DNA from: a virus
Lineage: Duplodnaviria > Caudoviricetes
Strand: one strand, 5' to 3'
Virus record (IMG/VR): IMGVR_UViG_3300020577_011395
Span: 1 to 64,000 of that record
Length of the DNA stretch: 64,000 bases
Shown here: one piece after another, positions 1 through 64,000 of the stretch
Numbering within the stretch: the stretch's first letter is position 1
How the letters are laid out: every line of letters begins with the position of its first letter
The notes under the pieces: generated by a model
What the model was told of the DNA's origin: nothing
What the model saw: the letters and a program-made list of their open reading frames with translations, nothing else
The model's database searches: none
Translations under genes and position numbers: made by a program

Positions 1-83
1 AAAAATTTATGTATATCAATACTTCACATATTATTGCTGCGTGGTATATTGAAACTGAATAAGCACGTATAACAATAATACTA

Positions 84-112
84 TTGACAGCCTGCTAGGT
101 TTGTGCTAGAGT
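84..112 (+). promoter_or_regulatory. sigma70-type promoter
   Basis: TTGACA-17 bp-TAGAGT with TG extended -10; preceded by AATAATACTA, also seen before the promoter at 8285. Confidence 0.75.
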
Positions 113-148
113 CTTTGAACAGTCGAGAAAACCACAAAAGAGGTTAAC

Positions 149-388
149 ATGGAAAATGCTTTGAAGTGGGCAACAACATTTGTTATATCATTTATACTAA
201 TTGTGTTTATTGCAAATGTTTTGACTGCTCTTTCTACTATTAGTGTTGACAAGAAAGAACTTCAAGAACAATTTCCAATTGTTCTAGGCGAGCTTCATTG
301 TCGCAAATTGTCTGATGGTTGTTACCACTGCAAACGTCCATATGCTGTTGGAAATCATGTTGCAAAAGACGAACTTGTGTGCCACTAA
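149..388 (+). CDS. hypothetical membrane protein
   Basis: GAGG RBS; N-terminal hydrophobic helix; Cys-rich C-terminus. Confidence 0.6.
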   Translation: MENALKWATTFVISFILIVFIANVLTALSTISVDKKELQEQFPIVLGELHCRKLSDGCYHCKRPYAVGNHVAKDELVCH

Positions 389-432
389 AAAGTAAAAAGT
401 TAGCTAACCTCTTAACACACACTGGAGAAAAC

Positions 433-771
433 ATGCAGATTCTTTCTGGTAACAACACGTTTAAGCTTCTTTGCAAGACAACAAATAAATTTGGTATTCT
501 TCTTTCGCAAAGCTGGGATGTTAATTCTGATCAATATAGTTTTGAAGAAACTGCAAAAGCCGTTCCTTTTCTTGATAGCTTCAAGGATGCACAACTATTT
601 GTAGATGGGGTTGGAATTATTCTATTTGATACAGAAGCCGAAATGAGGGATGCCTTTTCACAAGTTGTTGGAGACGATGGACCAACAAAGAATAATCCCT
701 ATAATGGCCCTGCTCGCTGGTATGCCCTTTCTTGTGACAACAACGGTAATCTCTTGACAGAAAACACTTAA
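433..771 (+). CDS. hypothetical protein
   Basis: GGAG RBS before ATG at 433 (MQILSG...). Confidence 0.6.
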   Translation: MQILSGNNTFKLLCKTTNKFGILLSQSWDVNSDQYSFEETAKAVPFLDSFKDAQLFVDGVGIILFDTEAEMRDAFSQVVGDDGPTKNNPYNGPARWYALSCDNNGNLLTENT

Positions 772-788
772 TAAACATATGGGGATAT

Positions 789-866
789 GGCTCTGTAGTC
801 CAATTGGTAGGAGACATTTGACTTAAAATCAAAACAGTGTCGGTCCGAATCCGACCAGAGCCACCA
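789..866 (+). tRNA. tRNA-Leu(TAA), short variable arm
   Basis: acceptor GGCTCTG/CAGAGCC-A-CCA; anticodon arm TTTGA-CTTAAAA-TCAAA; T-loop TCCGAAT. Confidence 0.9.
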
Positions 867-904
867 AATATTTCGTATAATCTTTGTCTACCACCTATTT
901 ATAG

Positions 905-1507
905 GTGGAGGCAAATAACATGGAGATGTGCCATTTAGGCTGTGGACAAGAAGCAAAATATAAAAATAAGCAAGGAAAGTATGTATGTAGCCAGTATTCT
1001 ACGCAGTGTATTCAAGTACGATTAAAAAATAGTGCCGGTTTAAAAAAAGCATTTAAGGAAAATCGCAAACGAACCCCGTTTAATCAAAAAGATTTAGAAC
1101 AATCACGCATTTCAAGAGAAAAGAATCTTTCTTCTGTTCCTTTTGAGAAACAAAGTTGGGAGCGACAAAGAAAAACGGTTCTTGCAGAACAAGATAACAA
1201 ATGCTTGATATGCGGATTATCAGAATGGCAAGGGCACAAAATAAAACTTCAAGTAGATCACATAGACGGCAACTGGTCTAATGATGCTAGAAATAACCTA
1301 AGAGCGTTATGCCCCAATTGCCACAGCAATACTGAAACTTATTGTAGTAAAAACATTAATACTAGAAAAAAAGTTGAAGATTCAAGAATAATTGAAGAAA
1401 TAAATAAAGGACTTTCGATTAGAAAAATACTAATAAATGTTGGGTTGACACCGAAAGGTGGCAACTACGAAAGAGTAAATAAACTCAGATACAAATATCC
1501 GTCTTAA
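905..1507 (+). CDS. HNH homing endonuclease
   Basis: CxxC...VDHIDGN...N...NLRALCPNCHS motif; paralogue of 40659..41279. Confidence 0.9.
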   Translation: MEANNMEMCHLGCGQEAKYKNKQGKYVCSQYSTQCIQVRLKNSAGLKKAFKENRKRTPFNQKDLEQSRISREKNLSSVPFEKQSWERQRKTVLAEQDNKCLICGLSEWQGHKIKLQVDHIDGNWSNDARNNLRALCPNCHSNTETYCSKNINTRKKVEDSRIIEEINKGLSIRKILINVGLTPKGGNYERVNKLRYKYPS

Positions 1508-1542
1508 ATGATGTATCGGTTCGAGTCCGACTATCCCTACCA
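1497..1542 (+). pseudogene. 3' half of a disrupted long-variable-arm tRNA (probably Leu); 5' remnant GGGGATATGG at 781-790
   Basis: variable arm CGTC/GATG, T-arm TCGG-TTCGAGT-CCGA, and TATCCCT-A-CCA which pairs with GGGGATA at 781-787. Confidence 0.8.
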
Positions 1543-1578
1543 ATTTAGTTTTAACATTCAACAAAAGGAATAAATAAA

Positions 1579-1779
1579 ATGATTTTCATTCTTATTGTGT
1601 GTTATGTGAGTATCGGCATTATCGTTGCTGGTATTGCTGACGGGCTTGAAAATACTCAAGATCCTAGTTTTGGTTTCATTTGTTTTTGGCCTTTGGTTGT
1701 ATTGGCTTTCATAGCTATGAAGTCAGCACATTATCTATATAAGTTTGGTGTATACCTTGGAAAAGAGTCAAACAAGTGA
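1579..1779 (+). CDS. small membrane protein
   Basis: two hydrophobic segments; FWP motif. Confidence 0.6.
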   Translation: MIFILIVCYVSIGIIVAGIADGLENTQDPSFGFICFWPLVVLAFIAMKSAHYLYKFGVYLGKESNK

Positions 1780-2084
1780 TCCTTAAAAATAGGGCATTCT
1801 GCCTTGAATGTAATACGGAAATCGAGTCCACGCATCGACATGATTTTGTTAGGTGTCCTTGTGGTAATCTAGCTGTGGACGGTGGAAAAGATTATCTTAA
1901 GCGTTCGGCTAAAGACTTTAACAAGATTAAAGACACAAGCATTATCGTAGAAGAGAAAACAGCAGAAGAACTTTCATACGATGAAAAACTTACCCAATGT
2001 CACAGATATGGTCTTTGTTGTATGAAAGACTATGTTAAACAAAAATGGGAATCAACTTGTGATATCTGCCCACATAGGATTTAA
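1776..2084 (+). CDS. Zn-binding phage protein
   Basis: CxxC...RHDFVRCPCGNLAVDGG motif common in phage hypotheticals. Confidence 0.65.
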   Translation: MILKNRAFCLECNTEIESTHRHDFVRCPCGNLAVDGGKDYLKRSAKDFNKIKDTSIIVEEKTAEELSYDEKLTQCHRYGLCCMKDYVKQKWESTCDICPHRI

Positions 2085-2107
2085 CAACTTTATAAAAGAG
2101 TTCGCGA

Positions 2108-3604
2108 ATGCACATTAAAACAGGCGATTTGTTTAGCGGAAGATATAATGGTTTTCTTTATGTTGTTACAGATAAAGAAAACGGCTTAAAACCTACATTT
2201 CGTTTGTTTTCATTAACATCATCGAGGTATATCTTTGAAAGAGATATTACGTTGATAGACCCATATGTGTATGTGAAACTAACCTAAATGAATATCAAAT
2301 CTGGTGATTTGTATCAAAGTATAAAATATGGTTTTATGTATGTTATTCTGAATAAGCGTAACGTAGATGAAACTTATAATGTATATGATGTATCAGATAG
2401 AAAAATACGGTGGGAGAGGACAGCTAATCTTAGCAATTCAAATATTTATAGGAAGTTAGCATAATGCCAAATATTAAAATTGGTGACGTATTCATCAACC
2501 GCACAAAAGAATTAGTTGTTGTCGTTGCGCAACATAAATATTTAAAAGATCATTATCACTTTTATTACATAAAGTATAATGTTAAATGCATAGTGAGTAT
2601 TAATTCTGATTTTAACTATTGGTACAAAAGGCTAACAAATGATTAAGCCTGGCGATTTGTTTATAACTTCCTATTTGTATTCTTATTTTGTTATTATATC
2701 TGGGCCTTTAGGCAATATTTATGCAGGTTATGATTTAAAGTCAGCACGAACTTATTTCGAGAGTGAAGGCGCTTTGTTAGATCCTCTCTTTTATAAAAAG
2801 GTGGCATAATGTCAAATATAAAAAATTGGTGATGTGTTTATTTGGCAATTATCAGAACCGCCAGAAATTGTTATCATTGTTAGCGAAGAGTACAAGCATC
2901 ATTATCCGATAGATATGAAATTGCACAAATTTTATAATCTAACGCTTGAAAGGTTTGAAATAGACGAGCCGCACAATCTTCTAAGCGCATCTCATTATAC
3001 CAGGTTAGTTGCAGAGAACAACAATGGTTAAAATTGGGAAAGTGTTTGTCTGGGTTTTTGGAACGCCAGCAATTTCAATTATTATTGGAAAAGTAGGAAA
3101 ATATAATTATAGATTGTATAATATGACTTTTGATAGATTTGAAATACACACTAAGGCCGAACTTCTAGATAAAAGATATTATAGAGAGCTTACTCCAAAT
3201 GATTAAACCTGGGCAAGTGTTTATTTTCCAAAGTGGAAGAACACCAGAGATAATGATTGTTATTTCAGAAGAAAAGCAGTATTATTCTTGTAAAGGTCAT
3301 GCGCTTTACAACTTAACTTTACAAAAGTTTGAATGGGATGAAACCTCACTTCTGAAAAATATTAAAAATTATAAAGAGCTTACTTATGGAGAATAAAGAA
3401 ATTAAAGTTGGTGATATATTTCTTGGTATATTCAACCACCCAAACCCTTGTATATTCAACCACCCAAACCCTTGTATGTTTATTATTCTAGATGAGATAA
3501 AAGAGCATCAAGGATTTAAAACTTACAACATAAATACTGGTGTTAAAAATTGGGATAGTATTACCGCTTTTAATAATTCAAAACTTTATACCAAACTTAC
3601 CTAA
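2108..3604 (+). CDS. tandem cluster of 8 small KxGD paralogues (2108-2287, 2288-2464, 2464-2646, 2639-2809, frameshifted ~2809-3031, 3024-3206, 3199-3396, 3386-3604)
   Basis: shared IKxGD(L/V)F N-terminus and YxxL C-terminus; overlapping start and stop codons. Confidence 0.75.
3427..3477 (+). repeat. in-frame 24-bp tandem duplication
   Basis: TATATTCAACCACCCAAACCCTTG x2 (IFNHPNPC x2). Confidence 0.95.
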
Positions 3605-3636
3605 TAATATATATTTTCTTTGAAAGCGGTTGGAAT

Positions 3637-4959
3637 ATGATAAATGGTCCCAAAGTTGGAGAAATATGGGCGCAGCATAACTTTTATTATCTTATATTGA
3701 AAGTCGACTTTGAAAGTGTAGATCTATTTTCGTTTACACGTGCAGAAATATTTTCAAGTTTTCCGATTAAGTATTTTGTAAACGGCTCTTGGGTTAAACA
3801 ATGTTAAAAAATAATCCAAAAGTAGGAGAAATATGGTGCTATGAAAAAGAAAAGTATATAGTTCTAGATATTATTATACAACAAGAAGAAACATATATTA
3901 ATTTTGCTTGTTTAGACAGCGATGATTTTGGAGCCTTATATGGCGATTACGAGCTTAGTGAAATGCAAACGCCATTTTGGAAGAAATTAGTTTAATTATT
4001 AAACAAGGAGCAATATAAAATGTATTCCATCACAAATATTATTTACGGTTATCCTATCACAACTGAAATTTCTAATCTTATTATCAAAAAAGAAGAAGAC
4101 CCAAATTCAGACTGGAACGAAGACAATGATATGGTTTGTGGCTTTAATAAGTATTATCATGGTTCTAGTGATTGTATTGTAGGATATGTTGGTGTCGAGC
4201 TAGATTCATTTGATGAATGCGGTGAAATGCTCAAACCTAGTAGCCTTAAGATGCAGCCGACAGAAAAACAAAAGCAGCAAGCTCTTAAAAAGATTAATGC
4301 GCTCACACCAGATTTCAAAAAGCTTGTTGGCGAGCCTGACGTATTCTTTGTTTTCTCAACATCGTAATGCGTAAAGTATCATATAATCCTAGTAAAGCTA
4401 AGCCAGGTGATTTATTCTTTTATCATAATTGGGATGGTAGTTTAAATTTTAAAATTGTTGTTAAGACAAGCCCTGTTTTATTGGTATATCATTGGAAGCA
4501 AAAAACGGTAGTTCAGTATACACCCACTAAAGAGTTTGATTACCACACTTATGTAGAGTGACATAAAAACATGGCGAATAATAAGCCCACTAAAGGAGAA
4601 ATTTGGGCATTTAAAGAACAAAGATATCTTATTTTAGAAACTTATTACAAAGATTTAGATTATACAAGTTTGTTTCCACTAGATTTACAAAATACTGATA
4701 TAATCGTATATCCTTTATATCATTTTACTAATATGTACTGGAAAAAAATATGTTAATTAAACCTAAAATTGGAGAAATCTGGCAATATGGTAAAAATGCA
4801 GGTCTTAAACCCTTTGGAAACTGCTATCTTATATTAAATGTAGTTACTAAATATATTGATTTATGTTGTATTGAAAATCTTATTAAAGGTGAAGTTAAAA
4901 AATTTTCGCTTTATCCGCAATCTTCATTTGATAATGATGAATGGTATAAGATTTGCTAA
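3637..4959 (+). CDS. cluster of PKxGEIW small paralogues plus hypothetical 4020-4367
   Basis: PK(V/I)GEIW...W(K/Y)K motif in the ORFs at ~3637, 3801, 4571 and 4750. Confidence 0.7.
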
Positions 4960-5202
4960 AAAAGGTATTATATGCGATTTAAAAAAGGTCATATATATTC
5001 CGAAAAGAACAGTAATACAAGAGAAAAAAGTATTCTATTCTTATTTTTAGATGACAATTGTTCTATAAAAGGTATTGCTAGTATTTCACCATATTGTTAT
5101 AATGAACGAAACCCGCTTGGCGATTTTACTATAGATACTAAGTATTATATTTATAGAGATTTAACTCCTGAACTAAAATAAGAAAATATTACTTTATTAC
5201 TA

Positions 5203-5231
5203 TTGACAAACAAAATGGTTTGTGCTATGGT
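5203..5231 (+). promoter_or_regulatory. sigma70-type promoter
   Basis: TTGACA-17-TATGGT, TG extended. Confidence 0.7.
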
Positions 5232-5679
5232 GTGGGTTCAATGACTACAAAAACAATTAAAATCGGTGACATATTAGAAGAAAAGTCTTATATTGGTTCT
5301 GCTTTTTTTGTTGTGTTAGATATAGAAAACAAGAAAGGTAGTATAACTTTGTTTAGGGTAGACAACAGTAAGATATTGCCTAGCTGGAGTCTTTCGGATG
5401 TAAGAAATCGTCTTACAAATCAGAGTTTTAACAGCGTGGCTTCGCATAGATATAAGATTCATTCGGGTAAGACAAACAAAGGGCAAAACAAAAATGAAGA
5501 ACAATAAAGATAATAACCTCTCGCCGTTCCAAACCATTTACGATAAGCGTTCAAACATCAAGATGAAACACATGAACAAAAAGTATGAAGATAACAAGCG
5601 TAAACAGCACATGGATGAAGAAGAAGATTATTATGATCCTGCAATTCCTGGTCTAACCGAAGAATAGAGTAAAAAACTA

Positions 5680-6042
5680 ATGGGCTATTACACTAATTAC
5701 AAATTAGAAATTACTGGCAATCCAGATAAGGTTGATGCTTTTTACGAGGCCACAAAGATCAAACATCGCTTTAGGGATAAACTGCTTAATTACGAAGAGC
5801 GTTCTGAAATTGAAATATTACATGAAATGCTAGAAGCTACTTTCAATAGTAAATTTTATAATCACGAACAATTTTTTCTAAAACTGTCAAGCAATGATCA
5901 GAACCGAGATTTGCTGTTTACTGTAGACGGAGAAGGCGAAGAATCTGGAGATATTTGGAAAAAGTATTTTAAGAATGGTAAGATGTTTGTATCCCAAGGC
6001 AGAATCGTCTTTGATGACTTTGATGAAAGCAAACTAACATGA
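5680..6042 (+). CDS. conserved phage hypothetical
   Basis: MGYYTNY...GEGEESGDIWKKYFKNGK pattern. Confidence 0.65.
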   Translation: MGYYTNYKLEITGNPDKVDAFYEATKIKHRFRDKLLNYEERSEIEILHEMLEATFNSKFYNHEQFFLKLSSNDQNRDLLFTVDGEGEESGDIWKKYFKNGKMFVSQGRIVFDDFDESKLT

Positions 6043-6264
6043 CAGATGGTCTTAAACAAGAAGTTCTAGTTGGAGATTTGGTTGCGCATATTGACATGCG
6101 CGGTTATTGGAGGTTATGTGTCGTTTTAAAAATTATTAACGATACTCAAGCAAGGGTAACACCTCTAAAGGGAGGCAGTCCTTATCAAAATAGCAATAAA
6201 GCCTTCAACGCTAATAGCTATAAGTTTGTTAAAGTGGTACAACAAAAACCAGAGTAACATAAAC

Positions 6265-6762
6265 ATGAGCAATACATATTTCACTTCTGATACCCATTTC
6301 TTTCACTTCAATATCATTTCTTATTCTAAGCGCCCTTTCAAAGACGTAGAAGAAATGAATGAGAAGATGATTGAAATTTGGAATTCTATTGTCGGCCAAG
6401 ATGATGTTATCTATCATCTTGGCGATTTTTGTATGGGTATCAAAGAGGAGAACACACCAAAGATTCTTAAACGGCTCAACGGCTATAAGATCCTCATTCG
6501 TGGCAACCATGATATGAAGCCAGATAAAATGATTGCTGCCGGGTTTAATGAGGTTCACGAAAAACTGTTTATTGAAACTTATAAAGGACCAGTTTTTCTT
6601 TGCCATTATCCAACTCCAAATGGGCATTGGAGTGAACAAGCCGAGTATCATTTTTGTGGTCACATCCACGAAATGTGGAAGAAGAAAGAAAAAATGATCA
6701 ATGTTGGTGTAGACGTTTGGGACTTTTGTCCAAAGACCGCTCAGGAGCTTTTTGATGAGTGA
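6265..6762 (+). CDS. calcineurin-like metallophosphoesterase
   Basis: DTH, GDF, GNHD and GHIHE motifs. Confidence 0.9.
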   Translation: MSNTYFTSDTHFFHFNIISYSKRPFKDVEEMNEKMIEIWNSIVGQDDVIYHLGDFCMGIKEENTPKILKRLNGYKILIRGNHDMKPDKMIAAGFNEVHEKLFIETYKGPVFLCHYPTPNGHWSEQAEYHFCGHIHEMWKKKEKMINVGVDVWDFCPKTAQELFDE

Positions 6763-7343
6763 AAAAAAATTGGTTACTTACAAATATGGCGATACTAAGT
6801 TCCCATTTAAGAATGGTGATCTTGTGGGCTATGTTTGTTATCCAGTAAATGAAAAACATTCATGTATGGATTACAAAGGTGTTAAATATTATACAGTCTT
6901 TATTGTGATTGATGCAGAAACATTTGAATGTCTTGAAGTATTGGATTCATATAAAAGTGGTTTTTTGAACAACAGCACTGTTGATAGTTATTACACCTTA
7001 ATTCCTGAAAATCTCACCTTTGAGGACATTTATCATAAAATCGAATAACATTGGAGTTCCTGTGGAGAATAAGAAAATTATTAAATACGATATGAATTCG
7101 AAAAAGTTTCCATTCAAAAATGGCGATTTAGTTGGACATGTATGTTGGGAACACAATAAAAATAGATTTTGTTTAGAACGCAATGGCATAAGGTATTGGA
7201 GCCTTAATCTTATTACAAATTCAAAAAAGAAAACTGGTATTATGCTTTTAACCCACAGAGGCGGATTTTCGATGGAACGCAACATGTTTATCTATCCAAC
7301 TAAAGAAATGCACGAAGAAGATGTTTATCATAAAATTGAATAA
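6752..7343 (+). CDS. tandem paralogue pair
   Basis: both share KFPFKNGDLVG and end in ED(I/V)YHKIE. Confidence 0.75.
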
Positions 7344-8284
7344 CATAAAAGGAATAACAAACATGGAACTGATTTCTGGTAAGAACAATAAGCCCATCCA
7401 AGTTGTTGTGCATTATAACCGAAAGACGGCAGAAAATGGTATGCCTTGGACGATTCATGTTAAAGGAAGATGTATTCAGGTAAATCAAGTCGTGTTCAGC
7501 AAGGGCGTTTCAACAGTTTATATGCCCAACAAAAAGACTAATCCAAAAGGTTTCTTAAAGACAAAAGGTAAGGTTAAACTAACTGGTAGTCTATCTAATT
7601 TAATCGGAGAGATTTATTAAAATGAAAACAAAAAACAAAAACATTGCTAAGCCAAAACTTCAATCTTCTACATATTATGATTGGAGCGATATTGAAAATT
7701 ATTTATACCTAAAAGAAAGCATAAAACAAAATGAATCAGCAGAAGATTTATGGCACTTTATAGTTGATATATATGAACCTCAAAATGGCACAACTCATAC
7801 TATCGATTTTGAATATTTACTAGAAGTCTCAAAACATAAATGGCAGAAAGACATTGTAAAAACTCTTATGAAAGAACTTCCGGCGAAAAGGTAATGTTCT
7901 CATGGTAAACAATAAATTTTATATGATTCGCGATCAAAAGACTGGTGAATTTAGCAGAGGTGGAGCTTCATACGTATATTTTAGCAAGAAAGGTAAAATG
8001 TGGACGAAGTCTGCTTTAGAATCCCATCTAACGTCTTTATACCGGAACCTTTCCTATGGCCATAGAGATGAAAAAGATGATATGAATGCAGGTATTATTG
8101 ATGAAGATCGAAAACTCATCATCCACAAATTCTGGCTATCGGATAGAAACCCATATAAAGCATGTGACATTGTTGAGGTTAATTTTGAATATAAAGTTCT
8201 ATCAGATGTTTTCACTCATTTAAACAAAAGGAATGAAACGCCTAAGCGTATTAAAAAAAATAAGCAAATCAAAGAATAATACTA

Positions 8285-8313
8285 TTGACAACACCATAAG
8301 TGTATGCTAAGGT
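8285..8313 (+). promoter_or_regulatory. sigma70-type promoter
   Basis: TTGACA-17-TAAGGT, TG extended. Confidence 0.7.
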
Positions 8314-8731
8314 TGGACACCGTTGAAGAACTTTTCTTTTAACTCTATTAATATTTAGAGGGTTTGCATATGACAGATAAACAAGTGAAGAACATTATTA
8401 AAATGACAGAAAAGATTATATATGAACCTTATTATTATTGTAATAATGAATATCCTCGCATTGAAATTACTTATAGAGATTGGTTGCCAGATGGTGTTAG
8501 ATACGTTGCAGAATACTTAAAAACCGTTTCTGATTACCGTGTTATCGCGCAAGGAAGCATAAAAGAAGTTTCTGACTATGCACATAAGTTTATTAGGCTC
8601 AATCCTACGCAGAGTAATATTATATGGTATTCTCCGCTAAGCCACCAACAACACTTATCATTTGAAAAGATTTTTCCTGGTATTGAGATCACTGTTAACC
8701 TTACAAAGAAGAAGAACAAGGATAAATAAAA

Positions 8732-9502
8732 ATGCGAATCATTTCAAAGTTTAAAGACTATTATGATTCTTGTATGTATTATGGCATGGACAAGGATTTG
8801 GTTTATGCACGTCATGTTGAAACTAAAAACGGGTCTATCAAAGAACTTTTAGAAACAAGTGAACTGCGCTCTTACGAATCAAACAAAACAAACATTTATT
8901 ATGCTTTTGGCAATATTGGTTTTTGTGGTAAGTTCTACCCATACATTAAATTTGAACGTGGTCTTCCGACAGACCGCATAACACAGATTAAGCCACCTAA
9001 TGAAGTTGTGTTTTGTTATAATTTTGAGCAAGTAGAAGAGTATATGAACTCTTTTCCGTATACTGGTAACTTTATGGGTTATTATCGGACGAAGCTAACC
9101 GATAAGCAAAAGAGGCATTATCCTGTTAGTTCACACTTGCCATACCAGTATTGGAACGATGCAGATACTTTGGAAAACTACTTTAACAAATGTACAAAAC
9201 AAAACCTAGAACCTTTCTTTGAGCATAAAACTCCCATTATTATTGCAGTGAATCGAGAACGTGGAAACCAAGATACATCACTTAAAACGAATATTAGTTT
9301 AAAAGAATATCAATTCTATCGTATGTTCGATGCCTTTAAAGCGTTCCAAGAGATTTCAATGTTCCTTGGCGGTGTTATGCCTCGTACTGGTAAAGAAACA
9401 GTTATTCTTAGCGATGTTATGAAGCGCGATAAACACGGGTTTGATAACATGTCATTCAAGACATATTCACCTGGTAAGAAGGCTAACCGGAAGAATAAAT
9501 GA
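8732..9502 (+). CDS. conserved phage hypothetical
   Basis: MRIISKFKDYYD...GFCGKFYP...AFQEISMFLG...KHGFD pattern. Confidence 0.7.
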   Translation: MRIISKFKDYYDSCMYYGMDKDLVYARHVETKNGSIKELLETSELRSYESNKTNIYYAFGNIGFCGKFYPYIKFERGLPTDRITQIKPPNEVVFCYNFEQVEEYMNSFPYTGNFMGYYRTKLTDKQKRHYPVSSHLPYQYWNDADTLENYFNKCTKQNLEPFFEHKTPIIIAVNRERGNQDTSLKTNISLKEYQFYRMFDAFKAFQEISMFLGGVMPRTGKETVILSDVMKRDKHGFDNMSFKTYSPGKKANRKNK

Positions 9503-11850
9503 GCTATAAGATTGGTTCTATATATACGGATACAACTTCACGATATAAGCGGTATCTTATTATTTTAAAAATTGAAAAAGAAATGATTTGTTACTATTAT
9601 ATGGATTTGGAAACGGCTCTCAACAGAAAGCATGTAAAAATATACAATTCTAATAAAGATCTTTTTGATAGAATGATTAATTCTTGGAAAATGGAGGGCT
9701 AAGTGGCAAAGCTAAAAGCTGGTTCAATATATATTAGCTCAGAGCCAAATGCCAAAAGGTACATTATTGTCTTAAAAATTGATTGCTTGTATATTGATTA
9801 TTATTATATTTCACCATCATACGAGAATGAATATCATTCGTATAAAGACAATTTTAGAAAGCTTATTAATAGTGGCTGGCAAATGCGAGGATAAATGTCA
9901 CAACTAAAAATTGGTTCAATTTATAAAAGTATGTATAGCCAGAATAGATATCTTATTATCCTGGATTTTGACGAAATTATGGTTAGGTTTTATCATTTCG
10001 GTAATAAAGTTGAAGGACTTGAATCTATACATGAACTAAATTTTTCTAGTTTTATAAAGAATATTAGCGAAGGTTGGGTTAAGCATGAACCAGAATGAAC
10101 ACAATTTAAAAATTGGGACAATATATAGTGATAAAAAGCGTCCCACTAGGTATCTTATTATTTTAGGCTTTAATAGATCCATTGTTAAATTTTATCATGT
10201 TGATAACGTATCCTGCATATCGAGATATTGTGAAGAAGATTTTAGAGGCTTCATTAATAGTACAAACTCAGGCTGGCATAAGTATGAACCGAAATAAAAA
10301 TATACTTGAAGTTGGATCAATTTTGTATGATAAAACTTGTAAAACCGAAAACATATACTTGGTTATTTTAAATATTGATGATAATGGAATTACTTGTTAT
10401 AGACAAGAGTCACACAGCACCAGACCATATATTTTTACAACTTCTTCAAATTTAATTGGATGGGAAAGACATAAGCCTTCCCGTAAAAGGAAAATTAATG
10501 TTTAGCCCACCTAAAGTCGGTGATATGTATATGTTTAGCCCACCTAAAGTCGGTGATATGTATAAAGACGGTAATAGGCTTTTAGTTGTTTTAGAATTAG
10601 ATATTAAAGCATATGATACAATAAAAATTTGTAAATGGCTTTCTATCGTTAAGGGTGAAAAATTAGAAGTAGTTGAAGAGATCCAATATCAGTTCTATGA
10701 CCATCTTAATAGATTTTGGGTGAAATGTGGAAAATGACAATCATATTCCTAAAGCTGGTGATCTTTATGAAGCAATTAATTTTGGAATAAAAAAATTTAT
10801 AGTAATTCTAGCCACAGACATTCCAAGGTTTGATGGTGCTAAAAAATGTAAATTTCTTACAATTCGCAAAGATAATGAATTCCATATATTGTATGAAGAA
10901 CAAAATAGGTGTTTTGACGACCTTCTTAAATATTGGGTGAAACGTGGGTGAAACAAAAAACAAGTCTGGTTTTCAATCAGTTAAGATTGGCGATCTTATA
11001 ATTGACAACGGTATGGTTTTGATTGTTCTTAGAGCTAGGCAAGGTGGAAACTGGACATTATATAATGCACTAAGCGGTAGCGATTGGTATTTACTAAACA
11101 GATCGGTCTATTCGTCAGAAGACGTAAAACATATTCCTATCTAATAAGATTTGCGGCGGCTGGCGATCGCTTTCCACATATATAAGATCAAAGGCTCAAT
11201 AAAATGTTTATAAAATTCAGCAAGAAGCTTAGGGTAGGGGACTTTGTTACTCATAAAGATTTAACAAAGTTTGGTCGAGGCGTAATTATTAAAATAGAAG
11301 AAGATGTTAAAGATTGGGGTACTATTGCAAGGGTTATGTGGCAAGGCACAAATTCTGAAACCACTGCTATCTCTGACCATCGAATTGTTAATCTGGTTAA
11401 ATCTAAAGGATAAATATGCTATGACAAATGAATCAGTAAAAGAGCTGAAATCTGGTCAGCTTATAAAATCTACTTTGGTTGGTGGTATCTTTGTAGTTTT
11501 AGGTGATTGTTCTGAAAAAGAGATTCAAACTGAATTTTATACTTACCATGTGGATAATTTTTTTAAGAAGGTATATTGCGTTACAAACAAAAGTTTATAT
11601 GTTGTGACGAAAACAACCGCACAATTTTTCAATTTTATTGAATACAAAGGGTAGTGGTGAAATGACATATATAGATTTTGAAGAACTAAAAAACGGACAG
11701 CTTGTAGAACTTTATGGCTCGATATACATAGTTTTAGGTGAAGGCCCGTTTCACAGCAAAAATGCTTTTTGTGTTAAAAATCATAAAACTTATGGTATTA
11801 CAAAAGAAAATTCATATGCATTCAATCTAGTTAAATACCACGCCGAATAA
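9499..11850 (+). CDS. cluster of KIGSIY / PKxGD / KxGQL small paralogues (about 11 ORFs)
   Basis: shared motifs KIGSIY...RYLIIL and PKxGDxY...WVK; abutting or overlapping ORFs. Confidence 0.7.
10498..10563 (+). repeat. in-frame 33-bp tandem duplication at a gene start
   Basis: ATGTTTAGCCCACCTAAAGTCGGTGATATGTAT x2. Confidence 0.95.
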
Positions 11851-11906
11851 ATCTTCTCTTTACTCCACAATATTTCTGGTCTATACTTGCCTATATTGGA
11901 GCGAGT

Positions 11907-12548
11907 ATGGATGCAATAAAAAATAATCCAGAGGATTATATAGGCAAGAAATACCCCGGAACAGAGTTACTTGTTCTCTACAAAACAAAGATAAAGAACC
12001 GCGTATCATTTAACGTAATCTGTTCTTGTGGCACTCAAAAGGTGATAAGAAGATCCGATTTAGTAGCAGGTTCTTATATATCTTGTGGTTCTGCTGACTG
12101 TAAGTATTCCCAACAAAACATAAGAAAAGATAAAGCTAGTCTTTTCAGAGACGATGCTGAATCATTTAATATCAATGGCAGTGTATTAGCTAAATACAAA
12201 AAGAATGCAGAAGATAGGGGCTATAGTTTTGAAATAACAGTTGAAGATATCTTTAGTGTCTGGAAGAAGCAAGGTCATAAATGTGCTTTGACTGGAGTTA
12301 GTCTAAAGTGTGGTACTAACTCAAGGAATCACAATTGGAGCATTGATCGCATAGATAATTCAGTTGGCTATACTAAAGATAATATACATATTGTTCATAA
12401 GACCATAAACATATTTAGGAATAAGTTTTCAATAAAAGAGTTTGTTTTGATGTGTAATCTTGTTTCAAATAACAATGTTAATTCAGATAATAAGTCAACA
12501 GAAGATGAAATATTAACAATTCTTTCAGAGGCGCTAAAGGATAAATAA
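11907..12548 (+). CDS. His-Me finger homing endonuclease-like protein
   Basis: CSCG...SCG N-domain; CALTG...SIDRIDNSVGYTKDNI...N motif. Confidence 0.8.
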   Translation: MDAIKNNPEDYIGKKYPGTELLVLYKTKIKNRVSFNVICSCGTQKVIRRSDLVAGSYISCGSADCKYSQQNIRKDKASLFRDDAESFNINGSVLAKYKKNAEDRGYSFEITVEDIFSVWKKQGHKCALTGVSLKCGTNSRNHNWSIDRIDNSVGYTKDNIHIVHKTINIFRNKFSIKEFVLMCNLVSNNNVNSDNKSTEDEILTILSEALKDK

Positions 12549-13226
12549 TGGCAAAGTTAAAAAAAGTTTATCAGTATACTTGTAATAGTTACAGGCGTGG
12601 TTTTACTGATCCAGCAGAATTTGTATATACTATAAAAAAGCATATAGCATACAATAAAATTATAGTATGTCTTGACCTAAAAAGACAAAAAATAATTGAA
12701 GTTCATTCTGACTATTTTAAACCTAATATCAGCGGCGTCATGTATATACCTTACAAATCTGCATAAAATTATCTTGGCTCCAGCCTATTTCTGTAGTACC
12801 ATGCACAAATGCTGCCCACTCAAATCGAATTAAAAATCGGTGATTTGTTTTACACTGCTGGTAAAGCGCAAATTCATGTGTTCTTAGGAGCCAAGGGTGA
12901 TTGTTATCATTTTTATGGGCCCGTATGGAACGATTATAATAATGAGTATGTTGATGATAACTGTCATTTTTGGGAAAACAAAGATAAAAAGTGGATTGAT
13001 GAAAACTTTTATGAGAAGAATTGGAATGTTATCAAATGCCGCTAAAACCTGCTGATATTCTGTATGATACTTCTACTAAACTACTGTTTTGTTTAGTTAT
13101 AGCAGTAAAAAGCGGCCGATGTGATATTTACTACTTTTCTGACGGTACAATAGGCAACACGTCAATTAAAATACTACAAGAATATATTGATTGTGGTGAA
13201 TTCAAAGTTAATGAGGTATAAACACC

Positions 13227-13571
13227 ATGAATATGCGTACATGTCAAATTTGTGAAGACACCTTCAACCCATATTCAAAAGAAAAGCGACTTGCTGGCGG
13301 TCTTCTAACCCATTGCCCGGATTGTTCAGAGGAAACAACTACCAAGTATATTGGTGTTGCTGCCGGTGAAGGTAAAATGAGTTCTGTCCAGATTCTGAAG
13401 TTTGATAACAATGAAGATCGTGAACAGTATCTCGAATACTGGAAAGTCAATAGCGGTCTTTACAAATCCAAAAGTTGTCAAATTGGCAGGGGTATGAAAT
13501 CTACTCCTAATATTGGCTTTAAAACCGTAGCAACCCTTTCGTCTAACCCAAACCATAAAGGTAAACAATGA
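13227..13571 (+). CDS. Zn-finger hypothetical
   Basis: CQIC...CPDC. Confidence 0.6.
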   Translation: MNMRTCQICEDTFNPYSKEKRLAGGLLTHCPDCSEETTTKYIGVAAGEGKMSSVQILKFDNNEDREQYLEYWKVNSGLYKSKSCQIGRGMKSTPNIGFKTVATLSSNPNHKGKQ

Positions 13572-13722
13572 AAAAGAATCGTCCAACAATTAAGTCACTT
13601 ACTGATGAAATCAGGACTCTTGAAGTTAGAAACCAGCTTTTGGAAGATGATCTGCATGTGCAAATTGCAATCAATATTGCTATTGTTGTAGCTGGCGTAT
13701 TTTTATTTATGGTGTATTGAAA

Positions 13723-14591
13723 ATGATAAAAAATATAACGGATCAAAAAGAAGTAAACGATTTAAAAGTTGGAGATTTGTTGGTTGTTCTTCATAAAAAG
13801 ACTACAAACAAACGATATATTGGTAATATTGCAATTGTTCTTGAAGCCATACCAAATGAACAAATAAAGTTATACAATATTACAAAACCAGATTTAATGG
13901 TTTTTATAACCAAAGAAAATTTTAGTTTGTGGGCGAGGTTACTACCAAATGTTAAAAAAAATAAAAACAGCTGAGGAAATCAAGCAACTTAAAGTTGGCG
14001 ATTTGCTACAGGTTACAAATAAAAACGATAATGCTTATAAAATATTGCAGTAGTTACAGGTTTTGATAAATACAATGAACTTTGTTTATACAATATTACA
14101 GAGCCACAAACAAAAGCGTATGTGCACTCTCAGAATTATGGATGCTGGTCGAGGTTACTACCAAATGCTAAAACCACTAGAAAATTTTAAAGAGAGAGAA
14201 GAAATTAAAGTCGGTGATTTACTACAAGTTATTAACGAAAAAGACTCTTCTTACAAAAATATTGTAGTAGTTATAGGCTTTGAAGGAAGAGCTTCTCCTT
14301 GTTTTTATAATGTTACAAGGCCACATGTGCCTCTTTACATGAATTCATATAACTATAAGTCTTTTGGAAGATTATTGCCAAATGCTAAAACCACTAAAAT
14401 CCGTTGATGATGTTAAGTCTGGTGATCTTGTTATTGTTACACCGAAAGGAGATATCAGTTACAACTATATTTGTCTAGTACAGGAAATGATAAAAGGCAG
14501 GTGGAAGTTATATAACATAACCAAACCGAAAAATATGTGCGTTATCACATATGATAATTTAGAGTGTTTCGCAGTTCTCAAAGAGGAGTAA
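13723..14591 (+). CDS. four LKVGDLL...YNIT paralogues, the second (13949-14190) frameshifted
   Basis: shared K(V/S)GDL, YN(I/V)T and RLLPN motifs. Confidence 0.75.
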
Positions 14592-14811
14592 AAACACATG
14601 CATATCATAGAAGCAAAAGATCCTGGAAGCGATTGGTTCCGAATTGGCGAAGCATCAAATGAGCTATTCGCCACAATGACTATTGACACAGATAAAAAAC
14701 TAAACCCAGGAAGGATGTTCCGGGCTAAAAATCCACAAGGCATGATTGTTTATATGCTTTAAAACGAGTCTCATATGTCCATACAATTTATGCATGTCTT
14801 ATCTTATGGTA

Positions 14812-14840
14812 TTGACTTATAAGCTGGGTCGTGCTATGTT
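14812..14840 (+). promoter_or_regulatory. sigma70-type promoter
   Basis: TTGACT-17-TATGTT, TG extended. Confidence 0.65.
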
Positions 14841-14880
14841 GTGCTTTGTAACTCTAAAAACAACAACAGGGTTTTGAAAA

Positions 14881-16279
14881 ATGCTAAAAATTGGTGATAT
14901 GGTTCTTCTCAAAACAAATGAGTCTAACAGCACACTGTATTTAAAAAGCTATTACGGTAAGAATGCTGTTGTTATTACAAAAGCTCAGCATAGAGATGTA
15001 AGTCAAATACATTTTGTTAAAGACAATTACAAAGTGTGGGTGGCTGATTATGATTTAATAAAGGTATCTTAACATGAATGAACTTTCATTCAAAGTTGGA
15101 GATTTAGTCTACTGTCCAGAAGATTCAAAACCAGACATTTTTTTGATACTTGAAGAGAAAAATTCTTTTTCTGAATACAAATATTGTATGGTGTTTAACC
15201 CGTTGAAAACTAGAGATAAGCTCCAATTCAAATATGGGTTTGCTACTTTTTCACTGAATTGGGTAAAGATAAATGGATAATTTATTCAAACCTGGGGATA
15301 TTCTGAGATATAGTAATCTTTCAAATTCTGATTTATATCTCATTTTAGAATACGATAATGGGCATGGGTATAAATACGTCGATATTACTTATTTTTTAGA
15401 GAAGAATATATTACATTCTGGTACTTATAGATTTAATAACAAATACACAAGGTATACGCCACAATGAATAATGAGTTTAAGCCAGGTGACATAATCTCAC
15501 CAATAAGTTACGGTTTGGATTATTCACATGCTATATTACTTTTGGAACAGTTAAACGTTGATACTTTCAAATATTGTTATATAATTCCAAAAAATAGCCA
15601 TTACCTTATAATTAGCGTTTATAATTTTAGGTTTAACGCTTGGAAAAAACTCAATGAATGATAGAGATTTCAAGGCTGGGGATTTAGTTTATAACCCAGG
15701 ATACGGCAAGTCTGCAGAAATCTTTTTGATTCTTGAATGCGCTAATAAAAATGGAAGATATAAATTTTGTAGTGTGTATAGCCCAAACCCAATCGCAGCA
15801 TCACTCCTATTTAAAATAGATTATAGTTATTTTCTAGGAGCACATTGGAAGATCATAAATGGATAAACAATTTTGTGTTGGGGATATTGTAGTTAGGAAA
15901 ACTAGAGTTAAAAAAGATAAAAATGTGAACTTTCCAGATCCAGATCCAGATTTATTTCTTATTTTAAAAACTAATGGTGATGGGTATTATACTTATACAA
16001 ATATCTCTCATTTTATAAAATATAATAGAATGCATTCTGGAATATATTCCTTTACTGCGGACGAATGGGAGAAAGTCAATGGATAGCCGATTCAAACCTG
16101 GCGATATAGTAACAAAGATCAAACGTCTAGATGTAAATTACCAGTGTTTAATTCTTGCTGCTAACAAAGATAATTATTATAGATACATCTCGCTCGGTTA
16201 TTTTTTTGAAAGTGGCATAGTGCGTGTTCGGGATTATAACTTTTCAGACGTAGGATGGAGAAAAATTGATAAAACATAA
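14881..16279 (+). CDS. cluster of 7 FKxGD...FLILE paralogues
   Basis: shared motifs; ATG overlaps the preceding W-x-K-x-N-G-stop. Confidence 0.75.
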
Positions 16280-16928
16280 AATTAAATGGACAAAGGGTAA
16301 CAGTAAATTAAAGAAGACAAGCGGTGGTTCCTATAATATTATTGGTTTTGGTATTCCTGCTGACCATGATTTCACCTACAACGGCAAGAAAATGAATACC
16401 TGCCCATCAGCTTTAGCATGTAAGGCAGTTTGTTATGCCAAGCAAGGTTCTTATCGGTTTCCTGCTGTTGTCAAATCTAGAGAGAATAACCTTAGTTTTT
16501 CATTAAAGAAAGAGTTTGTTGAAGAGGCCATTAAAGATCTTTCTAAAATGAAGAAGATTAATGTGGTAAGGATTCACGATAGTGGCGATTTCTACTCACA
16601 AGAGTATTACGATAAATGGTGTGAAATTGCCAATAGGCTACCAAATATTATATTCTATGCCTATACAAAGCAAATGAATTTAGATCTGTTTAAAAACAAA
16701 CCAGTCAATTTAAGAATAACACAAAGCGTTGGTGGCAAACACGATAAGATTATTAATCTGAATCTGCCACATGCTAGGATCTTTTCTAGTGAGCAAGCTA
16801 TGGTTAACGCTGGTTATATTGATGGCTCGGTTAATGATTTGCCTGCAATTGATGGTGATATTAAAATTGGTTTAGTGTACCACGGCAATAAAAACCTTAC
16901 AGATTCACAAGAAAGATACTTCACATGA
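16266..16928 (+). CDS. GP88-like (radical-SAM-like Fe-S) protein
   Basis: CPxxxxCxxxCYA, RIHDSGDFYS and YAYTK motifs. Confidence 0.75.
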   Translation: MIKHKIKWTKGNSKLKKTSGGSYNIIGFGIPADHDFTYNGKKMNTCPSALACKAVCYAKQGSYRFPAVVKSRENNLSFSLKKEFVEEAIKDLSKMKKINVVRIHDSGDFYSQEYYDKWCEIANRLPNIIFYAYTKQMNLDLFKNKPVNLRITQSVGGKHDKIINLNLPHARIFSSEQAMVNAGYIDGSVNDLPAIDGDIKIGLVYHGNKNLTDSQERYFT

Positions 16929-19030
16929 TACTAAAACCTGGAATGCTTCTTGTTAGGCATCAATGGCCTAAAGAGCTTGTTATATATCTGGGCTGGAACA
17001 ATACAATTAAAGAAAGCAAAGGCTTTTTAATTTATGATGAACATGGACATTATTACGGTAATGTAGTTTACTTTGACCACTCACAAGATTATTCTGTAGT
17101 CAACAATAGTACTGAATATCTTAGATATATTAAAAAACATAAAAGAAAAGGATGAATTATATGCTTCTAAAACCTGGCATGCTCCTTTCGAGAAAATCTT
17201 GGCCAAAAGAAATTATTCTTTATCTTCAACCTTTTAACGATCTTAAAAATGATGAATGCAAAGGTATTTTGGTTTTAAATCATCTTGGGAAATATGATGG
17301 TCGTGTAATATACTTTGTTTATGATTGCGAAGATTATGTTATAATTAACAATTCAAAAGAATATCTTTCTAGGATTAAAGATGCTTATTTATAAAGATTA
17401 TAAGATTGGTGATTTAGTAAAACATAAAAATTGGCCTAGAGAGCTTTTAATTTATCTTGGAGGCCAAAAGTATTTTCTTATTTATGATAATGATGGGAAA
17501 CATTACTTTGGTGTTTTAAATGGCCTAAACCCAGACTACTACTTCAAGTATGAAGGATAAAATATGTTTAAAATTGGCGAATTTCTAACACACAAAATGA
17601 GTTATAACAAAAAAGAGCTTTTAATTTATCTTGGGGGTATCAAAGTATTCTTGGTATATAATAATCGTGGATTTTACGATGGTCGTATTTATGATGTTAA
17701 GCTTGATTGCTATGTTAGCTTACAACCCAAAGACAAATAGTGTGGTTATCTTTTAATTATATACAGATGTTTTAAGAAACGTATTATAAAATGAGACCAA
17801 AAATGAACAAAACTTTTGAATATAAACCTGGTGATTTGTTTATCAGTAAAAATAAAAAACATAATTTTCTAGGGCTGATACTTGAAGTGGGAAATAAAAA
17901 TTGTTACTATATTTTGATTAGAGGAGATACTAGCACCACAAACTGGGCTTATTCACAGGATAGTAAACAATGGTTTATAGAATATACAGAAAAGGCTACT
18001 TAAAATGAACAAAACTTTTAAAATTGGTGAACTTTTAACAAACACAAACCACCCAAAAGAACGTATTGTGTGGCTAGGAAACGATATAATTTTTTTGCTT
18101 TATGATGACGTAGGAGAATGGTGCGCAGAAGTTATTGATATTAGTTCTCGAAAAGTTGTTAAAGCTTCACTTACTTCTCTTAAACAAAAGGAGTCAAAAA
18201 ATGGCCACTGTTGAAATCAAAAAGGGCGATATTTATGAAAAGAAAGGTGTTTTTTACACTTGTTTGGACTTCGTTGAGGAAATGGGTTTTGTTCTACTCC
18301 TGAATATGGTTACAAATAAGATTGAAATGCCTGCTACAAGTTCATTTAAAACCCATTGGACAAATTACGACGATTCTAAAAAGAAAGATTAATCAAATGA
18401 TGCGTGTAGAAGAATTGGAACCTGGTAATCTGTATATTACAGGTCTTAGAGATAACACAAAGCATATTCTTTGTTATTTGCGTAAAGTTGGTCGTGATGA
18501 TTACTATTTTTATAGGTTAAAACCAGAATTTATAAACGACAAGCAAATTAGGATTTTCTCTTTGTACACTATCGAACGTGGAACCATGAAGTTGTATAAA
18601 GAGAAACAATAATTATGTATAAACCAGGTGATTTGTTATTCGAGAACAGTATACATAGCATTAAACGCGTTTGTGTTAATATAAGCGCCTTAAGTTCTTA
18701 TTCGATTACTTTATACAACATTAATAATAATGACATTGAACGCTATACCTATGATGAAATACGTCGCTATTTTAGAATTATGAATGTTGGTGAATAACAA
18801 TGAATATGCGTAAACCTGGTATGCTGTATCGCACAAAGCAAAATAAAATACAGCACTATAAAACTATTACTTTTGTTTATCTTGGGGAACAAGACCTGAA
18901 TTCTTGTTCGGTTTATCTTCTTTATAGACATAGCCCAGAATTTGTTGGTAAGGTCGCATATATTTCAAAAGGCTTTGAAGCCGTCTACGAGCCTATTACA
19001 GACGATAATGAAAAAGACCAACCAGAATAG
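16925..19030 (+). CDS. cluster of KPG(M/D)L / KIGE small paralogues (about 10 ORFs)
   Basis: WP(K/R)E, IYLG and KPG motifs. Confidence 0.7.
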
Positions 19031-19127
19031 CGGTTGGTCTTTTTTAATGCGTCATAAGTCACTGTAGGCCCTTATAGAACATTTGCGGCGCCTGGATGTT
19101 CTTTATCTCCATGTGCATATGTTTTAG

Positions 19128-19156
19128 TTGACTCCTAGCGTATGTTGTGCTATGCT
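19128..19156 (+). promoter_or_regulatory. sigma70-type promoter
   Basis: TTGACT-17-TATGCT, TG extended. Confidence 0.65.
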
Positions 19157-19209
19157 CTTACCACAGTTAGGAAGTATCTAAATAAAATAACACATAGTAG
19201 GGGCATTTA

Positions 19210-22200
19210 ATGTTTTTAAAAGCTGGTGATCTTTATCATATCAAGCCAGAATATGAAGAAAATGCCGAAGTAAAATGGCTTGTTATAATTCACGTATATG
19301 AAGAGCGTAATTCAATTTTAACAACAACTTTTTCAAACCAAACTGATTTTGAGATGTTTGAAGAATATATTGAGCAATGTGTTGCAAATCTTAATAGATA
19401 TTGGGTGAAATGTGAATAATAAAAGTGGCAATAGCCCTAAAATTGGTGGTTTATACGCTGTTTATACTGGTGTGCTAAAACTTGAGCAGATATATCTTTA
19501 TCTTGGTTTTCACAAAATGTATATTGTTAAACACTCAATACCATCTAAAATTGGCACAATCGAAGAGCATCCAGATAACGAAAGATGGCTCTTACAAACA
19601 GGTGTTTTATTAAATGACACTTAAAGTTGGTGGCCTTTATCGGCTTAAAAATGGATTTAAGCATGGGCGGAATTGTGCCATATTTTTGTATCTTGGAAGT
19701 AATAAATTGGTAGTCATGAAAGAAAATATATTCAGAGTTGAAGAACATTCTGGAAATGAAGCATGGCTTCTAAAACAATGTGAGGTTATAACAGATGGAA
19801 CCTAATGTTGTAGTTGGGGGCATTTATGTTCATCTTGACAAAAAAGATGAATTCTACCTTTATCTAGGCAATAACAGAATTTATTGTTGTGTTGCTCCGA
19901 ATAAACGTCTTGTCGGAAAGGTTTTTGAACATCCTTCTTATATAAATTGGTTAAGAGTGGATTTTATGAGAATAGCATGAAACAGCAATTACAAATTGGT
20001 AGTTTGTATGGCACAGAAACAAAGAATGAAATTTATATTTACTTAGGAAATAATACAATTTATTGTTGTAGATCACCATTTCAAAATCACATTGGACGCT
20101 GTTATAAAGATGGAAATTGTGAAGTGTGGCTTCAAAAAAACTTCCATAGGCTAGGTTAAATCATGGCGAATCTTAAAATAGGCGGATTGTACTGCTGGAA
20201 ACATTCAAGAAAAATGGTTATAATGCCAATATTGCCATTGGGAACTTATGTCCATGTTAGAAATGAATATGGAATGGTTCTAGAGGTTAAAACAGTTTCT
20301 CAAAATATACTTGAAAGCTCAATCGAAGAATATTATGAGGAAGCGATCCCAAATGAATAATAATTCATATGTTTATCAAGACGGATTCCAAATCGGTAAA
20401 ATGTATGTTTATATTAGAAGCAAAGATCCTATCAAAATATTTTTTTTATGTATTGATATTGCTGGGGATAACGTGAGGTTTTATTCTATCCCACAAGAAA
20501 AATACTATGTAGAATCATCAGACTTGTTTAGGTATTATCTTCAAGTGGATGAAACTAATATTGCTTCTTTGGATTTTATATGCTAAAGCTCAAAGACGTG
20601 AAACCTGGTAATATTTTATATTGTGAAGCCATGTATGGTAGAGCTTCGCAGATACTTGTATTGTCTAAACCAGTTAAACTGAGCGGTCATGGGCGTTATA
20701 GAATGGATATAATGTGGTTGTCAAAGACCAATTGGGGTAATGTGGTAGAACGTTATGTGGTAGAACGTTATATTGCGTTTGACGGCTTAGGCTGGAGTAA
20801 GCTGTGTTAAATCAAAAGAATTTTAAATATACAAAAGTAAAATCATTCGAAGTTGGCAAGCTCTATGTGACTAGACCTAGGGCAAAGTTTGATGATCCCG
20901 GTTTGCATTTGTGTATTTATAAAGATGCAAACTATTGTAAACTATATGGCTTATTCGATAGCCTTACATTCACAGAAGAACTACCATATATTCAATATTA
21001 TTATTTGGTCGATGCTTAAACTAGGAAACTCTACATGTTGACTTCATTTCAGATAGGAGGGTTATACCTTCTAACTTCAACAAAAAATAATAGTGTTCCT
21101 AGTTTGTTTATATGTGTCCAAGATGAACCTTTTTATAAGCTATATTCGCTAGAATTCAATATACTGTTGATGGAATATCCGTCTTGTCTAATGTTTTATA
21201 CAAAATTAGGGTGAAACATGCTAAAAGTTGGCGGGTTATATGGCAACAAAAGTATTAAAAATCGTTTTTTATATGTTTGTTTGCAAAGCGATAATGAGTA
21301 TTTCACTTTTTATTCTGTTTATGATGGTTCTATAATTAAAGAAAAAGATGCCTTCACTTATATTTACAAGGGATTCTTTCTAGCATAGGTAAAGAAAACA
21401 TGTCAATTAAACCAAAAACCCCACTTAAGCCAGGAACACTTTATTGGCACAAGGAGTTTTCTAAGGATTATTTATATTTGTTCTTATCTGAAACAGAAGA
21501 TGGACTTAAATTTTATAATATAAAGCTTAATCAATTTTATTTGAATTATAATGATGGTTCATGGTTAGGTTATAGAGAAGCAAAGGTCAGACGAAAATGA
21601 ATTTTAAAATAGGCCAATTATATTATTTTGATGATAAAAGATATTTATTTATTTGTTTGAGCATAGATAAAAATATTGTAACTTTATACAGTATGTTTCA
21701 TGAGCAGGTTTATTCTCACAATATAAAAAAATATACTTTTTATGAGGTTCAAACGCCACATGAATAATAGCCATATAAAAGTAGGTGGTCTATATAAGTG
21801 GAAAAGATATAAATACTTGATTTTATGCTTAGGGATAGGGCCTAAAATCGTAGTTTTTTATGATACAAATCTAGAGGCAACATTTACTTGGGGAAATAAT
21901 GATAACATAGAAGCTTTTGAAGAGGTACGGTATGAGCCTTAAGCCTGGTAAACTATATACATGGTCTACTTTTGAGGCTCTCTATTTATGTTTAGAAGTA
22001 AAAAAAAGAAAAACCGTTATGTACAAACTTAAAACAAGTAACGTTTTTCTTCACAATAACTATGATATAGAAAATTTCGTAGAAGTACCGGGACAATAAA
22101 GTATGCTAAATAATAAAGATATTGTACCTGGAACTATATTAAAATACAGTGGACAAGAAACAAAAATATTAATCCTAGAAGAGCCAGTTAAATCAGAAGT

Positions 22201-23383
22201 TACTAACGGCACAGAGCAAATGTTTTATGGATTACCAAAAATTATTGGAGGGTAATAGAAAAATTTAACATATTATTAGATGGAAGATGGATAAAGTTAT
22301 GTTAAATCCAAAAGAAATGAAATCTGGCGATATATTGTTACACAAACAAAAATATTGCACATCAAGTCTTCTACTTTTATCTGAGCTCACTGCGTTAGGA
22401 ACTGATTCGGCATTTACAGCAGATGTGTTTTGGCTAAATAAGGAATATTGGTTCAAAGAACAAAACGTTATCTTATATCAATCAGAAAAATGGACAAAGT
22501 TATGTTAAAAATAGATAATGTTAAAGACATAAAACCAGGTGATATTGTAAGTAACAATCAAAATTTTAAGAAGTGTCAGCTTCTAATATTAGAATCGCCT
22601 GTAGCCTTCAAAGATAATTTAGGCATTGTTTGTGGTCATAAAGTAAAATGTATGTATCTAATCCGAGAGGATGGCATGAAAACATATGCAAATGGAACCA
22701 TATTTATTTGCTTTCATTATAAAGGCTCCACTGAACTATGGTACAAACACACATGAAAAAAAATATTATAACAAACACATATGATCTTGAAGTAGGCAAA
22801 CTGTATATGCCACCATATACCGACAATATTGAGAAGACTTCCCAGATATATCTTTGTATGAAGAAAGATAAAACAACTGTTGTTGTATACAACATCAAAC
22901 ACAACACGTTTTATTCAATGAGAGGTGGAGATATAGTCTATCTGGAAGAGCTAACAGAATGATAAAACATACAAAATACGGCAAAGACCTTGAAATAGGA
23001 AAATTATATTATCCAACGGACCTATCAAAAAAACACAAACAACTCTTAAAATCGCAGATATATTTGTGCATAGGAAAAGATGAAGAAATGATATGGTTAT
23101 ACAATATTGAATCTGGGAACCGCCATGATATTTATGGCCTTAGCAAGCTTGTTATGCAGGAATTAACAGAATGAAAAGTAACACAAATATTAATGAATTA
23201 GAAGTAGGAAAGCTATATTGCCCAGGGCAGATAGAAAAAGAAAACAAAGATATTCCAAAATACCAGATATACATATGTGTAGAGAAGAATAAATATAGTG
23301 CATATTTATACAATCGTAAGTATGGTACTTGTCATAAGCTTAGTATTCAAAGTGAGTTTTATATGCGAGAGATAATTGAATAA
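19210..23383 (+). CDS. cluster of about 20 GGLY / GKLY / DIKPG small paralogues
   Basis: VGGLY...YLYLG, LE(V/I)GKLY...QIY(L/I)C and ...WxKLC subfamilies; coupled start/stop codons. Confidence 0.7.
20740..20769 (+). repeat. in-frame 15-bp tandem duplication
   Basis: ATGTGGTAGAACGTT x2 (VVERY x2). Confidence 0.9.
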
Positions 23384-23471
23384 GACAAAAAAAATAAAAC
23401 AACAACACTTGAAGACCAACCAATGAATAAGGTTGGTCTTTTTGTTTGTTTTGTATAGATCCAGTATAGGT

Positions 23472-23600
23472 GTAGGGATGAATGAGCAAATAGTTTATGT
23501 TGAGAAGTTAGATAGGTAGTAGAGACAGTCCATACAACCAAATAGTTTATGGTAGTATCTACTTGCCAGTAGGGATGAGTGAGCAAATAGTTTATGGTAG
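23472..23600. repeat. non-coding direct repeats
   Basis: CAAATAGTTTATG at 23487, 23539 and 23584; GTAGGGATGARTGAGCAAATAGTTTATG x2. Confidence 0.85.
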
Positions 23601-24111
23601 GAGATAGGTGCCAATATGGTAGGCTGTATAGGAGCTGGTATAGTAGGAAGAAGGGGAGTGCCAAAAACCAGCTAAAAGGGGGCAGATTTCTGCAATTCCC
23701 ATGCCAACCTATTAAGCCCAAATTGATTAACAATCAAGCCTAAAACAGCCATTCTATGAATCATCATAACTGTGTTGAGCACAAATGTGTTAAACAAACA
23801 CAATATTAATTTTAATATTGTTACCTGGACACGTAGTACCCCTATGGTATCATATCACTACTGGTCCTACTGGCTCTTGTCTTACACACAATCATAGATC
23901 TCAAAAACAACAAAAGAAAATCTATCTGAGACAATAGACAATGTGAAAGAATCAGCATGATTTTGATGTATTCTCAAAACTGCTGTCTTTACTAAAAGAG
24001 GCAGACATGACCAAAATATATATAAGCATGTCACCCAACTCTATATAGGCAAAGAACAAAGGCGGCTAGTTTATCAAATCTATTAGTTGTTGTCAAGGGG
24101 TAACTTGGGAC

Positions 24112-24484
24112 TTGACACCATAGATGGGGTATGGTACACTGTACAGGGCGGCTACTATCGCTATATACCCCAGCATATAAGTAAATGTAGAATAGGTGGT
24201 CATCTAAATATTATTTGTTCTTCCATGACCACTGACCAAGTATGCAGGTGGTCCCTATACCTATTGACAAGGGGTGTCCGTTGTGCTATGGAAAAAAATA
24301 CTTGACACAGCCTGTCCGATCAGGTACACTATATAGGGGAGGAATAGGGCGGCTAGCGAGGCAACTTGGCACTTGACAGCGGGTGTCCGGTCTGCTACTC
24401 TGTATCTGGGGAAGTGTGGGCGCACGAGCCGCCGTAAGTATTAAAAATATTTCGATTGACAAGATGGTAGGGTGGTGGTATAAT
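24112..24484 (+). promoter_or_regulatory. five tandem sigma70-like promoters
   Basis: TTGACA at 24112, 24264, 24302, 24373 and 24456, each 17 bp from TACACT / TATGGA / TACACT / TACTCT / TATAAT. Confidence 0.75.
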
Positions 24485-24529
24485 AGCCGCCGGTTTTTTA
24501 AAAAATCCTATTATGCACATATACAAAAA

Positions 24530-24575
24530 CAGGTTCAGGGAGCTACCCGGTTAGGTAGCTCCCTGAACACTTGTC
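24530..24575. terminator. strong hairpin, probable terminator of the 24589-24990 gene
   Basis: GTTCAGGGAGCTACC / GGTAGCTCCCTGAAC inverted repeat; A-run at left gives a U-tail on the minus strand. Confidence 0.75.
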
Positions 24576-24588
24576 TAGCTTCTACCGA

Positions 24589-24990
24589 TTAGGCCGTGGC
24601 AGCGGCCTTTTCGGCCTTCGCCTTGGCGATCGCCTCCGCGCGACCCTTGCATTCCTCCGCGTATTCGTTCAGGAGGGACTGGGCGAAATCGGAATCCAGC
24701 GTTCCACCATCCGCCACGACCTTGAGCGCATCGGCCATGCGGCTCTTGAGCGTAACCGACGCACGCTCCTGCGCTTCCGGTTTTTCACCGGCGGGGAAAT
24801 ACCCGCCTTCCTTCCCGCGCCCGCTCTCGATCAAGTTGCAATCGACCGCGAGCTGGATATCCTTCGGGTGGAAATTCAGTTTGTATTGCAGGACACCCTT
24901 CGGGCAACCGCGCGCATTCTCCGCCACGTACTCACGAACCGCCTTGGAAATGTCGAGCGCCTTTTGGTTGACCTTGATCGTATCGCCCAT
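24589..24990 (-). CDS. winged-helix DNA-binding protein (Rrf2-like wing)
   Basis: LIESGRGKEGGY resembles the Rrf2 wing SxRGxxGGY; GC-rich codons; Ala/Lys tail. Confidence 0.6.
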   Translation of the reverse strand: MGDTIKVNQKALDISKAVREYVAENARGCPKGVLQYKLNFHPKDIQLAVDCNLIESGRGKEGGYFPAGEKPEAQERASVTLKSRMADALKVVADGGTLDSDFAQSLLNEYAEECKGRAEAIAKAKAEKAAATA

Positions 24991-25569
24991 GTTTCTATCC
25001 ATCCTTTTCATTCCGGCCTTTGGCCGTTGTCGTTAGGGAGTCATTCCCTTTCGACCGTTCTGTTGTCTCACAGTACCGACCCAATGTCAACCTGTGAGCG
25101 ATCTTTTTCTTTCCTTTGTAGACACCTTCGCTTGCGTTTGGTGGAGTCTGTTGTCTCACACTCTCTAGAGCGTGTCAACCCTTGTCTTTGGAGCCGCTTT
25201 CGTTCAGCGCGCCCTTCCGACCCATTGATAGTCTCACACTATGCCAAGGGTTGCAAGTGTCATTGTGTGTGGCACGATGCCTCGGCGCGCGGCTGGCACC
25301 AGCGGGCGGCTATTCTAGCATACCTGTTCTGGGTGTCAAGTAGCACCGGGATCGAGCCGCCAGACGCTTGACAAGCCATGACCTGCCTGCTAATATAGTG
25401 GGGGGGGTCTAAATGGCGGCTGAGCTTACTATAATAATAGTACCAGTATAGCTCAGCCGCCACCACTTGTCAAGTCAGCCGCCCTGCGGGCATAATGCCC
25501 CCGTAGAACGTGCTTGCATTCTTATCCACGTCCTGTATAGTGGGCACACACAAGCAAGGGAGACACAAA

Positions 25570-25785
25570 ATGGTTGACAGGCAAAAGATTTTGGAGTTAG
25601 CATCGGGAATGCGGAGCGGCAATAACCGTTTGCGTATGGGGCAGAGCATTTTCAACGCTGCTTATTCCCTGCACCCGGTCGAAACAAACCATTGTCAGTT
25701 TGTCAAGGGAATTGATTGTTTCTACAATGACAGCAAGATTGAAGCCTTTTTGAAGGTTTTGGAGGAAACAAACAATGTCAAGTGA
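25570..25785 (+). CDS. hypothetical protein
   Basis: GGAG RBS; RMGQSIFN...DCFYNDS pattern. Confidence 0.65.
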   Translation: MVDRQKILELASGMRSGNNRLRMGQSIFNAAYSLHPVETNHCQFVKGIDCFYNDSKIEAFLKVLEETNNVK

Positions 25786-25954
25786 AAACAAGTGTGAAGC
25801 CTGTGGGGCGGAAACGGATCATGGCGCGGTCAATGGCGACGGATGGGTTGCGCTTTGCCCGGAATGCGCTTATGCTATGGGTTCGCCTCCCGAATTGACT
25901 GCGGAGGAACAAAAAGAAATGCAGGAATGGCTTGCACTGAACGTTGACACCTAA
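25775..25954 (+). CDS. 59-aa Zn-finger protein (not in ORF track)
   Basis: GGAGG RBS; MSSENKCEACG...LCPECAY. Confidence 0.6.
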   Translation: MSSENKCEACGAETDHGAVNGDGWVALCPECAYAMGSPPELTAEEQKEMQEWLALNVDT

Positions 25955-26016
25955 CCCGCACTGTGGTCTAACCAATGGGTCGGAACACTCCGACCCACCA
26001 CGAAAGAGAGAAAAAA

Positions 26017-26271
26017 ATGTCAATCAAATCGCGTAAGGATACCGCCAGTCCTTTTCATGTTGGTGGCCCCGTTCCCAAAACGCGCGAACAAGTCATCCGT
26101 GAAAACTTCAATTACCGTATGAAGCAGATTCAGCAACCCACGAAAGCACTTGACATGTTGCGGGAAACAGGCTTTGGTTCCTACCTTCAGGTCGATTTGA
26201 CCGAAGCAGTCTGGGGCGAAAAAGAAAAGCAGCTTGACGCGCTTGACAACCTGCTTTCGACCAAGCTGTAG
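26017..26271 (+). CDS. hypothetical protein
   Basis: ORF downstream of a TTGACA site. Confidence 0.55.
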   Translation: MSIKSRKDTASPFHVGGPVPKTREQVIRENFNYRMKQIQQPTKALDMLRETGFGSYLQVDLTEAVWGEKEKQLDALDNLLSTKL

Positions 26272-26634
26272 CAGGTTGACAGACCCCGGAGAATCCGCTA
26301 ATATAGGGATTCAAAGGGGCGGCTGTTCGCGCACACCCTATAGGTATATCGTATCAGAGACAGCAGGACGAGTCAAGATATATTCTTCCCTATCGACAGG
26401 CAGCGTCCGGTGTGCTACTGGCAGGAATCCCTTGACAGGCTCCACCGAATTTGATACTGTATAGTGGGGGGTCCGTTCGTGCGGCTGGGATGCAAACAAT
26501 AAGCAATCAATAATACCATATCACAGCCGCCGTGCTCTGTCAAGAGTCGATTTACCCCACTGGTAGGGTGGTGGAGGGGCGCTTGACAAGTTATTCGGAG
26601 TGTTCTACTGTCACAGCAATAGGAGGCAACAAAC

Positions 26635-26901
26635 ATGGAAGCAAAACGGAAGTATGTCGTTCAACCAACATCGGCCGAAATGAGGGAAAAGAACCCTTAC
26701 AACCAATTTCAATTGGTTGCACTGAATGACGGAAAGCTGGAAACCGTCATTTGCTACGGTTACAGGGAAAGCAACCTGCAGGTAATTGCAGACAAGCGGA
26801 ATGCAGACCACGAAAGCACGTATGAAACCGTGGTCCGAAAGGAAAGGGAAGTCTCTCAGCCTATCACAGAACAGGTTGAAGCGCAAGTAGGGGAAACCTA
26901 A
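26635..26901 (+). CDS. hypothetical protein
   Basis: AGGAGG RBS; promoter TTGACA-17-TACTGT upstream. Confidence 0.65.
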   Translation: MEAKRKYVVQPTSAEMREKNPYNQFQLVALNDGKLETVICYGYRESNLQVIADKRNADHESTYETVVRKEREVSQPITEQVEAQVGET

Positions 26902-27274
26902 AAAAGAAATTGACATTCGCCTGCCTTCCTGCTAATATAGGGGAATGGCAGGCGGCTGCGTTTCACACTCTCCAAGTGGAGCCTACCAGAAAGGACGGCA
27001 AGCGTCAACAAGTATTATTCCCTATAGACATTACCCGTCCTCTTTGCTATGCAACATTATGGTTGACATAGGGTGTCAGGTTTGATATACTGGAGGGGGC
27101 TGGCACGACAAGCAAGAAAATATAACTTGACTTCAGCCTATAGGGATGATATAATAGCCGCCCGTTTGAAGCATATTGCACAAACACTGCTGCCCGACCA
27201 GCTAAACAGAGCTGGTCGGGCAGGGTTAGGGTCTATTTAGGTAGGTAACCCCGTTAGGGGAAGCTGCTGACAAT

Positions 27275-27570
27275 CAGGTTTAGGTTCCTCCCGCACCTTC
27301 TGCTGCTTCTAGCATGCTCTCTTTTGCCGTTCTGTTTCTGAACCCTTCCCACACCACACTCTTTGTTTCACTTGGGGGCCACTGTGTTGTCACGGGTCTT
27401 ATTGACATTGCCTGTGTTTGACAGTTTCGGCGCTTTGTAAATGAAACGGAGAGGGTTTGTGAGGGAAGGGCAACTTGGTTTCCCGGTGGTAGTTTCGCTA
27501 GCAATCCATTTGTGTTCGCGCCTTTGCTAGTCGGCGCTTTAATTGCCGGGTGGAATTGTGAACCTCCTGT
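27275..27570. ncRNA. candidate ~300-nt structured RNA
   Basis: closing pair CAGG..AGGTTC / GAACCT.CCTG; long internal stem CCCTTCCC..CTCTTTGTTTCA / TGAAACGGAGAG..GGGAAGGG; no convincing ORF. Confidence 0.4.
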
Positions 27571-27914
27571 CTATCTATGTTGTTTTTTGTTTCGTGCAAC
27601 CCGTCTTGCCCACTCAACATACAACATCCTGCCCACACGTCAAGCGACAGCTAGTGGCTTTACGCCCCACCGGGCGGCTATCTGCCACCCCCTTGACATT
27701 GACCCCTAATGTGGTAGGGGGTCTTCGTGTGCACCGATATTTGACAGGTCGCGTCATGTGTGTTAAAGTTCAAGCCGCCAGTATAAGGCTCTGGCGGCTG
27801 CTTCTTGTCAAGCACCCACCTACCACTACCTAATAGCCGCCAAATCAACTTGACAGCCGCCATTTGCCCACCCTCCGTATTGGCAGGGTGGGCGGTAGAT
27901 GGGTGAAAGTTTTT

Positions 27915-28091
27915 TTACTTGTTGGTATTGATGAAATTCTCCAAGAGGTTGGTATGCTCCACACGGGCGCAATTGATCTCGTTGTACACCTTCTCCAGTT
28001 CTGCATTCATGTCGTTGATACGCTCTTCCAGGATGGCCCGCTTCCTTTTCAGATCACGAAGATTGTAAACAGCGATAATGATCTTATCCAT
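27915..28091 (-). CDS. small coiled-coil protein
   Basis: AGGAGG RBS; heptad-like pattern. Confidence 0.6.
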   Translation of the reverse strand: MDKIIIAVYNLRDLKRKRAILEERINDMNAELEKVYNEINCARVEHTNLLENFINTNK

Positions 28092-28191
28092 TGTGTTACC
28101 TCCTATGCAGGGGTTGAGAGCCTGCAATCTGGGTTACACGTTGGGAGGGGCGATATTTTGCCCCTCCCTAACGCCCCTCACCTAGTAGGAG

Positions 28192-28611
28192 TTATTCCCT
28201 ATCATCGAGATAATCGTTTTTCGTTTCCATGTATTCCATGTACCATTCTTCCTCATTCCAGTGTTCATACGGGCGGGCCATACGCGCACCGTAGTGGGAG
28301 AGCAATTCTTCAATAGCACTCTTACGGTCGATCCGGGCTTGTGCGTCCGCCTGTTTCTTTTTGAGATGCGCAGCCTGTTCTGCCTCAGTCATTTCGGCCA
28401 TGAATTCAGCCTCAATCTCCGCATCCACTTCCCGATCCTCCCGCGAACGGAAGGACCGCGCCTCATCCTCATTGTGGAGGATGTTCCACTTGCTGGCGAG
28501 TTCCTGAACGATATCCTGCTTTGCCTGACAGACACCGCAGGTTTCGCCAGTTTCCTCGCACGTCTGGCAATCAGACGTGCCTTCAAAGACGACAGAGCGA
28601 TTGTTCGCCAT
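28192..28611 (-). CDS. acidic Zn-finger hypothetical
   Basis: CQTC..CGVC followed by a Glu-rich helical region. Confidence 0.65.
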   Translation of the reverse strand: MANNRSVVFEGTSDCQTCEETGETCGVCQAKQDIVQELASKWNILHNEDEARSFRSREDREVDAEIEAEFMAEMTEAEQAAHLKKKQADAQARIDRKSAIEELLSHYGARMARPYEHWNEEEWYMEYMETKNDYLDDRE

Positions 28612-29045
28612 GTTGTCCCCTTTGCGCCATAGGCGCATGAGAGTTTGCTTCGCCCATCCCAATGACAGGCAGAGCCATAGCTTTTGTAAACAGGTGTGGC
28701 TTTTTTCTTTTCAATGATCCTCAGCGACCACCTGCGTTCAGTGCGTCGTTGGTGAATGCATCCTACATGAGCCATCACAGGTGTCAAGCAGCAGGCGTAT
28801 AAGCCGCCTTGTAGGCACCAAGGCGCTCCCACTTGACAGGATCTCCTAATATGGTAGGGGGTCTTCACACGTACCAATATTTGACAAGTCGTGTGGGGTT
28901 TGTTAGAATTCAAGCCGCCGTATATAAAGAGCGGCGGCTGCTAACCAAGTCAAATGCCCCTATCCCCCTCCTATCAGCCGCCTAATAGTTGACAGCCGCC
29001 TGTGACCCCACCCTATCTAAGCGGTGGGGTCGGTAATGGGTTTGA

Positions 29046-29288
29046 CTACCAAGAACCGTATCGAATTGTCCCCCGGTTATAGAGAGCGGTGATACGCTCT
29101 TTCAAAACCGGTTTGACTTTCAACCATTCCTCCTCGGGGATATCGTTGTATTCCCAAGTGAAGTTACCGAACGACGCCGAAACGTGTTCGCGGGTTGGAA
29201 GGCCAGTACCTTTGATGACATCACCGATCAAATCACTGGGTCGGGGATATCCTGGTTCGCAGTCCAACTCAATCGTCTGAACAGCCAT
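29046..29288 (-). CDS. hypothetical protein
   Basis: AGGAGG RBS before MAVQTIELDC. Confidence 0.65.
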   Translation of the reverse strand: MAVQTIELDCEPGYPRPSDLIGDVIKGTGLPTREHVSASFGNFTWEYNDIPEEEWLKVKPVLKERITALYNRGTIRYGSW

Positions 29289-29427
29289 CGTACTACCTCC
29301 TAGGACAGGGCGCTCACAATGATAATAGTCAGGATGACCACCATCACAAACAATTCGATTGCATCTTCGATCATTGTTCCTCCGTGCCCCACCGCCTATC
29401 GTAGCACGGTGGGGCATTCAGGGTTGA

Positions 29428-29748
29428 CTACTTGCTGAGGAAGTTTTTAACGGCCTTCACAGTCGAAACGTGGGGGCGATTGATCTTGACATTCAGCACA
29501 CCCGGCGAGTGCCGGGTGAACTCGATTCGGTGGTTCATCGCGCTAACCACCGTTGCTTTCCGCCCGTTGATGAAGATTGCAAAACCCTTACCCGACCGCA
29601 CCACCGGATCGGGGTATTCCCGGTCAATGAATTCCTGAATGAACTCAACCGCCTTCCCGGTATCCATTGACCAGTAGATCGAAAAGAGAAAAGCGATTCC
29701 CGACAGGTTCATCGGGTAGGACCACTGCGTCATACGCTTGCCCTTCAT
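29428..29748 (-). CDS. hypothetical protein
   Basis: GAGG RBS. Confidence 0.6.
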   Translation of the reverse strand: MKGKRMTQWSYPMNLSGIAFLFSIYWSMDTGKAVEFIQEFIDREYPDPVVRSGKGFAIFINGRKATVVSAMNHRIEFTRHSPGVLNVKINRPHVSTVKAVKNFLSK

Positions 29749-29857
29749 GGTACACCTCTTAGGGGAATAGTCCCCCTTGTATCCCTGCCTGAATGGTCAG
29801 GGAATGTTGGAATCTTTTTCTTTGTTTGTCTGCTATTGCCTAGGTGGGCGGTTAGGG

Positions 29858-30187
29858 TTAGTCGTAGAACGGCTTTTCAAGCGGGAGGTATGCTCCCTTA
29901 TCTTCCCCGATCACCCATTCCTCTCCCTTGCAGGCCATGAGTTTAATGAAGTAAAGCAATTTCGCAACCTTGATCCCTGCCTTGGGATCACGCGGGTCAA
30001 TCACAACCCCGTGGCCCAATCGTTCATAGGTGTCATAGTACCAACCCCCTTCCTCCGGGCCACCATATGCACGGCCCATCAAATAGCAGGCGAGACGGGT
30101 CTTACGGGTCGGAATAACACCCCAAACCCTTTTCTTTTCTTTCCACTTAGTACCGGGGAGGGTAAACATCCCCACAAGTTTTGCCAT
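29858..30187 (-). CDS. hypothetical protein with YGGPEEGGWYY motif, flanked by a 28-bp inverted repeat
   Basis: ORF; inverted repeat 29824-29851 / 30196-30223. Confidence 0.65.
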   Translation of the reverse strand: MAKLVGMFTLPGTKWKEKKRVWGVIPTRKTRLACYLMGRAYGGPEEGGWYYDTYERLGHGVVIDPRDPKAGIKVAKLLYFIKLMACKGEEWVIGEDKGAYLPLEKPFYD

Positions 30188-30266
30188 TTGATACTCTGCC
30201 CACCTAGGCAATAACAGACAAACTTTCTACCAGTGCCTTTGCCCGACCATCGCGGTTAGTTGTTTA

Positions 30267-30515
30267 TTAGTAGCAATCCGCTGAAAGCGTAACCTTCAAT
30301 CCGCTTTCGTGTTCCAATTCCCTTGTCACTTGGGTGACAAGCTCCATCCGCCCAAACCTTTCGACAAGCGTTGAACCGCTTTTCACTCGCAGGCCGACGC
30401 CCATCAATCCAACCGTTGCAGTTTCGAGACGTTGCAAACCTTCCTCCATTGTGCAGAAGGTGGTGCGGACATTTTCCTTACCCCGAAAGACCATCCTGGA
30501 AACAAACTTTGCCAT
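30267..30515 (-). CDS. hypothetical protein flanked by a 27-bp inverted repeat
   Basis: GAGG RBS; inverted repeat 30227-30253 / 30529-30555. Confidence 0.6.
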   Translation of the reverse strand: MAKFVSRMVFRGKENVRTTFCTMEEGLQRLETATVGLMGVGLRVKSGSTLVERFGRMELVTQVTRELEHESGLKVTLSADCY

Positions 30516-31006
30516 GAGCATTCCTCTGGCAATGGTCGGGCAAAGACACTGGTAGCTATTCACTTGTCAAGGATCTCAAGGACCGCCTTGGTGCAGCGCG
30601 TCGTTTGATGAATGAATCATACACTAACCATTCAAGGTGTCAAGCAAGGTTGAACCTTTTGTTTGTGCAAGCCGCTTTGTTTTGTTTGCAACAGCCGCAA
30701 CCAAACCACTTGACCTAGCGCGTCGTTTGTGTTATTGACCCCTCCCCCTCTCCCCTAGGGGTTGACAGGGGGGCGGAAATCATGTAAGATGAAAAAGCGC
30801 TTTTTCGGGAAGGAAGAGCATAGGTCGTTCTTAAACCCCGTCCCAATTTTCAAGATTTTTTTTATTGCCTATATGCAGCCTCGTTATCCCTTCCAATTTT
30901 ACAGTTTTTTTATTGCCCCTATACAACCCCTTCCATCCTTGCTACCCTATCATAGTTTGCTACCCTTGTCTCCCTATCAAATATTAAAAAAACAATATTG
31001 TTCTGC

Positions 31007-31035
31007 TTGACTCCCTTTATTACCTGGGCTATGGT
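31007..31035 (+). promoter_or_regulatory. sigma70-type promoter
   Basis: TTGACT-17-TATGGT. Confidence 0.6.
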
Positions 31036-31064
31036 GACAGTTCAGTGGAGGTGTTTTATTTATC

Positions 31065-32735
31065 ATGGTGTATATTAAAGATATTAAACCGGGCGTTATA
31101 CTTGCTAACGGAGCTGTCCAGATTTTAATACTCAAAAAGGTAAAACAACAATATTCTCAGCTTTTAAAAGTTAAAGTCATAAGACAAGCTGTTTATGAAT
31201 TTTCTTATAATCGCGTTACAGATTATACACTTATTATCAATAAGGGTGAAAAGACAATATTGGGAGATTGGGAGGTATTATGTTAACACAAGATGACTTG
31301 AAGGCTGGCAGTATTGTTGAGTGTGTTGTTTTAAACAAAACTTATCGTTTACTTGCTTTAAAAGACGCTAGTGTTATGAATAAAGACACAACTGCTTTTA
31401 TTTTATCTATCATGTGGATTACACCAGATTTTGGTGATATAGTCCCTAGATATGTGCTGCATCAATACCCGGCTATTAATTGGACCAAACTATGCTAAAA
31501 TGTAAAGAAATCAAAGCTGGCAGCATATTGCAGTATCGCAATAATGATGGAGAACACTTTATAGCTCTTATTTTGCAGAGAATAAAAAAAACAAAAAATG
31601 GTGTTTCTGTAAAAATTATGTGGTTAGACCAAGCAATGTATGGCAGGATAGACAATAAAGTTATATTTAATGAAGCTGAACTTTTAGATTGGACACTATT
31701 ATGTTAAAACTTGAAGATATTAAAGCTGGTAATATACTTTGTTTACAAAGCGTAAATACTTATAAATTAATTGTTCTTAAAGATCTTAAGTTCCAAGATG
31801 TTCATGGTAATTTCTTGACAAATATCATGTGGCTTGATGATCAAAAATATGTTAGAGACTATGTATTTTTCAATACTGAAAAAAGCTTGTGGACCAAATT
31901 ATGCTAAAAATAAAAGATATAAAAGTAGGCGATCTGCTTAATTATGCACGTGCAGGAGCACACATGATGGTTGTTCTTGAAAAACCTAGAGATGTTGGCT
32001 ATTGTTATTCTGGAAGTATCATGTGGTTAAGCAATCAAATATGTGTTAAAGACTATTGTTTTTTTTAAATCTCATGAAAACCTGTGGAACAAAATATGCT
32101 AAAATTGTCTGACGTGAATGTTGGTTCTATCATAGAGCTTGCAAATGGCCATCCAACCAATAAGATTGTCATCTTGCAAGAATTTAAAAGATCGGATATT
32201 TCCAGACATATACCAGATAATGAAGTTAGATATCATACTATGGCATATTTTTGCAATCAGTCTTTAGTTTCAGATATATACATTTATTTTAACAGAGAAT
32301 CGCTTGTTTCTTACACTTGGAATATTGTATGTTAAAATTTAAAAAAGGGGATCTTATTTGGATCTGTGATATAGACAAGATGGGAGTTGTTCTTGATGTC
32401 CTGAAAGATTATTATAATGTTTATTGTTGTGACACGAACAGAACAGAATTAATTTATAAGATGCAAGCAGCGCAGGTACAAGAGGTTAAAAAAAAATGAA
32501 TGATGCTACTGTTTTAAATGAAGAACAAAAAAGAATTTTAGAAGCCAACAAAGAACTTGTTTTTAGTTGTCTGCCAGGTTCTTTGTTCGAATATGGCACT
32601 CATCGCTTTGTTCTTTTAAAAAAAGTGAAGCACAGCAGGTATATTGTTTTGTACAACTATACTGTCAATAAAAGAATAAAATTACAAAAACATCTCGCTT
32701 GTTTATTGAAAGTTATTTGGGCTAAAGAAGAATAA
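31065..32735 (+). CDS. cluster of MLKxxDIKxG...WxxLC paralogues, one frameshifted (31901-32102)
   Basis: same subfamily as 20580 and 22103-22756; TATGYTAA coupled junctions. Confidence 0.75.
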
Positions 32736-32757
32736 CGGGTTTGCTACTACTTATGTT

Positions 32758-33279
32758 ATGACCCAAAATATAGCATTTATTGAATTAGTTGAAAAAATAA
32801 AACAAGAATTTCCTTCTTTTGAGATTATTCCAAAAGATACTTCCAAACATATGAAATTCTTATACAAGTTTGGTTTGATGAAATATTGGTGTCCAAAGTT
32901 TATGGATACTTATACAACTCTTGCTCTCGGCAAGTGCTATATGCCTGAATACTTGATAGGTTCCTATCAAGGCTATAAAGTGCTTAGACACGAGCTTGTT
33001 CACCTTAGAGATCAAAAAAAATTTGGTTTGTTTTTCACAATTTCTTATGCAGCTCTTTTGCCGACTGTTCTGACGATGAGAGCATTCTGGGAGTTCAGGG
33101 CTTATTGTGAAACATTGGTTGTTTCACATGAATCACACGGATACGTTCCGAAAGAACATTTAGAGTCGTGTGTCCAGCAATTTACTGGATCTTCGTACCT
33201 CTTCATGTTTCCGTTTAGAAAAACAATTAGAAACAAATTTATTCAATTTATTGACAGAAATAATATGAAGTTGCGATAA
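32758..33279 (+). CDS. HExxH metallopeptidase-like protein
   Basis: LRHELVH...EFRAY. Confidence 0.55.
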   Translation: MTQNIAFIELVEKIKQEFPSFEIIPKDTSKHMKFLYKFGLMKYWCPKFMDTYTTLALGKCYMPEYLIGSYQGYKVLRHELVHLRDQKKFGLFFTISYAALLPTVLTMRAFWEFRAYCETLVVSHESHGYVPKEHLESCVQQFTGSSYLFMFPFRKTIRNKFIQFIDRNNMKLR

Positions 33280-33285
33280 AAAAGC

Positions 33286-33314
33286 TTGACACACAGCTAT
33301 TGCTGTGCTATGCT
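33286..33314 (+). promoter_or_regulatory. sigma70-type promoter
   Basis: TTGACA-17-TATGCT. Confidence 0.7.
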
Positions 33315-33345
33315 TCTAAAATACCAGAAAGGTAAGATAAAATCA

Positions 33346-33867
33346 ATGAGAACCCTAATCCTAAATCAAAGCTATGAAGCAACTGGTACTATCGGCTGGC
33401 AGAAGGCTGTTGCATATGTATTTCTTAAGAAAGCAATAGTTCTAGAAGAATACGACCGTGAAATTCGTTCAATGCGCTTTTCTATGAAAGTGCCTTCTGT
33501 TATTGTTCTTAAGTCGCATAAAGTTCACAAGCCAAAAGCCGTTCGTTATTCTAGAAAAAATGTTTGGCTTCGCGATGAAGGCAAGTGCCAATATTGCAAC
33601 AAAGATGTTAAACTTGCTGACTTTACTATTGACCACGTTCACCCAAAAACAAACGGTGGCAAGACTATTTGGGAAAATGTTGTTACCTCATGTTATAAAT
33701 GTAATCAAACAAAGGCAGAAAAAACTGTTCATGAGGCTGGTTTGAAACTAAAAAAAGTTCCTAAAAAACCAGCTCATTTGCCTCTGATATCTGAGGTTTC
33801 TGGTTTTTATGATGAAAATTATACTCATCCAACTTGGAGCTTTTGGCTTGGCAGGAAAACACCTTAA
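33346..33867 (+). CDS. HNH endonuclease (McrA-like family)
   Basis: LILNQSYE...RDEGKCQYC...TIDHVHP...WENVVTSCYKCN. Confidence 0.9.
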   Translation: MRTLILNQSYEATGTIGWQKAVAYVFLKKAIVLEEYDREIRSMRFSMKVPSVIVLKSHKVHKPKAVRYSRKNVWLRDEGKCQYCNKDVKLADFTIDHVHPKTNGGKTIWENVVTSCYKCNQTKAEKTVHEAGLKLKKVPKKPAHLPLISEVSGFYDENYTHPTWSFWLGRKTP

Positions 33868-34454
33868 TGAAGGCCCTAGTAATAGATACAGAAACAACGG
33901 GCTTAGATATAACAATTCATGAGATAATTGACATTGCTTTTATAGAAGCAACTCTCAACTTGGTTGGAGAATATAAAATAGTTGATCAATACTCTGTTAA
34001 AATTAAGCCTATGAACCTGCATTCTGCGGATAAATATGCATTAAAAATTAATGGCTATAATGACTATGATTGGAAAAACTCTCGCCCAATCACCGAGATT
34101 CTAGATATGCTCAAAGCAAAGATAGAGTCGGTAGAAGTTTTAGTCGGGCAGAATTTAATATTTGATATGAGATTTATTAAGCAATCTTTTATAAATCATG
34201 GTAAAATACCACCTATATTTCCAAAATATATTGATACAAAACGTATGGCAATGCCACTTGTTAAGAGTGGGGTTCTAAAGGCTTCAAATATGGATGTTCT
34301 TTGTGAGCACTATAAAATTTCTTATAGTGGTAAAGCACACACAGCTTTGGCAGATTGTGAGAGAACTTTAAAAGCTTGGAAGTGTCTATTAAACGATAGT
34401 GTAGAAATGCCGTTTTATACTTATGAGAAAAACTATGACCCATACAAAGCTTAA
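33867..34454 (+). CDS. DEDDh 3'-5' exonuclease (DnaQ-like)
   Basis: IDTETTG, NLIFD and HTALAD motifs. Confidence 0.9.
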   Translation: MKALVIDTETTGLDITIHEIIDIAFIEATLNLVGEYKIVDQYSVKIKPMNLHSADKYALKINGYNDYDWKNSRPITEILDMLKAKIESVEVLVGQNLIFDMRFIKQSFINHGKIPPIFPKYIDTKRMAMPLVKSGVLKASNMDVLCEHYKISYSGKAHTALADCERTLKAWKCLLNDSVEMPFYTYEKNYDPYKA

Positions 34455-34830
34455 TAAAAAAGCATTAGACATTATTGTTAAAACATTTAATTCTATTCAA
34501 GATTCTCGCAAAAGAGATTTAATTGCAGAAGTAATGATGTCCTATCCAGAAAATTTCTTAGAATTTATTGAAAACGTTGACAAACAAGCTTATGAAAAAA
34601 TAATGGCAAAAGCCTAGAATATTAACTATCTATAATATAAGCATTTTTCAGGAGGGATTTTATTATGAAAAAAACAGAAAACGCCCTACAGCAAATTCAG
34701 CTAGAAATGCCAGATTACTCAAGAGAATACTACGAATACAAAAAAAAGTTAGAGAAACAGGCCTCTAAGGAACAACAAAGGGTTATTATTATAGATATTT
34801 GAAGTTCATAAAATACATTTAATTTTTTAG

Positions 34831-34861
34831 AAACTACTTATGTCAATAGCATAAGTAGTTT
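34831..34861. promoter_or_regulatory. inverted repeat built from the ACTACTTAT motif (terminator and/or opposed phage promoters)
   Basis: AAACTACTTATG / CATAAGTAGTTT followed by a T-run. Confidence 0.5.
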
Positions 34862-34876
34862 TTTTATTCCTAAAAA

Positions 34877-35455
34877 ATGATACTCCTAGAAAATATTGGT
34901 CCTGATGACCTTAAAAAATATATTAAAGAGTTCTATAATTATGCAAAGAAACATTTGCAGTTAGAAGAAATGCCAAAAGTTGTCTTGAAGAAAGACAGTA
35001 AAAACGCAGAAGATATGTTTGGCAAAACTGGTTTTTATGAACCAAAAAGCAAAACAATAGCTCTGTTTACTGTTAATAGACATCCAAAAGATATTTTAAG
35101 GTCTTTTGCTCATGAACTAATACACCATAAACAAAATTGTGGTGGTTTATTTAATGAAATGGATATGTCAAGAACATCTGATATAGCTTATGCAAAAAAC
35201 GATAAAGACCTCAAAAAAATGGAAGAACAAGCATTTTTAGAAGGCAATATGATGTTTCGTAACTGGTGTGATGAAAATAAAATAAAAAGGACACAAATCA
35301 TGAGTGAATCTAAGAAAAATGAAGAGGTTGTACAGGGTGCAGAGAAGATCCCGCATCCAGAACTCTTCCAGAAAAAAGAGAGAATTTTTAAAGAAAGATT
35401 CCAAAGCCACGAAGAGGTTCTATATCAGGAACTTCTTAAGCGTGCGATAAAATAA
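34877..35455 (+). CDS. HExxH metallopeptidase-like protein
   Basis: DILRSFAHELIHHKQ...E. Confidence 0.6.
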   Translation: MILLENIGPDDLKKYIKEFYNYAKKHLQLEEMPKVVLKKDSKNAEDMFGKTGFYEPKSKTIALFTVNRHPKDILRSFAHELIHHKQNCGGLFNEMDMSRTSDIAYAKNDKDLKKMEEQAFLEGNMMFRNWCDENKIKRTQIMSESKKNEEVVQGAEKIPHPELFQKKERIFKERFQSHEEVLYQELLKRAIK

Positions 35456-35607
35456 TGGCTAGAGAGTTTATCATAACTAATATTAGTTCTTCAAATGTGC
35501 AGCATACTAGCACTGCTCCGTATGTGCCTTTTGTTTTGTCTATTCCTGGGCCTTTGTCCATAAGAAATAGAATCTCGCCATATACTTTGAATATTGGAAA
35601 ATAATAA

Positions 35608-36357
35608 ATGAAAATGCCAATTAAAGAGACAATCTGTATATACCCAGGACGTTTTCAACCAATGGGCTTACATCACGTAAATATTTTTAAAAGCTTACAG
35701 GAAAAGTATGGTGAAGATAACGTGTATGTTACAACCACCAATGAAGTACAACTACCAAATTCTCCTTTAAATATAAACGAAAAAAAGCTTATAATGTCAA
35801 TGCACGACATACCAAGAAAAAATATTGTTGAAGCACAAAATTTGTTTTCTTTCAACGAAGTGTTAAATGGAAGGAATTTAGAAGAAACAGCAGTTATTTT
35901 TGCAGCTGGTAAAAAGACGTTAAAAGAAAATAAAAAGTGGATCAAAGAAAATAGTACAAAATTCAAGAAGATTTCAGAAGGCAAAAAACACAAATTAAAG
36001 CCCATTTGTGAAACTGCGTATATATTTGAATTAAAACAAAGTAAAACAAAAATACAAGAAACTGGCTTAATTATTAATGGTGGTACAGATATCAGAGAAG
36101 CTCTAGCTAGTGGTGATGAAAAGTCTTTTAGATCTATTATGGGTTTTCATAATGATATGATTAGAGAATTGCTAGCTAAAAAATTTGCAGGCGCTAAGTC
36201 ATTTAATAGAAAAGAAGATGAAAAGTTAGAAGAAAATAAAATTTCTAATATCATTAAAGAAACAGTAAATGAGCTTTCACTTGTGCAGAATAATAAATAT
36301 TTTTTGTTATCTGAGCAAGAAATAAAGTATTTTAAAAACAAAGAAGAGGATAAATAA
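35608..36357 (+). CDS. cytidyltransferase-like (HIGH-type nucleotidyltransferase fold) protein
   Basis: IYPGRFQPMGLHH motif. Confidence 0.7.
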   Translation: MKMPIKETICIYPGRFQPMGLHHVNIFKSLQEKYGEDNVYVTTTNEVQLPNSPLNINEKKLIMSMHDIPRKNIVEAQNLFSFNEVLNGRNLEETAVIFAAGKKTLKENKKWIKENSTKFKKISEGKKHKLKPICETAYIFELKQSKTKIQETGLIINGGTDIREALASGDEKSFRSIMGFHNDMIRELLAKKFAGAKSFNRKEDEKLEENKISNIIKETVNELSLVQNNKYFLLSEQEIKYFKNKEEDK

Positions 36358-37244
36358 TGTCTGAATTAAATAAATTGAAAGAACATATTCGTGGAATTCT
36401 ATTAGAGAATAAGAAAGCTCAAAAAAGAGAATTTATCGAACAAACAATAAATGAATATAAACTTAGAAAAACTATAAGAAAAATGCTTAAAGAAGCAGAA
36501 GATATCGTTACTCACGAATCAACTGGTATCAACGTTCTTGCTGACTTGCTTGAAACCATCGTACCGATTCTTAAGTCGTTCTATAAAAAACTTGGAACAG
36601 ACATCCAACAGAGAAAGTCTTTCCGCGCTCATATTATTAAAAGCGTTCAAAACATGTTGGCTCCTATTTCTGTTATGTTTAGAGCTGGTGGACAATCTGG
36701 TGCGCCACCTGTACAAAAACCAGAAGTACCTCAAAATGAACTTGTTGAGTCAGTTTCTGAGGAAGTTAAAATTAACGTTCCAAAAAATGACGTTGACCCA
36801 AATTCACCAGACGCAGATCCAGCCTACATTCCTTTAAAGGCCGACAGAAAGGAAATGGGCAAGCAACAGGAAGAAAAACCACAAGATCCAAAGGCTGACG
36901 ACTATTTCGTTGAAGTTGAAGGTGAAGATGAAACCGGTAGAAATATTGCTCTACAGGCATTTAAACGCGTAGAAAAGCAAACCCGTGAAGCATTTAGCAT
37001 TCTAGCAAATGAAGATGATAGAAACTTATTTTATGATTACCTTATTACAAATCTCAAATTATATTTTGACAAGTTTGAAGACGAACTTCAAACCATGGTT
37101 CCAGAACCAACCACTCAAGAGTATGAGGCTGAAAAGGGTCGTAAAGACGCTGCATTAACTGCTGGAACTCCGACTCAGCAACCCGGAAGTCAGCAACCAG
37201 CAAGCCTAGGTAATGTGCCTTCGGCGGCTGGTACACCGAAATAA
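36357..37244 (+). CDS. hypothetical, possible virion/head protein
   Basis: repeated I/L-x-E motifs and an acidic, Pro-rich linker. Confidence 0.5.
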   Translation: MSELNKLKEHIRGILLENKKAQKREFIEQTINEYKLRKTIRKMLKEAEDIVTHESTGINVLADLLETIVPILKSFYKKLGTDIQQRKSFRAHIIKSVQNMLAPISVMFRAGGQSGAPPVQKPEVPQNELVESVSEEVKINVPKNDVDPNSPDADPAYIPLKADRKEMGKQQEEKPQDPKADDYFVEVEGEDETGRNIALQAFKRVEKQTREAFSILANEDDRNLFYDYLITNLKLYFDKFEDELQTMVPEPTTQEYEAEKGRKDAALTAGTPTQQPGSQQPASLGNVPSAAGTPK

Positions 37245-37334
37245 TGGATAGTAGAAGTAGGGTCATGGACCAGAGCAGACTAACCTAGAACCAATAAGTG
37301 TTAAAGTTTTCAATTAAAACAAAGGAAAAATAAG

Positions 37335-37628
37335 ATGAATGCACACAGAAGAAAAAAAACAGCTAGAATAGAACGCAGCAAAGAATTAAGTTTGGTAGAA
37401 AAAGTCATAGAAATTACCAAGGAAGATCTTAAAAAACTTGCCGTTGCAGAGACTTTCGAGGAGAAACAAGAAGTAGTTAAAGAAGTACTACCAGTACAAG
37501 AACAAGTACTAGAACAAGTTGAAGAAGTTGTTCAGCCAGTTGAAGAAACTAAAGTAGAATTTTCAGAAGCAGCAGAAGAAACTACTGTAAAAAATAAGCC
37601 AGGCCGCAAGAAAAAAGTAGAAGTTTAA
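37335..37628 (+). CDS. low-complexity Glu/Val/Lys-rich protein
   Basis: AAGGA RBS; composition. Confidence 0.55.
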   Translation: MNAHRRKKTARIERSKELSLVEKVIEITKEDLKKLAVAETFEEKQEVVKEVLPVQEQVLEQVEEVVQPVEETKVEFSEAAEETTVKNKPGRKKKVEV

Positions 37629-37658
37629 CAAAAATAAACACACTGTTATACTGTCCCC

Positions 37659-37943
37659 ATGGACAAAAAAACTTTTAAACAAATAGGGACAGAAATAGGT
37701 ACTTTGGTAGAAGAAAAAAATTCTGCATATGGTAGTTCGTTTGCTGAGTCTTATAAGATACTTAATACTTTATATCCTAATGGTATAAAGCCAGAACAAT
37801 ATACTGATGCTCTTGCAATAATAAGAGTCATTGACAAATTATTTAGAATAGCAAATAAAAAAGATGCCTTTGGGGAATCCCCTTGGAAAGATATTGCTGG
37901 ATATGCAATTTTAGGAATCAGCAACGATGAATCAAAAAAGTAG
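37659..37943 (+). CDS. nucleotide-modification-associated (MazG/dUTPase-like helical) domain protein
   Basis: KNSAYGSSF...DKLFRI...ESPWKDIAGYAIL. Confidence 0.65.
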   Translation: MDKKTFKQIGTEIGTLVEEKNSAYGSSFAESYKILNTLYPNGIKPEQYTDALAIIRVIDKLFRIANKKDAFGESPWKDIAGYAILGISNDESKK

Positions 37944-38268
37944 AGAACTATATTCTGTTTCTAAAGAGCTAAAAAAAGAACATAAAAGCAACGATCTATT
38001 TGAAATTATGTTGTCTAGGTTACCGTTAGAAGACCTTATTGCTCTTAAATTGGAAGTTGCATTTAAGTCTATGGGAACTCCAGTATATGGAATCCCTATT
38101 TTTAAAGCTACTTCTAGAGCGGTTAAAGAAGCAACATTAAAATACGCAATTTCAGCCACTGATTCTAAAAGACAGGCAGCAATGTTGTTGGGATTAAATT
38201 ATTTAAGTTTTATTAAACAGTTAAAAAAGTACAATTTATTGGAGTATTATAATAAAAATGATAACTGA
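37927..38268 (+). CDS. Fis-like HTH protein
   Basis: KRQAAMLLGL...LKKYNL. Confidence 0.6.
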   Translation: MNQKSRELYSVSKELKKEHKSNDLFEIMLSRLPLEDLIALKLEVAFKSMGTPVYGIPIFKATSRAVKEATLKYAISATDSKRQAAMLLGLNYLSFIKQLKKYNLLEYYNKNDN

Positions 38269-38833
38269 TATTATGCTAAAAAGTATTATGCCATCAGCAC
38301 CGATTGCTAATATTTCTATGTATTCTGAGGCTTTTTCAAAAATATTGCCAAAGTATAAAATTGATACACCAAAGAGAATTGCTGCTTTTTTAGGGCAGAT
38401 AGCAGTTGAAAGTGGCCAATTAAAATTTACTAAAGAACTACCCAGCAAGTGGAACAAAAAGAACCCGAAAGATCCAAAAGAGCCTGTTGGATCACTTTAT
38501 GAAGGAAGAAAATTACTTGGAAATAACCAACCAGGTGACGGACCAAAATTTATTGGTCGTGGAATTCTTCAATTGACAGGACGAAATAATTATGATAGTT
38601 TTGGTAAAAAGGTTGGTGAGGATCTAATTAGTAAACCAGAACTTGCGTGTGACCCAATTATTGCTACTAAAATAGCTTGTCAATATTTTGTTGATAAAGG
38701 TTTATTGGAACTAGCAGATGTTTGGAATTTAGACGAAATAACAAGAAAAGTTAATGGTAACGCAAAGCTACACCTAATAGAAAGAATCGCTTTCTCCGAA
38801 CGAGCACTAAGGATTTTAAATGCAAAAGTCTAG
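38258..38833 (+). CDS. GH19 endolysin (chitinase/lysozyme-like)
   Basis: AAFLGQIAVES, GRGILQLTGRNNY and ITRKVNG motifs. Confidence 0.9.
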   Translation: MITDIMLKSIMPSAPIANISMYSEAFSKILPKYKIDTPKRIAAFLGQIAVESGQLKFTKELPSKWNKKNPKDPKEPVGSLYEGRKLLGNNQPGDGPKFIGRGILQLTGRNNYDSFGKKVGEDLISKPELACDPIIATKIACQYFVDKGLLELADVWNLDEITRKVNGNAKLHLIERIAFSERALRILNAKV

Positions 38834-39303
38834 ACACCCAGCGCATGAACACAAAGATAGCATCTCATACAATTCGTTGTATGACGCCTTTGCCTGTGTT
38901 CAGTGTAATTCATGGCTTGAGCCAAAATGCGATGATAATAAGTGCGTCTTTTGCGCGCTCCGACCAGAAAGTCCGATAAAACAAAAAGAACTGCCCAGAA
39001 GCTAACACCCAAATAATAGCATCTGGATTCTACGAAGGAGGCTAAAATGGAAGAACAAAAAGTAAAGCACTGGACAAATGAAGGGTACTTCCCAACATTT
39101 GAAGAAGCAGACAAAGTAAGAAACTCACTCAAAAATAACGATACAAGCGGATTCCTACAGGTTAAAGTTAAAACCTGTGGTGGGGAACGACGTCTTTATG
39201 TTGTCAAGTCTAGAGTCGATGAGTCTCTTGTAAATAAATTAAATGAAGTTGAAAACGATCTGAAGAAAGTTAAAGAAAGAAAGAAAAAATAAGAGGGCTT
39301 CCT

Positions 39304-39900
39304 ATGAAACAAAATTGGATGTCAGCTACAAAGCCCACAGCTGAAGAAGAAATAGAAGATCTAAATGATGTAGAAGAAATAGATAATTCTATCTTTTTTT
39401 ATACTGAAGTGACAAAAAAATCAGTTTATGAACTCAATAAAAAACTGAAAAAGATATCTGACAATTTAATAAATATTTCTAATACTCTTGGAATACCGCC
39501 TCCAAGTATAAAGATTCACATAAATAGTCCTGGTGGTAGTTTACTAGATTGCTTTGCTGCTGTAGACGCAATAAGAAAATGTAAAGTTCCAGTTCACACT
39601 ATTATAGAAGGCAGCGCAGCAAGTGCTGCAACGTTAATGTCTGTTGTTGCAAAAGAACGATCAATAAATAAACACGCATTTATGCTGATACATCAGCTAT
39701 CAGGTGGTATGTGGGGTAAGTTTGAAGAGATGAAAGATGAGTTTCAAAACTCAAAAATATTTATGGATACATTAATACGAATTTATTCAGAGAACACAAA
39801 AATACCAAAAGTAATATTAAAAGAAATACTAAAAAAAGATTTATATTGGGACGCAAAAACCTGCCTAAAATACGGGCTGGTTGACAAGATCGACGGGTGA
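39304..39900 (+). CDS. clpP: ClpP-like protease
   Basis: INSPGG, AASAA, MLIHQ and YGLVD motifs. Confidence 0.85.
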   Translation: MKQNWMSATKPTAEEEIEDLNDVEEIDNSIFFYTEVTKKSVYELNKKLKKISDNLINISNTLGIPPPSIKIHINSPGGSLLDCFAAVDAIRKCKVPVHTIIEGSAASAATLMSVVAKERSINKHAFMLIHQLSGGMWGKFEEMKDEFQNSKIFMDTLIRIYSENTKIPKVILKEILKKDLYWDAKTCLKYGLVDKIDG

Positions 39901-39953
39901 GTGTAGAGTGTTATCCTCGCTGAACGCTCCCGAGACGAAAAAAAAATAAAACA

Positions 39954-39988
39954 GCCCCTTGACAGACGGACGGGGCCATGCTAGAGTA
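39954..39988 (+). promoter_or_regulatory. tRNA-array promoter, identical 35-bp copy at 42033-42067, related copy at 45134-45162
   Basis: GCCCC-TTGACA-GACGGACGGGGCCATGC-TAGAGT-A. Confidence 0.85.
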
Positions 39989-40027
39989 GGTTCATAAGCT
40001 AGCGCAACAGGTTAAAATAAAACATAA

Positions 40028-40102
40028 GCGGGCATGATGTAATTGGCAACATTCCAGACTTCCAATCTGGCCTTACCAGATCATTGCTGGTTGTCCGCTC
40101 CA
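40028..40102 (+). tRNA. tRNA-Gly(TCC), atypical T-loop ATCATTG
   Basis: GCGGGCA/TGTCCGC-T-CCA; CCAGA-CTTCCAA-TCTGG. Confidence 0.8.
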
Positions 40103-40125
40103 CCTTCAAAAGAAAAGAGATAAAA

Positions 40126-40548
40126 ATGACTGTAAAAAAGAATACTAAACCTAAAGTTGTAATTCCAAAGATTAGTCAAGGCGATATGGTATATTTTGCT
40201 GAGAATTCTCATAGTCTTCAAACAGGTATGAAGCCAAACCACCTGTATGAAGTTGCTGGGGTAGACAAAGATGCTCGCACTGTTTTTATTGACCTAGACG
40301 GGAATAATAAACTAGCTCAAGTAGATATTATGGATTGTTTAGTACAAGATGTAGATAAAGACTTTGACCGTGGATACAAGCTTGGAAAAAAAATCGCTGA
40401 TCGCATGAAATGCGTTCTTCGAGAAGAATTAAAAAATGAAGCTGTTTATGGAGAAAATTTCTTACACGGATTCCAAGAATATGTAAATTATAATTCTGAG
40501 TTCGAAGATATTATAGAGAATAATCAAAAATTAGTTGAATACTGGTAA
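40126..40548 (+). CDS. hypothetical protein
   Basis: ORF between tRNAs. Confidence 0.6.
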   Translation: MTVKKNTKPKVVIPKISQGDMVYFAENSHSLQTGMKPNHLYEVAGVDKDARTVFIDLDGNNKLAQVDIMDCLVQDVDKDFDRGYKLGKKIADRMKCVLREELKNEAVYGENFLHGFQEYVNYNSEFEDIIENNQKLVEYW

Positions 40549-40562
40549 TATAAAGTAATTAT

Positions 40563-40639
40563 CCGGGTGTAGCTCAGTCGCGAAGAGCATCTGATTTGGG
40601 ATCAGAAGGCCGCAGGTTCGATTCCTGTCACCCGGACCA
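40563..40639 (+). tRNA. tRNA-Pro(TGG)
   Basis: cloverleaf; TCTGA-TTTGGGA-TCAGA; CCA. Confidence 0.92.
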
Positions 40640-40658
40640 ACCTTCTGAGAAGGTATTA

Positions 40659-41279
40659 ATGAAGTTAAGCGAAATCTCGATAGAAGAACTTTCTAAAATT
40701 ACTAAAGAAAGTTCTTCGTATGCTGAAGTCTTCCGACGTTTGGGAAGAAAGACCCATAGTGGCATGGGCCTAAAATATTTAAAGATAAAGTTAGAAGAAA
40801 ATAATATAGATGTTGGACATTTTAAAAGAGTTATAAAGCCAAATTCTATACCTAGATTAACAGCAGAAACAATTTTTCAAGATAACTATAAAATAAGATG
40901 TACCGCAAAAAAATTAAGAAAAACTCTTTTAAGTGTTGGCGTTGAACATAAATGTGCTGTATGTTCATTAACAACTTGGCAAAATAATAAAATTGTTTTA
41001 GAAATAGATCATATAGATGGCAATCCGCTAAACAACAAGATAGAAAATTTAAGATTTATATGTCCCAACTGCCACTCGCAAACGAATAATTATGGTTCTA
41101 AAAATATGAAAAAACAAACCAAGAAAGTTTATATAAAGCGCCAACGAAAAACAAAAATAAATTGGCCTTCAAAAGAAAAGCTACAAGAACTTCTAGACAA
41201 GAATTCTTTTGAAGAAGCTGCAAGATTTCTTGGTGTATCATCAAATGCAATTAGAAAAAGACTAAAAAAGGAGTATTAG
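40659..41279 (+). CDS. HNH homing endonuclease with C-terminal HTH
   Basis: CAVC...EIDHIDGN...NLRFICPNCHS; AARFLGVSSNAIRKRL. Confidence 0.9.
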   Translation: MKLSEISIEELSKITKESSSYAEVFRRLGRKTHSGMGLKYLKIKLEENNIDVGHFKRVIKPNSIPRLTAETIFQDNYKIRCTAKKLRKTLLSVGVEHKCAVCSLTTWQNNKIVLEIDHIDGNPLNNKIENLRFICPNCHSQTNNYGSKNMKKQTKKVYIKRQRKTKINWPSKEKLQELLDKNSFEEAARFLGVSSNAIRKRLKKEY

Positions 41280-41343
41280 GTTAATGGTAAACCGGGGAGC
41301 TGTCGACTCTCAAAAAAGGGTTCAATTCCCTTATACTCCGCCA
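41270..41343 (+). tRNA. tRNA-Asp(GTC), overlaps the HNH stop codon
   Basis: GGAGTAT/ATACTCC-G-CCA; loop CTGTCGA. Confidence 0.88.
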
Positions 41344-41852
41344 TTTTCTTTAAAAGGATTTATAAAATGTCTCTACTAAAGAATAGAGTAAGCGGAAAAG
41401 TAAAGTTTTTATTCTACCAAGCTGGTCAGCTATGGTATGAGTGTGAAGATAGTTACAGATTTTCAGTAGATGTTCCCGGAGATACTGGAACAGGTAGATT
41501 TCTTGTCGAAGATAAGGGTCTATATTTTATGAGATATATTAGAAAGTCAATGAATTTAGAGGAGTAAAATAATGTCTGAAAATCTATATAAACAATGTGT
41601 ACTAGTAAAATCAGTTGGAGAATCAAAAATCTTTGATACTTCTTGGATTCCTCAAAAATTCGCTAAGCAAGGCAAACAATTAAAAATTAAGAATTCTCAT
41701 GGTATCTGGGAAGATGGTTGGACTGTAGAATCAGCAGGAACAAATGCACTAGAGTTCGTTGCTCTACAGAGACAAGAAGATTCTCAGAGATATCTAGCTC
41801 ATAAAGTAGCAATTAAGGACGATAGAAGTTTAAGTAAGTAAAAATAGAATAC

Positions 41853-41945
41853 GGAAGGTTGGCCGAGTCTGGTTTAAGGCGACAGTCTTGAAAACTGTAG
41901 AACCTCAAAAGGGTTCCGTGAGTTCAAATCCCACACCTTCCTCCA
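41853..41945 (+). tRNA. tRNA-Ser(TGA)
   Basis: long variable arm; ACAGT-CTTGAAA-ACTGT. Confidence 0.92.
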
Positions 41946-41948
41946 ATT

Positions 41949-42023
41949 GGGTCGATAGTGAAATGGCTATCACAGCAGTCTCCAAAACTGCCTTTCTAGG
42001 TTCGAGTCCTAGTCGGCCCGCCA
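41949..42023 (+). tRNA. tRNA-Trp(CCA)
   Basis: GCAGT-CTCCAAA-ACTGC; CCA. Confidence 0.92.
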
Positions 42024-42081
42024 CAATAAGATGCCCCTTGACAGACGGACGGGGCCATGCTAGAGTAAGAAAATAAAGTAC

Positions 42082-42120
42082 GGGGAAGCGGCAAAGTTGG
42101 AGAGTTGGAGTGGACTATAA
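42082..42120 (+). pseudogene. 5' half of a disrupted tRNA (probably Tyr)
   Basis: GGGGAAG-CG-GCAAAGTTGGAGAGTTGG-A-GTGGA-CTATAA, stops in the anticodon loop; directly after a promoter. Confidence 0.7.
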
Positions 42121-42158
42121 TAAATTTAACCTTTCAATTTTTCAAAACTATATATAGT

Positions 42159-42680
42159 ATGAACACTATAAAATGTAAAAGTTGTCAAGAATATTTTGAA
42201 GTTACTGCCAATACTAAAAGAAAAATTTTTTGTAATAGAAAGTGTTCTGCTCAATATAATAATAAGCGTAGAATAGTTTCTGAATCTACAAGACTAAAAT
42301 ATAGTGAAAATCTCAAAAATAGAATTAAAGTGAATGGCCCACTAACTTCCGGGGAAACGGCTATAAAATATGGCTCGGATAGTCAAAAAGGCAAGCATAA
42401 TAAAGAAATAAAATCAATTTATGAATGTTCCTCTCGTACTAGAGAAAAAATAATTAAACGCTTAAAAATGGGTTGTTCTAGGTGTGGTTGGTCTGAAGGT
42501 AATGGCGACATACATCATATAAATGGAAGAAAAATAGAAGACGCTAATAATATGTCAAATCTTTGTTATTTGTGCCCTAATTGTCATAGATTATGTCACG
42601 AAGGCAAAATATTAAAAGAATCTTTAATTCCTTTATCAAAAACAATACCTGAAAACTGGAAAGAATATTATTATGGTTGA
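42159..42680 (+). CDS. HNH homing endonuclease
   Basis: CKSC..FCNRKC N-domain; CSRC...DIHHI...NLCYLCPNCHRLCH. Confidence 0.88.
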   Translation: MNTIKCKSCQEYFEVTANTKRKIFCNRKCSAQYNNKRRIVSESTRLKYSENLKNRIKVNGPLTSGETAIKYGSDSQKGKHNKEIKSIYECSSRTREKIIKRLKMGCSRCGWSEGNGDIHHINGRKIEDANNMSNLCYLCPNCHRLCHEGKILKESLIPLSKTIPENWKEYYYG

Positions 42681-42766
42681 GTTCCCGTAGCGGCGAACGG
42701 AGCAAGCTGTAACCTTGCCACCCAAAGAGGTAAACACCGTAGGTTCAATTCCTACCTCAACCACCA
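42675..42766 (+). tRNA. tRNA-Tyr(GTA), overlaps the HNH stop codon
   Basis: GGTTGAG/CTCAACC-A-CCA; GCAAG-CTGTAAC-CTTGC; long variable arm. Confidence 0.9.
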
Positions 42767-42774
42767 ATTTTTAT

Positions 42775-42849
42775 GGCCCTATAGTATAACGTATATTACA
42801 CTTGGCTACGAACTAAGAAATCAAGGTTAAATTCCTTGTAGGGCTACCA
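42775..42849 (+). tRNA. tRNA-Arg(ACG)
   Basis: CTTGG-CTACGAA-CTAAG; CCA. Confidence 0.85.
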
Positions 42850-43271
42850 AGAAAAGAGTTTCTTAAATGAAAAAAGAAATGAAAAAAGAAAAGAAAAATT
42901 AAATTTAGTTTTTGAAAAGATAAATGATTATAACCTAGCCGAACTAGAACTGGCAGTTAAAAAAGCAAAAGAAGCTATGCAAAATGGTTCTTGGACAAAT
43001 ATAAAATTATCTTATGATACTACTGATGAGTATGACGACGAATGTGGCGAGTATATAGAAGACGTTGAAATACATTTATTTGGAAGTCGTTTAGAAACAG
43101 ATAAAGAATTTGAAGATAGATTAGTACAAGAAGCAGAAAACGAAAGACTTCGTAAAGAATATCTTCTTAAAGAAAAAGAAAGGCTAAAACAAGTAGAACT
43201 TAAAAAAGTAGAAGAACGAAATGAGCTACAAGAATATAAGCGCCTTAAAGCTAAATATGGATAAGATATAT

Positions 43272-43343
43272 GCGGATGCGATTTTGGAACAGTCTAGGTT
43301 GCCAACTTGGACAAAATGGGTTCGATCCCCATCGTCCGCGCCA
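43272..43343 (+). tRNA. tRNA-Gly(GCC), reduced D-arm
   Basis: loop TTGCCAA; T-arm ATGGG-TTCGATC-CCCAT; G-CCA end. Confidence 0.7.
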
Positions 43344-43363
43344 ATTTTGAAAGAAAGATGAAT

Positions 43364-43449
43364 GGTCCTCTGGTGGAATTTGGTAGACACACTAGGTTTA
43401 GACCCTAACGCCTTCGGGCATCACGGTTCGAGTCCGTGGGGGATCACCA
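43364..43449 (+). tRNA. tRNA-Leu(TAG)
   Basis: loop TTTAGAC; long variable arm; CCA. Confidence 0.9.
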
Positions 43450-43454
43450 ATAAT

Positions 43455-43530
43455 GCTGCTTGAGCTAGTATGGTTATAGCACCAGTCTGAAGAACTGGCA
43501 AACTTGGTTCAATTCCAAGAGGCAGCACCA
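43455..43530 (+). tRNA. tRNA-Phe(GAA)
   Basis: CCAGT-CTGAAGA-ACTGG. Confidence 0.9.
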
Positions 43531-43974
43531 ACAACTGAAAAGAAGTATGCTAACATTGAGGTGCAGAATGGGTCTGCTAACTCACAATAAGAGTCGAGAA
43601 GTTAGCAGGTGCTCCACCCTTTCTTATGGGAGATTTCTAATTCTGAGGTTAAAATGTCAGAAATACTAAAGAAATATTTAGATCTTGACATTGAAGTTGA
43701 TCTTTTATTAAGACACGGATTTGAAGAAGAAGCCAATAAAGTGCTTGACAAGCAGGACGAGCTGTGGTACAAACTGTCCGAAGATGAGCACAACTGGCTG
43801 GATAAGAGATAAGCCATCATAGAATTTGGTTCAAAAATTTATTAAACCCTATCTTTAGAAAGATTCAATTTTGGACAGATAGACCTTACGTTATCTATTC
43901 AATCTTTGATGAGGAACTGAATAAAGTTGTTGGTTATGGCTTCGGAAGAGTAAAATATTACAAATAAAATATAT

Positions 43975-44049
43975 GGGCTGATAGTGATAGTGGTAGCACG
44001 CTGCGTTTGCACCGCAGAGGTTGGGGTTCAATTCCCCATCGGTCCACCA
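43975..44049 (+). tRNA. tRNA-Ala(TGC)
   Basis: G3-U70 pair; loop TTTGCAC. Confidence 0.92.
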
Positions 44050-44057
44050 AAGAATGT

Positions 44058-44136
44058 TTGGAAGAAGCAATTGTTGGTTTATTGCAGCTAGCTGTTAACT
44101 AGCCGTTCGCTGGTTCGATTCCAGCCTTCCAAGCCA
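44058..44136 (+). tRNA. tRNA-Asn(GTT)
   Basis: GCTAG-CTGTTAA-CTAGC; G-CCA. Confidence 0.9.
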
Positions 44137-44155
44137 ATTTTTAGAAAGGTAATAA

Positions 44156-44534
44156 ATGTATAATATTGGTGATTTAATTGTAATTAAAGATAAATATCGA
44201 CCAGATTACAATGTAATATATGTTTTAATAAAGTGCTTAAATGCAAACATTAATACTTGGGTCTGTTATGATATTGCAAAGCAGATTTCGCCAGAAATAA
44301 CGCTTTCAACCATAGGATACGGTTTTCTTGTTGAAAGGATATGGAATCGTGTATAAACCAGGTGATATGCTTTGTTATCAGTTTAATCCACCAACTGAAT
44401 TAAAATTTTATTATGTTCTATTAGAACCAAAAAAAGGAAATTCTGGTATTTGGATCGCTTGGGATGTTAAATATGCAAAGAAAACCCAGATTGGCACTAA
44501 AACGTCAAACAGAACAATAACAAAGGTAGAGTAA
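44156..44534 (+). CDS. two KxGD-family small paralogues inside the tRNA array
   Basis: YNIGDLI and YKPGDML N-termini. Confidence 0.6.
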
Positions 44535-44541
44535 AAAATAT

Positions 44542-44616
44542 GGCTCTTTAGTAGAATGGTTATAACGTTTGGCTTACATCCAAAAAAAGGGGGTTCAATT
44601 CCCTCAAGAGCTACCA
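44542..44616 (+). tRNA. tRNA-Val(TAC)
   Basis: TTTGG-CTTACAT-CCAAA. Confidence 0.9.
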
Positions 44617-44631
44617 AATTGGAGTACTAAA

Positions 44632-44838
44632 ATGTATAAAGAAAACCTACCAAAACTATGTTGTAAGAACGTTGGTGGCCATAGTGTTAAATGGTGCGGA
44701 CAAGAAGCAACAGTTTGGTATAAACACTACGGCACAGAAGATATTTGTTCTTATTGTGAGCAACACGATTACGAATGTGGTGAAAAAGTTAATATCGACC
44801 CCTTGGCCGAGAGTCTAGGCATTAGTCTGCAAAACTAA
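44632..44838 (+). CDS. Cys-rich small protein whose 3' end runs into tRNA-Cys
   Basis: GGAG RBS; CC..C..CxxCxxH. Confidence 0.5.
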   Translation: MYKENLPKLCCKNVGGHSVKWCGQEATVWYKHYGTEDICSYCEQHDYECGEKVNIDPLAESLGISLQN

Positions 44839-44870
44839 TCACATTGGTTAAAATCCAATAGGGGTCTCCA
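44797..44870 (+). tRNA. tRNA-Cys(GCA)
   Basis: GACCCCT/AGGGGTC-T-CCA; loop CTGCAAA. Confidence 0.9.
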
Positions 44871-44886
44871 AGAAGGGAACTAATTT

Positions 44887-45102
44887 ATGCTGATTGAAGC
44901 TGTAACAGAAGGTGCAATTGTCACTACCGCTGTTGATTTAGAAAGTGGCGGTATAACAATTCCAAAAGGAATACAGGGAACCGTGGTGCATATTTATCCA
45001 GGCTCACAGGCTTTTGAAGTTGAATTTCTTCTTGATATTAATACGGAAGATACATATACTCTAGTTGTAACTGTAATGTTTAATCAACTAGAACTTGTGT
45101 GA
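44887..45102 (+). CDS. DUF4926-like small beta-barrel protein
   Basis: IPKGIQGTVVHIY...AFEVEF. Confidence 0.7.
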   Translation: MLIEAVTEGAIVTTAVDLESGGITIPKGIQGTVVHIYPGSQAFEVEFLLDINTEDTYTLVVTVMFNQLELV

Positions 45103-45206
45103 GCGGGAATAAAACAGAAAAATAAAGAGCCGCTTGACACGCCGCCGGACCTGTGGTAGAGTAGGTTCATAAGATTGAGACACACCAAAGAAAAGGATTG
45201 ATAAAA

Positions 45207-45677
45207 ATGAACACTGTAAAACTTCGCAAGGCCCTCCAAATTAAGAATCGTCTAGCTGGTGAAATTGCTAATCTAACTCGTCGTCTGAATGTAAACAACC
45301 ATCCTGACCAAGATGGTAAGGCTCCTGAGTTTGATATTCGTGCCCTTTTAGCTGAACGTAAAGAACTAGTAAATAAGCTAGTACAGGTAAAGACTGTTAT
45401 TGCAAAGGCTAACGTTGATATCTATGAAAAGATCAATCAACTAGCTGAACTAAAGAGCGAGGTTTCTGTACTATCTCTAATCCCTACTCAAGATGTTCGT
45501 GGCAATAAAAGAGTACTAGTTGAAGGCCGTTATGATTATCTTGATACTGTTACACCTGCGGTTATTAAATCTAAAGAAGTACAAGAAAAAGTTACTGCTC
45601 TTAATTTAGAAATTGAAAGTCTACAAGACGCAATCGACTATCATAATTCGGTCACTGATGTTGTTGTGCCGGAATAA
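45207..45677 (+). CDS. helical coiled-coil protein, DIP1984/DUF6847-like
   Basis: KLxKALxxKNRLxxEI...IAKAN...LQDAIDYHNSVT pattern (recalled similarity, not searched). Confidence 0.55.
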   Translation: MNTVKLRKALQIKNRLAGEIANLTRRLNVNNHPDQDGKAPEFDIRALLAERKELVNKLVQVKTVIAKANVDIYEKINQLAELKSEVSVLSLIPTQDVRGNKRVLVEGRYDYLDTVTPAVIKSKEVQEKVTALNLEIESLQDAIDYHNSVTDVVVPE

Positions 45678-45692
45678 GTTAGTCTAAAAGCT

Positions 45693-45939
45693 AGGGAGTA
45701 GCCAACACCTATTCCAACATATTTTAGAATATAATGGTTAAAAATCTTTCGATTCATACTCGAAAACCTCCTTTGCCTGGATGATAAAACACGACAAGGA
45801 TAAGGAACAGCGGATTCGTCCGCCCAAAACTTAAGTCTTTTTCTATTAAGATTGAAAGTTTAAAACCTAAACCACAAACTCTAAAATTCTTCCAACCATT
45901 TTTTTGAAGTGTGCTTGGAGTAGGTGTTGGCGAAACCTT
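45693..45939 (+). ncRNA. stem-closed structured RNA with heptamer-periodic loop
   Basis: 17-bp closing stem 45701-45717 / 45915-45931, AGTA/GAAA internal loop, NAANNNN units at 45825-45888. Confidence 0.65.
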
Positions 45940-45950
45940 TTATAATTTAT

Positions 45951-46026
45951 GGGATCGTAGCTCAATTGGCAGAGCATTCCGCTTTTAACGGACAGGTTGT
46001 GGGATCGTCACCCACCGATCCCACCA
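45951..46026 (+). tRNA. tRNA-Lys(TTT)
   Basis: loop CTTTTAA; T-loop ATCGTCA; CCA. Confidence 0.88.
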
Positions 46027-46119
46027 AATGGTTTTTCGAGCATTAACTCGAAACCTTGGACTGCTGGATAACCAAGCCGGTGAAAGACCGAAGAAACCCA
46101 GCCTTAATTTTGTTTCAAG

Positions 46120-46198
46120 TTTTTAGAACATAGCTTAACGGAAAAGCATACCTCAAAATAGAGGTGGATTTTGGTTCGAATCCAAATGATTCTAAAAA
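46120..46198 (+). ncRNA. tRNA-like element 1 (6-nt anticodon loop, no CCA)
   Basis: D-arm GCTT/AAGC, ACCTC-AAAATA-GAGGT, T-arm TTTGG-TTCGAAT-CCAAA. Confidence 0.6.
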
Positions 46199-46227
46199 GT
46201 TTTTATTGTACTACTTAAAATAAGTAT

Positions 46228-46305
46228 GGCCCATTCATCTACGTTTGGCTAGGATATTGGACTTTCACTCCAACAAAACGGGATCGACACCCGTATGGGC
46301 TACCA
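46228..46305 (+). tRNA. tRNA-Glu(TTC)
   Basis: TTGGA-CTTTCAC-TCCAA. Confidence 0.9.
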
Positions 46306-46307
46306 AT

Positions 46308-46387
46308 TTGTAAGATATCATCCTTGGGGATATTAGGCACCCTTGAAGTGCCTACGGCACAGTTCAAATCTGTGATATACTTACAAT
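46308..46387 (+). ncRNA. tRNA-like element 2
   Basis: bulged terminal stem; TAGGCAC-CCTTGAA-GTGCCTA; T-arm CACAG-TTCAAAT-CTGTG; no CCA. Confidence 0.6.
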
Positions 46388-46391
46388 AATT

Positions 46392-46470
46392 TTGTAGAGG
46401 TCTTACTAGGGTAGGTATTGCGGTCGCGGAGACAGCAAAAGCTGGTTCAACTCCAGCAGACACTTTACAA
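46392..46470 (+). ncRNA. tRNA-like element 3
   Basis: bulged terminal stem TTGTAGAG-GTCT / AGAC-A-CTTTACAA; T-arm GCTGG-TTCAACT-CCAGC; no CCA. Confidence 0.6.
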
Positions 46471-46479
46471 TAAATTTAT

Positions 46480-46572
46480 GGAAGGTTGGGTGAGTGTCTT
46501 AAACCAGTTGCCTGCTAAGCGACCATGGCCTTTAAAAAGCCATCGTGGGTTAAAATCCCACACCTTCCGCCA
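46480..46572 (+). tRNA. tRNA-Ser(GCT)
   Basis: loop CTGCTAA; long variable arm. Confidence 0.9.
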
Positions 46573-46580
46573 ATATTAAA

Positions 46581-46760
46581 ATGACCTGTGATATCTGTAA
46601 AGAAAAAAAGTTCGTCTACGAAAAAAAAGTCCTTGACGAGCTTATTACTCTGTGCGAAGATTGTGACTGGTCAACAGAAGATATAAAAGAAGCGGATAAG
46701 ATTGGACAAGCTATGAAAGATAAGTTGTCTGAGATTATGAAAGAAATGTTTAAAGACTAA
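46581..46760 (+). CDS. 59-aa Zn-finger protein (not in ORF track)
   Basis: MTCDIC...LCEDC. Confidence 0.55.
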   Translation: MTCDICKEKKFVYEKKVLDELITLCEDCDWSTEDIKEADKIGQAMKDKLSEIMKEMFKD

Positions 46761-46771
46761 TTAAAATAAAT

Positions 46772-46847
46772 GCATCAGTAGCTCAACAGGTAGAGCACTT
46801 GTTTTGTAATCAAGCGGTTGTAGGTTCAATTCCTATCTGATGCTCCA
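46772..46847 (+). tRNA. tRNA-Thr(TGT)
   Basis: loop TTTGTAA; T-CCA. Confidence 0.9.
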
Positions 46848-46920
46848 ATTTTGTTTAGCTATGGAATCTGGCGGGATCAAGCCAATTGACGATCCCAAGC
46901 CCATAGCTAAACATCTTTTT

Positions 46921-46995
46921 ACGAGTATAGTGAAATGGTTATCACACTTGTCTGATACACAGGTATTCAAAGTTCAAATCTTTGTACTCGTACCA
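46921..46995 (+). tRNA. tRNA-Ile(GAT)
   Basis: loop CTGATAC. Confidence 0.88.
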
Positions 46996-47009
46996 AATTT
47001 ATAAGAAAT

Positions 47010-47087
47010 GGCCCTCTAGCGCAACAGGTAGGAGGCAGCAGACTCAAAATCTGTACAGTGTGGGTTCGAATCCCACGGGGGCCACCA
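47010..47087 (+). tRNA. tRNA-Leu(CAA), short variable arm
   Basis: GCAGA-CTCAAAA-TCTGT; variable region ACAGT. Confidence 0.88.
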
Positions 47088-47095
47088 AATTTTAT

Positions 47096-47171
47096 ACTCC
47101 CTTAGCGCAGCGGTTAGCGCAGCGAGCTTATATCTCGTTGGTCGCTGGTTCAAATCCAGCAGGGAGTACCA
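47096..47171 (+). tRNA. tRNA-Ile(TAT)
   Basis: GCGAG-CTTATAT-CTCGT. Confidence 0.88.
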
Positions 47172-47187
47172 ATTGAAAAGAAAGTTT

Positions 47188-47263
47188 GGGACTTTAGCTC
47201 AGCTGGGAGAGCATTCGACTCTTAATCGACAGGTCGTGAGTTCAAATCTCACAAGTCCTACCA
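47188..47263 (+). tRNA. tRNA-Lys(CTT)
   Basis: loop CTCTTAA. Confidence 0.92.
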
Positions 47264-47277
47264 AAATAAAATAGTTC

Positions 47278-47353
47278 GGTCTTGTCATCTAACGGTTTAG
47301 GATATAGCCCTCTCACGGCTAGTATTGGGGTTCGAATCCCCACAGGATCACCA
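47278..47353 (+). tRNA. tRNA-Glu(CTC)
   Basis: TAGCC-CTCTCAC-GGCTA. Confidence 0.92.
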
Positions 47354-47360
47354 AAATCAT

Positions 47361-47437
47361 GCATCCGTAACTCAACTGGACAGAGTAACGAGCTTCTACC
47401 TCGTAAGCTGTAGGTTCAAATCCTACCGGATGCGCCA
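47361..47437 (+). tRNA. tRNA-Arg(TCT)
   Basis: ACGAG-CTTCTAC-CTCGT. Confidence 0.92.
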
Positions 47438-47585
47438 ATTGTAAGGTTCGTTTAGCTTAATGACCACCTTAAAAGGTATGAGGATATTCTAGATAATATC
47501 ATATGGATAAAGGTTTATTTTAAAGAGCCTACGAATCGTATCGTAGAGGTCTGGAATGGCAAACCAGAGCGGACATCAAATTTAT

Positions 47586-47659
47586 TGGGGAATCATCTAA
47601 CGGCAGGATAACGCTCTCTGAAAGCGTCCATGATGGTTCGAATCCATCTTCCCCAACCA
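47586..47659 (+). tRNA. tRNA-Gln(CTG)
   Basis: ACGCT-CTCTGAA-AGCGT. Confidence 0.9.
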
Positions 47660-47667
47660 AAGGATTT

Positions 47668-47979
47668 ATGCTAAAGATATTAGCTTTTATATTGTTGTAC
47701 CTTACACCGATTAGTACTGCCGCTCAAAGCACTGCTTCTGTTCATGTTGCAGCGACTATTTCTCCTTCCGTGAATGTTTATTCGGATGAAAATATTATAT
47801 ACTGGATAAGTAATTGCGAAGATGCTAGTGTTAGTGCAGTGATAAACAATGAATTTGTAGCTTTAAATACGCCAGAAAGAATATATACTCTAGAAAATGT
47901 TGAGCTAATGGCATCTGGAGTTAAAGAAGAAGATATATTTAAAGATAACCAAAATTATTTGATGTTAGCAAGAAAATAG
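47668..47979 (+). CDS. secreted/periplasmic hypothetical
   Basis: signal-peptide-like N-terminus. Confidence 0.55.
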   Translation: MLKILAFILLYLTPISTAAQSTASVHVAATISPSVNVYSDENIIYWISNCEDASVSAVINNEFVALNTPERIYTLENVELMASGVKEEDIFKDNQNYLMLARK

Positions 47980-47986
47980 AAAGTAT

Positions 47987-48061
47987 TCCCCTTTCGTCTA
48001 ATTGGCAGGACAGTAGACTTTGAATCTGCTTATCTACGTTCAAATCGTAGAAGGGGAACCA
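47987..48061 (+). tRNA. tRNA-Gln(TTG)
   Basis: GTAGA-CTTTGAA-TCTGC. Confidence 0.9.
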
Positions 48062-48069
48062 AATTTTAT

Positions 48070-48144
48070 AGCGTGTGGCAGGTTAGATCTGAGCCAGTCT
48101 CATAAGCTGGAAAAACCGGGTGCGATTCCCGCGTAACGCTACCA
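48070..48144 (+). tRNA. atypical tRNA-CAT (Met)
   Basis: CCAGT-CTCATAA-GCTGG and CCA, but imperfect acceptor/T stems, minimal D-arm, T-loop TGCGATT. Confidence 0.6.
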
Positions 48145-48169
48145 ATTTTTAAAGAGACTACTTATATAC

Positions 48170-48694
48170 ATGAAGATTAAAATCTTAAAAGAGTCACTTG
48201 AAGAACCAAAAGGTCTAGGAAATAAGCTTGGGTCTGGCGTTCAAGGGATTGTATATAGGCTTGAAAATGGCCAAGTAGCGAAACTGACAAAAAAGAAACA
48301 AGAAGCAGAAATCGCAACTCTCATTTTAAATAAAAAAATATTTCATGAAGCCTTACCAATATTCACATCCGTGAATAAAACAACAGAAAATAAATGGTGG
48401 TTGGTAAGAGAAGATTTACGGGACTTCCCAAAAAACAAAGAATTGGACCGAGTTCTTGGTGACTTCGAGGTGATGACAGTTTACACTGATTGGTCACCAG
48501 CAGTCCAACAAGCACAAAATTCGTTAAATAGTCTAGAGGGTAAAAATCTAGAATATGCTAAAAAAATGTTTTCTCTCTATGAATATGCAAAACAAATAGG
48601 CATGAAGCTTACAGACTCTAGAACAAGCAATTGGGGTTTAAGAGGCGATCAGCCAGTTTTAAGAGATTTTGGCGCAGCAAGAATAAATGTATAA
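48170..48694 (+). CDS. minimal protein-kinase-like fold protein
   Basis: LGSGVQGIVY (Gly loop), VAK, E, DxxxxN and DFG motifs. Confidence 0.75.
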   Translation: MKIKILKESLEEPKGLGNKLGSGVQGIVYRLENGQVAKLTKKKQEAEIATLILNKKIFHEALPIFTSVNKTTENKWWLVREDLRDFPKNKELDRVLGDFEVMTVYTDWSPAVQQAQNSLNSLEGKNLEYAKKMFSLYEYAKQIGMKLTDSRTSNWGLRGDQPVLRDFGAARINV

Positions 48695-48704
48695 ATTAAA
48701 ATAT

Positions 48705-48781
48705 GGTGAATGTAGCTTAATTGTTAAAGCACCAGATTGTGAATCTGGCATATGTGGGTTAAAGTCCCATCATTTACCCCA
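48705..48781 (+). tRNA. tRNA-His(GTG)
   Basis: G-1:C73; CCAGA-TTGTGAA-TCTGG. Confidence 0.92.
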
Positions 48782-48793
48782 ATAAGAAAGTAT

Positions 48794-48868
48794 GCTAGTA
48801 TAGTGAAAAGGTTATCACACTCCTCTCATACGGGATTATTGTCAGTTCGATTCTGACTACTAGTACCA
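48794..48868 (+). tRNA. tRNA-CAT (Met or Ile2)
   Basis: loop CTCATAC; CCA. Confidence 0.8.
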
Positions 48869-48880
48869 AAGAAAGATAAA

Positions 48881-49204
48881 ATGCAAAATGCAACGAAAAT
48901 AGCTCTTATTGCCATTTCGTTGGCATGTCTGGGTTTTATAGCTGCATTCAACGCTAGATGGGTTAGATCAGGGTTCTCTCCTTGGTGGACGACATATATA
49001 ATGTCTCTATTCACTTCTAGTATATTCGCCTACCAGCTAAGAGCTAATATACTGCCGATAACCAGCATCGCAGTGTTTCAGCATTTTTTCTTTCATTCTT
49101 CCTGGTATTTGACAGCAATATTCTTTTTGCACGAACCAATGACTATTTTTAAAGGAATTGGTCTAACCCTTGCCTTTATTGGCATGATAATGATGAGTTT
49201 ATGA
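48881..49204 (+). CDS. 4-TM membrane protein (DMT/SMR-like)
   Basis: four hydrophobic helices; EPMT...GL.LAFIG C-terminus. Confidence 0.6.
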   Translation: MQNATKIALIAISLACLGFIAAFNARWVRSGFSPWWTTYIMSLFTSSIFAYQLRANILPITSIAVFQHFFFHSSWYLTAIFFLHEPMTIFKGIGLTLAFIGMIMMSL

Positions 49205-49467
49205 AAAAATTTATTGTTAAATCACATATTGATGAAGCAAGAATAGAATATCCCGAAGATTGTGAAAGAATCAAACAAGTCTTAGCATATTACGATCTAG
49301 ATGCTTCCCTAGAACAGTGTCAGGATCTCTGGGAGAGATACTCAGAAACTTACTGTGCTGGTTGGTTAGCTGGCTTAGATACAATGACCTACGAAGAAAT
49401 ATACAGATGTGTCCAAGAATTTATCTGGCCTCTTGACTGAGCAATAAAACTGTGGCACAGTGAGGGC

Positions 49468-50022
49468 ATGGACAACACAACTGATACAAGAAATATAACA
49501 GATTTTTATAAAAACGATCGCCTGACGAAGTGGACAACAGAACTAATCAAGGAAGATTTGGCTAAGAAAGCATTTCCTTATGCGGTTCTGATGGAAAACT
49601 TCGCAGGCGATTTTAATATTGGTACAGTAATAAGATCCGCAAATGCCTTTAATGCAGAAGCTGTATACTATTTAGGTAGTAAGCGATATGATAAGCGTGG
49701 TACTGTGGGAACTCATCATTATACCAATATTATTCACTTAAAAGAAAGGAAAGAATTGATTGCTCTAAAGGGCAAGTATGAGCTTATTGCTGTTGAGAAT
49801 ACTGTTGAAGGGGCTATTCCTTTGGTTAATGCTCAATATGAGCGTCCTCCTTTATTTATTCTTGGCGAAGAAGGCATCGGAATTACACCAGAAACGCTTA
49901 CTATCGCTGACAGAAGCGTATTTATTCCTCAGTATGGTTCTGTACGTTCTCTTAACGCTGCTGTTGCTGGTAGTATTATTATGAATGACTTTATAACAAA
50001 GCATACTGCTAAAAGCCAATAA
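49468..50022 (+). CDS. SpoU/TrmH-family RNA 2'-O-methyltransferase
   Basis: NIGTVIRS, LGEEGIG and IPQYGSVRSLNAAVA motifs. Confidence 0.9.
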   Translation: MDNTTDTRNITDFYKNDRLTKWTTELIKEDLAKKAFPYAVLMENFAGDFNIGTVIRSANAFNAEAVYYLGSKRYDKRGTVGTHHYTNIIHLKERKELIALKGKYELIAVENTVEGAIPLVNAQYERPPLFILGEEGIGITPETLTIADRSVFIPQYGSVRSLNAAVAGSIIMNDFITKHTAKSQ

Positions 50023-50039
50023 AACAACTAATTATCTAT

Positions 50040-51329
50040 ATGAAAATTAAGATATTAAAAGAAAGTTTATTATTGGAAGCGACCTATGAAGAGGCTAAGA
50101 CAATAGTAAATGGCCGTAAATATACTAAACAATTATTTGGTAGAGTAAAGCAGTATGTAGAAAAAGAATTTTCAAAACACTCTCATCCAGAAAAACAGGA
50201 TTATCTTGAAGATTGGACTGAAACAATAATTGGCTATATATTAAATAATTTTAAAACAGCGATTCCAGATGATATTACTGATGTGCAAAAGGGCGAAGCC
50301 CTTTTGTGGATTAAAAATATTACAGTAAATCAAATAGATGACCTAGTGACGTTTGCTTATCAACGATCTATTGTAATCAACCTAAATAGGAAAATAGAAA
50401 AATTTTTTAAAATGAGAGAAGCTGGGATTTTACCGGCAGATAAAAGTCAATTAAGTTCTTTTATAAGCGCAGAACAATTATTCCGTTTTATAGATGATCA
50501 CGAAAGTATTTATCAAAATTATATAAATAATAAAAAATCTAAAGTTGATAAAGCAAAAGCACTAGAAGGCACCGAACTAGTCTTTGAGGACGAAAAGTGG
50601 AAAGTATTTATACCTCATAATAAAGAGGCTTCCTGCGTATTAGGCTCTGGTACTGATTGGTGTACAGCAAAAGCAGGTCAAAATTATTATGAAGAATATC
50701 ATAAACCATATGATCCATTATTTATAATAATAAGTAAAACTGATCCAAAAGAAAAATATCAATTTCATTATGGTTCTATGCAGTTTATGAATAAAAACGA
50801 TGAACAGCTAGTTAGCACAAGCCCACAAATTTTAGTATCTTTACAACACATATTAAAAGAAAAAGTATCTGACCAATACCCCATAATTAATAATTTTGAA
50901 GTAGAAAAAGATCCTAGCGCAGACGAATACGCAACAAAAGAAAAAACTCAATATGGAAAAACAATAGAAACGGTTCATAAACTTGGTATTTTGTATCACT
51001 CAGATTTACTTCCAGCCTATGAACTAACAGATATAGAAGGTAACACGTTTCAGCAAGAGTGGTGGTGGCATGGCCTTAGACACAATTTGCATGGTCCTGC
51101 AAAAATTAATTACACTGATAATGTAATAGAATATTTTATTTATGATAGATATATAGGAAGTAAGCAAAAATTTGATGAGATTATACAAACACAAGCCTAT
51201 GAGAACATAAAACCAGAAGGTGTAGAAGCTGACTATTACGACCGAAGTCAAGAAAGAGAACTAATGAGAAATTTAAATATTAGAGAAAACAAAAACAATA
51301 AAAAGTTCAAAATAAAGATCCTAAACTAG
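50040..51329 (+). CDS. large-phage hypothetical, possible head-packaged protein
   Basis: MKIKILKES leader; ASCVLGSGTDWCTA...KYQFH...FMN domain; HNLHGPA motif. Confidence 0.6.
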   Translation: MKIKILKESLLLEATYEEAKTIVNGRKYTKQLFGRVKQYVEKEFSKHSHPEKQDYLEDWTETIIGYILNNFKTAIPDDITDVQKGEALLWIKNITVNQIDDLVTFAYQRSIVINLNRKIEKFFKMREAGILPADKSQLSSFISAEQLFRFIDDHESIYQNYINNKKSKVDKAKALEGTELVFEDEKWKVFIPHNKEASCVLGSGTDWCTAKAGQNYYEEYHKPYDPLFIIISKTDPKEKYQFHYGSMQFMNKNDEQLVSTSPQILVSLQHILKEKVSDQYPIINNFEVEKDPSADEYATKEKTQYGKTIETVHKLGILYHSDLLPAYELTDIEGNTFQQEWWWHGLRHNLHGPAKINYTDNVIEYFIYDRYIGSKQKFDEIIQTQAYENIKPEGVEADYYDRSQERELMRNLNIRENKNNKKFKIKILN

Positions 51330-51368
51330 TTATTCCGTGTTATATTTTTATAAAAAGTATAGTAAACT

Positions 51369-51398
51369 AACAACATCTAGAAATTTCTAGATGTTGTT
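51369..51398. terminator. perfect inverted repeat / terminator
   Basis: AACAACATCTAGAAA-TTTCTAGATGTTGTT followed by T-rich sequence. Confidence 0.65.
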
Positions 51399-51418
51399 TT
51401 ATTTTCGGAGAAAACATA

Positions 51419-52723
51419 ATGAAAAAAATCTACGTTCTTGATACAAATGTCTTTCTAAGTGATTTCAACTCAATTTACGCGTATAAGAACAACGATATCG
51501 TTATTCCTTTAAAAGTTCTAGAGGAAATAGATAAACACAAGAAACGCCAAGATGGCGTAGGCTCCAACGCTAGACAAATCATACGAATTTTTGATTCTCT
51601 TAGAGTGGATGGAACCCTAAAGGATGGAGTAAAAATTCGTAAGGGGCTAGGAACAATTATGGTAGTGCCTGTCGATACTAGTCTTTTACCTGCTGGTCTT
51701 AGAATTGATGATCCTGATAATCAAATACTTGGTACAGCATTGAAAATAAAGTCTGAGACTGATAAAAAAGTTGTATTAGTGTCACAAGATCTTAATATGA
51801 GAGTCAAATGTGACTCTGTTGGTCTAGAAACAGAAGACTACACAATTGGCCAAATCGTAGAAAAAGTAGATGAAATTTATACTGGATTTACTCAACATCT
51901 AGTGGACGATGCACTAGTTGACAGATTTTACTCTGGTGAGAAATTATATCTAGAACAAAAAGATATTTCTCTCCACCCAAATCAGTTTATTATGCTTGTA
52001 TCTAACGCAAATGATAAAAAAACAGCATTAGCAAAATTTAGAAATTATAATCATCCGATACAAAAAGTAACCCAATTTAAGGATGGTGTTTGGGAAGTTA
52101 GAGCAAAGAATAAAGAACAACAGTTTGCTTTCGACCTTCTTATGAACCCAGACATTAAAGTAGTTTCTTTAGTTGGTCTCGCTGGTTGTGGTAAGACATT
52201 AATCGCACTAGCAGCTGGATTAGAACAAATCCTAACAACAAAAGTATATACAAAACTAATTGTTTCAAGACCAGTACAACCAATGGGTAAGGATATTGGA
52301 TATTTGCCTGGTACACTACAAGAGAAAATGCTTCCTTGGCTAGCCCCAATTCAAGATAACCTTGAGTTTTTGATGGGTAATGACAAAGAACATCTAAAAA
52401 TGCTTGTAGAGGACGGTACAATAGAGATGGAAGCTTTAACGTTTATTAGAGGCCGCTCTATTGCTAATGCTTTCATCATAATTGATGAAGCTCAGAACCT
52501 TTCTGTACACGAATTAAAGACAATTATTACTAGAGTTGGCGAAGGAACAAAAATAATATTAACTGGCGACGTTCAACAAATTGATAGCGCGTTTCTAGAC
52601 TCAACAAACAACGGTTTAACTTATGCAGTAGAGAAGCTAAAACCATATGAAATTGTTGGGCACGTAACATTGTCAAAGGGCGAGCGCAGCGAAGTTGCTA
52701 GCCTTGGAGCTAATGTTTTATAA
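51419..52723 (+). CDS. phoH: PIN-PhoH (PhoH2-type) ATPase
   Basis: VLDTNV PIN motif; GLAGCGKT, RGRS and DEAQN. Confidence 0.92.
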   Translation: MKKIYVLDTNVFLSDFNSIYAYKNNDIVIPLKVLEEIDKHKKRQDGVGSNARQIIRIFDSLRVDGTLKDGVKIRKGLGTIMVVPVDTSLLPAGLRIDDPDNQILGTALKIKSETDKKVVLVSQDLNMRVKCDSVGLETEDYTIGQIVEKVDEIYTGFTQHLVDDALVDRFYSGEKLYLEQKDISLHPNQFIMLVSNANDKKTALAKFRNYNHPIQKVTQFKDGVWEVRAKNKEQQFAFDLLMNPDIKVVSLVGLAGCGKTLIALAAGLEQILTTKVYTKLIVSRPVQPMGKDIGYLPGTLQEKMLPWLAPIQDNLEFLMGNDKEHLKMLVEDGTIEMEALTFIRGRSIANAFIIIDEAQNLSVHELKTIITRVGEGTKIILTGDVQQIDSAFLDSTNNGLTYAVEKLKPYEIVGHVTLSKGERSEVASLGANVL

Positions 52724-52724
52724 T

Positions 52725-53402
52725 ATGAGTTCAATAAAATACATATATGAGGCTTATGATAAAAATAAGCTATCTCGTAGAGAATATTTTATAAACGGTG
52801 TGTTAACATTTGTTAACGACCCTTTACCAAAAGACGTTAATCTAAATGCTGTTAAAAAAAGAGTAGAATCTGTAGTACCAAAGAGGTTATTTCATAACTT
52901 AGATTACATATATATTGGTGACTTTCCAGAACTTAAGCTGAGAGATGTACAATCTGCATATCTTAGAGGAGCGATTTATATTTCTAATGAAGATCAAACT
53001 GAACAAAAACTATTTGAGTCTATAATTCACGAATTAGCACATTCAATCGAAACTACATTCGGTGGTAAAATATATGAAGATGATGAAATAGCTTCAGAAT
53101 TCGTTGGAAAACGTAAAAAACTTAGAACAATATTAAAAAATCAAGGATATGAATTTAAAGATTCTACAGTGTTTCTTCGCATAGAATATAATGTAGAGTT
53201 TGATAAGTTTTTATATTCTGAAGTTGGATATGATTTACTTAATCAACTCACTGTAGGGCTATTTGTTAGCCCTTATGGGGCTACCTCTTTACGAGAATAT
53301 TTTGCTAATGGGTTTGAAGCGTATTACCTCGGAGACGGAGAATATTTAGAAAAAGTCTCACCAAAATTATCTTATAAAATAAAACAGTTGACAAGCAAAT
53401 AA
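52725..53402 (+). CDS. HExxH metallopeptidase-like protein
   Basis: IIHELAHS...YGATSLREYFA. Confidence 0.6.
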   Translation: MSSIKYIYEAYDKNKLSRREYFINGVLTFVNDPLPKDVNLNAVKKRVESVVPKRLFHNLDYIYIGDFPELKLRDVQSAYLRGAIYISNEDQTEQKLFESIIHELAHSIETTFGGKIYEDDEIASEFVGKRKKLRTILKNQGYEFKDSTVFLRIEYNVEFDKFLYSEVGYDLLNQLTVGLFVSPYGATSLREYFANGFEAYYLGDGEYLEKVSPKLSYKIKQLTSK

Positions 53403-53428
53403 TTCTCCTGTATGATGTTCTTTGGAGG

Positions 53429-54208
53429 ATGAACACTATGTCGCATATATCTTTTTCTGCATTAAGAACATTTAAGGAATGTCCATTTAAATATAAGTTA
53501 GTTTATGAGGATAAAGTAGGTAAATTTAATCAAACAGAGTATACAATTTTTGGTAAGGCATTACACGAAGCTGCTGAAAAAAAGGTTCTTGATACAACAG
53601 TAAACGAATTAGAAGTATTTAATAATAGGTTTAATGAAGGTATTGAAGAGCTAAGAAAAGAAAAAACAGCGAACGAGCAACTTGTCGCTGAGATGAAAGA
53701 ACAAGGTGCTACTCTTGCTCCTAAGATAGTTCCTGCCCTTATAAAGAAATTTGGTACGTTTAAAGTATTATCAGCGGAAGAAGAATTATTTGAAGAAATC
53801 AAAAAAATACCAGATTGCTCAACGTCTTTTAAGGGATTTATTGACTTAGTAATTCAAACTGAAGACGGTAAAATACATATTTTAGATCACAAAACTTCTG
53901 GGTGGGGATGGGATGCTAAAAAGAAAAGCGACCCGCTCGTAACTTATCAGCTAACGTTTTATAAGCATTTCTACGCTCAAAAACACGGCATAGACCCAAA
54001 AAATATAGAGACTTATTTTGCTATTCTAAAAAGAACTGCAAAGAAAAATCATGTTGAAATTTTTAGAGTAACAAGCGGTAAGAAAAAAACAGAAAATGCA
54101 TTTAACATGTTGAATGGTGCGCTTTATAATATCGGTAAAAGAAACTTTATAAAGAACAGAACTGCTTGTACTTATTGTGAGTTTCGTAAAACAAAGGAAT
54201 GTCCTTGA
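53429..54208 (+). CDS. PD-(D/E)XK nuclease (RecB/Cas4-like, Fe-S)
   Basis: CP...GFIDL...LDHKT...QLTFY...CxxCxxxxxxxC. Confidence 0.88.
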   Translation: MNTMSHISFSALRTFKECPFKYKLVYEDKVGKFNQTEYTIFGKALHEAAEKKVLDTTVNELEVFNNRFNEGIEELRKEKTANEQLVAEMKEQGATLAPKIVPALIKKFGTFKVLSAEEELFEEIKKIPDCSTSFKGFIDLVIQTEDGKIHILDHKTSGWGWDAKKKSDPLVTYQLTFYKHFYAQKHGIDPKNIETYFAILKRTAKKNHVEIFRVTSGKKKTENAFNMLNGALYNIGKRNFIKNRTACTYCEFRKTKECP

Positions 54209-55200
54209 TAAACGATAAAAAAGTCGCGCTAATATCAGGCGCAAATGGGCAAGACGGAAGTTATCTTTGTGAATTCTTATTAGAAAAAGGTTATCTAGTT
54301 ATTGGCATCGTAAGACGCTCTTCTATGGAAGATAAAAAGCTTTTTAACCTACAAAATATATTAAATAACACAAATTTTGTACTAGAAAATGGAGATTTAA
54401 CCGATTCTTCATCAATCTGGCGGCTGGTACAGCAATACAAGCCAGACGAATTTTACAACTTAGGGGCGCAAAGCCACGTTGGTGCTTCGTTTACAAGCCC
54501 AGAAAGTACGTTTGAGATAAATTCTTCTGGTGTTCTGAACTGCTTAGAAGCGATACGCAACGTATCTCCTAAGACAAAGTTCTACCAAGCAAGCACCAGC
54601 GAAATGTTTGGTGATACAAAGTCGGTTCCGCAATGCGAAACAACTCAATTTTCACCAGTTTCACCATATGCTTGTGGAAAAGTTGCTGCTCATAATTTAG
54701 TTGTAAATTATCGCAAGGCTTATGGCCTATTTGCGTGCAGTGGTATTCTATTTAACCACGAATCAGAACGTCGTGGTGAACAGTTCGTTACTAGAAAAAT
54801 AACTAAAGCGGCGGCAAGAATTTCCCTTGGGCTTCAGAGAGAACTGCGTCTAGGTAATCTAGATGCCAAACGTGATTGGGGCTATGCTAAAGAGTATGTA
54901 GAAGTTATGTGGTTGATGCTACAACAAAAAATACCTGATGATTACGTTATAGGCACAGGAACGACTTCAACTATTAGAGAATTCATAAATTATGTGTCTG
55001 AAGTAGCTGGTTTTAATTTAATGGATTATGTAGTAGAAGATGAAAAATATAAACGCCCAAGTGAGGTTCCACTTTTGTTAGCTAATCCAGCTAAAGCAAA
55101 AAATATTCTTGGCTGGAATCCAAAAGTTGGCGTTAAAGATTTAGCAAAATTGATGTATATTAATGACCTAGAAAAGGAAAGAAAGCAAGTTCTTTTATGA
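54199..55200 (+). CDS. gmd: GDP-mannose 4,6-dehydratase
   Basis: GANGQDGSYL, AQSHV, QASTSEMFG, LFNHES and RDWG. Confidence 0.95.
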   Translation: MSLINDKKVALISGANGQDGSYLCEFLLEKGYLVIGIVRRSSMEDKKLFNLQNILNNTNFVLENGDLTDSSSIWRLVQQYKPDEFYNLGAQSHVGASFTSPESTFEINSSGVLNCLEAIRNVSPKTKFYQASTSEMFGDTKSVPQCETTQFSPVSPYACGKVAAHNLVVNYRKAYGLFACSGILFNHESERRGEQFVTRKITKAAARISLGLQRELRLGNLDAKRDWGYAKEYVEVMWLMLQQKIPDDYVIGTGTTSTIREFINYVSEVAGFNLMDYVVEDEKYKRPSEVPLLLANPAKAKNILGWNPKVGVKDLAKLMYINDLEKERKQVLL

Positions 55201-55222
55201 CCTACTCTACTATTTATTAGCG

Positions 55223-55846
55223 TTGGAGATTAAACAAATGATAAAAAAATGTGTAGTTTGTAAAAGAGATTTTGAAGCGTGGTCAGAAAAAAGCTGCTCA
55301 AAAGAATGTAGGGTTATTCATAATCGCGAACGTAATCGTAAAATGCGTATACATAAAGTTGAAACATTTAATTGTGTTCGCTGTAATAAAGAAGTGACAA
55401 GATTTAGAAAGCGTGGTGGTTTTTGTTCTAGACCGTGTGCATCAAAAAAATATTATGATGATGGTACATACAATAACTGGAAAAAGTTTGTTAGTCCCAA
55501 AAAAACACCAGAAGAACAAGTTTTACATAAGCTTAGAAAAAACGCTTCGAGAAATATAAAATTTTATTTAAAAAAACAATTAATACCAAAAACAGAAGTA
55601 ACTTGGAAAAAGCTTCCCTATACACCGAAGGAGCTGAAGGAACATCTAGAAAATCAATTTGATACCAATATGTCATGGGATAACTATGGGACTTATTGGA
55701 CGATAGACCATATAATTCCGCAATCAAAATTGTTATTCACAACGCTTAACGATGATAATTTTATAAAATGTTGGTCTTTGAGCAACTTAAGACCTTTAGA
55801 AAAAATTGCTAATATAAAAAAAAGTAATAAACTTATAGGAGAGTAA
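55223..55846 (+). CDS. HNH homing endonuclease inserted in the glycan operon
   Basis: Zn-knuckle repeats; MSWDNYG.YWTIDHIIP...NLRPL...N. Confidence 0.85.
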   Translation: MEIKQMIKKCVVCKRDFEAWSEKSCSKECRVIHNRERNRKMRIHKVETFNCVRCNKEVTRFRKRGGFCSRPCASKKYYDDGTYNNWKKFVSPKKTPEEQVLHKLRKNASRNIKFYLKKQLIPKTEVTWKKLPYTPKELKEHLENQFDTNMSWDNYGTYWTIDHIIPQSKLLFTTLNDDNFIKCWSLSNLRPLEKIANIKKSNKLIGE

Positions 55847-57094
55847 ATGAAAATAGATAAAAAGTTGAAAATTCTTGTAATTTCTGACCATATTTTTTCA
55901 CCAAGTGGAGTCGGTGGATCTACGAAAAGTATGGTTGATTGTTTGTTAAAAACTGGCAAATACCAGTTTTTATGTATTGGTGGAGCGCTAAAGCATCAAG
56001 ATTATAGACCAATAAAAACACAAGAGCATGGTGACGATCTTGTAATAATTCCAGTTGATGGGTATGGTACGCCAGAGCACGTTAGAAGTTTTATTAGACA
56101 ATTTAAGCCAGATATTCTATGGTTTATGACTGATCCAAGATTTTATGTATGGCTTTGGAACATAGCACAAGAGATCAGACCAAACGTTCCAATGGTCTAT
56201 TACCATGTTTGGGACAACTATCCTTATCCAAAGTTTAATAAAAAGTTCTATGACTCAAACGACTGTATCGCAACAATTAGTAAGCTAACAAGCGATATTG
56301 TTAAAACGGTGTCCCCAGGTGTTGATGAAGTTTATCTACCTCACGCAGTAAATCCAGAATGGTTTAAGGTTCTAGAAGAAAAAGAATATGCAAACTTAGT
56401 ACAAAAAGAAAAGACCTTCTTTTTCTGGACGAATAGAAATGCTAGACGCAAACTAAGTGGCAGTGTTGTTTGGTGGTATAAAGAGTTTCTAGATAAAGTT
56501 GGTCATGATAAAGCTTTCCTTTTGATGCATACCGACCCAAAGGATCCAAATGGTCAAGATCTTGAAGAAATTGCCAAAGAGCTTGGCCTAACCAAAGAAA
56601 ATTTTGGTATCTCAGCTGGTAAGGTTGCTCCGCAAGTCATGGCTCAATTCTATAACGCTGCCGATTGTACTATTAATATTAGCGATGCCGAAGGTTTTGG
56701 CTTGTCTGTGTTAGAATCACTTTCATGTGGAACTCCAGTTATCGTTAATAAAACTGGTGGTATGCAAGATCAAGCTATAGGAAAAGATGGTAAAGAGTTT
56801 GGTGTGGTTATCGAGCCAGCTTCAAGAGCAGTTATTGGTTCGCAAGAAGTACCGTATATCTACGAAGATAGAGTTGCTGGAGAAGACGTAGTTAATGCTA
56901 TGATTAAGATTCATAATATGACTAGAGAAGAAAGAAAACAACTTGGCAAAGAAGCCGTCCAGCATGTACAAGAAAACTTTAGCTTTGAACAATTCGGGCA
57001 AGCATGGGATAAACTATTACAAGAAGTTCATGCAAAGCATGGTTCTTGGGAGACACGTAAGAATTACAAATCATGGAAAGTAGAGGAAGTATAA
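55847..57094 (+). CDS. GT-B glycosyltransferase (GT4-like)
   Basis: RNARRK and EGFGLSVLE motifs. Confidence 0.9.
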   Translation: MKIDKKLKILVISDHIFSPSGVGGSTKSMVDCLLKTGKYQFLCIGGALKHQDYRPIKTQEHGDDLVIIPVDGYGTPEHVRSFIRQFKPDILWFMTDPRFYVWLWNIAQEIRPNVPMVYYHVWDNYPYPKFNKKFYDSNDCIATISKLTSDIVKTVSPGVDEVYLPHAVNPEWFKVLEEKEYANLVQKEKTFFFWTNRNARRKLSGSVVWWYKEFLDKVGHDKAFLLMHTDPKDPNGQDLEEIAKELGLTKENFGISAGKVAPQVMAQFYNAADCTINISDAEGFGLSVLESLSCGTPVIVNKTGGMQDQAIGKDGKEFGVVIEPASRAVIGSQEVPYIYEDRVAGEDVVNAMIKIHNMTREERKQLGKEAVQHVQENFSFEQFGQAWDKLLQEVHAKHGSWETRKNYKSWKVEEV

Positions 57095-58356
57095 TGAAAA
57101 AAATAGTTATATCAGGGCCAATTTTGTCTAGAAGTGGTTACGGTGAAATGTGTCGTTTTGCCTTTAGATCGTTAAGAAATAATAAAGATATTGATTTATT
57201 CTTGTTACCAACAAATTGGGGTAGTACAGGTAACCTTTTTGAAGATAATGAGGAGCGTAAAGAAATAGACTCGCTTGTTATGAAAACAAATCAGATTTTA
57301 CAACAAACCAACAATCAGCCAGGGTTTGATGTCGCTATACAAGTAACAATTCCAAATGAATGGAAAAAGCTAGCACCATACAATATTGGGTATACAGCAG
57401 GTATTGAAACAAATTGGATTTCTCCAGAGTGGCTTCAGCCATCATTGGCTATGGACAAAATTATAGTTATTAGTGAACATGCAAAATCTGGCTTTGTCAA
57501 TACGGTTTTAAGAGACCCAACTGGGAATGGTGGTCGCGGACAAGACTATAAAGTTACAACTCCCGTTGAAGTATGTCACTTCCCAGTTAAAGACTTTGAA
57601 CTTAAACCTCTAGACTTAGAATTAAAATATGATTTTAACTTTCTTGCTGTTTGTCAATGGGGTCCAAGAAAAAACCTAGAACAAACAATTATAAACTTTG
57701 TTGAAGAGTTTAAAGATGAATCAGTTGGTTTGGTGTTAAAAGTTAATACTACTAATGATTCTTTACTAGATAGAAGTCATACAAAAGATAGATTAGAAAA
57801 TCTATTGAAACAAATGCCAAAAGACCGCAAATGCAGCGTACACTTATTACACGGCCATATGTCAGAAGAAGAAATGTATGCTCTGTATAGACATCCAAAG
57901 ATTAAAGCAGTTGTTTCCACAACACATGGAGAAGGGTTCGGTTTCCCATTATTTGAAGCTGCTTGCGCTGAATTACCAGTGATTGCAACAGATTGGAGCG
58001 GCCACTTAGATTTCTTAACAATGAAAGACGAAGATGGTGTTGAGAAAAAAATGTTTGCGAAGGTTGATTTCGAATTAAAGCCATTACAACCAGAACATAT
58101 TTGGAAAGGCATACTAGAACAAGGAACCATGTGGGCTTATCCAGTTCCATCGTCTTTCAAAAATAAAATGCGAGAAGTTTATAAAGACTATACTAGGTTT
58201 AAGAGTTGGTCAAAGAAGCTTAATAAGTGGGTAAGAGAAGAGTTTGAAAGCCAAAAAATTAATAATAAGTTTTCTAAGCTAGTTGTAGCACAATTTGATG
58301 TTGAAAGCTGGCTTAAGGATATGAATGTAGAAGAAAACGTCTTTGAACATGACTAA
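57094..58356 (+). CDS. GT-B glycosyltransferase (GT4-like)
   Basis: RKN and EGFGFPLFE motifs. Confidence 0.9.
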   Translation: MKKIVISGPILSRSGYGEMCRFAFRSLRNNKDIDLFLLPTNWGSTGNLFEDNEERKEIDSLVMKTNQILQQTNNQPGFDVAIQVTIPNEWKKLAPYNIGYTAGIETNWISPEWLQPSLAMDKIIVISEHAKSGFVNTVLRDPTGNGGRGQDYKVTTPVEVCHFPVKDFELKPLDLELKYDFNFLAVCQWGPRKNLEQTIINFVEEFKDESVGLVLKVNTTNDSLLDRSHTKDRLENLLKQMPKDRKCSVHLLHGHMSEEEMYALYRHPKIKAVVSTTHGEGFGFPLFEAACAELPVIATDWSGHLDFLTMKDEDGVEKKMFAKVDFELKPLQPEHIWKGILEQGTMWAYPVPSSFKNKMREVYKDYTRFKSWSKKLNKWVREEFESQKINNKFSKLVVAQFDVESWLKDMNVEENVFEHD

Positions 58357-59191
58357 AATAATTTTCATAGCCGATTTCTTTGCTAACGAGATAGCTGGCG
58401 GCGGTGAGTTAAATAACGAAGAGGTTATAAGCTGCCTAAGAAATAAAGGTTATGAAGTAGAAACAAAAAATTCCAGAGATTGCACTGCTGATTACCTCAA
58501 AAATAATCAGCAGTGTTTTTTCATAGTTGCAAATTTTATTGAACTTCATAGTTCGTGCCTAAGATTTCTTGAAAAGCTAAGATATATTATTTATGAACAT
58601 GATCATAAATATATTCGATCTCGTAATCCAGCTTCTTATAAGGATTATAAGGCACCAGAAACTGAACTGATTAACCAATCTTTTTATCACAAAGCAAAAG
58701 CTGTTCTTTGCCAAAGCACTTTCCATAAAAGTATATTATTGAAAAATTTATCTAATGTCAACGTAATAAGCTTATCTGGTAATGCATGGAGCGACAGTAG
58801 CCTTGATTTGATGGAACAACTTGTAAATTTAGAAAAGGCTGATAAATGTGCAATAATGAATACGACAAATTGGCATAAAAACACCAGTGGAGCAGTCTCT
58901 TATTGCAAACAAAAAAATTATGATTATACTTTAATAGATGGTTGTGAATACGAACAATTTTTAAAACAGCTTTCTAAGAATAAAAAATTAGTTTTTTTCC
59001 CACAGACACCAGAAACCCTGTCAAGAATAGTAGTAGAATGCAGAATGATGGGAATGTCAGTTATCACCAATGATAAAGTTGGAGCATCACAAGAAGAATG
59101 GTTCAAATTAAAAGGGAAAGACTTAATAGATTTTATGAGAACAAAAAAGAAAGGTATTATTCTAACAATAGAAAGGCTAGTAAATGAATAA
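58349..59191 (+). CDS. glycosyltransferase-like protein
   Basis: GGGE N-motif; ETLSRIVVE (EX7E). Confidence 0.7.
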   Translation: MTKIIFIADFFANEIAGGGELNNEEVISCLRNKGYEVETKNSRDCTADYLKNNQQCFFIVANFIELHSSCLRFLEKLRYIIYEHDHKYIRSRNPASYKDYKAPETELINQSFYHKAKAVLCQSTFHKSILLKNLSNVNVISLSGNAWSDSSLDLMEQLVNLEKADKCAIMNTTNWHKNTSGAVSYCKQKNYDYTLIDGCEYEQFLKQLSKNKKLVFFPQTPETLSRIVVECRMMGMSVITNDKVGASQEEWFKLKGKDLIDFMRTKKKGIILTIERLVNE

Positions 59192-60110
59192 AATATATAT
59201 TAAAGATCACGCAAATAATGCAAACAAATGGATTTATAATGGCTATGCAAATGCGTGGGCGTTTTGTGGCTTCCAAGTTGTAAGATATAATAACTTGCTA
59301 GAAATTCAAGAACCAGGCCAATTAATTATGGCAGTTGATTGGGATATTAAAACAGAAAAAGAATTAAAGGTTATAAAAGACTCTAAAATGACTTTTTTGT
59401 TTGTACAGCCAACAAAATATGAACTTCCTTGGTCAACCCATCCAAACTTTGTTTGTTTGTTGCCACAAAAATTTATAGATGAACTAAACTCGCTTACAAA
59501 CGTCCACAAATGGGCTTTTACTGATTTTGAAAAAGTAGACTACTATTTTGCATGGAATTCTGTTAATAAATATCCATTAGCTTTTGATAATTTTGAATAT
59601 AAAGCAAGTGAAGTAGTGCCTACTAATGACAAACATAAATTTGATGTTTGCTACATAGGTGGAAGAGCGCACAATGGTTTTGATGAGAAATACAAAATAA
59701 TGATGAATATGTTTGCTGCGTTTAAAGATTCTGGCTTGAAATGCGGGTTTTTTATTGAAAAGAACTTAACAAGTGAGCAAGAAAGAAGTGTAATATTCAA
59801 TAGCAAAGTATGCCTAAATATACACGACGCAAACCAGATTAAAATTAATATTGATACGAATGAGAGAACATTCAAAACTCTTGGAATAAATGGAGTGTTA
59901 GTAGCAAACTATAATGGACAATTATCTGGATTGTTCCCGGATGTGCCGCTTGGTAAAACCCCAGAAGAAGTAGTTAGAGAGGTTAAAAAGCTATGCTCTC
60001 TTGACCAATCTGAGCTTGAAACAATTGCTGTAAAAAATCGTAGAAATATTTTTGAAAATCATACGTATACTACAAGAGTTAAAAAAATGTTGGAGCTGAC
60101 AAATGTTTAA
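59184..60110 (+). CDS. glycosyltransferase (CgeB-like C-domain)
   Basis: DVCYIG, SKVCLNIH, NERTFK and HTYTTR. Confidence 0.75.
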   Translation: MNKIYIKDHANNANKWIYNGYANAWAFCGFQVVRYNNLLEIQEPGQLIMAVDWDIKTEKELKVIKDSKMTFLFVQPTKYELPWSTHPNFVCLLPQKFIDELNSLTNVHKWAFTDFEKVDYYFAWNSVNKYPLAFDNFEYKASEVVPTNDKHKFDVCYIGGRAHNGFDEKYKIMMNMFAAFKDSGLKCGFFIEKNLTSEQERSVIFNSKVCLNIHDANQIKINIDTNERTFKTLGINGVLVANYNGQLSGLFPDVPLGKTPEEVVREVKKLCSLDQSELETIAVKNRRNIFENHTYTTRVKKMLELTNV

Positions 60111-60843
60111 CCCAAAAGTATCTGTTATTGTACCTTTATATAATTGTGAAAAATATATTGAACAATGCATTGACTCTATATATCAACAGACATACAAAAA
60201 TATTGAAGTTTTTTGTATAGATAATGAGAGTACAGATAATAGTTTTAATATAATTAAAAATTTAAAACAGGATAAATATCCAGAACTAATTGTAGATTCC
60301 GCTCCGAATATATATCCGTATTGCTGGGAAGAAGCTAGGGACAAAGCGCTAGCACAAATGACTGGAGATTATTGTATAGTTATGGCATCTGATGATTTTC
60401 TTGAAAAAGATTTCATAACAAAATATATTGATATATTTTCAAGAGCGCCTAAAAAAATATTAGCTCTACAAAGCGGTATTATGGGCGTCAATGAACGTGG
60501 CGAAAAGCTTAGTGTAACTAAACACAGCTATAAAAACTTAGATGAAATGAAAAAGCAGTTATTAGAGAGGTCTGTCGTAAATACACCTACGGTAATGTAT
60601 CACAGAAGTTTGTATGATAAAGGTTTGTTAAAAACACTCCCAGAAGAATTTAGTGGCGCTGCGGATTACGATCTGTACTTTACTTTGGCAGACGCCGGTG
60701 TTATGATCTACGCGGTTCCAGAGTGGCTAGGATATTATTATCGCTGGCATAACGAGCAAGCAACTTGGGGCATGTTAAAATCAAACATAAAGTACGATAA
60801 ATTAATACAAGAAAAGTGGAAAACAAAATGGAAACTGGTTTAA
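60103..60843 (+). CDS. GT-A glycosyltransferase family 2
   Basis: VSVIVPLYN, DNESTD, SDD and DYD. Confidence 0.9.
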   Translation: MFNPKVSVIVPLYNCEKYIEQCIDSIYQQTYKNIEVFCIDNESTDNSFNIIKNLKQDKYPELIVDSAPNIYPYCWEEARDKALAQMTGDYCIVMASDDFLEKDFITKYIDIFSRAPKKILALQSGIMGVNERGEKLSVTKHSYKNLDEMKKQLLERSVVNTPTVMYHRSLYDKGLLKTLPEEFSGAADYDLYFTLADAGVMIYAVPEWLGYYYRWHNEQATWGMLKSNIKYDKLIQEKWKTKWKLV

Positions 60844-61436
60844 CAGAAAAAAATCTTAGAGAATTTGAAATGAAGGTGTTTGATCTTTTTAAAAGTAAAA
60901 AGATCAAGTCCCCCATTCACCTTAGAGGTGGTAACGAAAAGCAATTAATAGAAATATTTAAAGATATAAAACATGAAGATTATTGTTTTCTAACGTGGGC
61001 AAGCCATTTAGAGTGCCTTCTAAAAGGTGTACCAGAAAGTAAAGTATTGGAAGCAATATTAGACAATAGATCAATTGCCTTATCGTTTAAAGATTATAAT
61101 ATTGTTTCATCAGCAATTGTTGGCGGAAACGCTCCAATTGCAGTTGGCACGGCTCTTGCACAAAAGTTAAAAAACACCAATAGACATACTTGGTGTTTTA
61201 TTGGTGATATGTCTTATTATACTGGGATCGTGCAAGAATCTATAAGATTTGCTGAAGTTAACGATCTTCCTATAACTTTTGTTATCGCGGATAACGGCCT
61301 GAGCGTTACGACACCAACAAGAAAACTGTGGGGTAATGACATAGAAAATTGTCATTTACTATCAAAAAAGTGTATAAGATACCAATATATTAATCACTTT
61401 CCACATGCTGGTATTGGAGAAAAGGTTATATTTTAA
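60828..61436 (+). CDS. TPP-dependent dehydrogenase E1 alpha-like subunit (short)
   Basis: PIHL.GGNE, SAIVGG and GDM...ADN TPP motif. Confidence 0.8.
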   Translation: METGLTEKNLREFEMKVFDLFKSKKIKSPIHLRGGNEKQLIEIFKDIKHEDYCFLTWASHLECLLKGVPESKVLEAILDNRSIALSFKDYNIVSSAIVGGNAPIAVGTALAQKLKNTNRHTWCFIGDMSYYTGIVQESIRFAEVNDLPITFVIADNGLSVTTPTRKLWGNDIENCHLLSKKCIRYQYINHFPHAGIGEKVIF

Positions 61437-61966
61437 TGTTAAATTATGCTGAAGAATTAGAAAAAGCAATGCTTTGGATCGCAGAACAAAAAAATAGTGT
61501 TTTTCTTGGGCAAGGTATCGAATATGGTGGTATAGCTATTGCAAAAACCTTTGAAAAGATAGCAAAAGAAAAGAAGATGGAGCTTCCAGTAGCAGAAAAT
61601 ATGCAACTTGGTATTTCTATTGGAATGGCTTTAGACGGATTTATCCCAGTGTCAGTTTATCCAAGATGGAACTTTTTATTACTAGCTGCAGACCAGCTAG
61701 TAAACCATTTAGATAAACTACCAATTATAACAAAAGGTCAGTACAAGCCAAAAGTTATCATAAGAGTAGCCGTTGGTGTTAAAGAGCCTGTTGACCCACA
61801 AGAACAACACTTAGGAGATTTTACTGTTCCTTTTTCCATGATGTTAAAAACAATTAATGTTGTTAAGTTAACTAACGCGTCACAGATAGTGGAAGAATAT
61901 CAAAAAGCATATTTAAGACAAGATGGAATTTCTACTATATTAGTAGAGGAACACCAATTCGTATGA
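61436..61966 (+). CDS. E1 beta / transketolase pyrimidine-binding subunit (short)
   Basis: ELPVAE...GMAL.G..P and DQLVN. Confidence 0.8.
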   Translation: MLNYAEELEKAMLWIAEQKNSVFLGQGIEYGGIAIAKTFEKIAKEKKMELPVAENMQLGISIGMALDGFIPVSVYPRWNFLLLAADQLVNHLDKLPIITKGQYKPKVIIRVAVGVKEPVDPQEQHLGDFTVPFSMMLKTINVVKLTNASQIVEEYQKAYLRQDGISTILVEEHQFV

Positions 61967-62787
61967 AAATATTAGTATTAGGAGCAAAAAGCTTTCTAGC
62001 GAAAGAGATTAAATCTTACTTTAAAGACGATAAACGTTTTTATTATTCTGATAGGTCTACGATTGATTTAGAAAATAGCGCGCAGGTTGATGATCTTTTT
62101 AATAAACATTATTTTGACTTTGTTATAAATACTTGTTCTGTAGGTGGGAAGCTAGGAATACAAGATAACTTTTCGGTATTATCGAAAAATTTATCAATGT
62201 TTAATAATTTATTAAAAAATAGGAATAAATACGGCTATTTGTTTAATTTTTGTTCCGGCGCAGCGTTTGATAGAAGCTATCCTATTAGTGAAGTAAAAGA
62301 AGATTACATTGTTTTTGCAAATCCAAAAGATTTTTATGGGTTATCAAAAAAAATTATAGCAAGTGAATCTTTAAAACACAATAATATATTTACTTTTAGA
62401 TTGTTTGGGTGTTTCGGAAAATTTGAAAGCGAAGGTCGTCTCTTAAAGAACATTATTCTAGCTCATAAAAATAATACAGAAATAAAAATTGTAGAAGGCA
62501 AAGTAATGGATTACATTTCTGCAACAGACGTTTGCAGAGTTTTAGAATATTATATAAATAATATTAGTTTGCCTCTTTATAAGGATATTAATTTAGTATA
62601 TAATGAAAAAATAACTTTAGAACAGTTTGCAGAAACTGCGCTACAAGAACTTTCATCTTACAAAAAGTATTCACTTATCGAAGGTAGTCGAAGCCCGTAC
62701 ACTGGTGACAGTAAAAGACTTTCTACTTTGCCAATTAAGTTAATTGGTCTAAGAGAATCTATAAAGGAAGTAATAAAAAATGGATAA
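61963..62787 (+). CDS. NAD-dependent epimerase/reductase
   Basis: Rossmann N-terminus; YGLSK motif. Confidence 0.8.
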   Translation: MKILVLGAKSFLAKEIKSYFKDDKRFYYSDRSTIDLENSAQVDDLFNKHYFDFVINTCSVGGKLGIQDNFSVLSKNLSMFNNLLKNRNKYGYLFNFCSGAAFDRSYPISEVKEDYIVFANPKDFYGLSKKIIASESLKHNNIFTFRLFGCFGKFESEGRLLKNIILAHKNNTEIKIVEGKVMDYISATDVCRVLEYYINNISLPLYKDINLVYNEKITLEQFAETALQELSSYKKYSLIEGSRSPYTGDSKRLSTLPIKLIGLRESIKEVIKNG

Positions 62788-64000
62788 AAAACAAGAAATA
62801 CTTAAACTAGTGTCAGAATATGTTCTCGAACAAGCAAATAAAAAATGGGACAAACAAAAAGACTGGGTCCAGTATTCTGGCCCAGTATTCGATGATAAAG
62901 AATATATGACTGCGATAGAAACATTATTAGGTGGGTGGCTAATAATGGGTGATAAATCCAGAGAATTTGAAAAAACATTTCCTAAGTTCTTAGGTAAGAA
63001 GCTAGGAGTTTTAACCAACTCTGGCAGTTCAGCGAACCTATTGATGGTTGCTGCAGCAAAATCAAAGAGAGCCTATAACCTTCCAGATGGCGCAAAGTTC
63101 ATAACTCCAATTGTATGTTTTCCAACAACTTTGAACCCAATAATTCAAAACAACTTAAAGCCAGTGTTTGTTGATGTTGAACTGCCAAGCCTAAACCTTA
63201 ACTTAGATCTAGTAGAAAAAAAGCTGCAAGAAGACCCAGAGATTAAGGGCATAATCTTTGCCCATGTTTTGGGAAATCCACCGAACATGGATCGTCTAAT
63301 GGCGCTAGTTGAAAAATATAAACTAATCTTTTTAGAAGATGCTTGTGATGCTCTTGGGTCTTTTTATGACGGTAAAAAACTTGGCTCTTATGGACATTTA
63401 TCAACATGTTCTTTCTTCCCAGCACATCATATGACAATGGGAGAAGGTGGATTCGTTGCTACAAACGACGGGCCAATAAAGATGGCAGCAGCTAGCTTTA
63501 GAGATTGGGGTCGTGCTTGCTATTGCAATGTATCACAACCAGGAAATGTTACCAGCAAAACTGCTTGCGGCAACCGCTTCAAGAACTGGCTTCCTGGCGC
63601 TCCAGATGCGATTTATGATCATAGGTATGTCTTTGACGAGATCGGATACAATTTAAAGCCCTTGGACCTGCAAGCGGCCATAGGATTAGAACAGTTAAAG
63701 AAGCTGCCAATGCTCGATCAAGCAAGAAGAGATAACTTTGATAAATTAACTAAAATCTTTTCTAAGTATGAACATTCTTTCATATTACCGAAAGCAACAG
63801 AAAAATCTGATCCTTGCTGGTTTGGTTTTTTATTAACAGTAAAAGATGAAGCAAAGTTTACTAAACAAGATATAGTAAATCATCTAGAATCCAACAGAAT
63901 TCAGACAAGATCTTATTTTAGTGGCAATATTCTTTACCATCCTGGATATCAGCATCTAAACGAGTTTGGAGCACAACTAGATAAAGAATTTCCAGTTGCT
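62780..64000 (+). CDS. rfbH: NDP-4-keto-6-deoxyglucose 3-dehydratase (RfbH/DdhC), truncated at window end, not in ORF track
   Basis: MDKKQEILK..., NSGSSANL, EDACDALGS, SFFPAHHMTMGEGG (His in place of the PLP Lys), RDWGRACYC. Confidence 0.88.
   Translation, partial: MDKKQEILKLVSEYVLEQANKKWDKQKDWVQYSGPVFDDKEYMTAIETLLGGWLIMGDKSREFEKTFPKFLGKKLGVLTNSGSSANLLMVAAAKSKRAYNLPDGAKFITPIVCFPTTLNPIIQNNLKPVFVDVELPSLNLNLDLVEKKLQEDPEIKGIIFAHVLGNPPNMDRLMALVEKYKLIFLEDACDALGSFYDGKKLGSYGHLSTCSFFPAHHMTMGEGGFVATNDGPIKMAAASFRDWGRACYCNVSQPGNVTSKTACGNRFKNWLPGAPDAIYDHRYVFDEIGYNLKPLDLQAAIGLEQLKKLPMLDQARRDNFDKLTKIFSKYEHSFILPKATEKSDPCWFGFLLTVKDEAKFTKQDIVNHLESNRIQTRSYFSGNILYHPGYQHLNEFGAQLDKEFPVA

Follow-up and report, generated by a model that had tools for sequence, protein, structure and literature searches.

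Homing endonucleases limit the harm done to their hosts by lying between genes, by occupying an intron or intein that splices itself out, or by dividing a gene into halves that still function. Fungal mitochondrial homing-endonuclease genes bring a replacement 3' end of the host gene. Synthetic cleave-and-rescue drives couple destruction of a needed gene by their nuclease with supply of a divergent working copy. These cases are engineered or concern part of a protein gene, whereas in the locus described here a whole natural tRNA gene is the putative rescue. The group I intron of cyanobacterial and plastid tRNA-Leu(UAA) is, to our knowledge, without an ORF and is treated as immobile. It occupies the same U34/A35 insertion site as the introns of the relatives described below, with a related core in L015, L025, L026 and L081. 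In contrast to this classical intron, a family of homing endonucleases occurs inside or beside the intron in phage and bacterial contigs, and in the window the ribozyme is lost.

SegB, SegF, SegG and mobE of phage T4 resemble the enzyme of the window as free-standing nucleases with intronless homing; SegB, like it, is encoded among phage tRNA genes. Phages without SegB have their tRNA genes cut by the enzyme, whose own gene spreads along with the tRNA genes next to it (PMC2330249). Co-location of SegB homologs with tRNAs is widespread (PMC13096335). SegB belongs to the GIY-YIG enzymes and recognises a T-arm motif, whereas the enzyme of the window is of the HNH type and is tied to the anticodon loop of tRNA-Leu. 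The tRNA genes on either side of SegB are intact, and it has not been described as an insert in a broken gene that is accompanied by a same-isotype spare. In collaborative homing, F-CphI acts with the ORF-less psbA intron of cyanophage S-PM2, and mobE with the I-TevIII intron (PMC3984707). This layout is like that of the nearest relatives of the window. The window differs from it in that it is intron-less, a spare tRNA would replace the intron-protected allele, and the target would be an RNA gene, not a protein gene.

The HNH protein of the window is 46-47% identical, over residues 94-189 (core and C-terminal module), to HNH genes of T4-like phages. Some of these homologs are called F-TflIV, one of the nicking enzymes of the T5 tRNA region (F-TflI, II, IV), a name that is a database annotation. 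Unlike the window, the HNH loci of T4-like coliphages have no broken-tRNA remnants that could be seen, and the N-terminal part of the protein differs. The literature consulted, mostly outside subscription journals, holds no account of such nesting, nor of an HNH gene in or beside the tRNA-Leu(UAA) intron. Nesting in a broken gene of the same isotype, and a spare gene instead of an intron, set the locus apart from all of these systems. The locus is probably the scar of an invasion of a tRNA gene by a homing endonuclease, with a spare tRNA in place of an intron.

Description of the locus

The window is the whole stretch of DNA analysed, the first 64 kb of the 129-kb IMG/VR record IMGVR_UViG_3300020577_011395. 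The record has a GC content of 34%, is ~40% complete and carries 29 tRNA genes. On the + strand, 781-1548 is laid out as 5' stub, inner tRNA, leader, HNH ORF and 3' remnant. The features are as follows.

781..791, + strand: outer tRNA-Leu(UAA) 5' stub, GGGGATATGGC; GGGGATA, acceptor 5' strand, followed by U8, G9, G10 (C11).
789..866, + strand: inner tRNA-Leu(UAA), complete, 78 nt, CCA encoded (ARAGORN and Rfam).
867..919, + strand: leader of the HNH gene, 53 nt; GTCTACC motif at 886-892, hairpin at ~883-913.
920..1507, + strand: HNH homing-endonuclease gene, intact, 195 aa (ORF, alignment, fold model).
1507..1548, + strand: outer tRNA-Leu(UAA) 3' remnant, ~42 nt (match to intact tRNA-Leu(UAA) genes).
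Parts of the remnant, + strand: variable-arm 3' strand; T arm, 1515-1531; TATCCCT, 1532-1538; A73, 1539; CCA, 1540-1542; trailer AATTTA(G).

Two other HNH genes are present in the phage, each wedged between other tRNAs.

The broken outer tRNA gene

GGGGATA (781-787) pairs 7/7, with one G-U, with TATCCCT (1532-1538). A 7/7 partner of TATCCCT occurs 18 times among the + strand heptamers of the 64-kb window. T[AG]G follows only one of the 18, that at site 781, 8 nt before the inner tRNA. The chance of such a site starting within 10 nt of the inner tRNA is ~0.0002.

The 3' remnant matches real tRNA genes. When positions 1-6000 of the window are compared with the viral record G001, 1507-1548 is the sole blastn match (93% identity, E 1e-11). 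An exact search of viral contigs with the T arm and acceptor of the remnant returns one intact tRNA-Leu(UAA), L007, in the same record. The intact tRNA-Leu(UAA) genes with the T arm, acceptor 3' strand and ACCA of the remnant are L007/L113, L112 and L115. The gene at L112:576-664, from a metagenome scan, matches the outer gene at both its 5' end, GGGGATATGG, and its 3' end. The stub is identical to the 5' end at L112:576-585 and is one base off L007 and L115. L115 is a Saccharibacteria MAG whose tRNA-Leu(UAA), found in a scan of genomes, has the T arm and acceptor of the remnant. In the alignment of the remnant to three genes, the anticodon is taa in all intact relatives of the outer gene (L007, L112, L115); a non-Leu anticodon, named in the first-pass annotation as evidence against its reading, occurs in none. 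Comparison with intact genes thus confirms, at the level of sequence, that 781-791 and 1507-1548 derive from a single long-arm tRNA-Leu(UAA) gene, as its 5' and 3' ends.

The outer gene lacks positions ~12-46, with its D arm, its anticodon arm and the variable arm's 5' half. In both the window and L015, the deletion has its centre at the anticodon loop, where the intron of relatives is inserted. The 7/7 pairing followed by A-CCA is present as first reported, and the T arm is kept. Of the variable arm, the 3' strand alone can still be recognised; its hairpin is lost, and the long arm that had been described is kept only as that strand. The remnant begins at the final base of the HNH stop codon (1507). 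The last 2-3 bases of the stub are common to the start of the inner tRNA; this microhomology of 2-3 nt at the left junction is GG(C), in correction of the TGG given earlier. None is evident at the right junction. Both junctions are illegitimate, unlike the clean homologous junctions of classical homing.

It is extremely improbable that the broken gene is an artefact or a product of chance, either an assembly chimera or a fortuitous 7-nt complementarity beside a T-arm-like motif. The record is a metagenomic assembly, and the 3' piece is not recognised as a truncated tRNA by cmscan over 1478-1560. However, both junctions are bridged with zero differences by contigs of four other runs from three studies (X2 300-1030, X4 777-934, X3 1423-1892, X5 1401-1590). 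The low chance of a stub at its place and the match of the 42-nt remnant to a real tRNA gene also stand against such an origin. The remnant has no significant fold of its own (z -0.02). With introns allowed, ARAGORN calls no split tRNA-Leu, and lowered thresholds give spurious calls only.

A functional split or trans-spliced tRNA was considered and dropped, the 5' piece being 11 nt and the D and anticodon arms being gone. The attL and attR sites of an integrase island were also dropped; an integrase is absent and the two acceptor strands differ.

Relatives and occupied sites

A megablast search of 20 kb against isolate phages gave nothing. The upstream ORF has relatives at 39-53% only, without synteny. 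Record G001, which holds an intact relative of the outer tRNA, has no flanking protein in common with the window. No syntenic relative of the phage was found, nor one with the flanking genes of the window and an unbroken outer tRNA, and the insertion event itself is therefore not seen. No cassette-skipping contig occurs in the four runs, and none of the runs listed for the phage is of RNA; neither result speaks against empty alleles or against expression. Among contigs of the L015 phage group, 19 of 19 are filled and there is no empty site. An exact search for an intact allele of the L050 outer tRNA gave none.

The inner tRNA

The inner tRNA is identified by ARAGORN as a complete Leu(taa) at 789-866 and scores 62.6 bits in Rfam (cut-off 29). 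It is uninterrupted in both. It has a cloverleaf, UAA anticodon, A73, G18G19, U8/A14, a Leu-type D arm and CCA. The class II long arm is lacking, with ACAGT as a variable region of 5 nt. In the T loop, TCCGAAT, C55 replaces the near-universal U55. The inner tRNA aligns with other phage short-arm tRNA-Leu genes. It had been described as a complete short-arm Leu(TAA) tRNA unrelated to the outer gene; completeness, arm and anticodon stand, and the word unrelated is amended to membership of a widespread phage short-arm family. An exact search for the inner tRNA in viral contigs gave no match.

The inner tRNA is the only tRNA-Leu(UAA) of the 129-kb record. UUA is the commonest Leu codon (40% of Leu codons). 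In E. coli, LeuRS needs A73 and the tertiary contacts of the D and T loops, and the long arm is dispensable (PMC9976931). A short-arm spare can therefore plausibly work. The contact G18:U55 matters for leucylation in E. coli (PMC9976931), so that full function of a spare with C55 is not certain.

The anticodon loop CTTAAAA is identical in the inner tRNA and in genes of the target type; any immunity of the spare would therefore rest on the stems or the arm. When the anticodon arms of intron-bearing relatives, outer-type genes and the inner tRNA are compared by eye, no cut preference is evident, and the loop is CTTAAAA or a near variant in all.

Low similarity between spare and remnant, taken as a bar to recombinational loss, is subject to survivorship bias.

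The HNH gene and its leader

The protein consists of an N-terminal Cys4 module, an HNH/zinc core and a C-terminal helical module. The tail beyond ...NKLR is encoded by the junction. In an alignment of 30 members that includes the window protein, the catalytic His of the DH motif (H114), the Asn (N126), the metal-binding His (H135) and the Cys residues of two CxxC zinc pairs (C95/C98/C131/C134) are invariant, and the window protein keeps every invariant residue. Conserved motifs are DHIDGN...N...LCPNCH with two CxxC pairs and, in the C-terminal part, RQxLxxxGLxPKGxNY. Pfam scores are below the curated cut-offs (PF01844, 17.3 bits vs 21.4; PF13392, 15.3 vs 24.8). The protein search gave 199 homologs, many with precomputed PF13392 matches; with the window protein below the cut-off, the family is therefore a divergent branch of HNH proteins. 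The AlphaFold model has a pLDDT of 87.9, and its best fold matches are HNH domains: Cap5, Cas9 HNH, GVE2 HNH and McrA.

The leader folds at -22.6 kcal/mol (z -4.5; 0 of 200 shuffles as good). Its hairpin pairs the Shine-Dalgarno sequence GGAGG, which suggests that translation of the HNH gene may be regulated. Regulated translation is known for other phage homing-endonuclease genes. The GTCTACC motif of the leader is common to L015, L021, L022, L025, L032, L034 and L050, across configurations.

The HNH ORF is free-standing, outside any detected intron or intein. No group I or group II intron is found by Rfam at 600-1800 with E up to 10, and a profile of the tRNA-Leu intron cores of relatives has no match in the whole window with E up to 10.

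Genomic contexts and phylogeny of the HNH family

In each of the closest HNH relatives (57-64% identity), a long-arm, intron-bearing tRNA-Leu(UAA) precedes the HNH gene by 40-55 nt. Their intron is of group I and is placed in the anticodon loop, CTT|AAAA. Rfam Intron_gpI matches at or above the gathering threshold in the tRNA adjacent to the HNH gene in L015, L016, L024, L025 and L027; the window has no such intron. L026 is a contig of 365 kb that carries genes of bacterial type, and here the HNH ORF is within the group I intron of a tRNA-Leu(UAA). The host gene looks like a bacterial tRNA-Leu(UAA), and Chloroherpetonaceae MAGs are the named source of near relatives of the L026 protein.

A further 80 loci came from viral contigs searched with a profile; contexts were counted on 72 non-redundant loci. 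The HNH gene is inside a tRNA-Leu intron at 10 of the 72 and follows an intron-containing tRNA-Leu at 7. At least 16 of the 72 abut an intronless tRNA-Leu, the ORF stop often being U8-A9-G10 of the tRNA. Intron-encoded members are L026, L030, L040-44, L047-49, L052, L071 and L081; in L081 the intron is that of a short-arm tRNA-Leu(UAA). More distant members adjoin Lys, Val, Thr and other tRNAs. Full-length relatives are overwhelmingly linked to tRNA-Leu, its intron included. Judged by these contexts, the family is specifically tied to tRNA-Leu(UAA) and its anticodon loop. The link of the family to the tRNA-Leu group I intron was absent from the first-pass annotation.

In the maximum-likelihood tree, the window HNH is inside the clade of genes that follow an intron-bearing tRNA (support 92/91) and is sister to L026. 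At least 11 changes of configuration are placed on the tree. The family forms a natural series, from intron-encoded, through placement beside an ORF-less intron, to intron-free with a spare. The inner tRNA of the window is short-armed and intron-less, in contrast to the long-arm, intron-bearing tRNA of the nearest clade, and the cargo tRNA would therefore have been swapped at some point. Such a cargo swap, or a two-step history, is possible.

Recurrence of the nested layout

The nested layout (stub, spare tRNA with HNH gene, stub) occurs in at least five other unrelated loci, with outer and inner tRNAs that differ. In five nested loci, the acceptor strand of the remnant pairs with the outer 5' piece. 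The loci are as follows.

L015: stub GCCTCGGTGGTGGAATAG at 2115; intron-bearing tRNA-Leu and HNH gene; remnant GTTCAAGTCCCAC-CCGAGGC-ACCA at 3101.
L050/51: outer 5' half through CTT at 1107; HNH gene and complete tRNA-Leu(UAA); remnant at 1897.
L054: outer 5' piece at 1104; remnant at 1891.
L079: outer pieces at 1109 and 1929; broken gene short-arm, spare long-arm.
L100/102: outer pieces at 777 and 1373; different tRNA-like inner gene.

In L050, L054 and L079 the outer 5' piece runs as far as the anticodon loop and breaks off at the point where sister elements have their intron. In a strict scan, an orphan T arm and acceptor after the HNH gene was required to have, before that gene, a 7/7 partner followed by T[AG]G. 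Eight of 42 orphans are paired vs 0.54 expected from cross-locus controls (~15-fold); two of the eight are intron exons. Comparison with these loci supports the reading in the first-pass annotation of an intron-less HNH cassette that broke a tRNA-Leu gene and carries a replacement.

Origin of the locus

The element seems to offset the destroyed gene by a spare tRNA-Leu and not by a self-splicing intron. In a mixed infection, the HNH enzyme would cut or nick element-free tRNA-Leu(UAA) genes near the anticodon loop. The ends of the cut resident gene would be resected. Repair would then copy the unit of tRNA, leader and HNH gene from the carrier genome with microhomology at most, and the resident tRNA-Leu(UAA) gene would be destroyed. 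The spare tRNA, divergent in sequence and with no long arm, would sustain the decoding of UUA; its divergence presumably spares it from cleavage and blocks recombination with the remnants. In sister elements, the ribozyme, or its position, would protect the carrier allele and keep the tRNA gene working. We infer the cleavage target, the immunity of the spare, insertion in one step and leucine charging of the spare.

Decay of an intron is an unlikely origin. The outer gene would have had a group I intron with the HNH gene, its core and most of the 5' exon would have been lost later, and a second tRNA-Leu(UAA) would have been captured or retained. With the HNH gene inside an intron, the original insertion would have been harmless. 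Such a history is consistent with the intron-encoded members of the family, with the configuration changes on the tree and with the outer 5' fragments of L050, L054 and L079, which stop exactly at the intron insertion site. It is at variance with the position of the window HNH in a clade whose genes are free-standing and come after the 3' end of a tRNA, and with a leader homologous to the leaders of that clade and not to intron 5' parts. A ribozyme trace is absent both in Rfam and with the intron-core profile, and a stub of 11 nt, with the inner tRNA between stub and HNH gene, calls for extra rearrangements.

tRNA clusters recombine often. Illegitimate recombination in such a cluster could have brought in a tRNA and a neighbouring HNH gene, the HNH enzyme having neither cut nor targeted tRNA-Leu. 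The junctions, with microhomology only, would suit this, as would the two further HNH genes between other tRNAs of the phage and the distant family members beside Lys, Val, Thr and other tRNAs. The overwhelming linkage of full-length relatives to tRNA-Leu and its intron, a nesting rate ~15-fold over controls, and a deletion centred on the intron insertion site in both the window and L015 make a scar unrelated to the enzyme quite unlikely, and favour invasion by a homing endonuclease.

An extension of the invasion reading is possible, though doubtful as a whole. It takes the locus as a cleave-and-rescue drive on an RNA gene, with anti-defence cargo and an engine of intron mobility. The HNH enzyme would destroy the ordinary tRNA-Leu(UAA) of co-infecting phages, and the linked arm-less tRNA would be immune and would restore decoding. 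The package of nuclease and spare tRNA would spread without a ribozyme. Host nucleases that cleave class II tRNAs at the variable loop may fail to attack the short-arm spare, which would then serve as an anti-defence gene. The HNH family, passing between intron-internal and free-standing states, would supply the classical tRNA-Leu(UAA) intron with the engine of mobility that it has been missing.

Significance

If the locus is the scar of invasion by a homing endonuclease, wrecking a tRNA gene and paying with a spare of the same specificity would be a further strategy of harm avoidance, near to engineered cleave-and-rescue. It would explain why phage tRNA clusters contain orphan tRNA ends and tRNA-Leu genes that are doubled or odd, the mosaic tRNA sets of phages, and colonisation of an RNA gene by an endonuclease without a ribozyme. 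For the tRNA-Leu(UAA) intron, usually treated as immobile, the family suggests an agent of mobility. In annotation, halves of tRNA pseudogenes are to be expected around such HNH genes. T4-like phages in culture that have an HNH homolog next to tRNA-Leu(UAA) are a test bench; in vB_EcoM_OE5505, the homologous HNH gene is 6 nt upstream of tRNA-Leu(taa).

Short-arm tRNA-Leu genes

The inner gene of the cassette (inner tRNA-Leu, leader and HNH gene, lying between the 5' stub and the 3' remnant of the outer tRNA-Leu) is a member of a 'tRNA-Leu' family whose genes combine a Leu-type D arm and A73 with a variable region of 5 nt (ACAGT). According to a review (PMC9976931), the long arm of tRNA-Leu is retained everywhere, animal mitochondria excepted. 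Short-arm genes were located as follows, L004 and L005 being comparison loci on other contigs.

Short-arm tRNA-Leu genes
Window 789-866, inner tRNA of the cassette
Window 47010-47087
L005:1495-1570
L004:1420-1580

Two short-arm anticodon types, UAA and CAA, are present in the window phage. Other carriers are Synechococcus phage Sf-FR1, Pseudomonas phage vB_PseuGesM_254 and many IMG/VR contigs. The T loop of the inner tRNA (window 843-849) reads TCCGAAT, with C at the near-universally U position 55; no variants at 843-849 are listed among the sequencing runs compared.

HNH ORFs in the main tRNA cluster

The main tRNA cluster of the window phage contains two further HNH ORFs. Each resembles the protein encoded at 920-1507 over part of that protein's length, and the end of each extends into the 5' end of the tRNA gene that follows.

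HNH ORFs of the main tRNA cluster
40596-41279, 51% identity (partial length), overlaps tRNA-Asp at 41270
42105-42680, 31% identity (partial length), overlaps tRNA-Tyr at 42675

Related arrangements on other contigs

On a 1.9-kb metagenome contig (L112:533-1713), a truncated tRNA-Leu, of which the 5' half as far as CTT is present, is followed by five tRNA-Leu genes with the anticodons taa, taa, caa, tag and aag, in that order. A shorter HNH variant is situated between the first and second of these genes. At a second comparison locus, L100:777-1400, the geometry is nested as in the window, and the HNH variant is likewise short. Its inner gene receives no ARAGORN call; it is tRNA-like but unusual, and its anticodon loop carries GAA.

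In the 122-nt gene annotated as tRNA-Lys(ttt) of Erwinia phage pEa_SNUABM_50 (L006:1031-1152), the 5' strand of the anticodon stem is interrupted by about 46 nt of inserted sequence, and an HNH homolog follows 60 nt downstream; no intron is called there by Rfam. The viral contig L002 carries an RNase P RNA of bacterial class A (187 bits) at 3709-4033, within its tRNA cluster; an HNH homolog and a tRNA whose anticodon is CTA lie nearby.

Sequence adjoining the cassette

In the strain represented by sequencing run X2, window positions 1547 and 1559 are separated by 255 nt or more of different sequence, directly 3' of the remnant's trailer. This interval, bordering the old tRNA gene, looks like a second variable spot. 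A tandem series of some ten small ORFs (56-72 aa) closely follows the cassette, at 2108-3995. Several begin with a similar motif (M..IK.GD.F), and their unaligned translations give the impression that these ORFs may be paralogues.

Follow-up and report, generated by a model that had tools for sequence, protein, structure and literature searches.

Two adjacent genes at the head of a phage operon are each enclosed by their own pair of long, nearly perfect inverted repeats, and the units delimited in this way act as cassettes: among close relatives the unit around one gene (ORF1) is either present or absent, and the slot around the other (ORF2) can hold a swapped gene. Judged by the pattern of sequence variation, the repeat arms are under purifying selection and hence, by their conservation, functional. 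The best-supported reading, to which we give a probability of about one half, is that the arms would pair in the transcript as long-range RNA stems and serve as substrates of host RNase III. The DNA analysed here, referred to as the window, is a 64-kb stretch forming the start of a 129-kb IMG/VR record, which is a fragment with a CheckV completeness estimate of 40%.

Two promoter-proximal genes are bracketed by inverted repeats

The phage has a GC content of 30-37% (~32%), 29 tRNA genes and long arrays of small paralogous genes. The sole GC-rich stretch of the record, at 24000-30900 with ~50% GC, carries the bracketed genes at its right end, where the genes lie on the minus strand. Thirteen related contigs (L075-L087, from Logan and ENA assemblies of separate runs) show 82-98% DNA identity to this island. 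They were found via homologues of ORF2 (79-85% identity), of ORF1 (one 96% copy, in an ENA contig) and of the 106-aa gene that comes next in the operon (88-98%). Since these relatives align and one of them continues from the island into the AT-rich paralogue array, the island can be considered a stable part of the lineage and not an assembly chimera. No match was found in viral or metagenome contig collections for the arm patterns or the 106-aa protein, nor in a phage collection searched with the DNA.

The operon is headed by a sigma-70-type promoter-like site on the minus strand at 30616-30643 (TTGACA, 16 nt, TATGAT; 11 of 12 consensus positions). This sequence is unchanged in the relative L085, and its predicted start near 30608 leaves a leader of ~50 nt before the first arm. 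A diverged copy of the promoter module is located at 28749-28790, with repeated promoter modules present elsewhere in the island. In mRNA sense, the leader is followed by the 5' arm of the second repeat pair (IR2; 30529-30555), which lies 13 nt ahead of the ORF2 start codon with a GAGGA ribosome-binding site in between, then by ORF2 itself (30267-30515; 82 aa, an ORFan) and by the IR2 3' arm (30227-30253), which begins 13 nt past the ORF2 stop codon. A linker of only three bases (AAA in mRNA sense; 30224-30226) separates this stem-closed unit from the next, made up of the IR1 5' arm (30198-30223; 10 nt before the ORF1 start codon and identical in the relative L079), ORF1 (29858-30187; 109 aa) and the IR1 3' arm (29824-29849; beginning 8 nt past the ORF1 stop codon). 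All of these features are on the minus strand, as is the 106-aa gene (29428-29748), which is not stem-bracketed, served as the anchor for relatives and tree, and is followed by further genes. Each arm pair encloses exactly one minus-strand gene together with its ribosome-binding site, and both of the genes concerned are the promoter-proximal ones. The arms lie wholly in untranslated spacer, overlapping neither a coding region nor a ribosome-binding site, and no terminator-like site was found between them.

The repeats had been described in an earlier note on this DNA, and both a repeat search and our own scan recover them around one gene each. IR1 pairs 29824-29849 with 30198-30223 (26 nt, 1 mismatch, 96% complementary, 348 nt apart), and extension to 29851/30196 gives 28 nt with 2 mismatches. 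IR2 pairs 30227-30253 with 30529-30555 (27 nt, 2 mismatches, 93% complementary, 275 nt apart). The chance expectation for a repeat of such quality within 1.5 kb is ~1e-4 per whole 129-kb record. Read on the plus strand, the three mismatches of the 26- and 27-nt stems are without exception C/A, which makes them G-U on the coding (minus) strand. The fourth mismatch, which comes with the extension of IR1 to 28 nt (pair 27), reads G/T on the plus strand. This agrees with the earlier count of three G-U-compatible mismatches in four. Each arm is found once in the record, and comparison of the IR1 and IR2 arms by eye gives only ~9 matching positions in 26.

A systematic scan around the island genes, which the earlier note had proposed as a check, brackets these two genes only. 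Apart from IR1 and IR2, which stood well clear of all other pairs in quality, our scan of the full 129-kb record yielded no strong inverted repeats that bracket a gene, and neither this DNA-level scan nor a scan for RNA duplexes in the flanks of ten island genes revealed further bracketed genes. A candidate signal at a 139-aa gene was traced to a local GC-rich hairpin with no long-range stem. With only two of ~ten island genes bracketed, the stems do not amount to a general processing scheme for the island.

Two weaker complementarities were observed in the same region. The first is an inverted repeat (25215-25229 with 25971-25985; 15 nt, 1 mismatch) around the plus-strand small genes of the island. 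It is kept in the relative L077 and has a core, CCGACCCATTG, similar to that of the ORF2 arms (CCGACCATYG); by our estimate, chance would give ~0.4 pairs of this kind in the island. The second, also of 15 nt with 1 mismatch, relates the operon leader (30580-30594) to a site 1750 nt away, just upstream of the next promoter copy (28815-28829). It would enclose the whole operon, and is also present in L085 (249-263 with 1569-1583).

The enclosed genes have few recognisable relatives. Neither ORF2 nor ORF1 matches a Pfam family at E 0.1 or better, ORF2 has no PHROG match, neither ORF has a clear match to the S23p family (PF05635), and no Rfam family matches the region. Nothing usable on function came from Pfam, PHROGs or the ESM Atlas for either ORF. 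ORF2 is nevertheless a real gene, because its third codon positions vary far more than the first and second. ORF1 contains a short conserved motif at residues ~32-55 (GGPEEGGWYYD) that is common to many phage proteins. It matches phrog_30656 with E 7e-7 and has homologues in 69 viral loci. None of these 69 loci has brackets around the ORF1-family gene; the inverted repeats present at these loci are either palindromic hairpins in repeated copies or lie around non-coding regions. Hence the stem belongs to the operon position and not to the gene family.

The two units share motifs at their inner boundaries, namely CTAACC immediately preceding the 3' arm and (C)AGAG immediately following the 5' arm (30254-30266; 29850-29857), and both ORF2 and ORF1 begin with ATGGCAAA. 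On the plus strand, a near-consensus promoter-like site at 28881-28909 (TTGACA, 17 nt, TAGAAT with TG) is aimed into the 3' end of the operon and could yield an antisense transcript over the bracketed genes. A 145-codon open frame (29777-30214, plus strand) runs antisense to the whole ORF1 unit, with no convincing start signal seen. Further downstream on the minus strand, a GC-rich local hairpin behind the 106-aa gene (29386-29415) is followed by a 24-codon hydrophobic mini-ORF, MIEDAIELFVMVVILTIIIVSALS (29300-29374); in L086 this position holds another hydrophobic mini-ORF, about equally long. Upstream of the 106-aa gene (29760-29800, minus strand), the hairpin CCCTGACCATTCAGGCAGGG is changed to CCCTGTCATTCAGACAGGG in L078 and L080. 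As these changes lengthen the stem, the impression is of a local hairpin, in RNA or DNA, that is maintained ahead of the ribosome-binding site.

The ORF2 arms are conserved and can pair on the mRNA strand

Conservation was assessed on seven distinct sequences that carry the ORF2 allele of the window. It was found that only 5 of 54 arm positions vary (2/27 in the 5' arm and 3/27 in the 3' arm), compared with 44/200 in the leader, 16/76 in the downstream intergenic region, 10/16 in the post-stop spacer and 24, 17 and 57 of 82 at codon positions 1, 2 and 3, respectively; the ribosome-binding-site spacer is invariant (0/13). Near-neutral sites, i.e. third codon positions and the post-stop spacer, therefore vary at 63-70%, and the arms differ from them with Fisher p = 1e-12 and 4e-5, respectively. 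The difference from other non-coding DNA is smaller, with the arms still somewhat more conserved (p = 0.03 for the leader and 0.09 for the downstream intergenic region).

The variation that does occur in the arms leaves the predicted ORF2 stem largely intact, with 99.5% of alignment cells pairing on the mRNA strand. Of its 27 pairs, 22 are invariant and four vary on one side only, always from A-U to G-U or from C-G to U-G; in addition, a terminal pair is disrupted in a single sequence. When the IR1 mismatch is included, all five internal departures from Watson-Crick pairing are wobbles on the sense strand and mismatches on the other. This sense-strand bias has p ~0.004 on the five events, or ~0.04 if two broken terminal pairs are counted, under the assumption that ~1/3 of random substitutions keep sense-strand pairing (with an assumed ~65% of transitions). 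The pattern is suggestive of selection on the transcribed strand. The earlier note had gone further, taking the mismatches as a sign of selection on RNA and not on DNA. In favour of this, all in-stem variation is one-sided and gives G-U on the mRNA strand. However, compensatory two-sided changes occur at 0 of 27 pairs, such that strict covariation is absent and the statistical support for RNA over DNA is modest. In addition, G-T wobble is tolerated in a folded single DNA strand too, which counts against an RNA-only reading.

The bracketed units behave as cassettes

The cassette behaviour of the two units is new information beyond the earlier note. The ORF2 slot holds a different gene in L085 and L086. 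In these contigs, identity to the window is 87% over the stretch from promoter through leader to 5' arm (27/27 in the 5' arm), 97% over the 3' arm plus the preceding 11 nt (26/27 in the 3' arm) and 89% in the downstream region. In contrast, no DNA similarity to ORF2 is seen in the 231 nt that the arms enclose, with homology stopping 2 nt inside the 5' arm and restarting 11 nt before the 3' arm. This insert codes for a 79-aa protein and has a ribosome-binding region of its own, unlike that of ORF2. BLASTP gave no alignment of the 79-aa protein with ORF2; hhalign aligned the two end-to-end with 30% identity and E 0.039, which suggests that the 79-aa protein is probably a very distant ORF2 allele. 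A profile search of 1.84 billion representatives placed the ORF2 family in only two clusters, which correspond to the ORF2 form and the 79-aa form. The presence of the same arms around a different gene indicates that the ORF2 arms are a constant frame outliving the enclosed gene.

The ORF1 unit is found in the window and at the same site in L079 and L087, which hold its only other copies, and is missing from 11 of the 13 related contigs. It comprises 397 nt (29830-30226, minus strand), made up of the linker, the IR1 5' arm, ORF1 and 20 nt of the IR1 3' arm. The 11 empty contigs read ...CACTGGTAG-ACAAAC-AAAG..., with an extra 4-nt deletion at the empty junction in the subgroup L078 and L080-L082. 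The filled site, GGT-AGA-AAGTTTGT...GCAATAGC-AGA-CAAAC, begins GGT-AGA-AAG and ends GC-AGA-CAAAC, and the empty site is GGT-AGA-CAAAC. The two are thus related by a 3-nt microhomology (AGA) that makes the junction position ambiguous by 3 nt. No target-site duplication is seen on comparing filled and empty sites, and the outer 6 nt of the distal IR1 3' arm (ACAAAC, 29824-29829) are kept in the empty ones.

The arm remnant and the AGA microhomology are as left by a deletion across the base of a hairpin and favour loss of the unit; a random insertion would match the ACAAAC remnant once in 4096. A tree of the downstream 400 nt, in contrast, favours gain, or exchange by recombination, as the empty L085 and L086 form the outgroup and the filled sequences fall within a well-supported clade alongside empty ones. 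The ORF2 alignment is visibly mosaic, which points to frequent recombination. Whichever the polarity of the ORF1 indel, the unit gained or lost is the stem-closed unit to within 3-6 nt.

Gene turnover was also observed elsewhere in the island. In the relative L075, ~235 bp replace the ~1.4 kb between 27869 and 29285, which include the 139-aa gene and a 58-aa gene. The ends of this replacement fall in a duplicated intergenic module (27692-27900 and 28832-29040), which suggests turnover by direct-repeat recombination, as in the promoter-early stem-loop (PeSL) regions of T4-type phages. For PeSL cassettes, shuffling by homologous recombination has been proposed (PMC2839356). The bracketed units are comparable in that regulatory sequences within a hyperplastic region of non-essential ORFans mark the joints of insertion, deletion and replacement among close relatives. 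However, PeSL is one repeated promoter-plus-terminator module with recombination between direct copies, whereas here each gene has a unique inverted pair and no repeated module is located at the joints.

The cassette polymorphisms raise the question of whether the arms act in DNA, as halves of integron-like hairpin sites or as the terminal repeats of small non-autonomous mobile cassettes. We consider this unlikely, though still credible. The ORF1 unit is a discrete presence/absence element with limits close to its arms, L085 has a different gene between near-identical ORF2 arms, the arm sequence differs from unit to unit, as is the case for attC sites, and the strand-specific wobble tolerance would fit a folded single DNA strand as well. 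Like integron cassettes, the units are promoterless, contain a single gene, and lie in one orientation behind a common promoter; like attC sites, each has its own imperfect inverted repeat, with structure kept over sequence and one strand favoured. In integrons, however, the two attC arms are adjacent to each other at the cassette's 3' end and do not flank the gene, and both core sites and integrase are absent here. The outer ends of the arms (GTTTGTC/GACAAAC for IR1 and CTACCAG/CTGGTAG for IR2) do not match the attC core sites RYYYAAC/GTTRRRY. PF00239 and PF00589 have no match in the 129-kb record (a fragment), in which no tyrosine or serine recombinase, and hence no integron integrase or invertase, was found. 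Besides being single-copy in the record, the arms are absent from the viral and metagenome collections searched. Furthermore, the lack of target-site duplication, the 3-nt microhomology and the 6-nt arm remnant resemble illegitimate deletion or recombination more than site-specific exchange, and ordinary homologous recombination in the conserved, 85-97% identical flanks is enough to move the ORF2 and ORF1 alleles and so can explain both polymorphisms.

A candidate RNase III processing pathway

If the arms act as long-range RNA stems cut by host RNase III, one polycistronic early transcript would start at the promoter-like site (30616-30643, minus strand) and run through both repeat pairs. The arm pairs would form stems of 26-27 bp in vivo, each looping out one unit of ribosome-binding site, ORF and stop codon. 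A near-perfect helix of such length would be cut by the host enzyme and, by analogy with the 23S rRNA intervening sequence (IVS) of Coxiella, cleavage of both stems mid-helix would yield individual ORF2 and ORF1 messages. In each, the inner half-helix of ~12 bp would hold the 5' and 3' ends together, with possible effects on stability or expression, and the downstream genes would be severed from both messages. As the arms are constant while the enclosed genes turn over, they would also frame a gene slot, with genes exchanged between the same ORF2 arms and the ORF1 unit moving together with its arms.

Structure prediction is consistent with stems on the transcribed strand. For the two duplexes, energies of -52.9 and -50.6 kcal/mol are predicted on the minus strand as against -44.5 and -48.3 kcal/mol on the plus strand, the minus-strand duplexes being the more stable. 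The predicted fold of the 751-nt minus strand contains both long-range stems in the MFE as well as the centroid structure; the plus-strand fold is similar, but bulged at the C/A positions. At 26 and 27 bp, the stems exceed the 22-bp helix of the idealised E. coli RNase III substrate (PMC3867540), an E. coli criterion that may not be that of the host. In B. subtilis, most natural targets of RNase III are helices formed intramolecularly over long distances in mRNA (PMC11780869), which the predicted phage stems resemble. No RNase III gene was found in the 129-kb record, and the host enzyme would therefore be needed.

The closest geometric match is the 23S IVS of Coxiella burnetii, a 428-nt ORF-bearing element with a 28-bp closing stem that is cut mid-stem by RNase III (PMC4990558), and it is by analogy with this element that cleavage is proposed for the phage stems. 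Both are elements of 300-450 nt with one small ORF and terminal inverted repeats forming a stem of ~28 bp with one mismatch. In both cases presence is sporadic and the stems mark the cassette boundaries, and the IVS has long been suspected to be mobile. The IVS differs in that it sits in rRNA helix 45 with an ORF (of the S23p family) that is probably unexpressed, whereas the phage units lie in an mRNA operon behind a promoter-like site and have their own ribosome-binding sites. The excised IVS RNA of Coxiella is short-lived and not especially stable (PMC4990558), so that end protection of the phage messages would not be guaranteed.

A second parallel, as far as the account in PMC6582327 goes, is found in the leader-trailer helices around 16S and 23S rRNA of rrn operons, which are cut by RNase III. 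According to the same account, the flanks pair over hundreds of nucleotides, one double-strand cut frees each product, and successive stems are adjacent, as they are here. The products predicted for the phage are instead protein-coding cistrons of 82 and 109 codons, and no boxA-like antitermination signal was seen in the leader. The inferred cutting of a phage early operon into single messages by host RNase III would also be in line with the early polycistronic mRNA of T7 (PMC3867540). T7 sites, however, are local intergenic hairpins with internal loops and single cuts, in contrast to the near-perfect helix formed here by the flanks of the same gene.

The earlier note also raised the possibility of circularised single-gene mRNAs, for which we find no support. 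The two ends left by RNase III lie on different strands of the helix, and neither an RNA ligase nor an RtcB gene was found in the record.

Stems that form in RNA yet act without RNase III, either by clamping the 5' and 3' ends of the cistron with consequences for translation or decay or by insulating the folding of the swapped gene, are in our view distinctly unlikely. They share the folds, conservation, pairing and energies of the RNase III reading. Hok-type mRNAs, which fold back on themselves, provide a model for end clamping. Pairing between the 5' and 3' UTRs furthermore controls translation of icaR (PMC3868564). However, near-perfect helices of 26-27 bp, longer than the 22-bp substrate, would be hard to keep uncut where the enzyme is present, and the ribosome-binding sites lie outside the stems, such that direct occlusion of initiation is not apparent.

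It is improbable that the repeats are functionless by-products of gene acquisition, such as remnants of past insertions. This would fit the bracketing of only two genes, and the enclosed genes are ORFans of a kind with quick turnover; it does not account for arms that vary much less than the neutral sites next to them and have been retained where the enclosed gene was replaced. Site-specific inversion between the arms, which would switch each gene off and on relative to the promoter and corresponds to the DNA-level alternative of the earlier note, fits the geometry (26-27-bp inverted repeats around 275-348 bp) but is very improbable, given one orientation in 14 of 14 independent assemblies (the window and 13 contigs; assemblies, not reads), no invertase gene found in the record, no core sequence common to the two pairs, no convincing opposite-strand start signal in the ORF1 unit (the only unit read), and a strand-biased G-U pattern that is not expected at an inversion site.

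Discussion

A literature search found no paper describing gene-bracketing stems for phage protein-coding genes. We tentatively propose, while leaning somewhat against it ourselves, that stem-closed single-gene units may be a widespread and undescribed build of promoter-proximal early phage operons, in which each accessory gene would be carried within an RNA helix of its own, host RNase III would cut out end-clamped messages and the arms would provide a portable or constant frame for gene exchange between phages.

Should the stems indeed be RNase III processing sites, the logic of rRNA maturation would be applied to protein-coding early genes. Each fast-evolving accessory gene would bring its own cut-out-and-clamp signal, and a gene newly brought in could be expressed predictably regardless of its neighbours. 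Engineered operons use synthetic RNA-processing insulators, which offer a parallel for the stem-closed genes. Such a role would furthermore explain why the joints of gene turnover are located exactly at the arms. The arms could serve to locate exchangeable early genes in uncultured phages, and such exchangeable early genes are often candidates for host takeover or anti-defence.

Follow-up and report, generated by a model that had tools for sequence, protein, structure and literature searches.

Results

A broken tRNA half, an HNH gene and an intact tRNA-Tyr in a phage tRNA array

The DNA analysed here, a stretch of 64 kb that we call the window, is the first part of a 129-kb IMG/VR record with a CheckV completeness of ~40%. 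This large, uncultured phage encodes 29 tRNA genes, 28 of them in an array at 40028-48868 and one at 789-866. Three HNH genes are situated amid these tRNAs (920-1507, 40659-41279 and 42159-42680), the last of which is the subject of this study. The same window contains a tRNA-Leu case of the "break and replace" kind at 781-1543, and tRNA-like pieces are also present at 781-787/1508-1543 and 46120-46470.

All features of the locus lie on the + strand. A promoter-like site, TTGACA-N17-TAGAGT with a TG-extended -10 box, occupies 42038-42066. It is followed, beginning 15 nt past the -10 box, by the apparent remnant 5' half of an older tRNA-Tyr (42082-42120), which extends from the acceptor strand to anticodon-loop position 37. 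The similarity to tRNA stops at 42121, where an A/T-rich segment (42121-42158, TAAATTTAAC...) forms the left end of what we term the cassette and the 5' UTR of an HNH endonuclease gene (42159-42680, 173 aa). The GGT TGA at the end of this gene constitutes bases 1-6 of a complete tRNA-Tyr(GTA) at 42675-42766, hereafter the passenger tRNA, so that the two genes share 6 nt. The first gene past the cassette, tRNA-Arg(ACG) at 42775-42849, begins 8 nt after this tRNA-Tyr and therefore leaves no old tRNA-Tyr 3' half in between. We also considered a foreign base composition of the cassette and rejected it, with a GC content of 31-35% that is not distinct from the 33-39% of its surroundings.

An earlier note on this DNA, made from the sequence alone, had described the locus as a promoter, a Tyr-type tRNA half broken in the anticodon loop, an HNH gene of another subtype than the first one in the window, and a complete tRNA-Tyr(GTA) of different sequence that shares GGT TGA with the HNH gene. 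Each of these elements was borne out by the analyses below. Over all of its 29 nt, the promoter-like site is identical to 39959-39987 upstream of tRNA-Gly; the number of such pairs in shuffled sequences was 0. It is probably the promoter of the resident tRNA and would now drive the fragment, the HNH gene and tRNA-Tyr. The leader of the HNH gene showed no significant or stable RNA fold compared with shuffles (z -0.41), and a structured RNA leader was rejected on that value.

The fragment probably derives from a tRNA-Tyr gene and appears to be decaying

From its 5' end, the fragment at 42082-42120 reads as a 7-nt acceptor strand (GGGGAAG), the dinucleotide CG, a D arm whose loop contains GG, a single base, GTGGA and CTATAA. 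An unbiased blastn search of 2.3 Gb of phage DNA with a 48-base query matched 16 records, with a best E-value of 0.02. All 11 records with at least 69% query coverage were matched within one gene, which was annotated as tRNA-Tyr in nine of them and as tRNA-OTHER in two (Tsamsa). These targets are tRNA-Tyr genes of Bacillus, Streptomyces or Microbacterium phages. Bacillus phage Tsamsa/Chewbecca has an intact tRNA-Tyr that agrees with the fragment at 32 of 39 positions, and the match ends exactly after loop position 37. In a comparison of the fragment with ~200 unique 5' halves of phage tRNAs, the Tsamsa-type Tyr half reached 25 and the runner-up (Ser) 11; with the anticodon loop left out, the values were 19 for Tsamsa-type Tyr and 10 for the next one. 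The Rfam tRNA model did not score the fragment, either in context or when it was placed at the end of a stretch. Because half a cloverleaf is not scorable by that model, its silence is no argument against a tRNA origin. The assignment to tRNA-Tyr thus rests on a homology that appears clear, and not on an isotype covariance model.

In an alignment (A3), the fragment stands in register with the 5' halves found at five related loci (L037, L042, L052, L056 and L060) and with the intact Chewbecca gene. The fragments in this alignment break after the loop and then run into an A/T-rich stretch, in which the relatives have ...TTTACA... at the place that corresponds to 42121-42158. The 3' D-stem strand of the window fragment (GTTGG) is the same as in L056 and L060. 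Two changes in the 5' strand break two D-stem pairs, and G34 is replaced by A, so that the anticodon reads ATA, not GTA. Such changes are what an inactivated, decaying gene would show.

The fragment is only 46% identical to the 5' half of the intact tRNA-Tyr downstream. An origin by duplication from one of the 29 tRNAs encoded by this phage was rejected, as the best local score was 20 and fell in the wrong region of tRNA-Phe. A search for the mate of the acceptor strand (CTTCCCC) found + strand copies only in tRNA-Gln and at 29902, neither of which is a Tyr 3' half, and no 3' half of the old tRNA-Tyr was found at the window locus. At this locus taken alone, an insertion is therefore indistinguishable from other rearrangements.

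We also searched for an allele of the locus without the cassette. A 23-mer of the fragment and a degenerate pattern retrieved only Tsamsa-like phages from IMG/VR, a 21-mer of the fragment and the L037 junction pattern gave nothing useful in JGI metagenomes, and the flanking ORFs 41572-41838 and 42977-43261 as queries led to no close relative. The nearest ClpP was 65% identical; ClpP relatives at 50-65% had few tRNAs, none of them Tyr. Neither IMG/VR nor the JGI metagenomes nor the phage collection yielded a close relative of this phage, either carrying or lacking the HNH gene (the nearest HNH being 54% identical), and so no empty-site allele was obtained.

The predicted nuclease is a zinc-ribbon HNH protein of another subtype than the other two in the window

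The HNH protein carries an N-terminal four-Cys zinc ribbon, a CxxC...DIHHINGRKI...CPNCHRL core and a C-terminus ending in ...YYG. It matched the HNH family PHROG 1271 with an E-value of 1.6e-12, and its Pfam HNH score (PF01844, 20.5 bits) was just below the cut-off of 21.4. A large protein collection contained 74 homologues of similar length, the best with 54% identity. In an alignment of 11 homologues (A2), DIHHINGRKI...N..NL..CPNCHRL was invariant, and the window protein kept all 33 invariant columns. The pairs C106-x2-C109 and C139-x2-C142 were invariant or present in at least 90% of the rows. The protein therefore has the catalytic His, the Asn and the final His/Asn of the HNH (His-Me finger) beta-beta-alpha metal motif together with the flanking zinc-binding Cys pairs that mark the McrA/Cas9-type subclass.

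An AlphaFold model of the protein (pLDDT 80.5) had McrA-type HNH domains as its best fold matches, and at the sequence level the protein matched IscB and McrA HNH domains. The fold search found only generic HNH domains, for instance those of McrA and Cap5; none of its close matches was a known homing enzyme. Compared with the HNH proteins encoded at 920 and 40659, identity was 31-38% over 40-105 residues and confined to the catalytic core, and the best PHROG was 1271 for the protein studied here versus 14736/10822 for the other two.

The passenger tRNA-Tyr is complete and overlaps the HNH stop codon

ARAGORN called the passenger as a tRNA-Tyr(gta) of 92 nt, a class II tRNA whose variable arm is long and whose CCA is encoded, and the Rfam model RF00005 gave it 35.8 bits with a gathering score of 29. 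It is the sole tRNA-Tyr within the 129-kb record, a statement that holds for those 129 kb only because the record is ~40% complete. Other passengers of the clade are less regular: in several, namely those of L036, L046, L052 and L057-L059, the D arm is reduced or the variable arm is odd, and they escaped detection by ARAGORN.

An overlap between the HNH stop codon and the tRNA was found in the window, L043, L052, L056, L085-87 and L098. In other clade members a spacer of 0-12 nt separates the HNH gene from the tRNA, in some the tRNA lies upstream, and some have no tRNA. The earlier note had proposed that the overlap physically locks nuclease and tRNA together. The overlap itself stands; the lock is overstated in view of the spacers, the upstream tRNAs and the members that lack a tRNA. 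For T4 segB and tRNA-Arg, the same kind of overlap was proposed to limit expression of the nuclease through tRNA processing (PMC2330249). The passengers of the window HNH and its sister HNH in L037 share 55% identity in their 5' halves, and strict co-inheritance of HNH and tRNA is therefore not supported for these sisters. As a general measure of HNH/passenger co-inheritance, pairwise 5'-half identity was discarded as uninformative, all pairs falling between 45 and 69%.

The HNH clade is tied to tRNA-Tyr genes

We recovered 11 metagenomic contexts with HNH homologues of 42-54% identity. A tRNA-Tyr or Tyr-like gene adjoins the HNH gene in 10 of the 11. Seven of these 10 tRNAs start between 7 nt inside the HNH gene and 9 nt past its stop codon (the window, L037, L040, L041, L042, L043 and L046); in L033, L036 and L044, tRNA-Tyr is located upstream of the HNH gene, followed by a hairpin. 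A distant homologue in Lak megaphages begins 4 nt after a tRNA-Tyr.

A profile scan of IMG/VR yielded 80 further loci, of which the 53 with the longest matches were analysed; these correspond to 40 distinct sequences. Within 120 nt of the ORF, 20 of 39 tRNAs were Tyr, compared with 1 of 173 farther away (Fisher test, 2.4e-16; 40 distinct IMG/VR loci from the best 53 of 80). Because ARAGORN misses several odd passenger tRNAs, we also counted Tyr anticodon arms directly. Such an arm lay within 140 nt in 39 of 51 distinct homologue loci, while the best genuine control anticodon reached 8; an apparent 26 for the CGA control reflects the T-loop TTCGAAT. The loci share ancestry, so that these counts are not independent events, and they show that the linkage was kept through ~50% protein divergence.

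The flanking protein genes differed at every locus examined. Because the flanks differ completely, the conserved unit is the HNH gene plus tRNA-Tyr. One nuclease lineage is thus found in unrelated backgrounds with its tRNA-Tyr association kept (39 of 51 loci), which is one of the patterns expected of a free-standing homing endonuclease gene. The window HNH is a member of a clade that is tied to tRNA-Tyr genes, and this tie is new here.

Broken tRNA-Tyr halves surround the HNH gene in related loci

The sister of the window HNH in the HNH tree is that of L037 (support 97/82). In L037, a 39-nt tRNA-Tyr 5' half (2888-2926) that ends in CTGTAA is followed by a 691-bp insert, made up of the HNH gene and an intact tRNA-Tyr, and then by a 3' half (3618-3656) with C-ACAGG, the T arm and an acceptor strand whose pairing with the 5' half is 7/7. 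When the two halves were joined in silico, ARAGORN called a tRNA-Tyr(GTA), and it called neither half alone. The L037 cassette is located exactly between positions 37 and 38 of the resident tRNA-Tyr. Searches for an empty site of L037, using the junction pattern in JGI metagenomes and an L037 neighbour gene as query, did not find one.

Comparable remnants occur elsewhere in the clade. L052 follows the same plan: its 5' half precedes the HNH gene, which shares GGG TGA with an odd tRNA-Tyr, and behind this tRNA lies what remains of a T arm and acceptor strand, complementary to the 5' half. The 3' remnants of both L037 and L052 pair with the upstream half, not with the passenger. In L056, a close relative of L052, the downstream tRNA has the 5' acceptor strand of the cassette but the 3' strand of the resident gene. 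Judged from these strands, this hybrid tRNA is a recombination footprint between the two tRNAs. An unpaired CTGTA[AG] loop upstream of the HNH gene combined with a full Tyr arm downstream was found in at least 11 loci, and control anticodons gave at most 3.

Other layouts also exist. The HNH ORF alone lies between two matching tRNA-Tyr halves in L062/L063, and the HNH gene is inserted after the anticodon arm in L069. Both are cases of a split tRNA-Tyr with no passenger. In L055, L070 and L080, tRNA-Tyr flanks the HNH gene on both sides. The layouts were scattered over the HNH tree and not clustered, and they thus change often. Given this scatter and the splits that lack a passenger, the passenger is not obligatory. 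The earlier note had further suggested that the tRNA swap recurs independently. Recurrence is clear from the case at 781-1543 of the window, from many phages with the same HNH clade and from L037; the cases may have been inherited by homing rather than have arisen independently.

Discussion

A probable intron-less homing cassette in the place of a resident tRNA-Tyr

What the sequences show is how the locus is built, that the clade is tied to tRNA-Tyr, and that in the sister locus L037 the cassette is nested between positions 37 and 38 of the resident gene. From the sequence evidence, we consider it likely, with a probability of about 0.7, that 42121 to ~42766 is an intron-less homing cassette composed of a free-standing HNH gene and its own complete tRNA-Tyr, and likely to the same degree that this cassette occupies the place of a former resident tRNA-Tyr in the phage tRNA array.

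The cleavage, homing, passenger immunity, transcription and processing that we infer for such a cassette would proceed as follows. During a mixed infection, the HNH enzyme would cut or nick the tRNA-Tyr gene of a phage lacking the HNH gene, in or near the anticodon loop; that the cut falls near the anticodon is suggested solely by the insertion point at 37/38. Repair would then copy the donor, with the tRNA halves, the passenger tRNA and neighbouring tRNA genes serving as homology. The recipient would be left with the old 5' half (42082-42120, now decaying), the HNH gene and the passenger tRNA-Tyr, which would keep the phage supplied and is presumably itself not cut. The HNH gene would be transcribed within a tRNA precursor, probably from the old tRNA promoter at 42038-42066, and RNase P acting at the 5' end of the passenger would remove the HNH stop codon, as proposed for T4 segB. 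During maturation of tRNA-Arg, the segB message is severed after its last codon, ahead of the stop codon (PMC2330249). The surviving 5' half would be a scar and probably the left homology arm, and loss of the 3' half would be expected if the right crossover falls in the passenger tRNA or beyond.

Four other explanations were weighed against this homing cassette. The locus could be the leftover of a tandem amplification, in which units of tRNA-Tyr plus nuclease stood head to tail and later deletions truncated one tRNA, so that no insertion took place. T6 escape mutants carry 718-bp tRNA-Tyr + segB tandem repeats that arose through microhomology of the segB 3' end to the tRNA 5' end (PMC13096335), and the HNH gene has tRNA-Tyr on both sides in L055, L070 and L080. 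Truncation of one repeat unit fits poorly, however, with a fragment that shares only 46% identity with the intact tRNA, with a break at loop position 37 that is found likewise in L037, L042, L052 and L056, and with the 3' remnants of L037 and L052, whose pairing partner is the upstream half and not the passenger, and we regard it as unlikely. Another candidate would be an unrelated rearrangement, with the fragment a pseudogene left by deletion or recombination in the array and the HNH gene having landed beside an existing tRNA-Tyr paralogue. This would suit the recombination-prone nature of tRNA arrays, the other tRNA-like pieces of the window (781-787/1508-1543 and 46120-46470) and the finding of neither a 3' half nor an empty site for the window locus. 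It would leave unexplained why members of the HNH clade have tRNA-Tyr neighbours in 39 of 51 loci, why at least 11 loci have halves broken at the same loop position, and why the cassette of L037 is nested, and we judge it very improbable.

The half-tRNA might alternatively be more than a scar and be kept as a functional element, either as a DNA operator through which the HNH protein represses its own gene or as an RNA leader or processing signal. The homing endonuclease I-TevI represses its own promoter at a site that resembles its target. The start of the fragment 15 nt after the -10 box and the persistence of half-sites upstream of the HNH gene in at least 11 diverged loci are in line with a function. 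In 9 of 24 relatives, as compared with 4.5% in shuffles, the reverse complement TTACA comes after the loop TGTAA, a pattern that hints at a binding site or hairpin. The window copy has nevertheless lost the anticodon G, two D-stem pairs and the palindrome, its leader folds no better than shuffles (z -0.41), and the sequences of the halves differ widely across loci. We think that such a function has a low probability, and it would be compatible with an origin as a scar, thereby supplementing the homing cassette and not replacing it. Finally, the insert could be a tRNA intron, self-splicing or otherwise spliced, that carries the HNH ORF and still allows the old tRNA-Tyr to be made. The insertion point 37/38 is the classical position of tRNA introns, and in L062/L063 the HNH ORF alone lies between matching halves. 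The window locus is already at odds with this idea: it has no 3' exon, and its insert contains an entire tRNA gene and a non-coding part of just 38 nt. Group I/II intron models gave no match at E-values up to 10 in 42020-42800 and none in L037, L052, L056, L063, L069 or L076. With no model match and no 3' exon, a group I/II intron was rejected for the window, and a spliced intron of any type is hardly credible here.

Implications for phage tRNA repertoires

Homing endonucleases that invade essential genes are normally hidden in a self-splicing intron or intein, or else are located next to their target. The proposed homing cassette supports a third route, which is to cut a gene, land inside it and bring a spare copy. 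The unit looks like a mobile element by which a tRNA gene is broken and a spare supplied, and its HNH family is located in or beside the tRNA-Tyr genes of dozens of other phages. This gives a concrete mechanism for the rewriting and exchange of phage tRNA repertoires. It also defines a sizeable HNH clade, reaching from environmental phages of at least 129 kb to Lak megaphages, with a predictable target in the anticodon loop of tRNA-Tyr. Because their target is predictable, these enzymes are directly testable as new site-specific nucleases.

The choice of tRNA-Tyr may have a further meaning. The Septu/PtuAB defence system cuts tRNA-Tyr in its variable loop (PMC13096335). Because tRNA-Tyr is the tRNA that Septu destroys, a mobile nuclease that is linked to a mobile tRNA-Tyr may be relevant to phage counter-defence. 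One could go further and speculate that the cassette is not purely selfish and that the HNH clade, as a gene drive, carries unusual tRNA-Tyr alleles from phage to phage; these alleles might escape host defences that cut tRNA-Tyr, with nuclease and anti-defence cargo being co-selected. If so, this would account for Tyr being the one isotype singled out. We offer this extension as a tentative one whose chances we rate as rather low.

Comparison with known systems

Homing endonucleases in phage tRNA clusters are known, namely SegB, the F-Tfl enzymes of T5 and mycobacteriophage HNH proteins. A nuclease with a spare tRNA inserted inside the tRNA that it replaces was not described in the results of a full-text literature search, the coverage of which is incomplete. 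The closest parallel is SegB of T4/T6, a free-standing GIY-YIG homing endonuclease in a tRNA gene cluster (PMC2330249; PMC13096335) that recognises a conserved T-loop motif and moves neighbouring tRNA genes (PMC2330249). Its association with tRNAs is widespread and shows no preference for an isotype, and in T6 the gene was co-amplified with tRNA-Tyr to overcome Septu (PMC13096335). As with SegB, which targets the tRNA genes of relatives lacking the nuclease, the nuclease gene studied here lies within a phage tRNA array. Its stop codon is positioned at the 5' end of the next tRNA, as for SegB, whose message is cut by tRNA processing. The unit also pairs a nuclease with tRNA-Tyr, as does the unit amplified in T6 (tRNA-Tyr + segB). 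In contrast to SegB, the enzyme is an HNH and not a GIY-YIG nuclease, and its clade is tied to the single isotype Tyr. Furthermore, segB is situated between intact genes, whereas the insertion here is in the anticodon loop and half of the broken target remains.

HNH genes have also been reported in the tRNA clusters of mycobacteriophages (PMC6409571). According to the account of phage T5 in PMC2330249, the F-Tfl ORFs encode HNH site-specific endonucleases within the tRNA cluster, and their expression is thought to be limited by tRNA processing. The window gene resembles those described there in being an HNH-type ORF inside a phage tRNA cluster; the description of the F-Tfl enzymes within that article includes no broken-plus-replacement tRNA. 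T5-like phages were absent from the tblastn matches to the window HNH at an E-value of 1e-8, and there was thus no detectable close sequence relation.

Two further classes of element share part of the proposed strategy. Homing endonucleases occur in group I introns, including those in the anticodon loop of bacterial tRNA genes. The cassette resembles them in its insertion in the anticodon loop, in the probable use of the gene halves as homology arms and in its proposed spread by cut and copy. It differs in that the window contains no ribozyme and permits no splicing, so that function would be rescued by a spare gene and not by RNA splicing. Islands and prophages of the integrase type insert in tRNA genes and carry a replacement 3' end. 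Like them, the cassette appears to target a tRNA gene and to bring sequence that keeps a functional tRNA. Unlike these islands, which rely on a site-specific recombinase and duplicate only the 3' part of the same tRNA, it has no integrase and would replace its target by a nuclease and a whole, divergent tRNA gene.

HNH and tRNA genes elsewhere in the window

The tRNA-Leu locus of the window (781-1543) is the mirror case of the tRNA-Tyr cassette: the heptamer GGGGATA (781-787) lies directly 5′ of an intact tRNA-Leu(TAA) gene (789-866), which is followed on its 3′ side by an HNH gene (920-1507) of a subtype other than that of the HNH gene at 42159-42680. Directly after the stop codon of the 920-1507 gene comes a tRNA 3′ piece consisting of a perfect T arm and TATCCCT-A-CCA, the TATCCCT of which pairs with GGGGATA at 7 of 7 positions.

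A third HNH gene (40659-41279; PHROG 10822, E 6e-46) starts 19 nt 3′ of tRNA-Pro, with a small hairpin, CCTTC-TGA-GAAGG, between that tRNA and the ATG, and its last codons are shared with the first 10 nt of tRNA-Asp (41270). No tRNA fragment was detected beside this gene. The region 46027-46479 contains several tRNA-like elements (for example, 46171-46185 and 46441-46459) that have good T arms and were not called by ARAGORN.

The sequence TTGACA-N17-TAGAGT defines a phage-specific, promoter-like family with copies in the window at 39881, 39959, 42038 and 45118; 29 identical bases are common to two copies, and AGGTTCATAAG comes after two copies.

Loci with homologues of the 42159-42680 HNH gene

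In 9 of 24 relatives, compared with 4.5% in shuffles, the anticodon loop sequence TGTAA 5′ of the HNH gene has its reverse complement, TTACA, no more than 27 nt downstream. The sites include L056:1468-1485, a perfect 18-nt palindrome, L036:2944-2977, with 14-bp arms, L052:1460-1475, L042:2956-2971 and L064:1351-1370; the pattern is absent from the window. Possible interpretations of the pattern are an operator, a hairpin and a repair footprint.

At L063:1396-2064 (also in L062) and L069:1398-2072, a tRNA-Tyr gene is split by an HNH homologue with no spare tRNA adjoining. The two tRNA halves pair perfectly at these loci and the HNH ORF extends into the 3′ half; intron models gave no match to L063 or L069.

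Some passenger tRNA-Tyr genes have an unusual shape: the D arm is reduced or odd, and the variable regions are long or odd (L036:2844-2937, L046:2026-2115, L052:2020-2103 and, 3′ of the HNH gene, L057-L059). They were missed by ARAGORN despite their acceptor stems, Tyr anticodon arm and T arm.

Comparison with other phages

The window contains no tmRNA gene, unlike the ClpP-related phages (50-65% identity) L009, L010, L013, L019, L023 and L024, which have tmRNA genes near clpP. In the Lak megaphages L048-L050 (Prevotella phages Lak-B1, Lak-C1 and Lak-A2), the homologue of the 42159-42680 HNH gene lies 4 nt 3′ of tRNA-Tyr, and in L048 a T-arm-like piece is located approximately 40 nt 5′ of that tRNA.

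Follow-up and report, generated by a model that had tools for sequence, protein, structure and literature searches.

A distant DIP1984/DUF6847-like protein gene and the structured heptamer RNA behind it: a probable two-part ribonucleoprotein module in a viral tRNA array

The Locus and Its Setting

The DNA analysed here, referred to as the window, corresponds to positions 1-64,000 of a 129-kb IMG/VR virus record (IMGVR_UViG_3300020577_011395), which is rated about 40% complete and therefore probably derives from a jumbo phage. Between 40.0 and 48.9 kb, the window carries an array with 28 of its 29 tRNA genes, all of them on the + strand (ARAGORN). Inside this array, flanked by tRNA-Cys (44797-44870) and tRNA-Lys(UUU), lie a gene for a small helical protein and, right behind it, a structured non-coding RNA. 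An earlier note on this DNA, made from the letters alone, had described a promoter-like site, this gene, about 250 nt of non-coding sequence, stems, an AGUA/GAAA internal loop and a series of 7-nt units, and all of these were found where it had placed them. The gene and its immediate surroundings comprise the following features:

45134-45162, + strand: promoter-like site TTGACA-17 nt-TAGAGT with TG ahead of the -10 element (TGnTAGAGT), a consensus match only (10 of 12 positions)
45193-45197, + strand: SD-like AAGGA, 9 nt ahead of the ATG
45207-45677, + strand: gene for a 156-aa DIP1984/DUF6847-like helical protein (ATG at 45207, stop codon at 45675-45677)
45951-46026, + strand: tRNA-Lys(UUU), starting 11 nt past the end of the RNA, with no terminator between

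Promoter-like sites are not in excess across the region (6 vs 4.3 ± 2.2 in shuffles). Directly upstream of the module, a 71-aa ORF (44887-45102, + strand) is the counterpart of a DUF4926 gene that holds the same position in the close relative L004. Elsewhere in the array, two tRNA-like elements on the + strand (46125-46194 and 46228-46302) pass the Rfam tRNA gathering score with 31.2 and 40.9 bits, while ARAGORN is silent on both; they may be degenerate or unusual tRNAs of the array. Between tRNA-Trp and tRNA-Tyr, a 191-aa ORF (42105-42680, + strand) shows, by eye only, an HNH-type motif (CxxC ... HH ... CxxCH); the ORF resembles a homing-endonuclease insertion of the kind seen among the tRNA genes of phage T5.

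The Protein and Its Family

The 156-aa protein matches the model NF038048 (DIP1984_fam) over positions 1-148 of 149 with 26.7 bits (E 5e-6) and the model PF20935 (DUF6847) over its full length with 22.7 bits (E 1e-4), in both cases below the curated cut-offs of 70 and 27, respectively. An AlphaFold2 model computed from 13 relatives (pLDDT 90.8) shows a helix-helix-beta hairpin-helix fold with paired termini. The top structural match to this model is 3KDQ (Foldseek TM 0.78, probability 1.00), a Corynebacterium diphtheriae protein without assigned function, which we take to be the namesake of the DIP1984 family. In VIA-align the two superpose with a Z of 13.4 and an rmsd of 2.5 Å over 142 of 152 residues; the runner-up reaches a Z of 8.9, and 3KDQ is the sole real structural match. 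Furthermore, a profile of 46 relatives matches 3KDQ over its full length (E 0.028). The 3KDQ entry holds four chains. Fold and length (about 150 aa) are those of the DIP1984 family, whose members are often mis-annotated as 'septicolysin', and the motifs KAL..KN.L.GE, ANV.IYE and LQD.ID..N stand out as conserved when set against that family. With full-length HMM matches and the structural agreement, the family assignment of the earlier note holds in a weaker form: the protein is a distant, not a typical, DIP1984/DUF6847 member.

An exhaustive phmmer search yielded 1008 cluster representatives at E<=1e-3, nearly all of 141-177 aa, and one relative (P0010) bears PF20935. No match was returned when viral contigs were queried with the single protein, genome contigs with a close alignment of it, or plasmids by tblastn. 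A PHROGs search of the protein gave nothing useful, PADLOC gave chance-level coiled-coil matches only, and no nuclease or toxin fold appeared among the structural matches of the model. No published function for the DIP1984 family was found, nor any paper naming a partner RNA.

Architecture of the RNA

The RNA can be divided into the elements listed below, all on the + strand. Pair changes and paired cells refer to six distant relatives aligned by fitting to a covariance model, a procedure that favours the structure and inflates pair counts.

45693-45939, + strand: complete structured non-coding RNA of 247 nt, from outer helix AGGG to CCUU; begins 15 nt past the stop codon
Ends of 45693-45939, + strand: outer helix AGGG/CCUU, outside the AGUA/GAAA loop
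45697-45700, + strand: AGUA, 5' half of a loop-E/bulged-G-like internal loop with its partner GAAA at 45932-45935, a sequence motif only
45701-45729, + strand: P1 5' strand, forming 29 pairs with 45902-45931; both partners change in 23 of these pairs, with 88% of cells paired
45733-45739, + strand: P2 5' strand AAUGGUU, pairing with AACCAUU at 45894-45900; both partners change in 7 of 7 pairs
45747-45765, + strand: P3 hairpin UUUCGA-UUCAUAC-UCGAAA; 6 of 6 pairs covary
45798-45808, + strand: purine-rich box A GGAUAAGGAAC (GAUAAUGA in relatives), a conserved block in a MAFFT alignment
45810-45823, + strand: P5 hairpin GCGGA-UUCG-UCCGC; 5 of 5 pairs covary, with two double compensatory changes relative to L004
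45825-45888, + strand: eight 7-nt units, arranged as two, an 8-nt spacer and six in exact phase (p about 0.0014)
45882-45897, + strand: box B AAAAUUCUUCCAACC, near-invariant in the six relatives
45902-45931, + strand: P1 3' strand, with the same evidence as the 5' strand

No ORF of at least 40 aa was found on either strand over 45678-45923. The RNA has a minimum free energy of -80.1 kcal/mol, vs -48.3 ± 4.7 in 200 dinucleotide shuffles (z -6.8), and the minus strand reaches -67.8 kcal/mol (z -3.7). The model structure has 73 pairs, all of them standard and seven of them G-U; since the G-U pairs would be C-A mismatches on the opposite strand, the + strand is the RNA strand.

The closing part of P1 (45701-45717 with 45915-45931) contains 16 Watson-Crick pairs and one G-U pair, exactly as the earlier note had counted. 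Its inward extension, CAUAUUUUA with UGAAGUGUG, adds nine pairs, three of which are G-U. Between P3 and box A lies P4, an irregular helix. The GGAA of box A (45804-45807) pairs with UUCC (45890-45893) and thereby closes the loop that carries the heptamer array; in the same model-fitted alignment, this helix has 82.6% of cells paired and two of its four pairs change on both sides. Box B overlaps three elements: the last unit of the array, the UUCC that closes the loop, and the P2 3' strand.

At the base of the RNA, AGUA/GAAA sits between two Watson-Crick helices, AGGG/CCUU and P1, and has one A more than the canonical loop-E motif. The sequence on which the earlier note had based a sarcin-ricin/bulged-G assignment is present and is kept in the subfamily of the window; an AGUA...GAA base around covarying stems of differing sequence recurs at 8 of 74 loci. 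The AGUA/GAA base is thus a trait of this subfamily and does not define the class as a whole.

The Heptamer Array

In order, the units read CAAAACU, UAAGUCU, the 8-nt spacer, UAAGAUU, GAAAGUU, UAAAACC, UAAACCA, CAAACUC and UAAAAUU. A chain of six phased non-A+AA (YAA-type) anchors is reached in 0.14% of 5000 dinucleotide shuffles. Across the family, 220 strictly phased units from 72 non-redundant loci give the consensus n-U-[C/U]-A-A-[A/G]-n. The periodicity noticed in the window is kept across phyla: at least four phased anchors occur in 52% of 71 downstream regions, vs 6-10% in the three controls (reverse complement, coding region and upstream region). In G+C-rich Planctomycetota, too, the Y-A-A core is kept (GUUCAAG GCUCAAG ... 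CCGCAAA).

The array is not necessarily single-stranded throughout. The first four units are able to form a hairpin, for which comparative support is weaker (68-71%), so that part of the array may be helical. In addition, relatives differ in how many units they have, and this speaks against a fixed ring.

Several other assignments were considered for the array and its vicinity and then dropped. Three of them concerned the units, taken as complementary to the anticodon loop of tRNA-Lys(UUU), as mimics of anticodon loops of the NAA/NAG type, or as mimics of T-loops (UUCAA); a fourth took P4 and box A as an anti-SD/SD pair. None of the four is family-conserved, and the units have no stems beside them.

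As the RNA begins so close to the stop codon, with neither a promoter nor a terminator between, it could also be a cis-acting 3' untranslated element of the protein mRNA, serving as a stabiliser, as a processing platform for RNase III or RNase E, or as a site of translational feedback, instead of a free-standing RNA. At 29 bp, P1 would have sufficient length for RNase III. A 247-nt fold with multiple helices, conserved boxes and a phased array far exceeds the needs of stabilisation, however, and an explanation of this kind is considered unlikely.

Conservation and Covariation

Genes homologous to that of the window are found in two huge-phage genomes (LR756511 and LR756500), on metagenome contigs, in 22 loci binned to bacterial or archaeal MAGs (mostly Planctomycetota) and in 64 IMG/VR loci. 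The earlier note had expected such genes to share the downstream stem and heptamers, and nearly all of the loci do: 170-280 ORF-free nt follow the gene, begin with a strand of the long stem and hold a 7-nt periodic tract.

A covariance model (R1) was built from the window RNA and that of L004 only, whose protein is 94% identical. Right behind the homologous gene, it found full-length + strand matches in six more loci (L005, L009, L043, L006, L001 and L076) with E-values from 5e-14 (L005) to 2e-3 (L076), at protein identities of at most 60%. In the model-fitted alignment of these six relatives, 83.4% of cells are paired, vs 56.0 ± 2.1% after shuffling and at most 51% with the partner slid, and 57 of the 73 pairs are maintained although both partners have changed. 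Comparative support is strongest for P1, P2, P3 and P5, moderate for the four-pair helix of box A and box B, and weaker for the hairpin of the first four units. A check that is independent of this alignment is offered by the pair of close relatives: the window and L004 differ in 9 of 146 paired columns vs 16 of 111 unpaired ones, and all seven affected pairs stay standard, two of them through double compensatory changes. In P1, all three differences keep pairing via G-U.

A MAFFT alignment of the six divergent RNAs gave zero consensus pairs in RNAalifold because the lengths of P1 differ, and the covariance model was therefore used instead. With the folding energy of the window RNA (z -6.8) and the matches behind six distant homologous genes, the stem-closed + strand RNA proposed in the earlier note has proved to be conserved, and the gene and the RNA are linked.

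The same data bear on a reading at the level of DNA, in which the inverted repeat would be a miniature transposable element or another palindrome. Its long terminal inverted repeats and the above-chance folding of the minus strand would suit such an element. Yet a covariance-model search finds a single copy in the 129-kb record, the position is fixed behind one gene family, the seven G-U pairs and wobble-only substitutions favour a + strand transcript, and the internal hairpins covary. A mobile or DNA-level origin of the repeat is thus highly improbable.

Rfam 15 contains no match to 45678-45945 on the + strand up to an E-value of 10; three minus-strand matches in the same interval, to eukaryotic snoRNA and lncRNA models (E 0.11-6.3), are far below their gathering scores. 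When Rfam 15 was applied to the window and to 20 diverse related loci, tRNA alone reached its gathering score, with the Y RNA, RAGATH motifs and GOLLD/ROOL models included. In the full-text literature on DIP1984, DUF6847, 3KDQ, RAGATH-27 and septicolysin, no description of such an RNA was found. The pair of gene and RNA is therefore uncatalogued and probably represents an undescribed protein-RNA particle.

Occurrence on Plasmids and Gene Neighbourhood

'Septicolysin' is the name given to a gene on Acinetobacter OXA-24 plasmids (PMC3358182), which RefSeq calls a DIP1984 family protein. On the A. baumannii plasmid pABVA01 (NC_012813, positions 7087-7870; locus L103), the DIP1984 family gene is followed by 322 gene-free nt with a closing stem, a GAGUAC box, a GAUAAGC box and phased YAA units. 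Model R1 did not detect this RNA. The 784-nt block is present in 351 Acinetobacter plasmids.

The small plasmid pABVA01 also carries BrnT/BrnA, and with a repeat RNA adjoining a small protein, the pair might be regarded as a type III-like toxin-antitoxin or abortive-infection system, in which the RNA neutralises a toxic protein. Several points speak against this: the protein lacks a nuclease or toxin fold, with 3KDQ as its sole real structural match; the PADLOC matches are of the chance-level coiled-coil kind; the RNA lies downstream, with units of 7 nt instead of about 36 nt that are embedded in a complex fold; and the module is also found in the tRNA arrays of lytic jumbo phages. This interpretation is accordingly improbable. 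The toxin/antitoxin, sensor and anti-defence roles suggested in the earlier note gained no direct support, as there is no real PADLOC match, no nuclease or toxin fold, and a layout unlike that of type III systems.

Same-strand tRNA arrays stand beside about one third of the loci. Among 232 flanking ORFs there is no constant third gene family; they include two RtcB, two NAPRTase and two NAD synthase genes, together with nicotinamidase, Tpt1 and an RNA-repair HAD domain. Further loci have an Rnl-type RNA ligase, a weak match to a tRNA-ligase CPDase, or Ro60. Although tRNA arrays and genes for RNA repair and NAD recur near the module, the association is loose, and the module as such requires no more than its gene and its RNA. 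The link to RNA repair is weak because the neighbouring functions are sporadic (two RtcB in 232 ORFs). In the 129 kb of the record (about 40% complete), no RtcB, Rnl2-type or T4 Rnl1-type ligase was found; the Rnl1 model matched no control genome either, and with a record this incomplete these negative results count for little.

Two neighbourhoods may be mentioned in their own right. On several related phage contigs (L006-L010 and L017), the module lies within a NAD-salvage block (NAPRTase, NAD synthase, nicotinamidase and nucleotidyltransferase) together with an Rnl-type RNA ligase, and this block may be a counter-defence island. On a G+C-rich metagenome contig (L019, 2902-6316), a DIP1984-like gene and an RNA with CUCAGAC-type heptamers lie 1.4 kb from Ro60 (TROVE/vWA_Ro60).

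Sponge RNAs, e.g., CsrB and CrcZ, typically carry numerous identical short motifs in single-stranded form. By analogy, the RNA could serve as a sponge or decoy whose target is some other factor, for example a ribonuclease of the host or of a defence system, or a global RNA-binding protein; the array would then mimic the substrate of that factor, and the neighbouring protein would act separately or only as a helper. The tRNA arrays and the RNA-repair and NAD-salvage genes in a phage context would suit such a counter-defence role. The strict order of gene and then RNA in phages, Planctomycetota and Acinetobacter plasmids points, however, to a cis-encoded partner and not to a lineage-specific host factor, and a covarying scaffold as elaborate as this one is rare in sponge RNAs. 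A sponge is thus an unlikely interpretation.

Comparison with Known Systems

HutP on the hut mRNA and TRAP on the trp leader, both of Bacillus subtilis, likewise bind single-stranded RNA in which short purine-containing motifs recur at a short and constant distance. HutP reads UAG triplets that are 7 nt apart. The natural reading of such a fixed spacing would be one motif per subunit of an oligomer. The RNAs of HutP and TRAP are mRNA leaders that control termination, whereas the RNA described here is stand-alone, stem-closed and located behind the gene. Neither TRAP nor HutP is among the structural or Pfam matches of the protein, although such lists may miss a relation.

A protein gene adjoining a stem-closed RNA of about 100-250 nt is likewise found in the rsr-yrlBA-rtcBA operons, which encode Ro60 (Rsr) and bacterial Y RNAs. 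Common to both systems is the association with RtcB or RNA repair and with phages, and in the relative L019 a Ro60 gene lies near the module. Unlike Ro60, the protein described here is not a TROVE protein; its RNA has no Y-RNA match in Rfam, and Y RNAs lack a heptamer array.

ToxIN, a type III toxin-antitoxin system of phages and plasmids, similarly has a repeat RNA beside a presumed protein partner. In ToxIN, repeats of 36 nt lie upstream and are cut by the toxin endoribonuclease, whereas the 7-nt units described here lie downstream, within a fold, and next to a protein without a nuclease fold. Beyond the chance-level coiled-coil matches of PADLOC, neither a ToxN-like nor another defence family was found at the locus.

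Non-tRNA RNAs within tRNA arrays also have precedents in the stable RNAs of phage tRNA clusters, namely RNAI, RNAIII, RNA1, RNA2 and RNAX of T5 and species 1 and 2 of T4. Like the RNA of the window, these are probably released by tRNA-processing enzymes. In T5 (AY543070; locus L101), the region 28000-41600 contains eight annotated 'stable RNAs with unknown functions', including the 719-nt RNAX. A DIP1984-like gene was not matched in the T5 genome with NF038048 or with the 46-sequence profile.

A Proposed Ribonucleoprotein Module

Taken as a whole, the locus is probably a two-part module, in which the protein and the co-transcribed structured RNA form a ribonucleoprotein. This reading is favoured because the order of gene and then RNA is fixed across very distant hosts, because no third gene is constant, and because the ends of the array are tied together by covarying helices. 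Binding of the protein to the RNA, its stoichiometry, the processing of the RNA and its role are inferred; the mechanism put forward in the earlier note, an oligomeric protein with one heptamer per subunit, is plausible.

The proposed particle would be assembled as follows. The small three-helix protein of the DIP1984/DUF6847 fold would be made from the same transcript as the 247-nt RNA right behind its gene. In the RNA, a long closed stem, consisting of the outer helix, the loop-E-like AGUA/GAAA, the 29-bp P1 and P2, opens into a junction with one large loop, closed by box A (GGAA) and box B (UUCC), and with two or three hairpins of small size. The large loop presents the 7-nt units, about eight in number and sharing the core U-Y-A-A-R, on which several copies of the protein may assemble side by side, while the stem and the hairpins would act as a stable handle and nucleation site. 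The product would be a discrete particle of RNA and protein with a mass of about 200 kDa. A ring or an arc would go well with a closed array loop, and an open, nucleocapsid-like row with the varying unit number in relatives.

Given the position of the module inside a tRNA array, the RNA would probably be freed from the polycistronic transcript by tRNA-processing enzymes. With no terminator and with tRNA-Lys only 11 nt further on, the 3' side of the precursor would probably be set by RNase P. As for the role of the particle, the most likely one, as a best guess, is in RNA or tRNA stress, i.e., in RNA damage, repair or counter-defence.

A more far-reaching and rather unlikely version of the ribonucleoprotein reading can also be put forward. 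The RNA, once cut from the tRNA-array transcript, might have its paired ends joined by a ligase of the RtcB or Rnl type to give a covalently closed circle, and DIP1984-like protomers might then coat its loop. The resulting nuclease-resistant particle could act as a decoy or as a scaffold for repair enzymes in the contest of phages or plasmids with host defences over the cleavage of tRNA and other RNA.

Significance and Outlook

The window adds a clean example of the module, located among tRNA genes and with a base that resembles loop E. If the ribonucleoprotein reading is true, it would provide a partner for a domain-of-unknown-function family that has had a structure since 2009 and that is mislabelled as 'septicolysin' on hundreds of Acinetobacter resistance plasmids. 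Moreover, a widespread class of non-coding RNA, occurring in jumbo phages, several bacterial phyla and plasmids, would join the catalogue. A fixed reading frame of 7 nt is rare in RNA, and the mode in which a protein would read it is therefore of structural interest. That tRNA arrays, RNA ligases, Ro60 and NAD-salvage genes recur near the module suggests a connection with RNA damage and with the conflict between phage and host, and this connection is directly testable in Acinetobacter, for which strains, plasmids and RNA-seq data exist.
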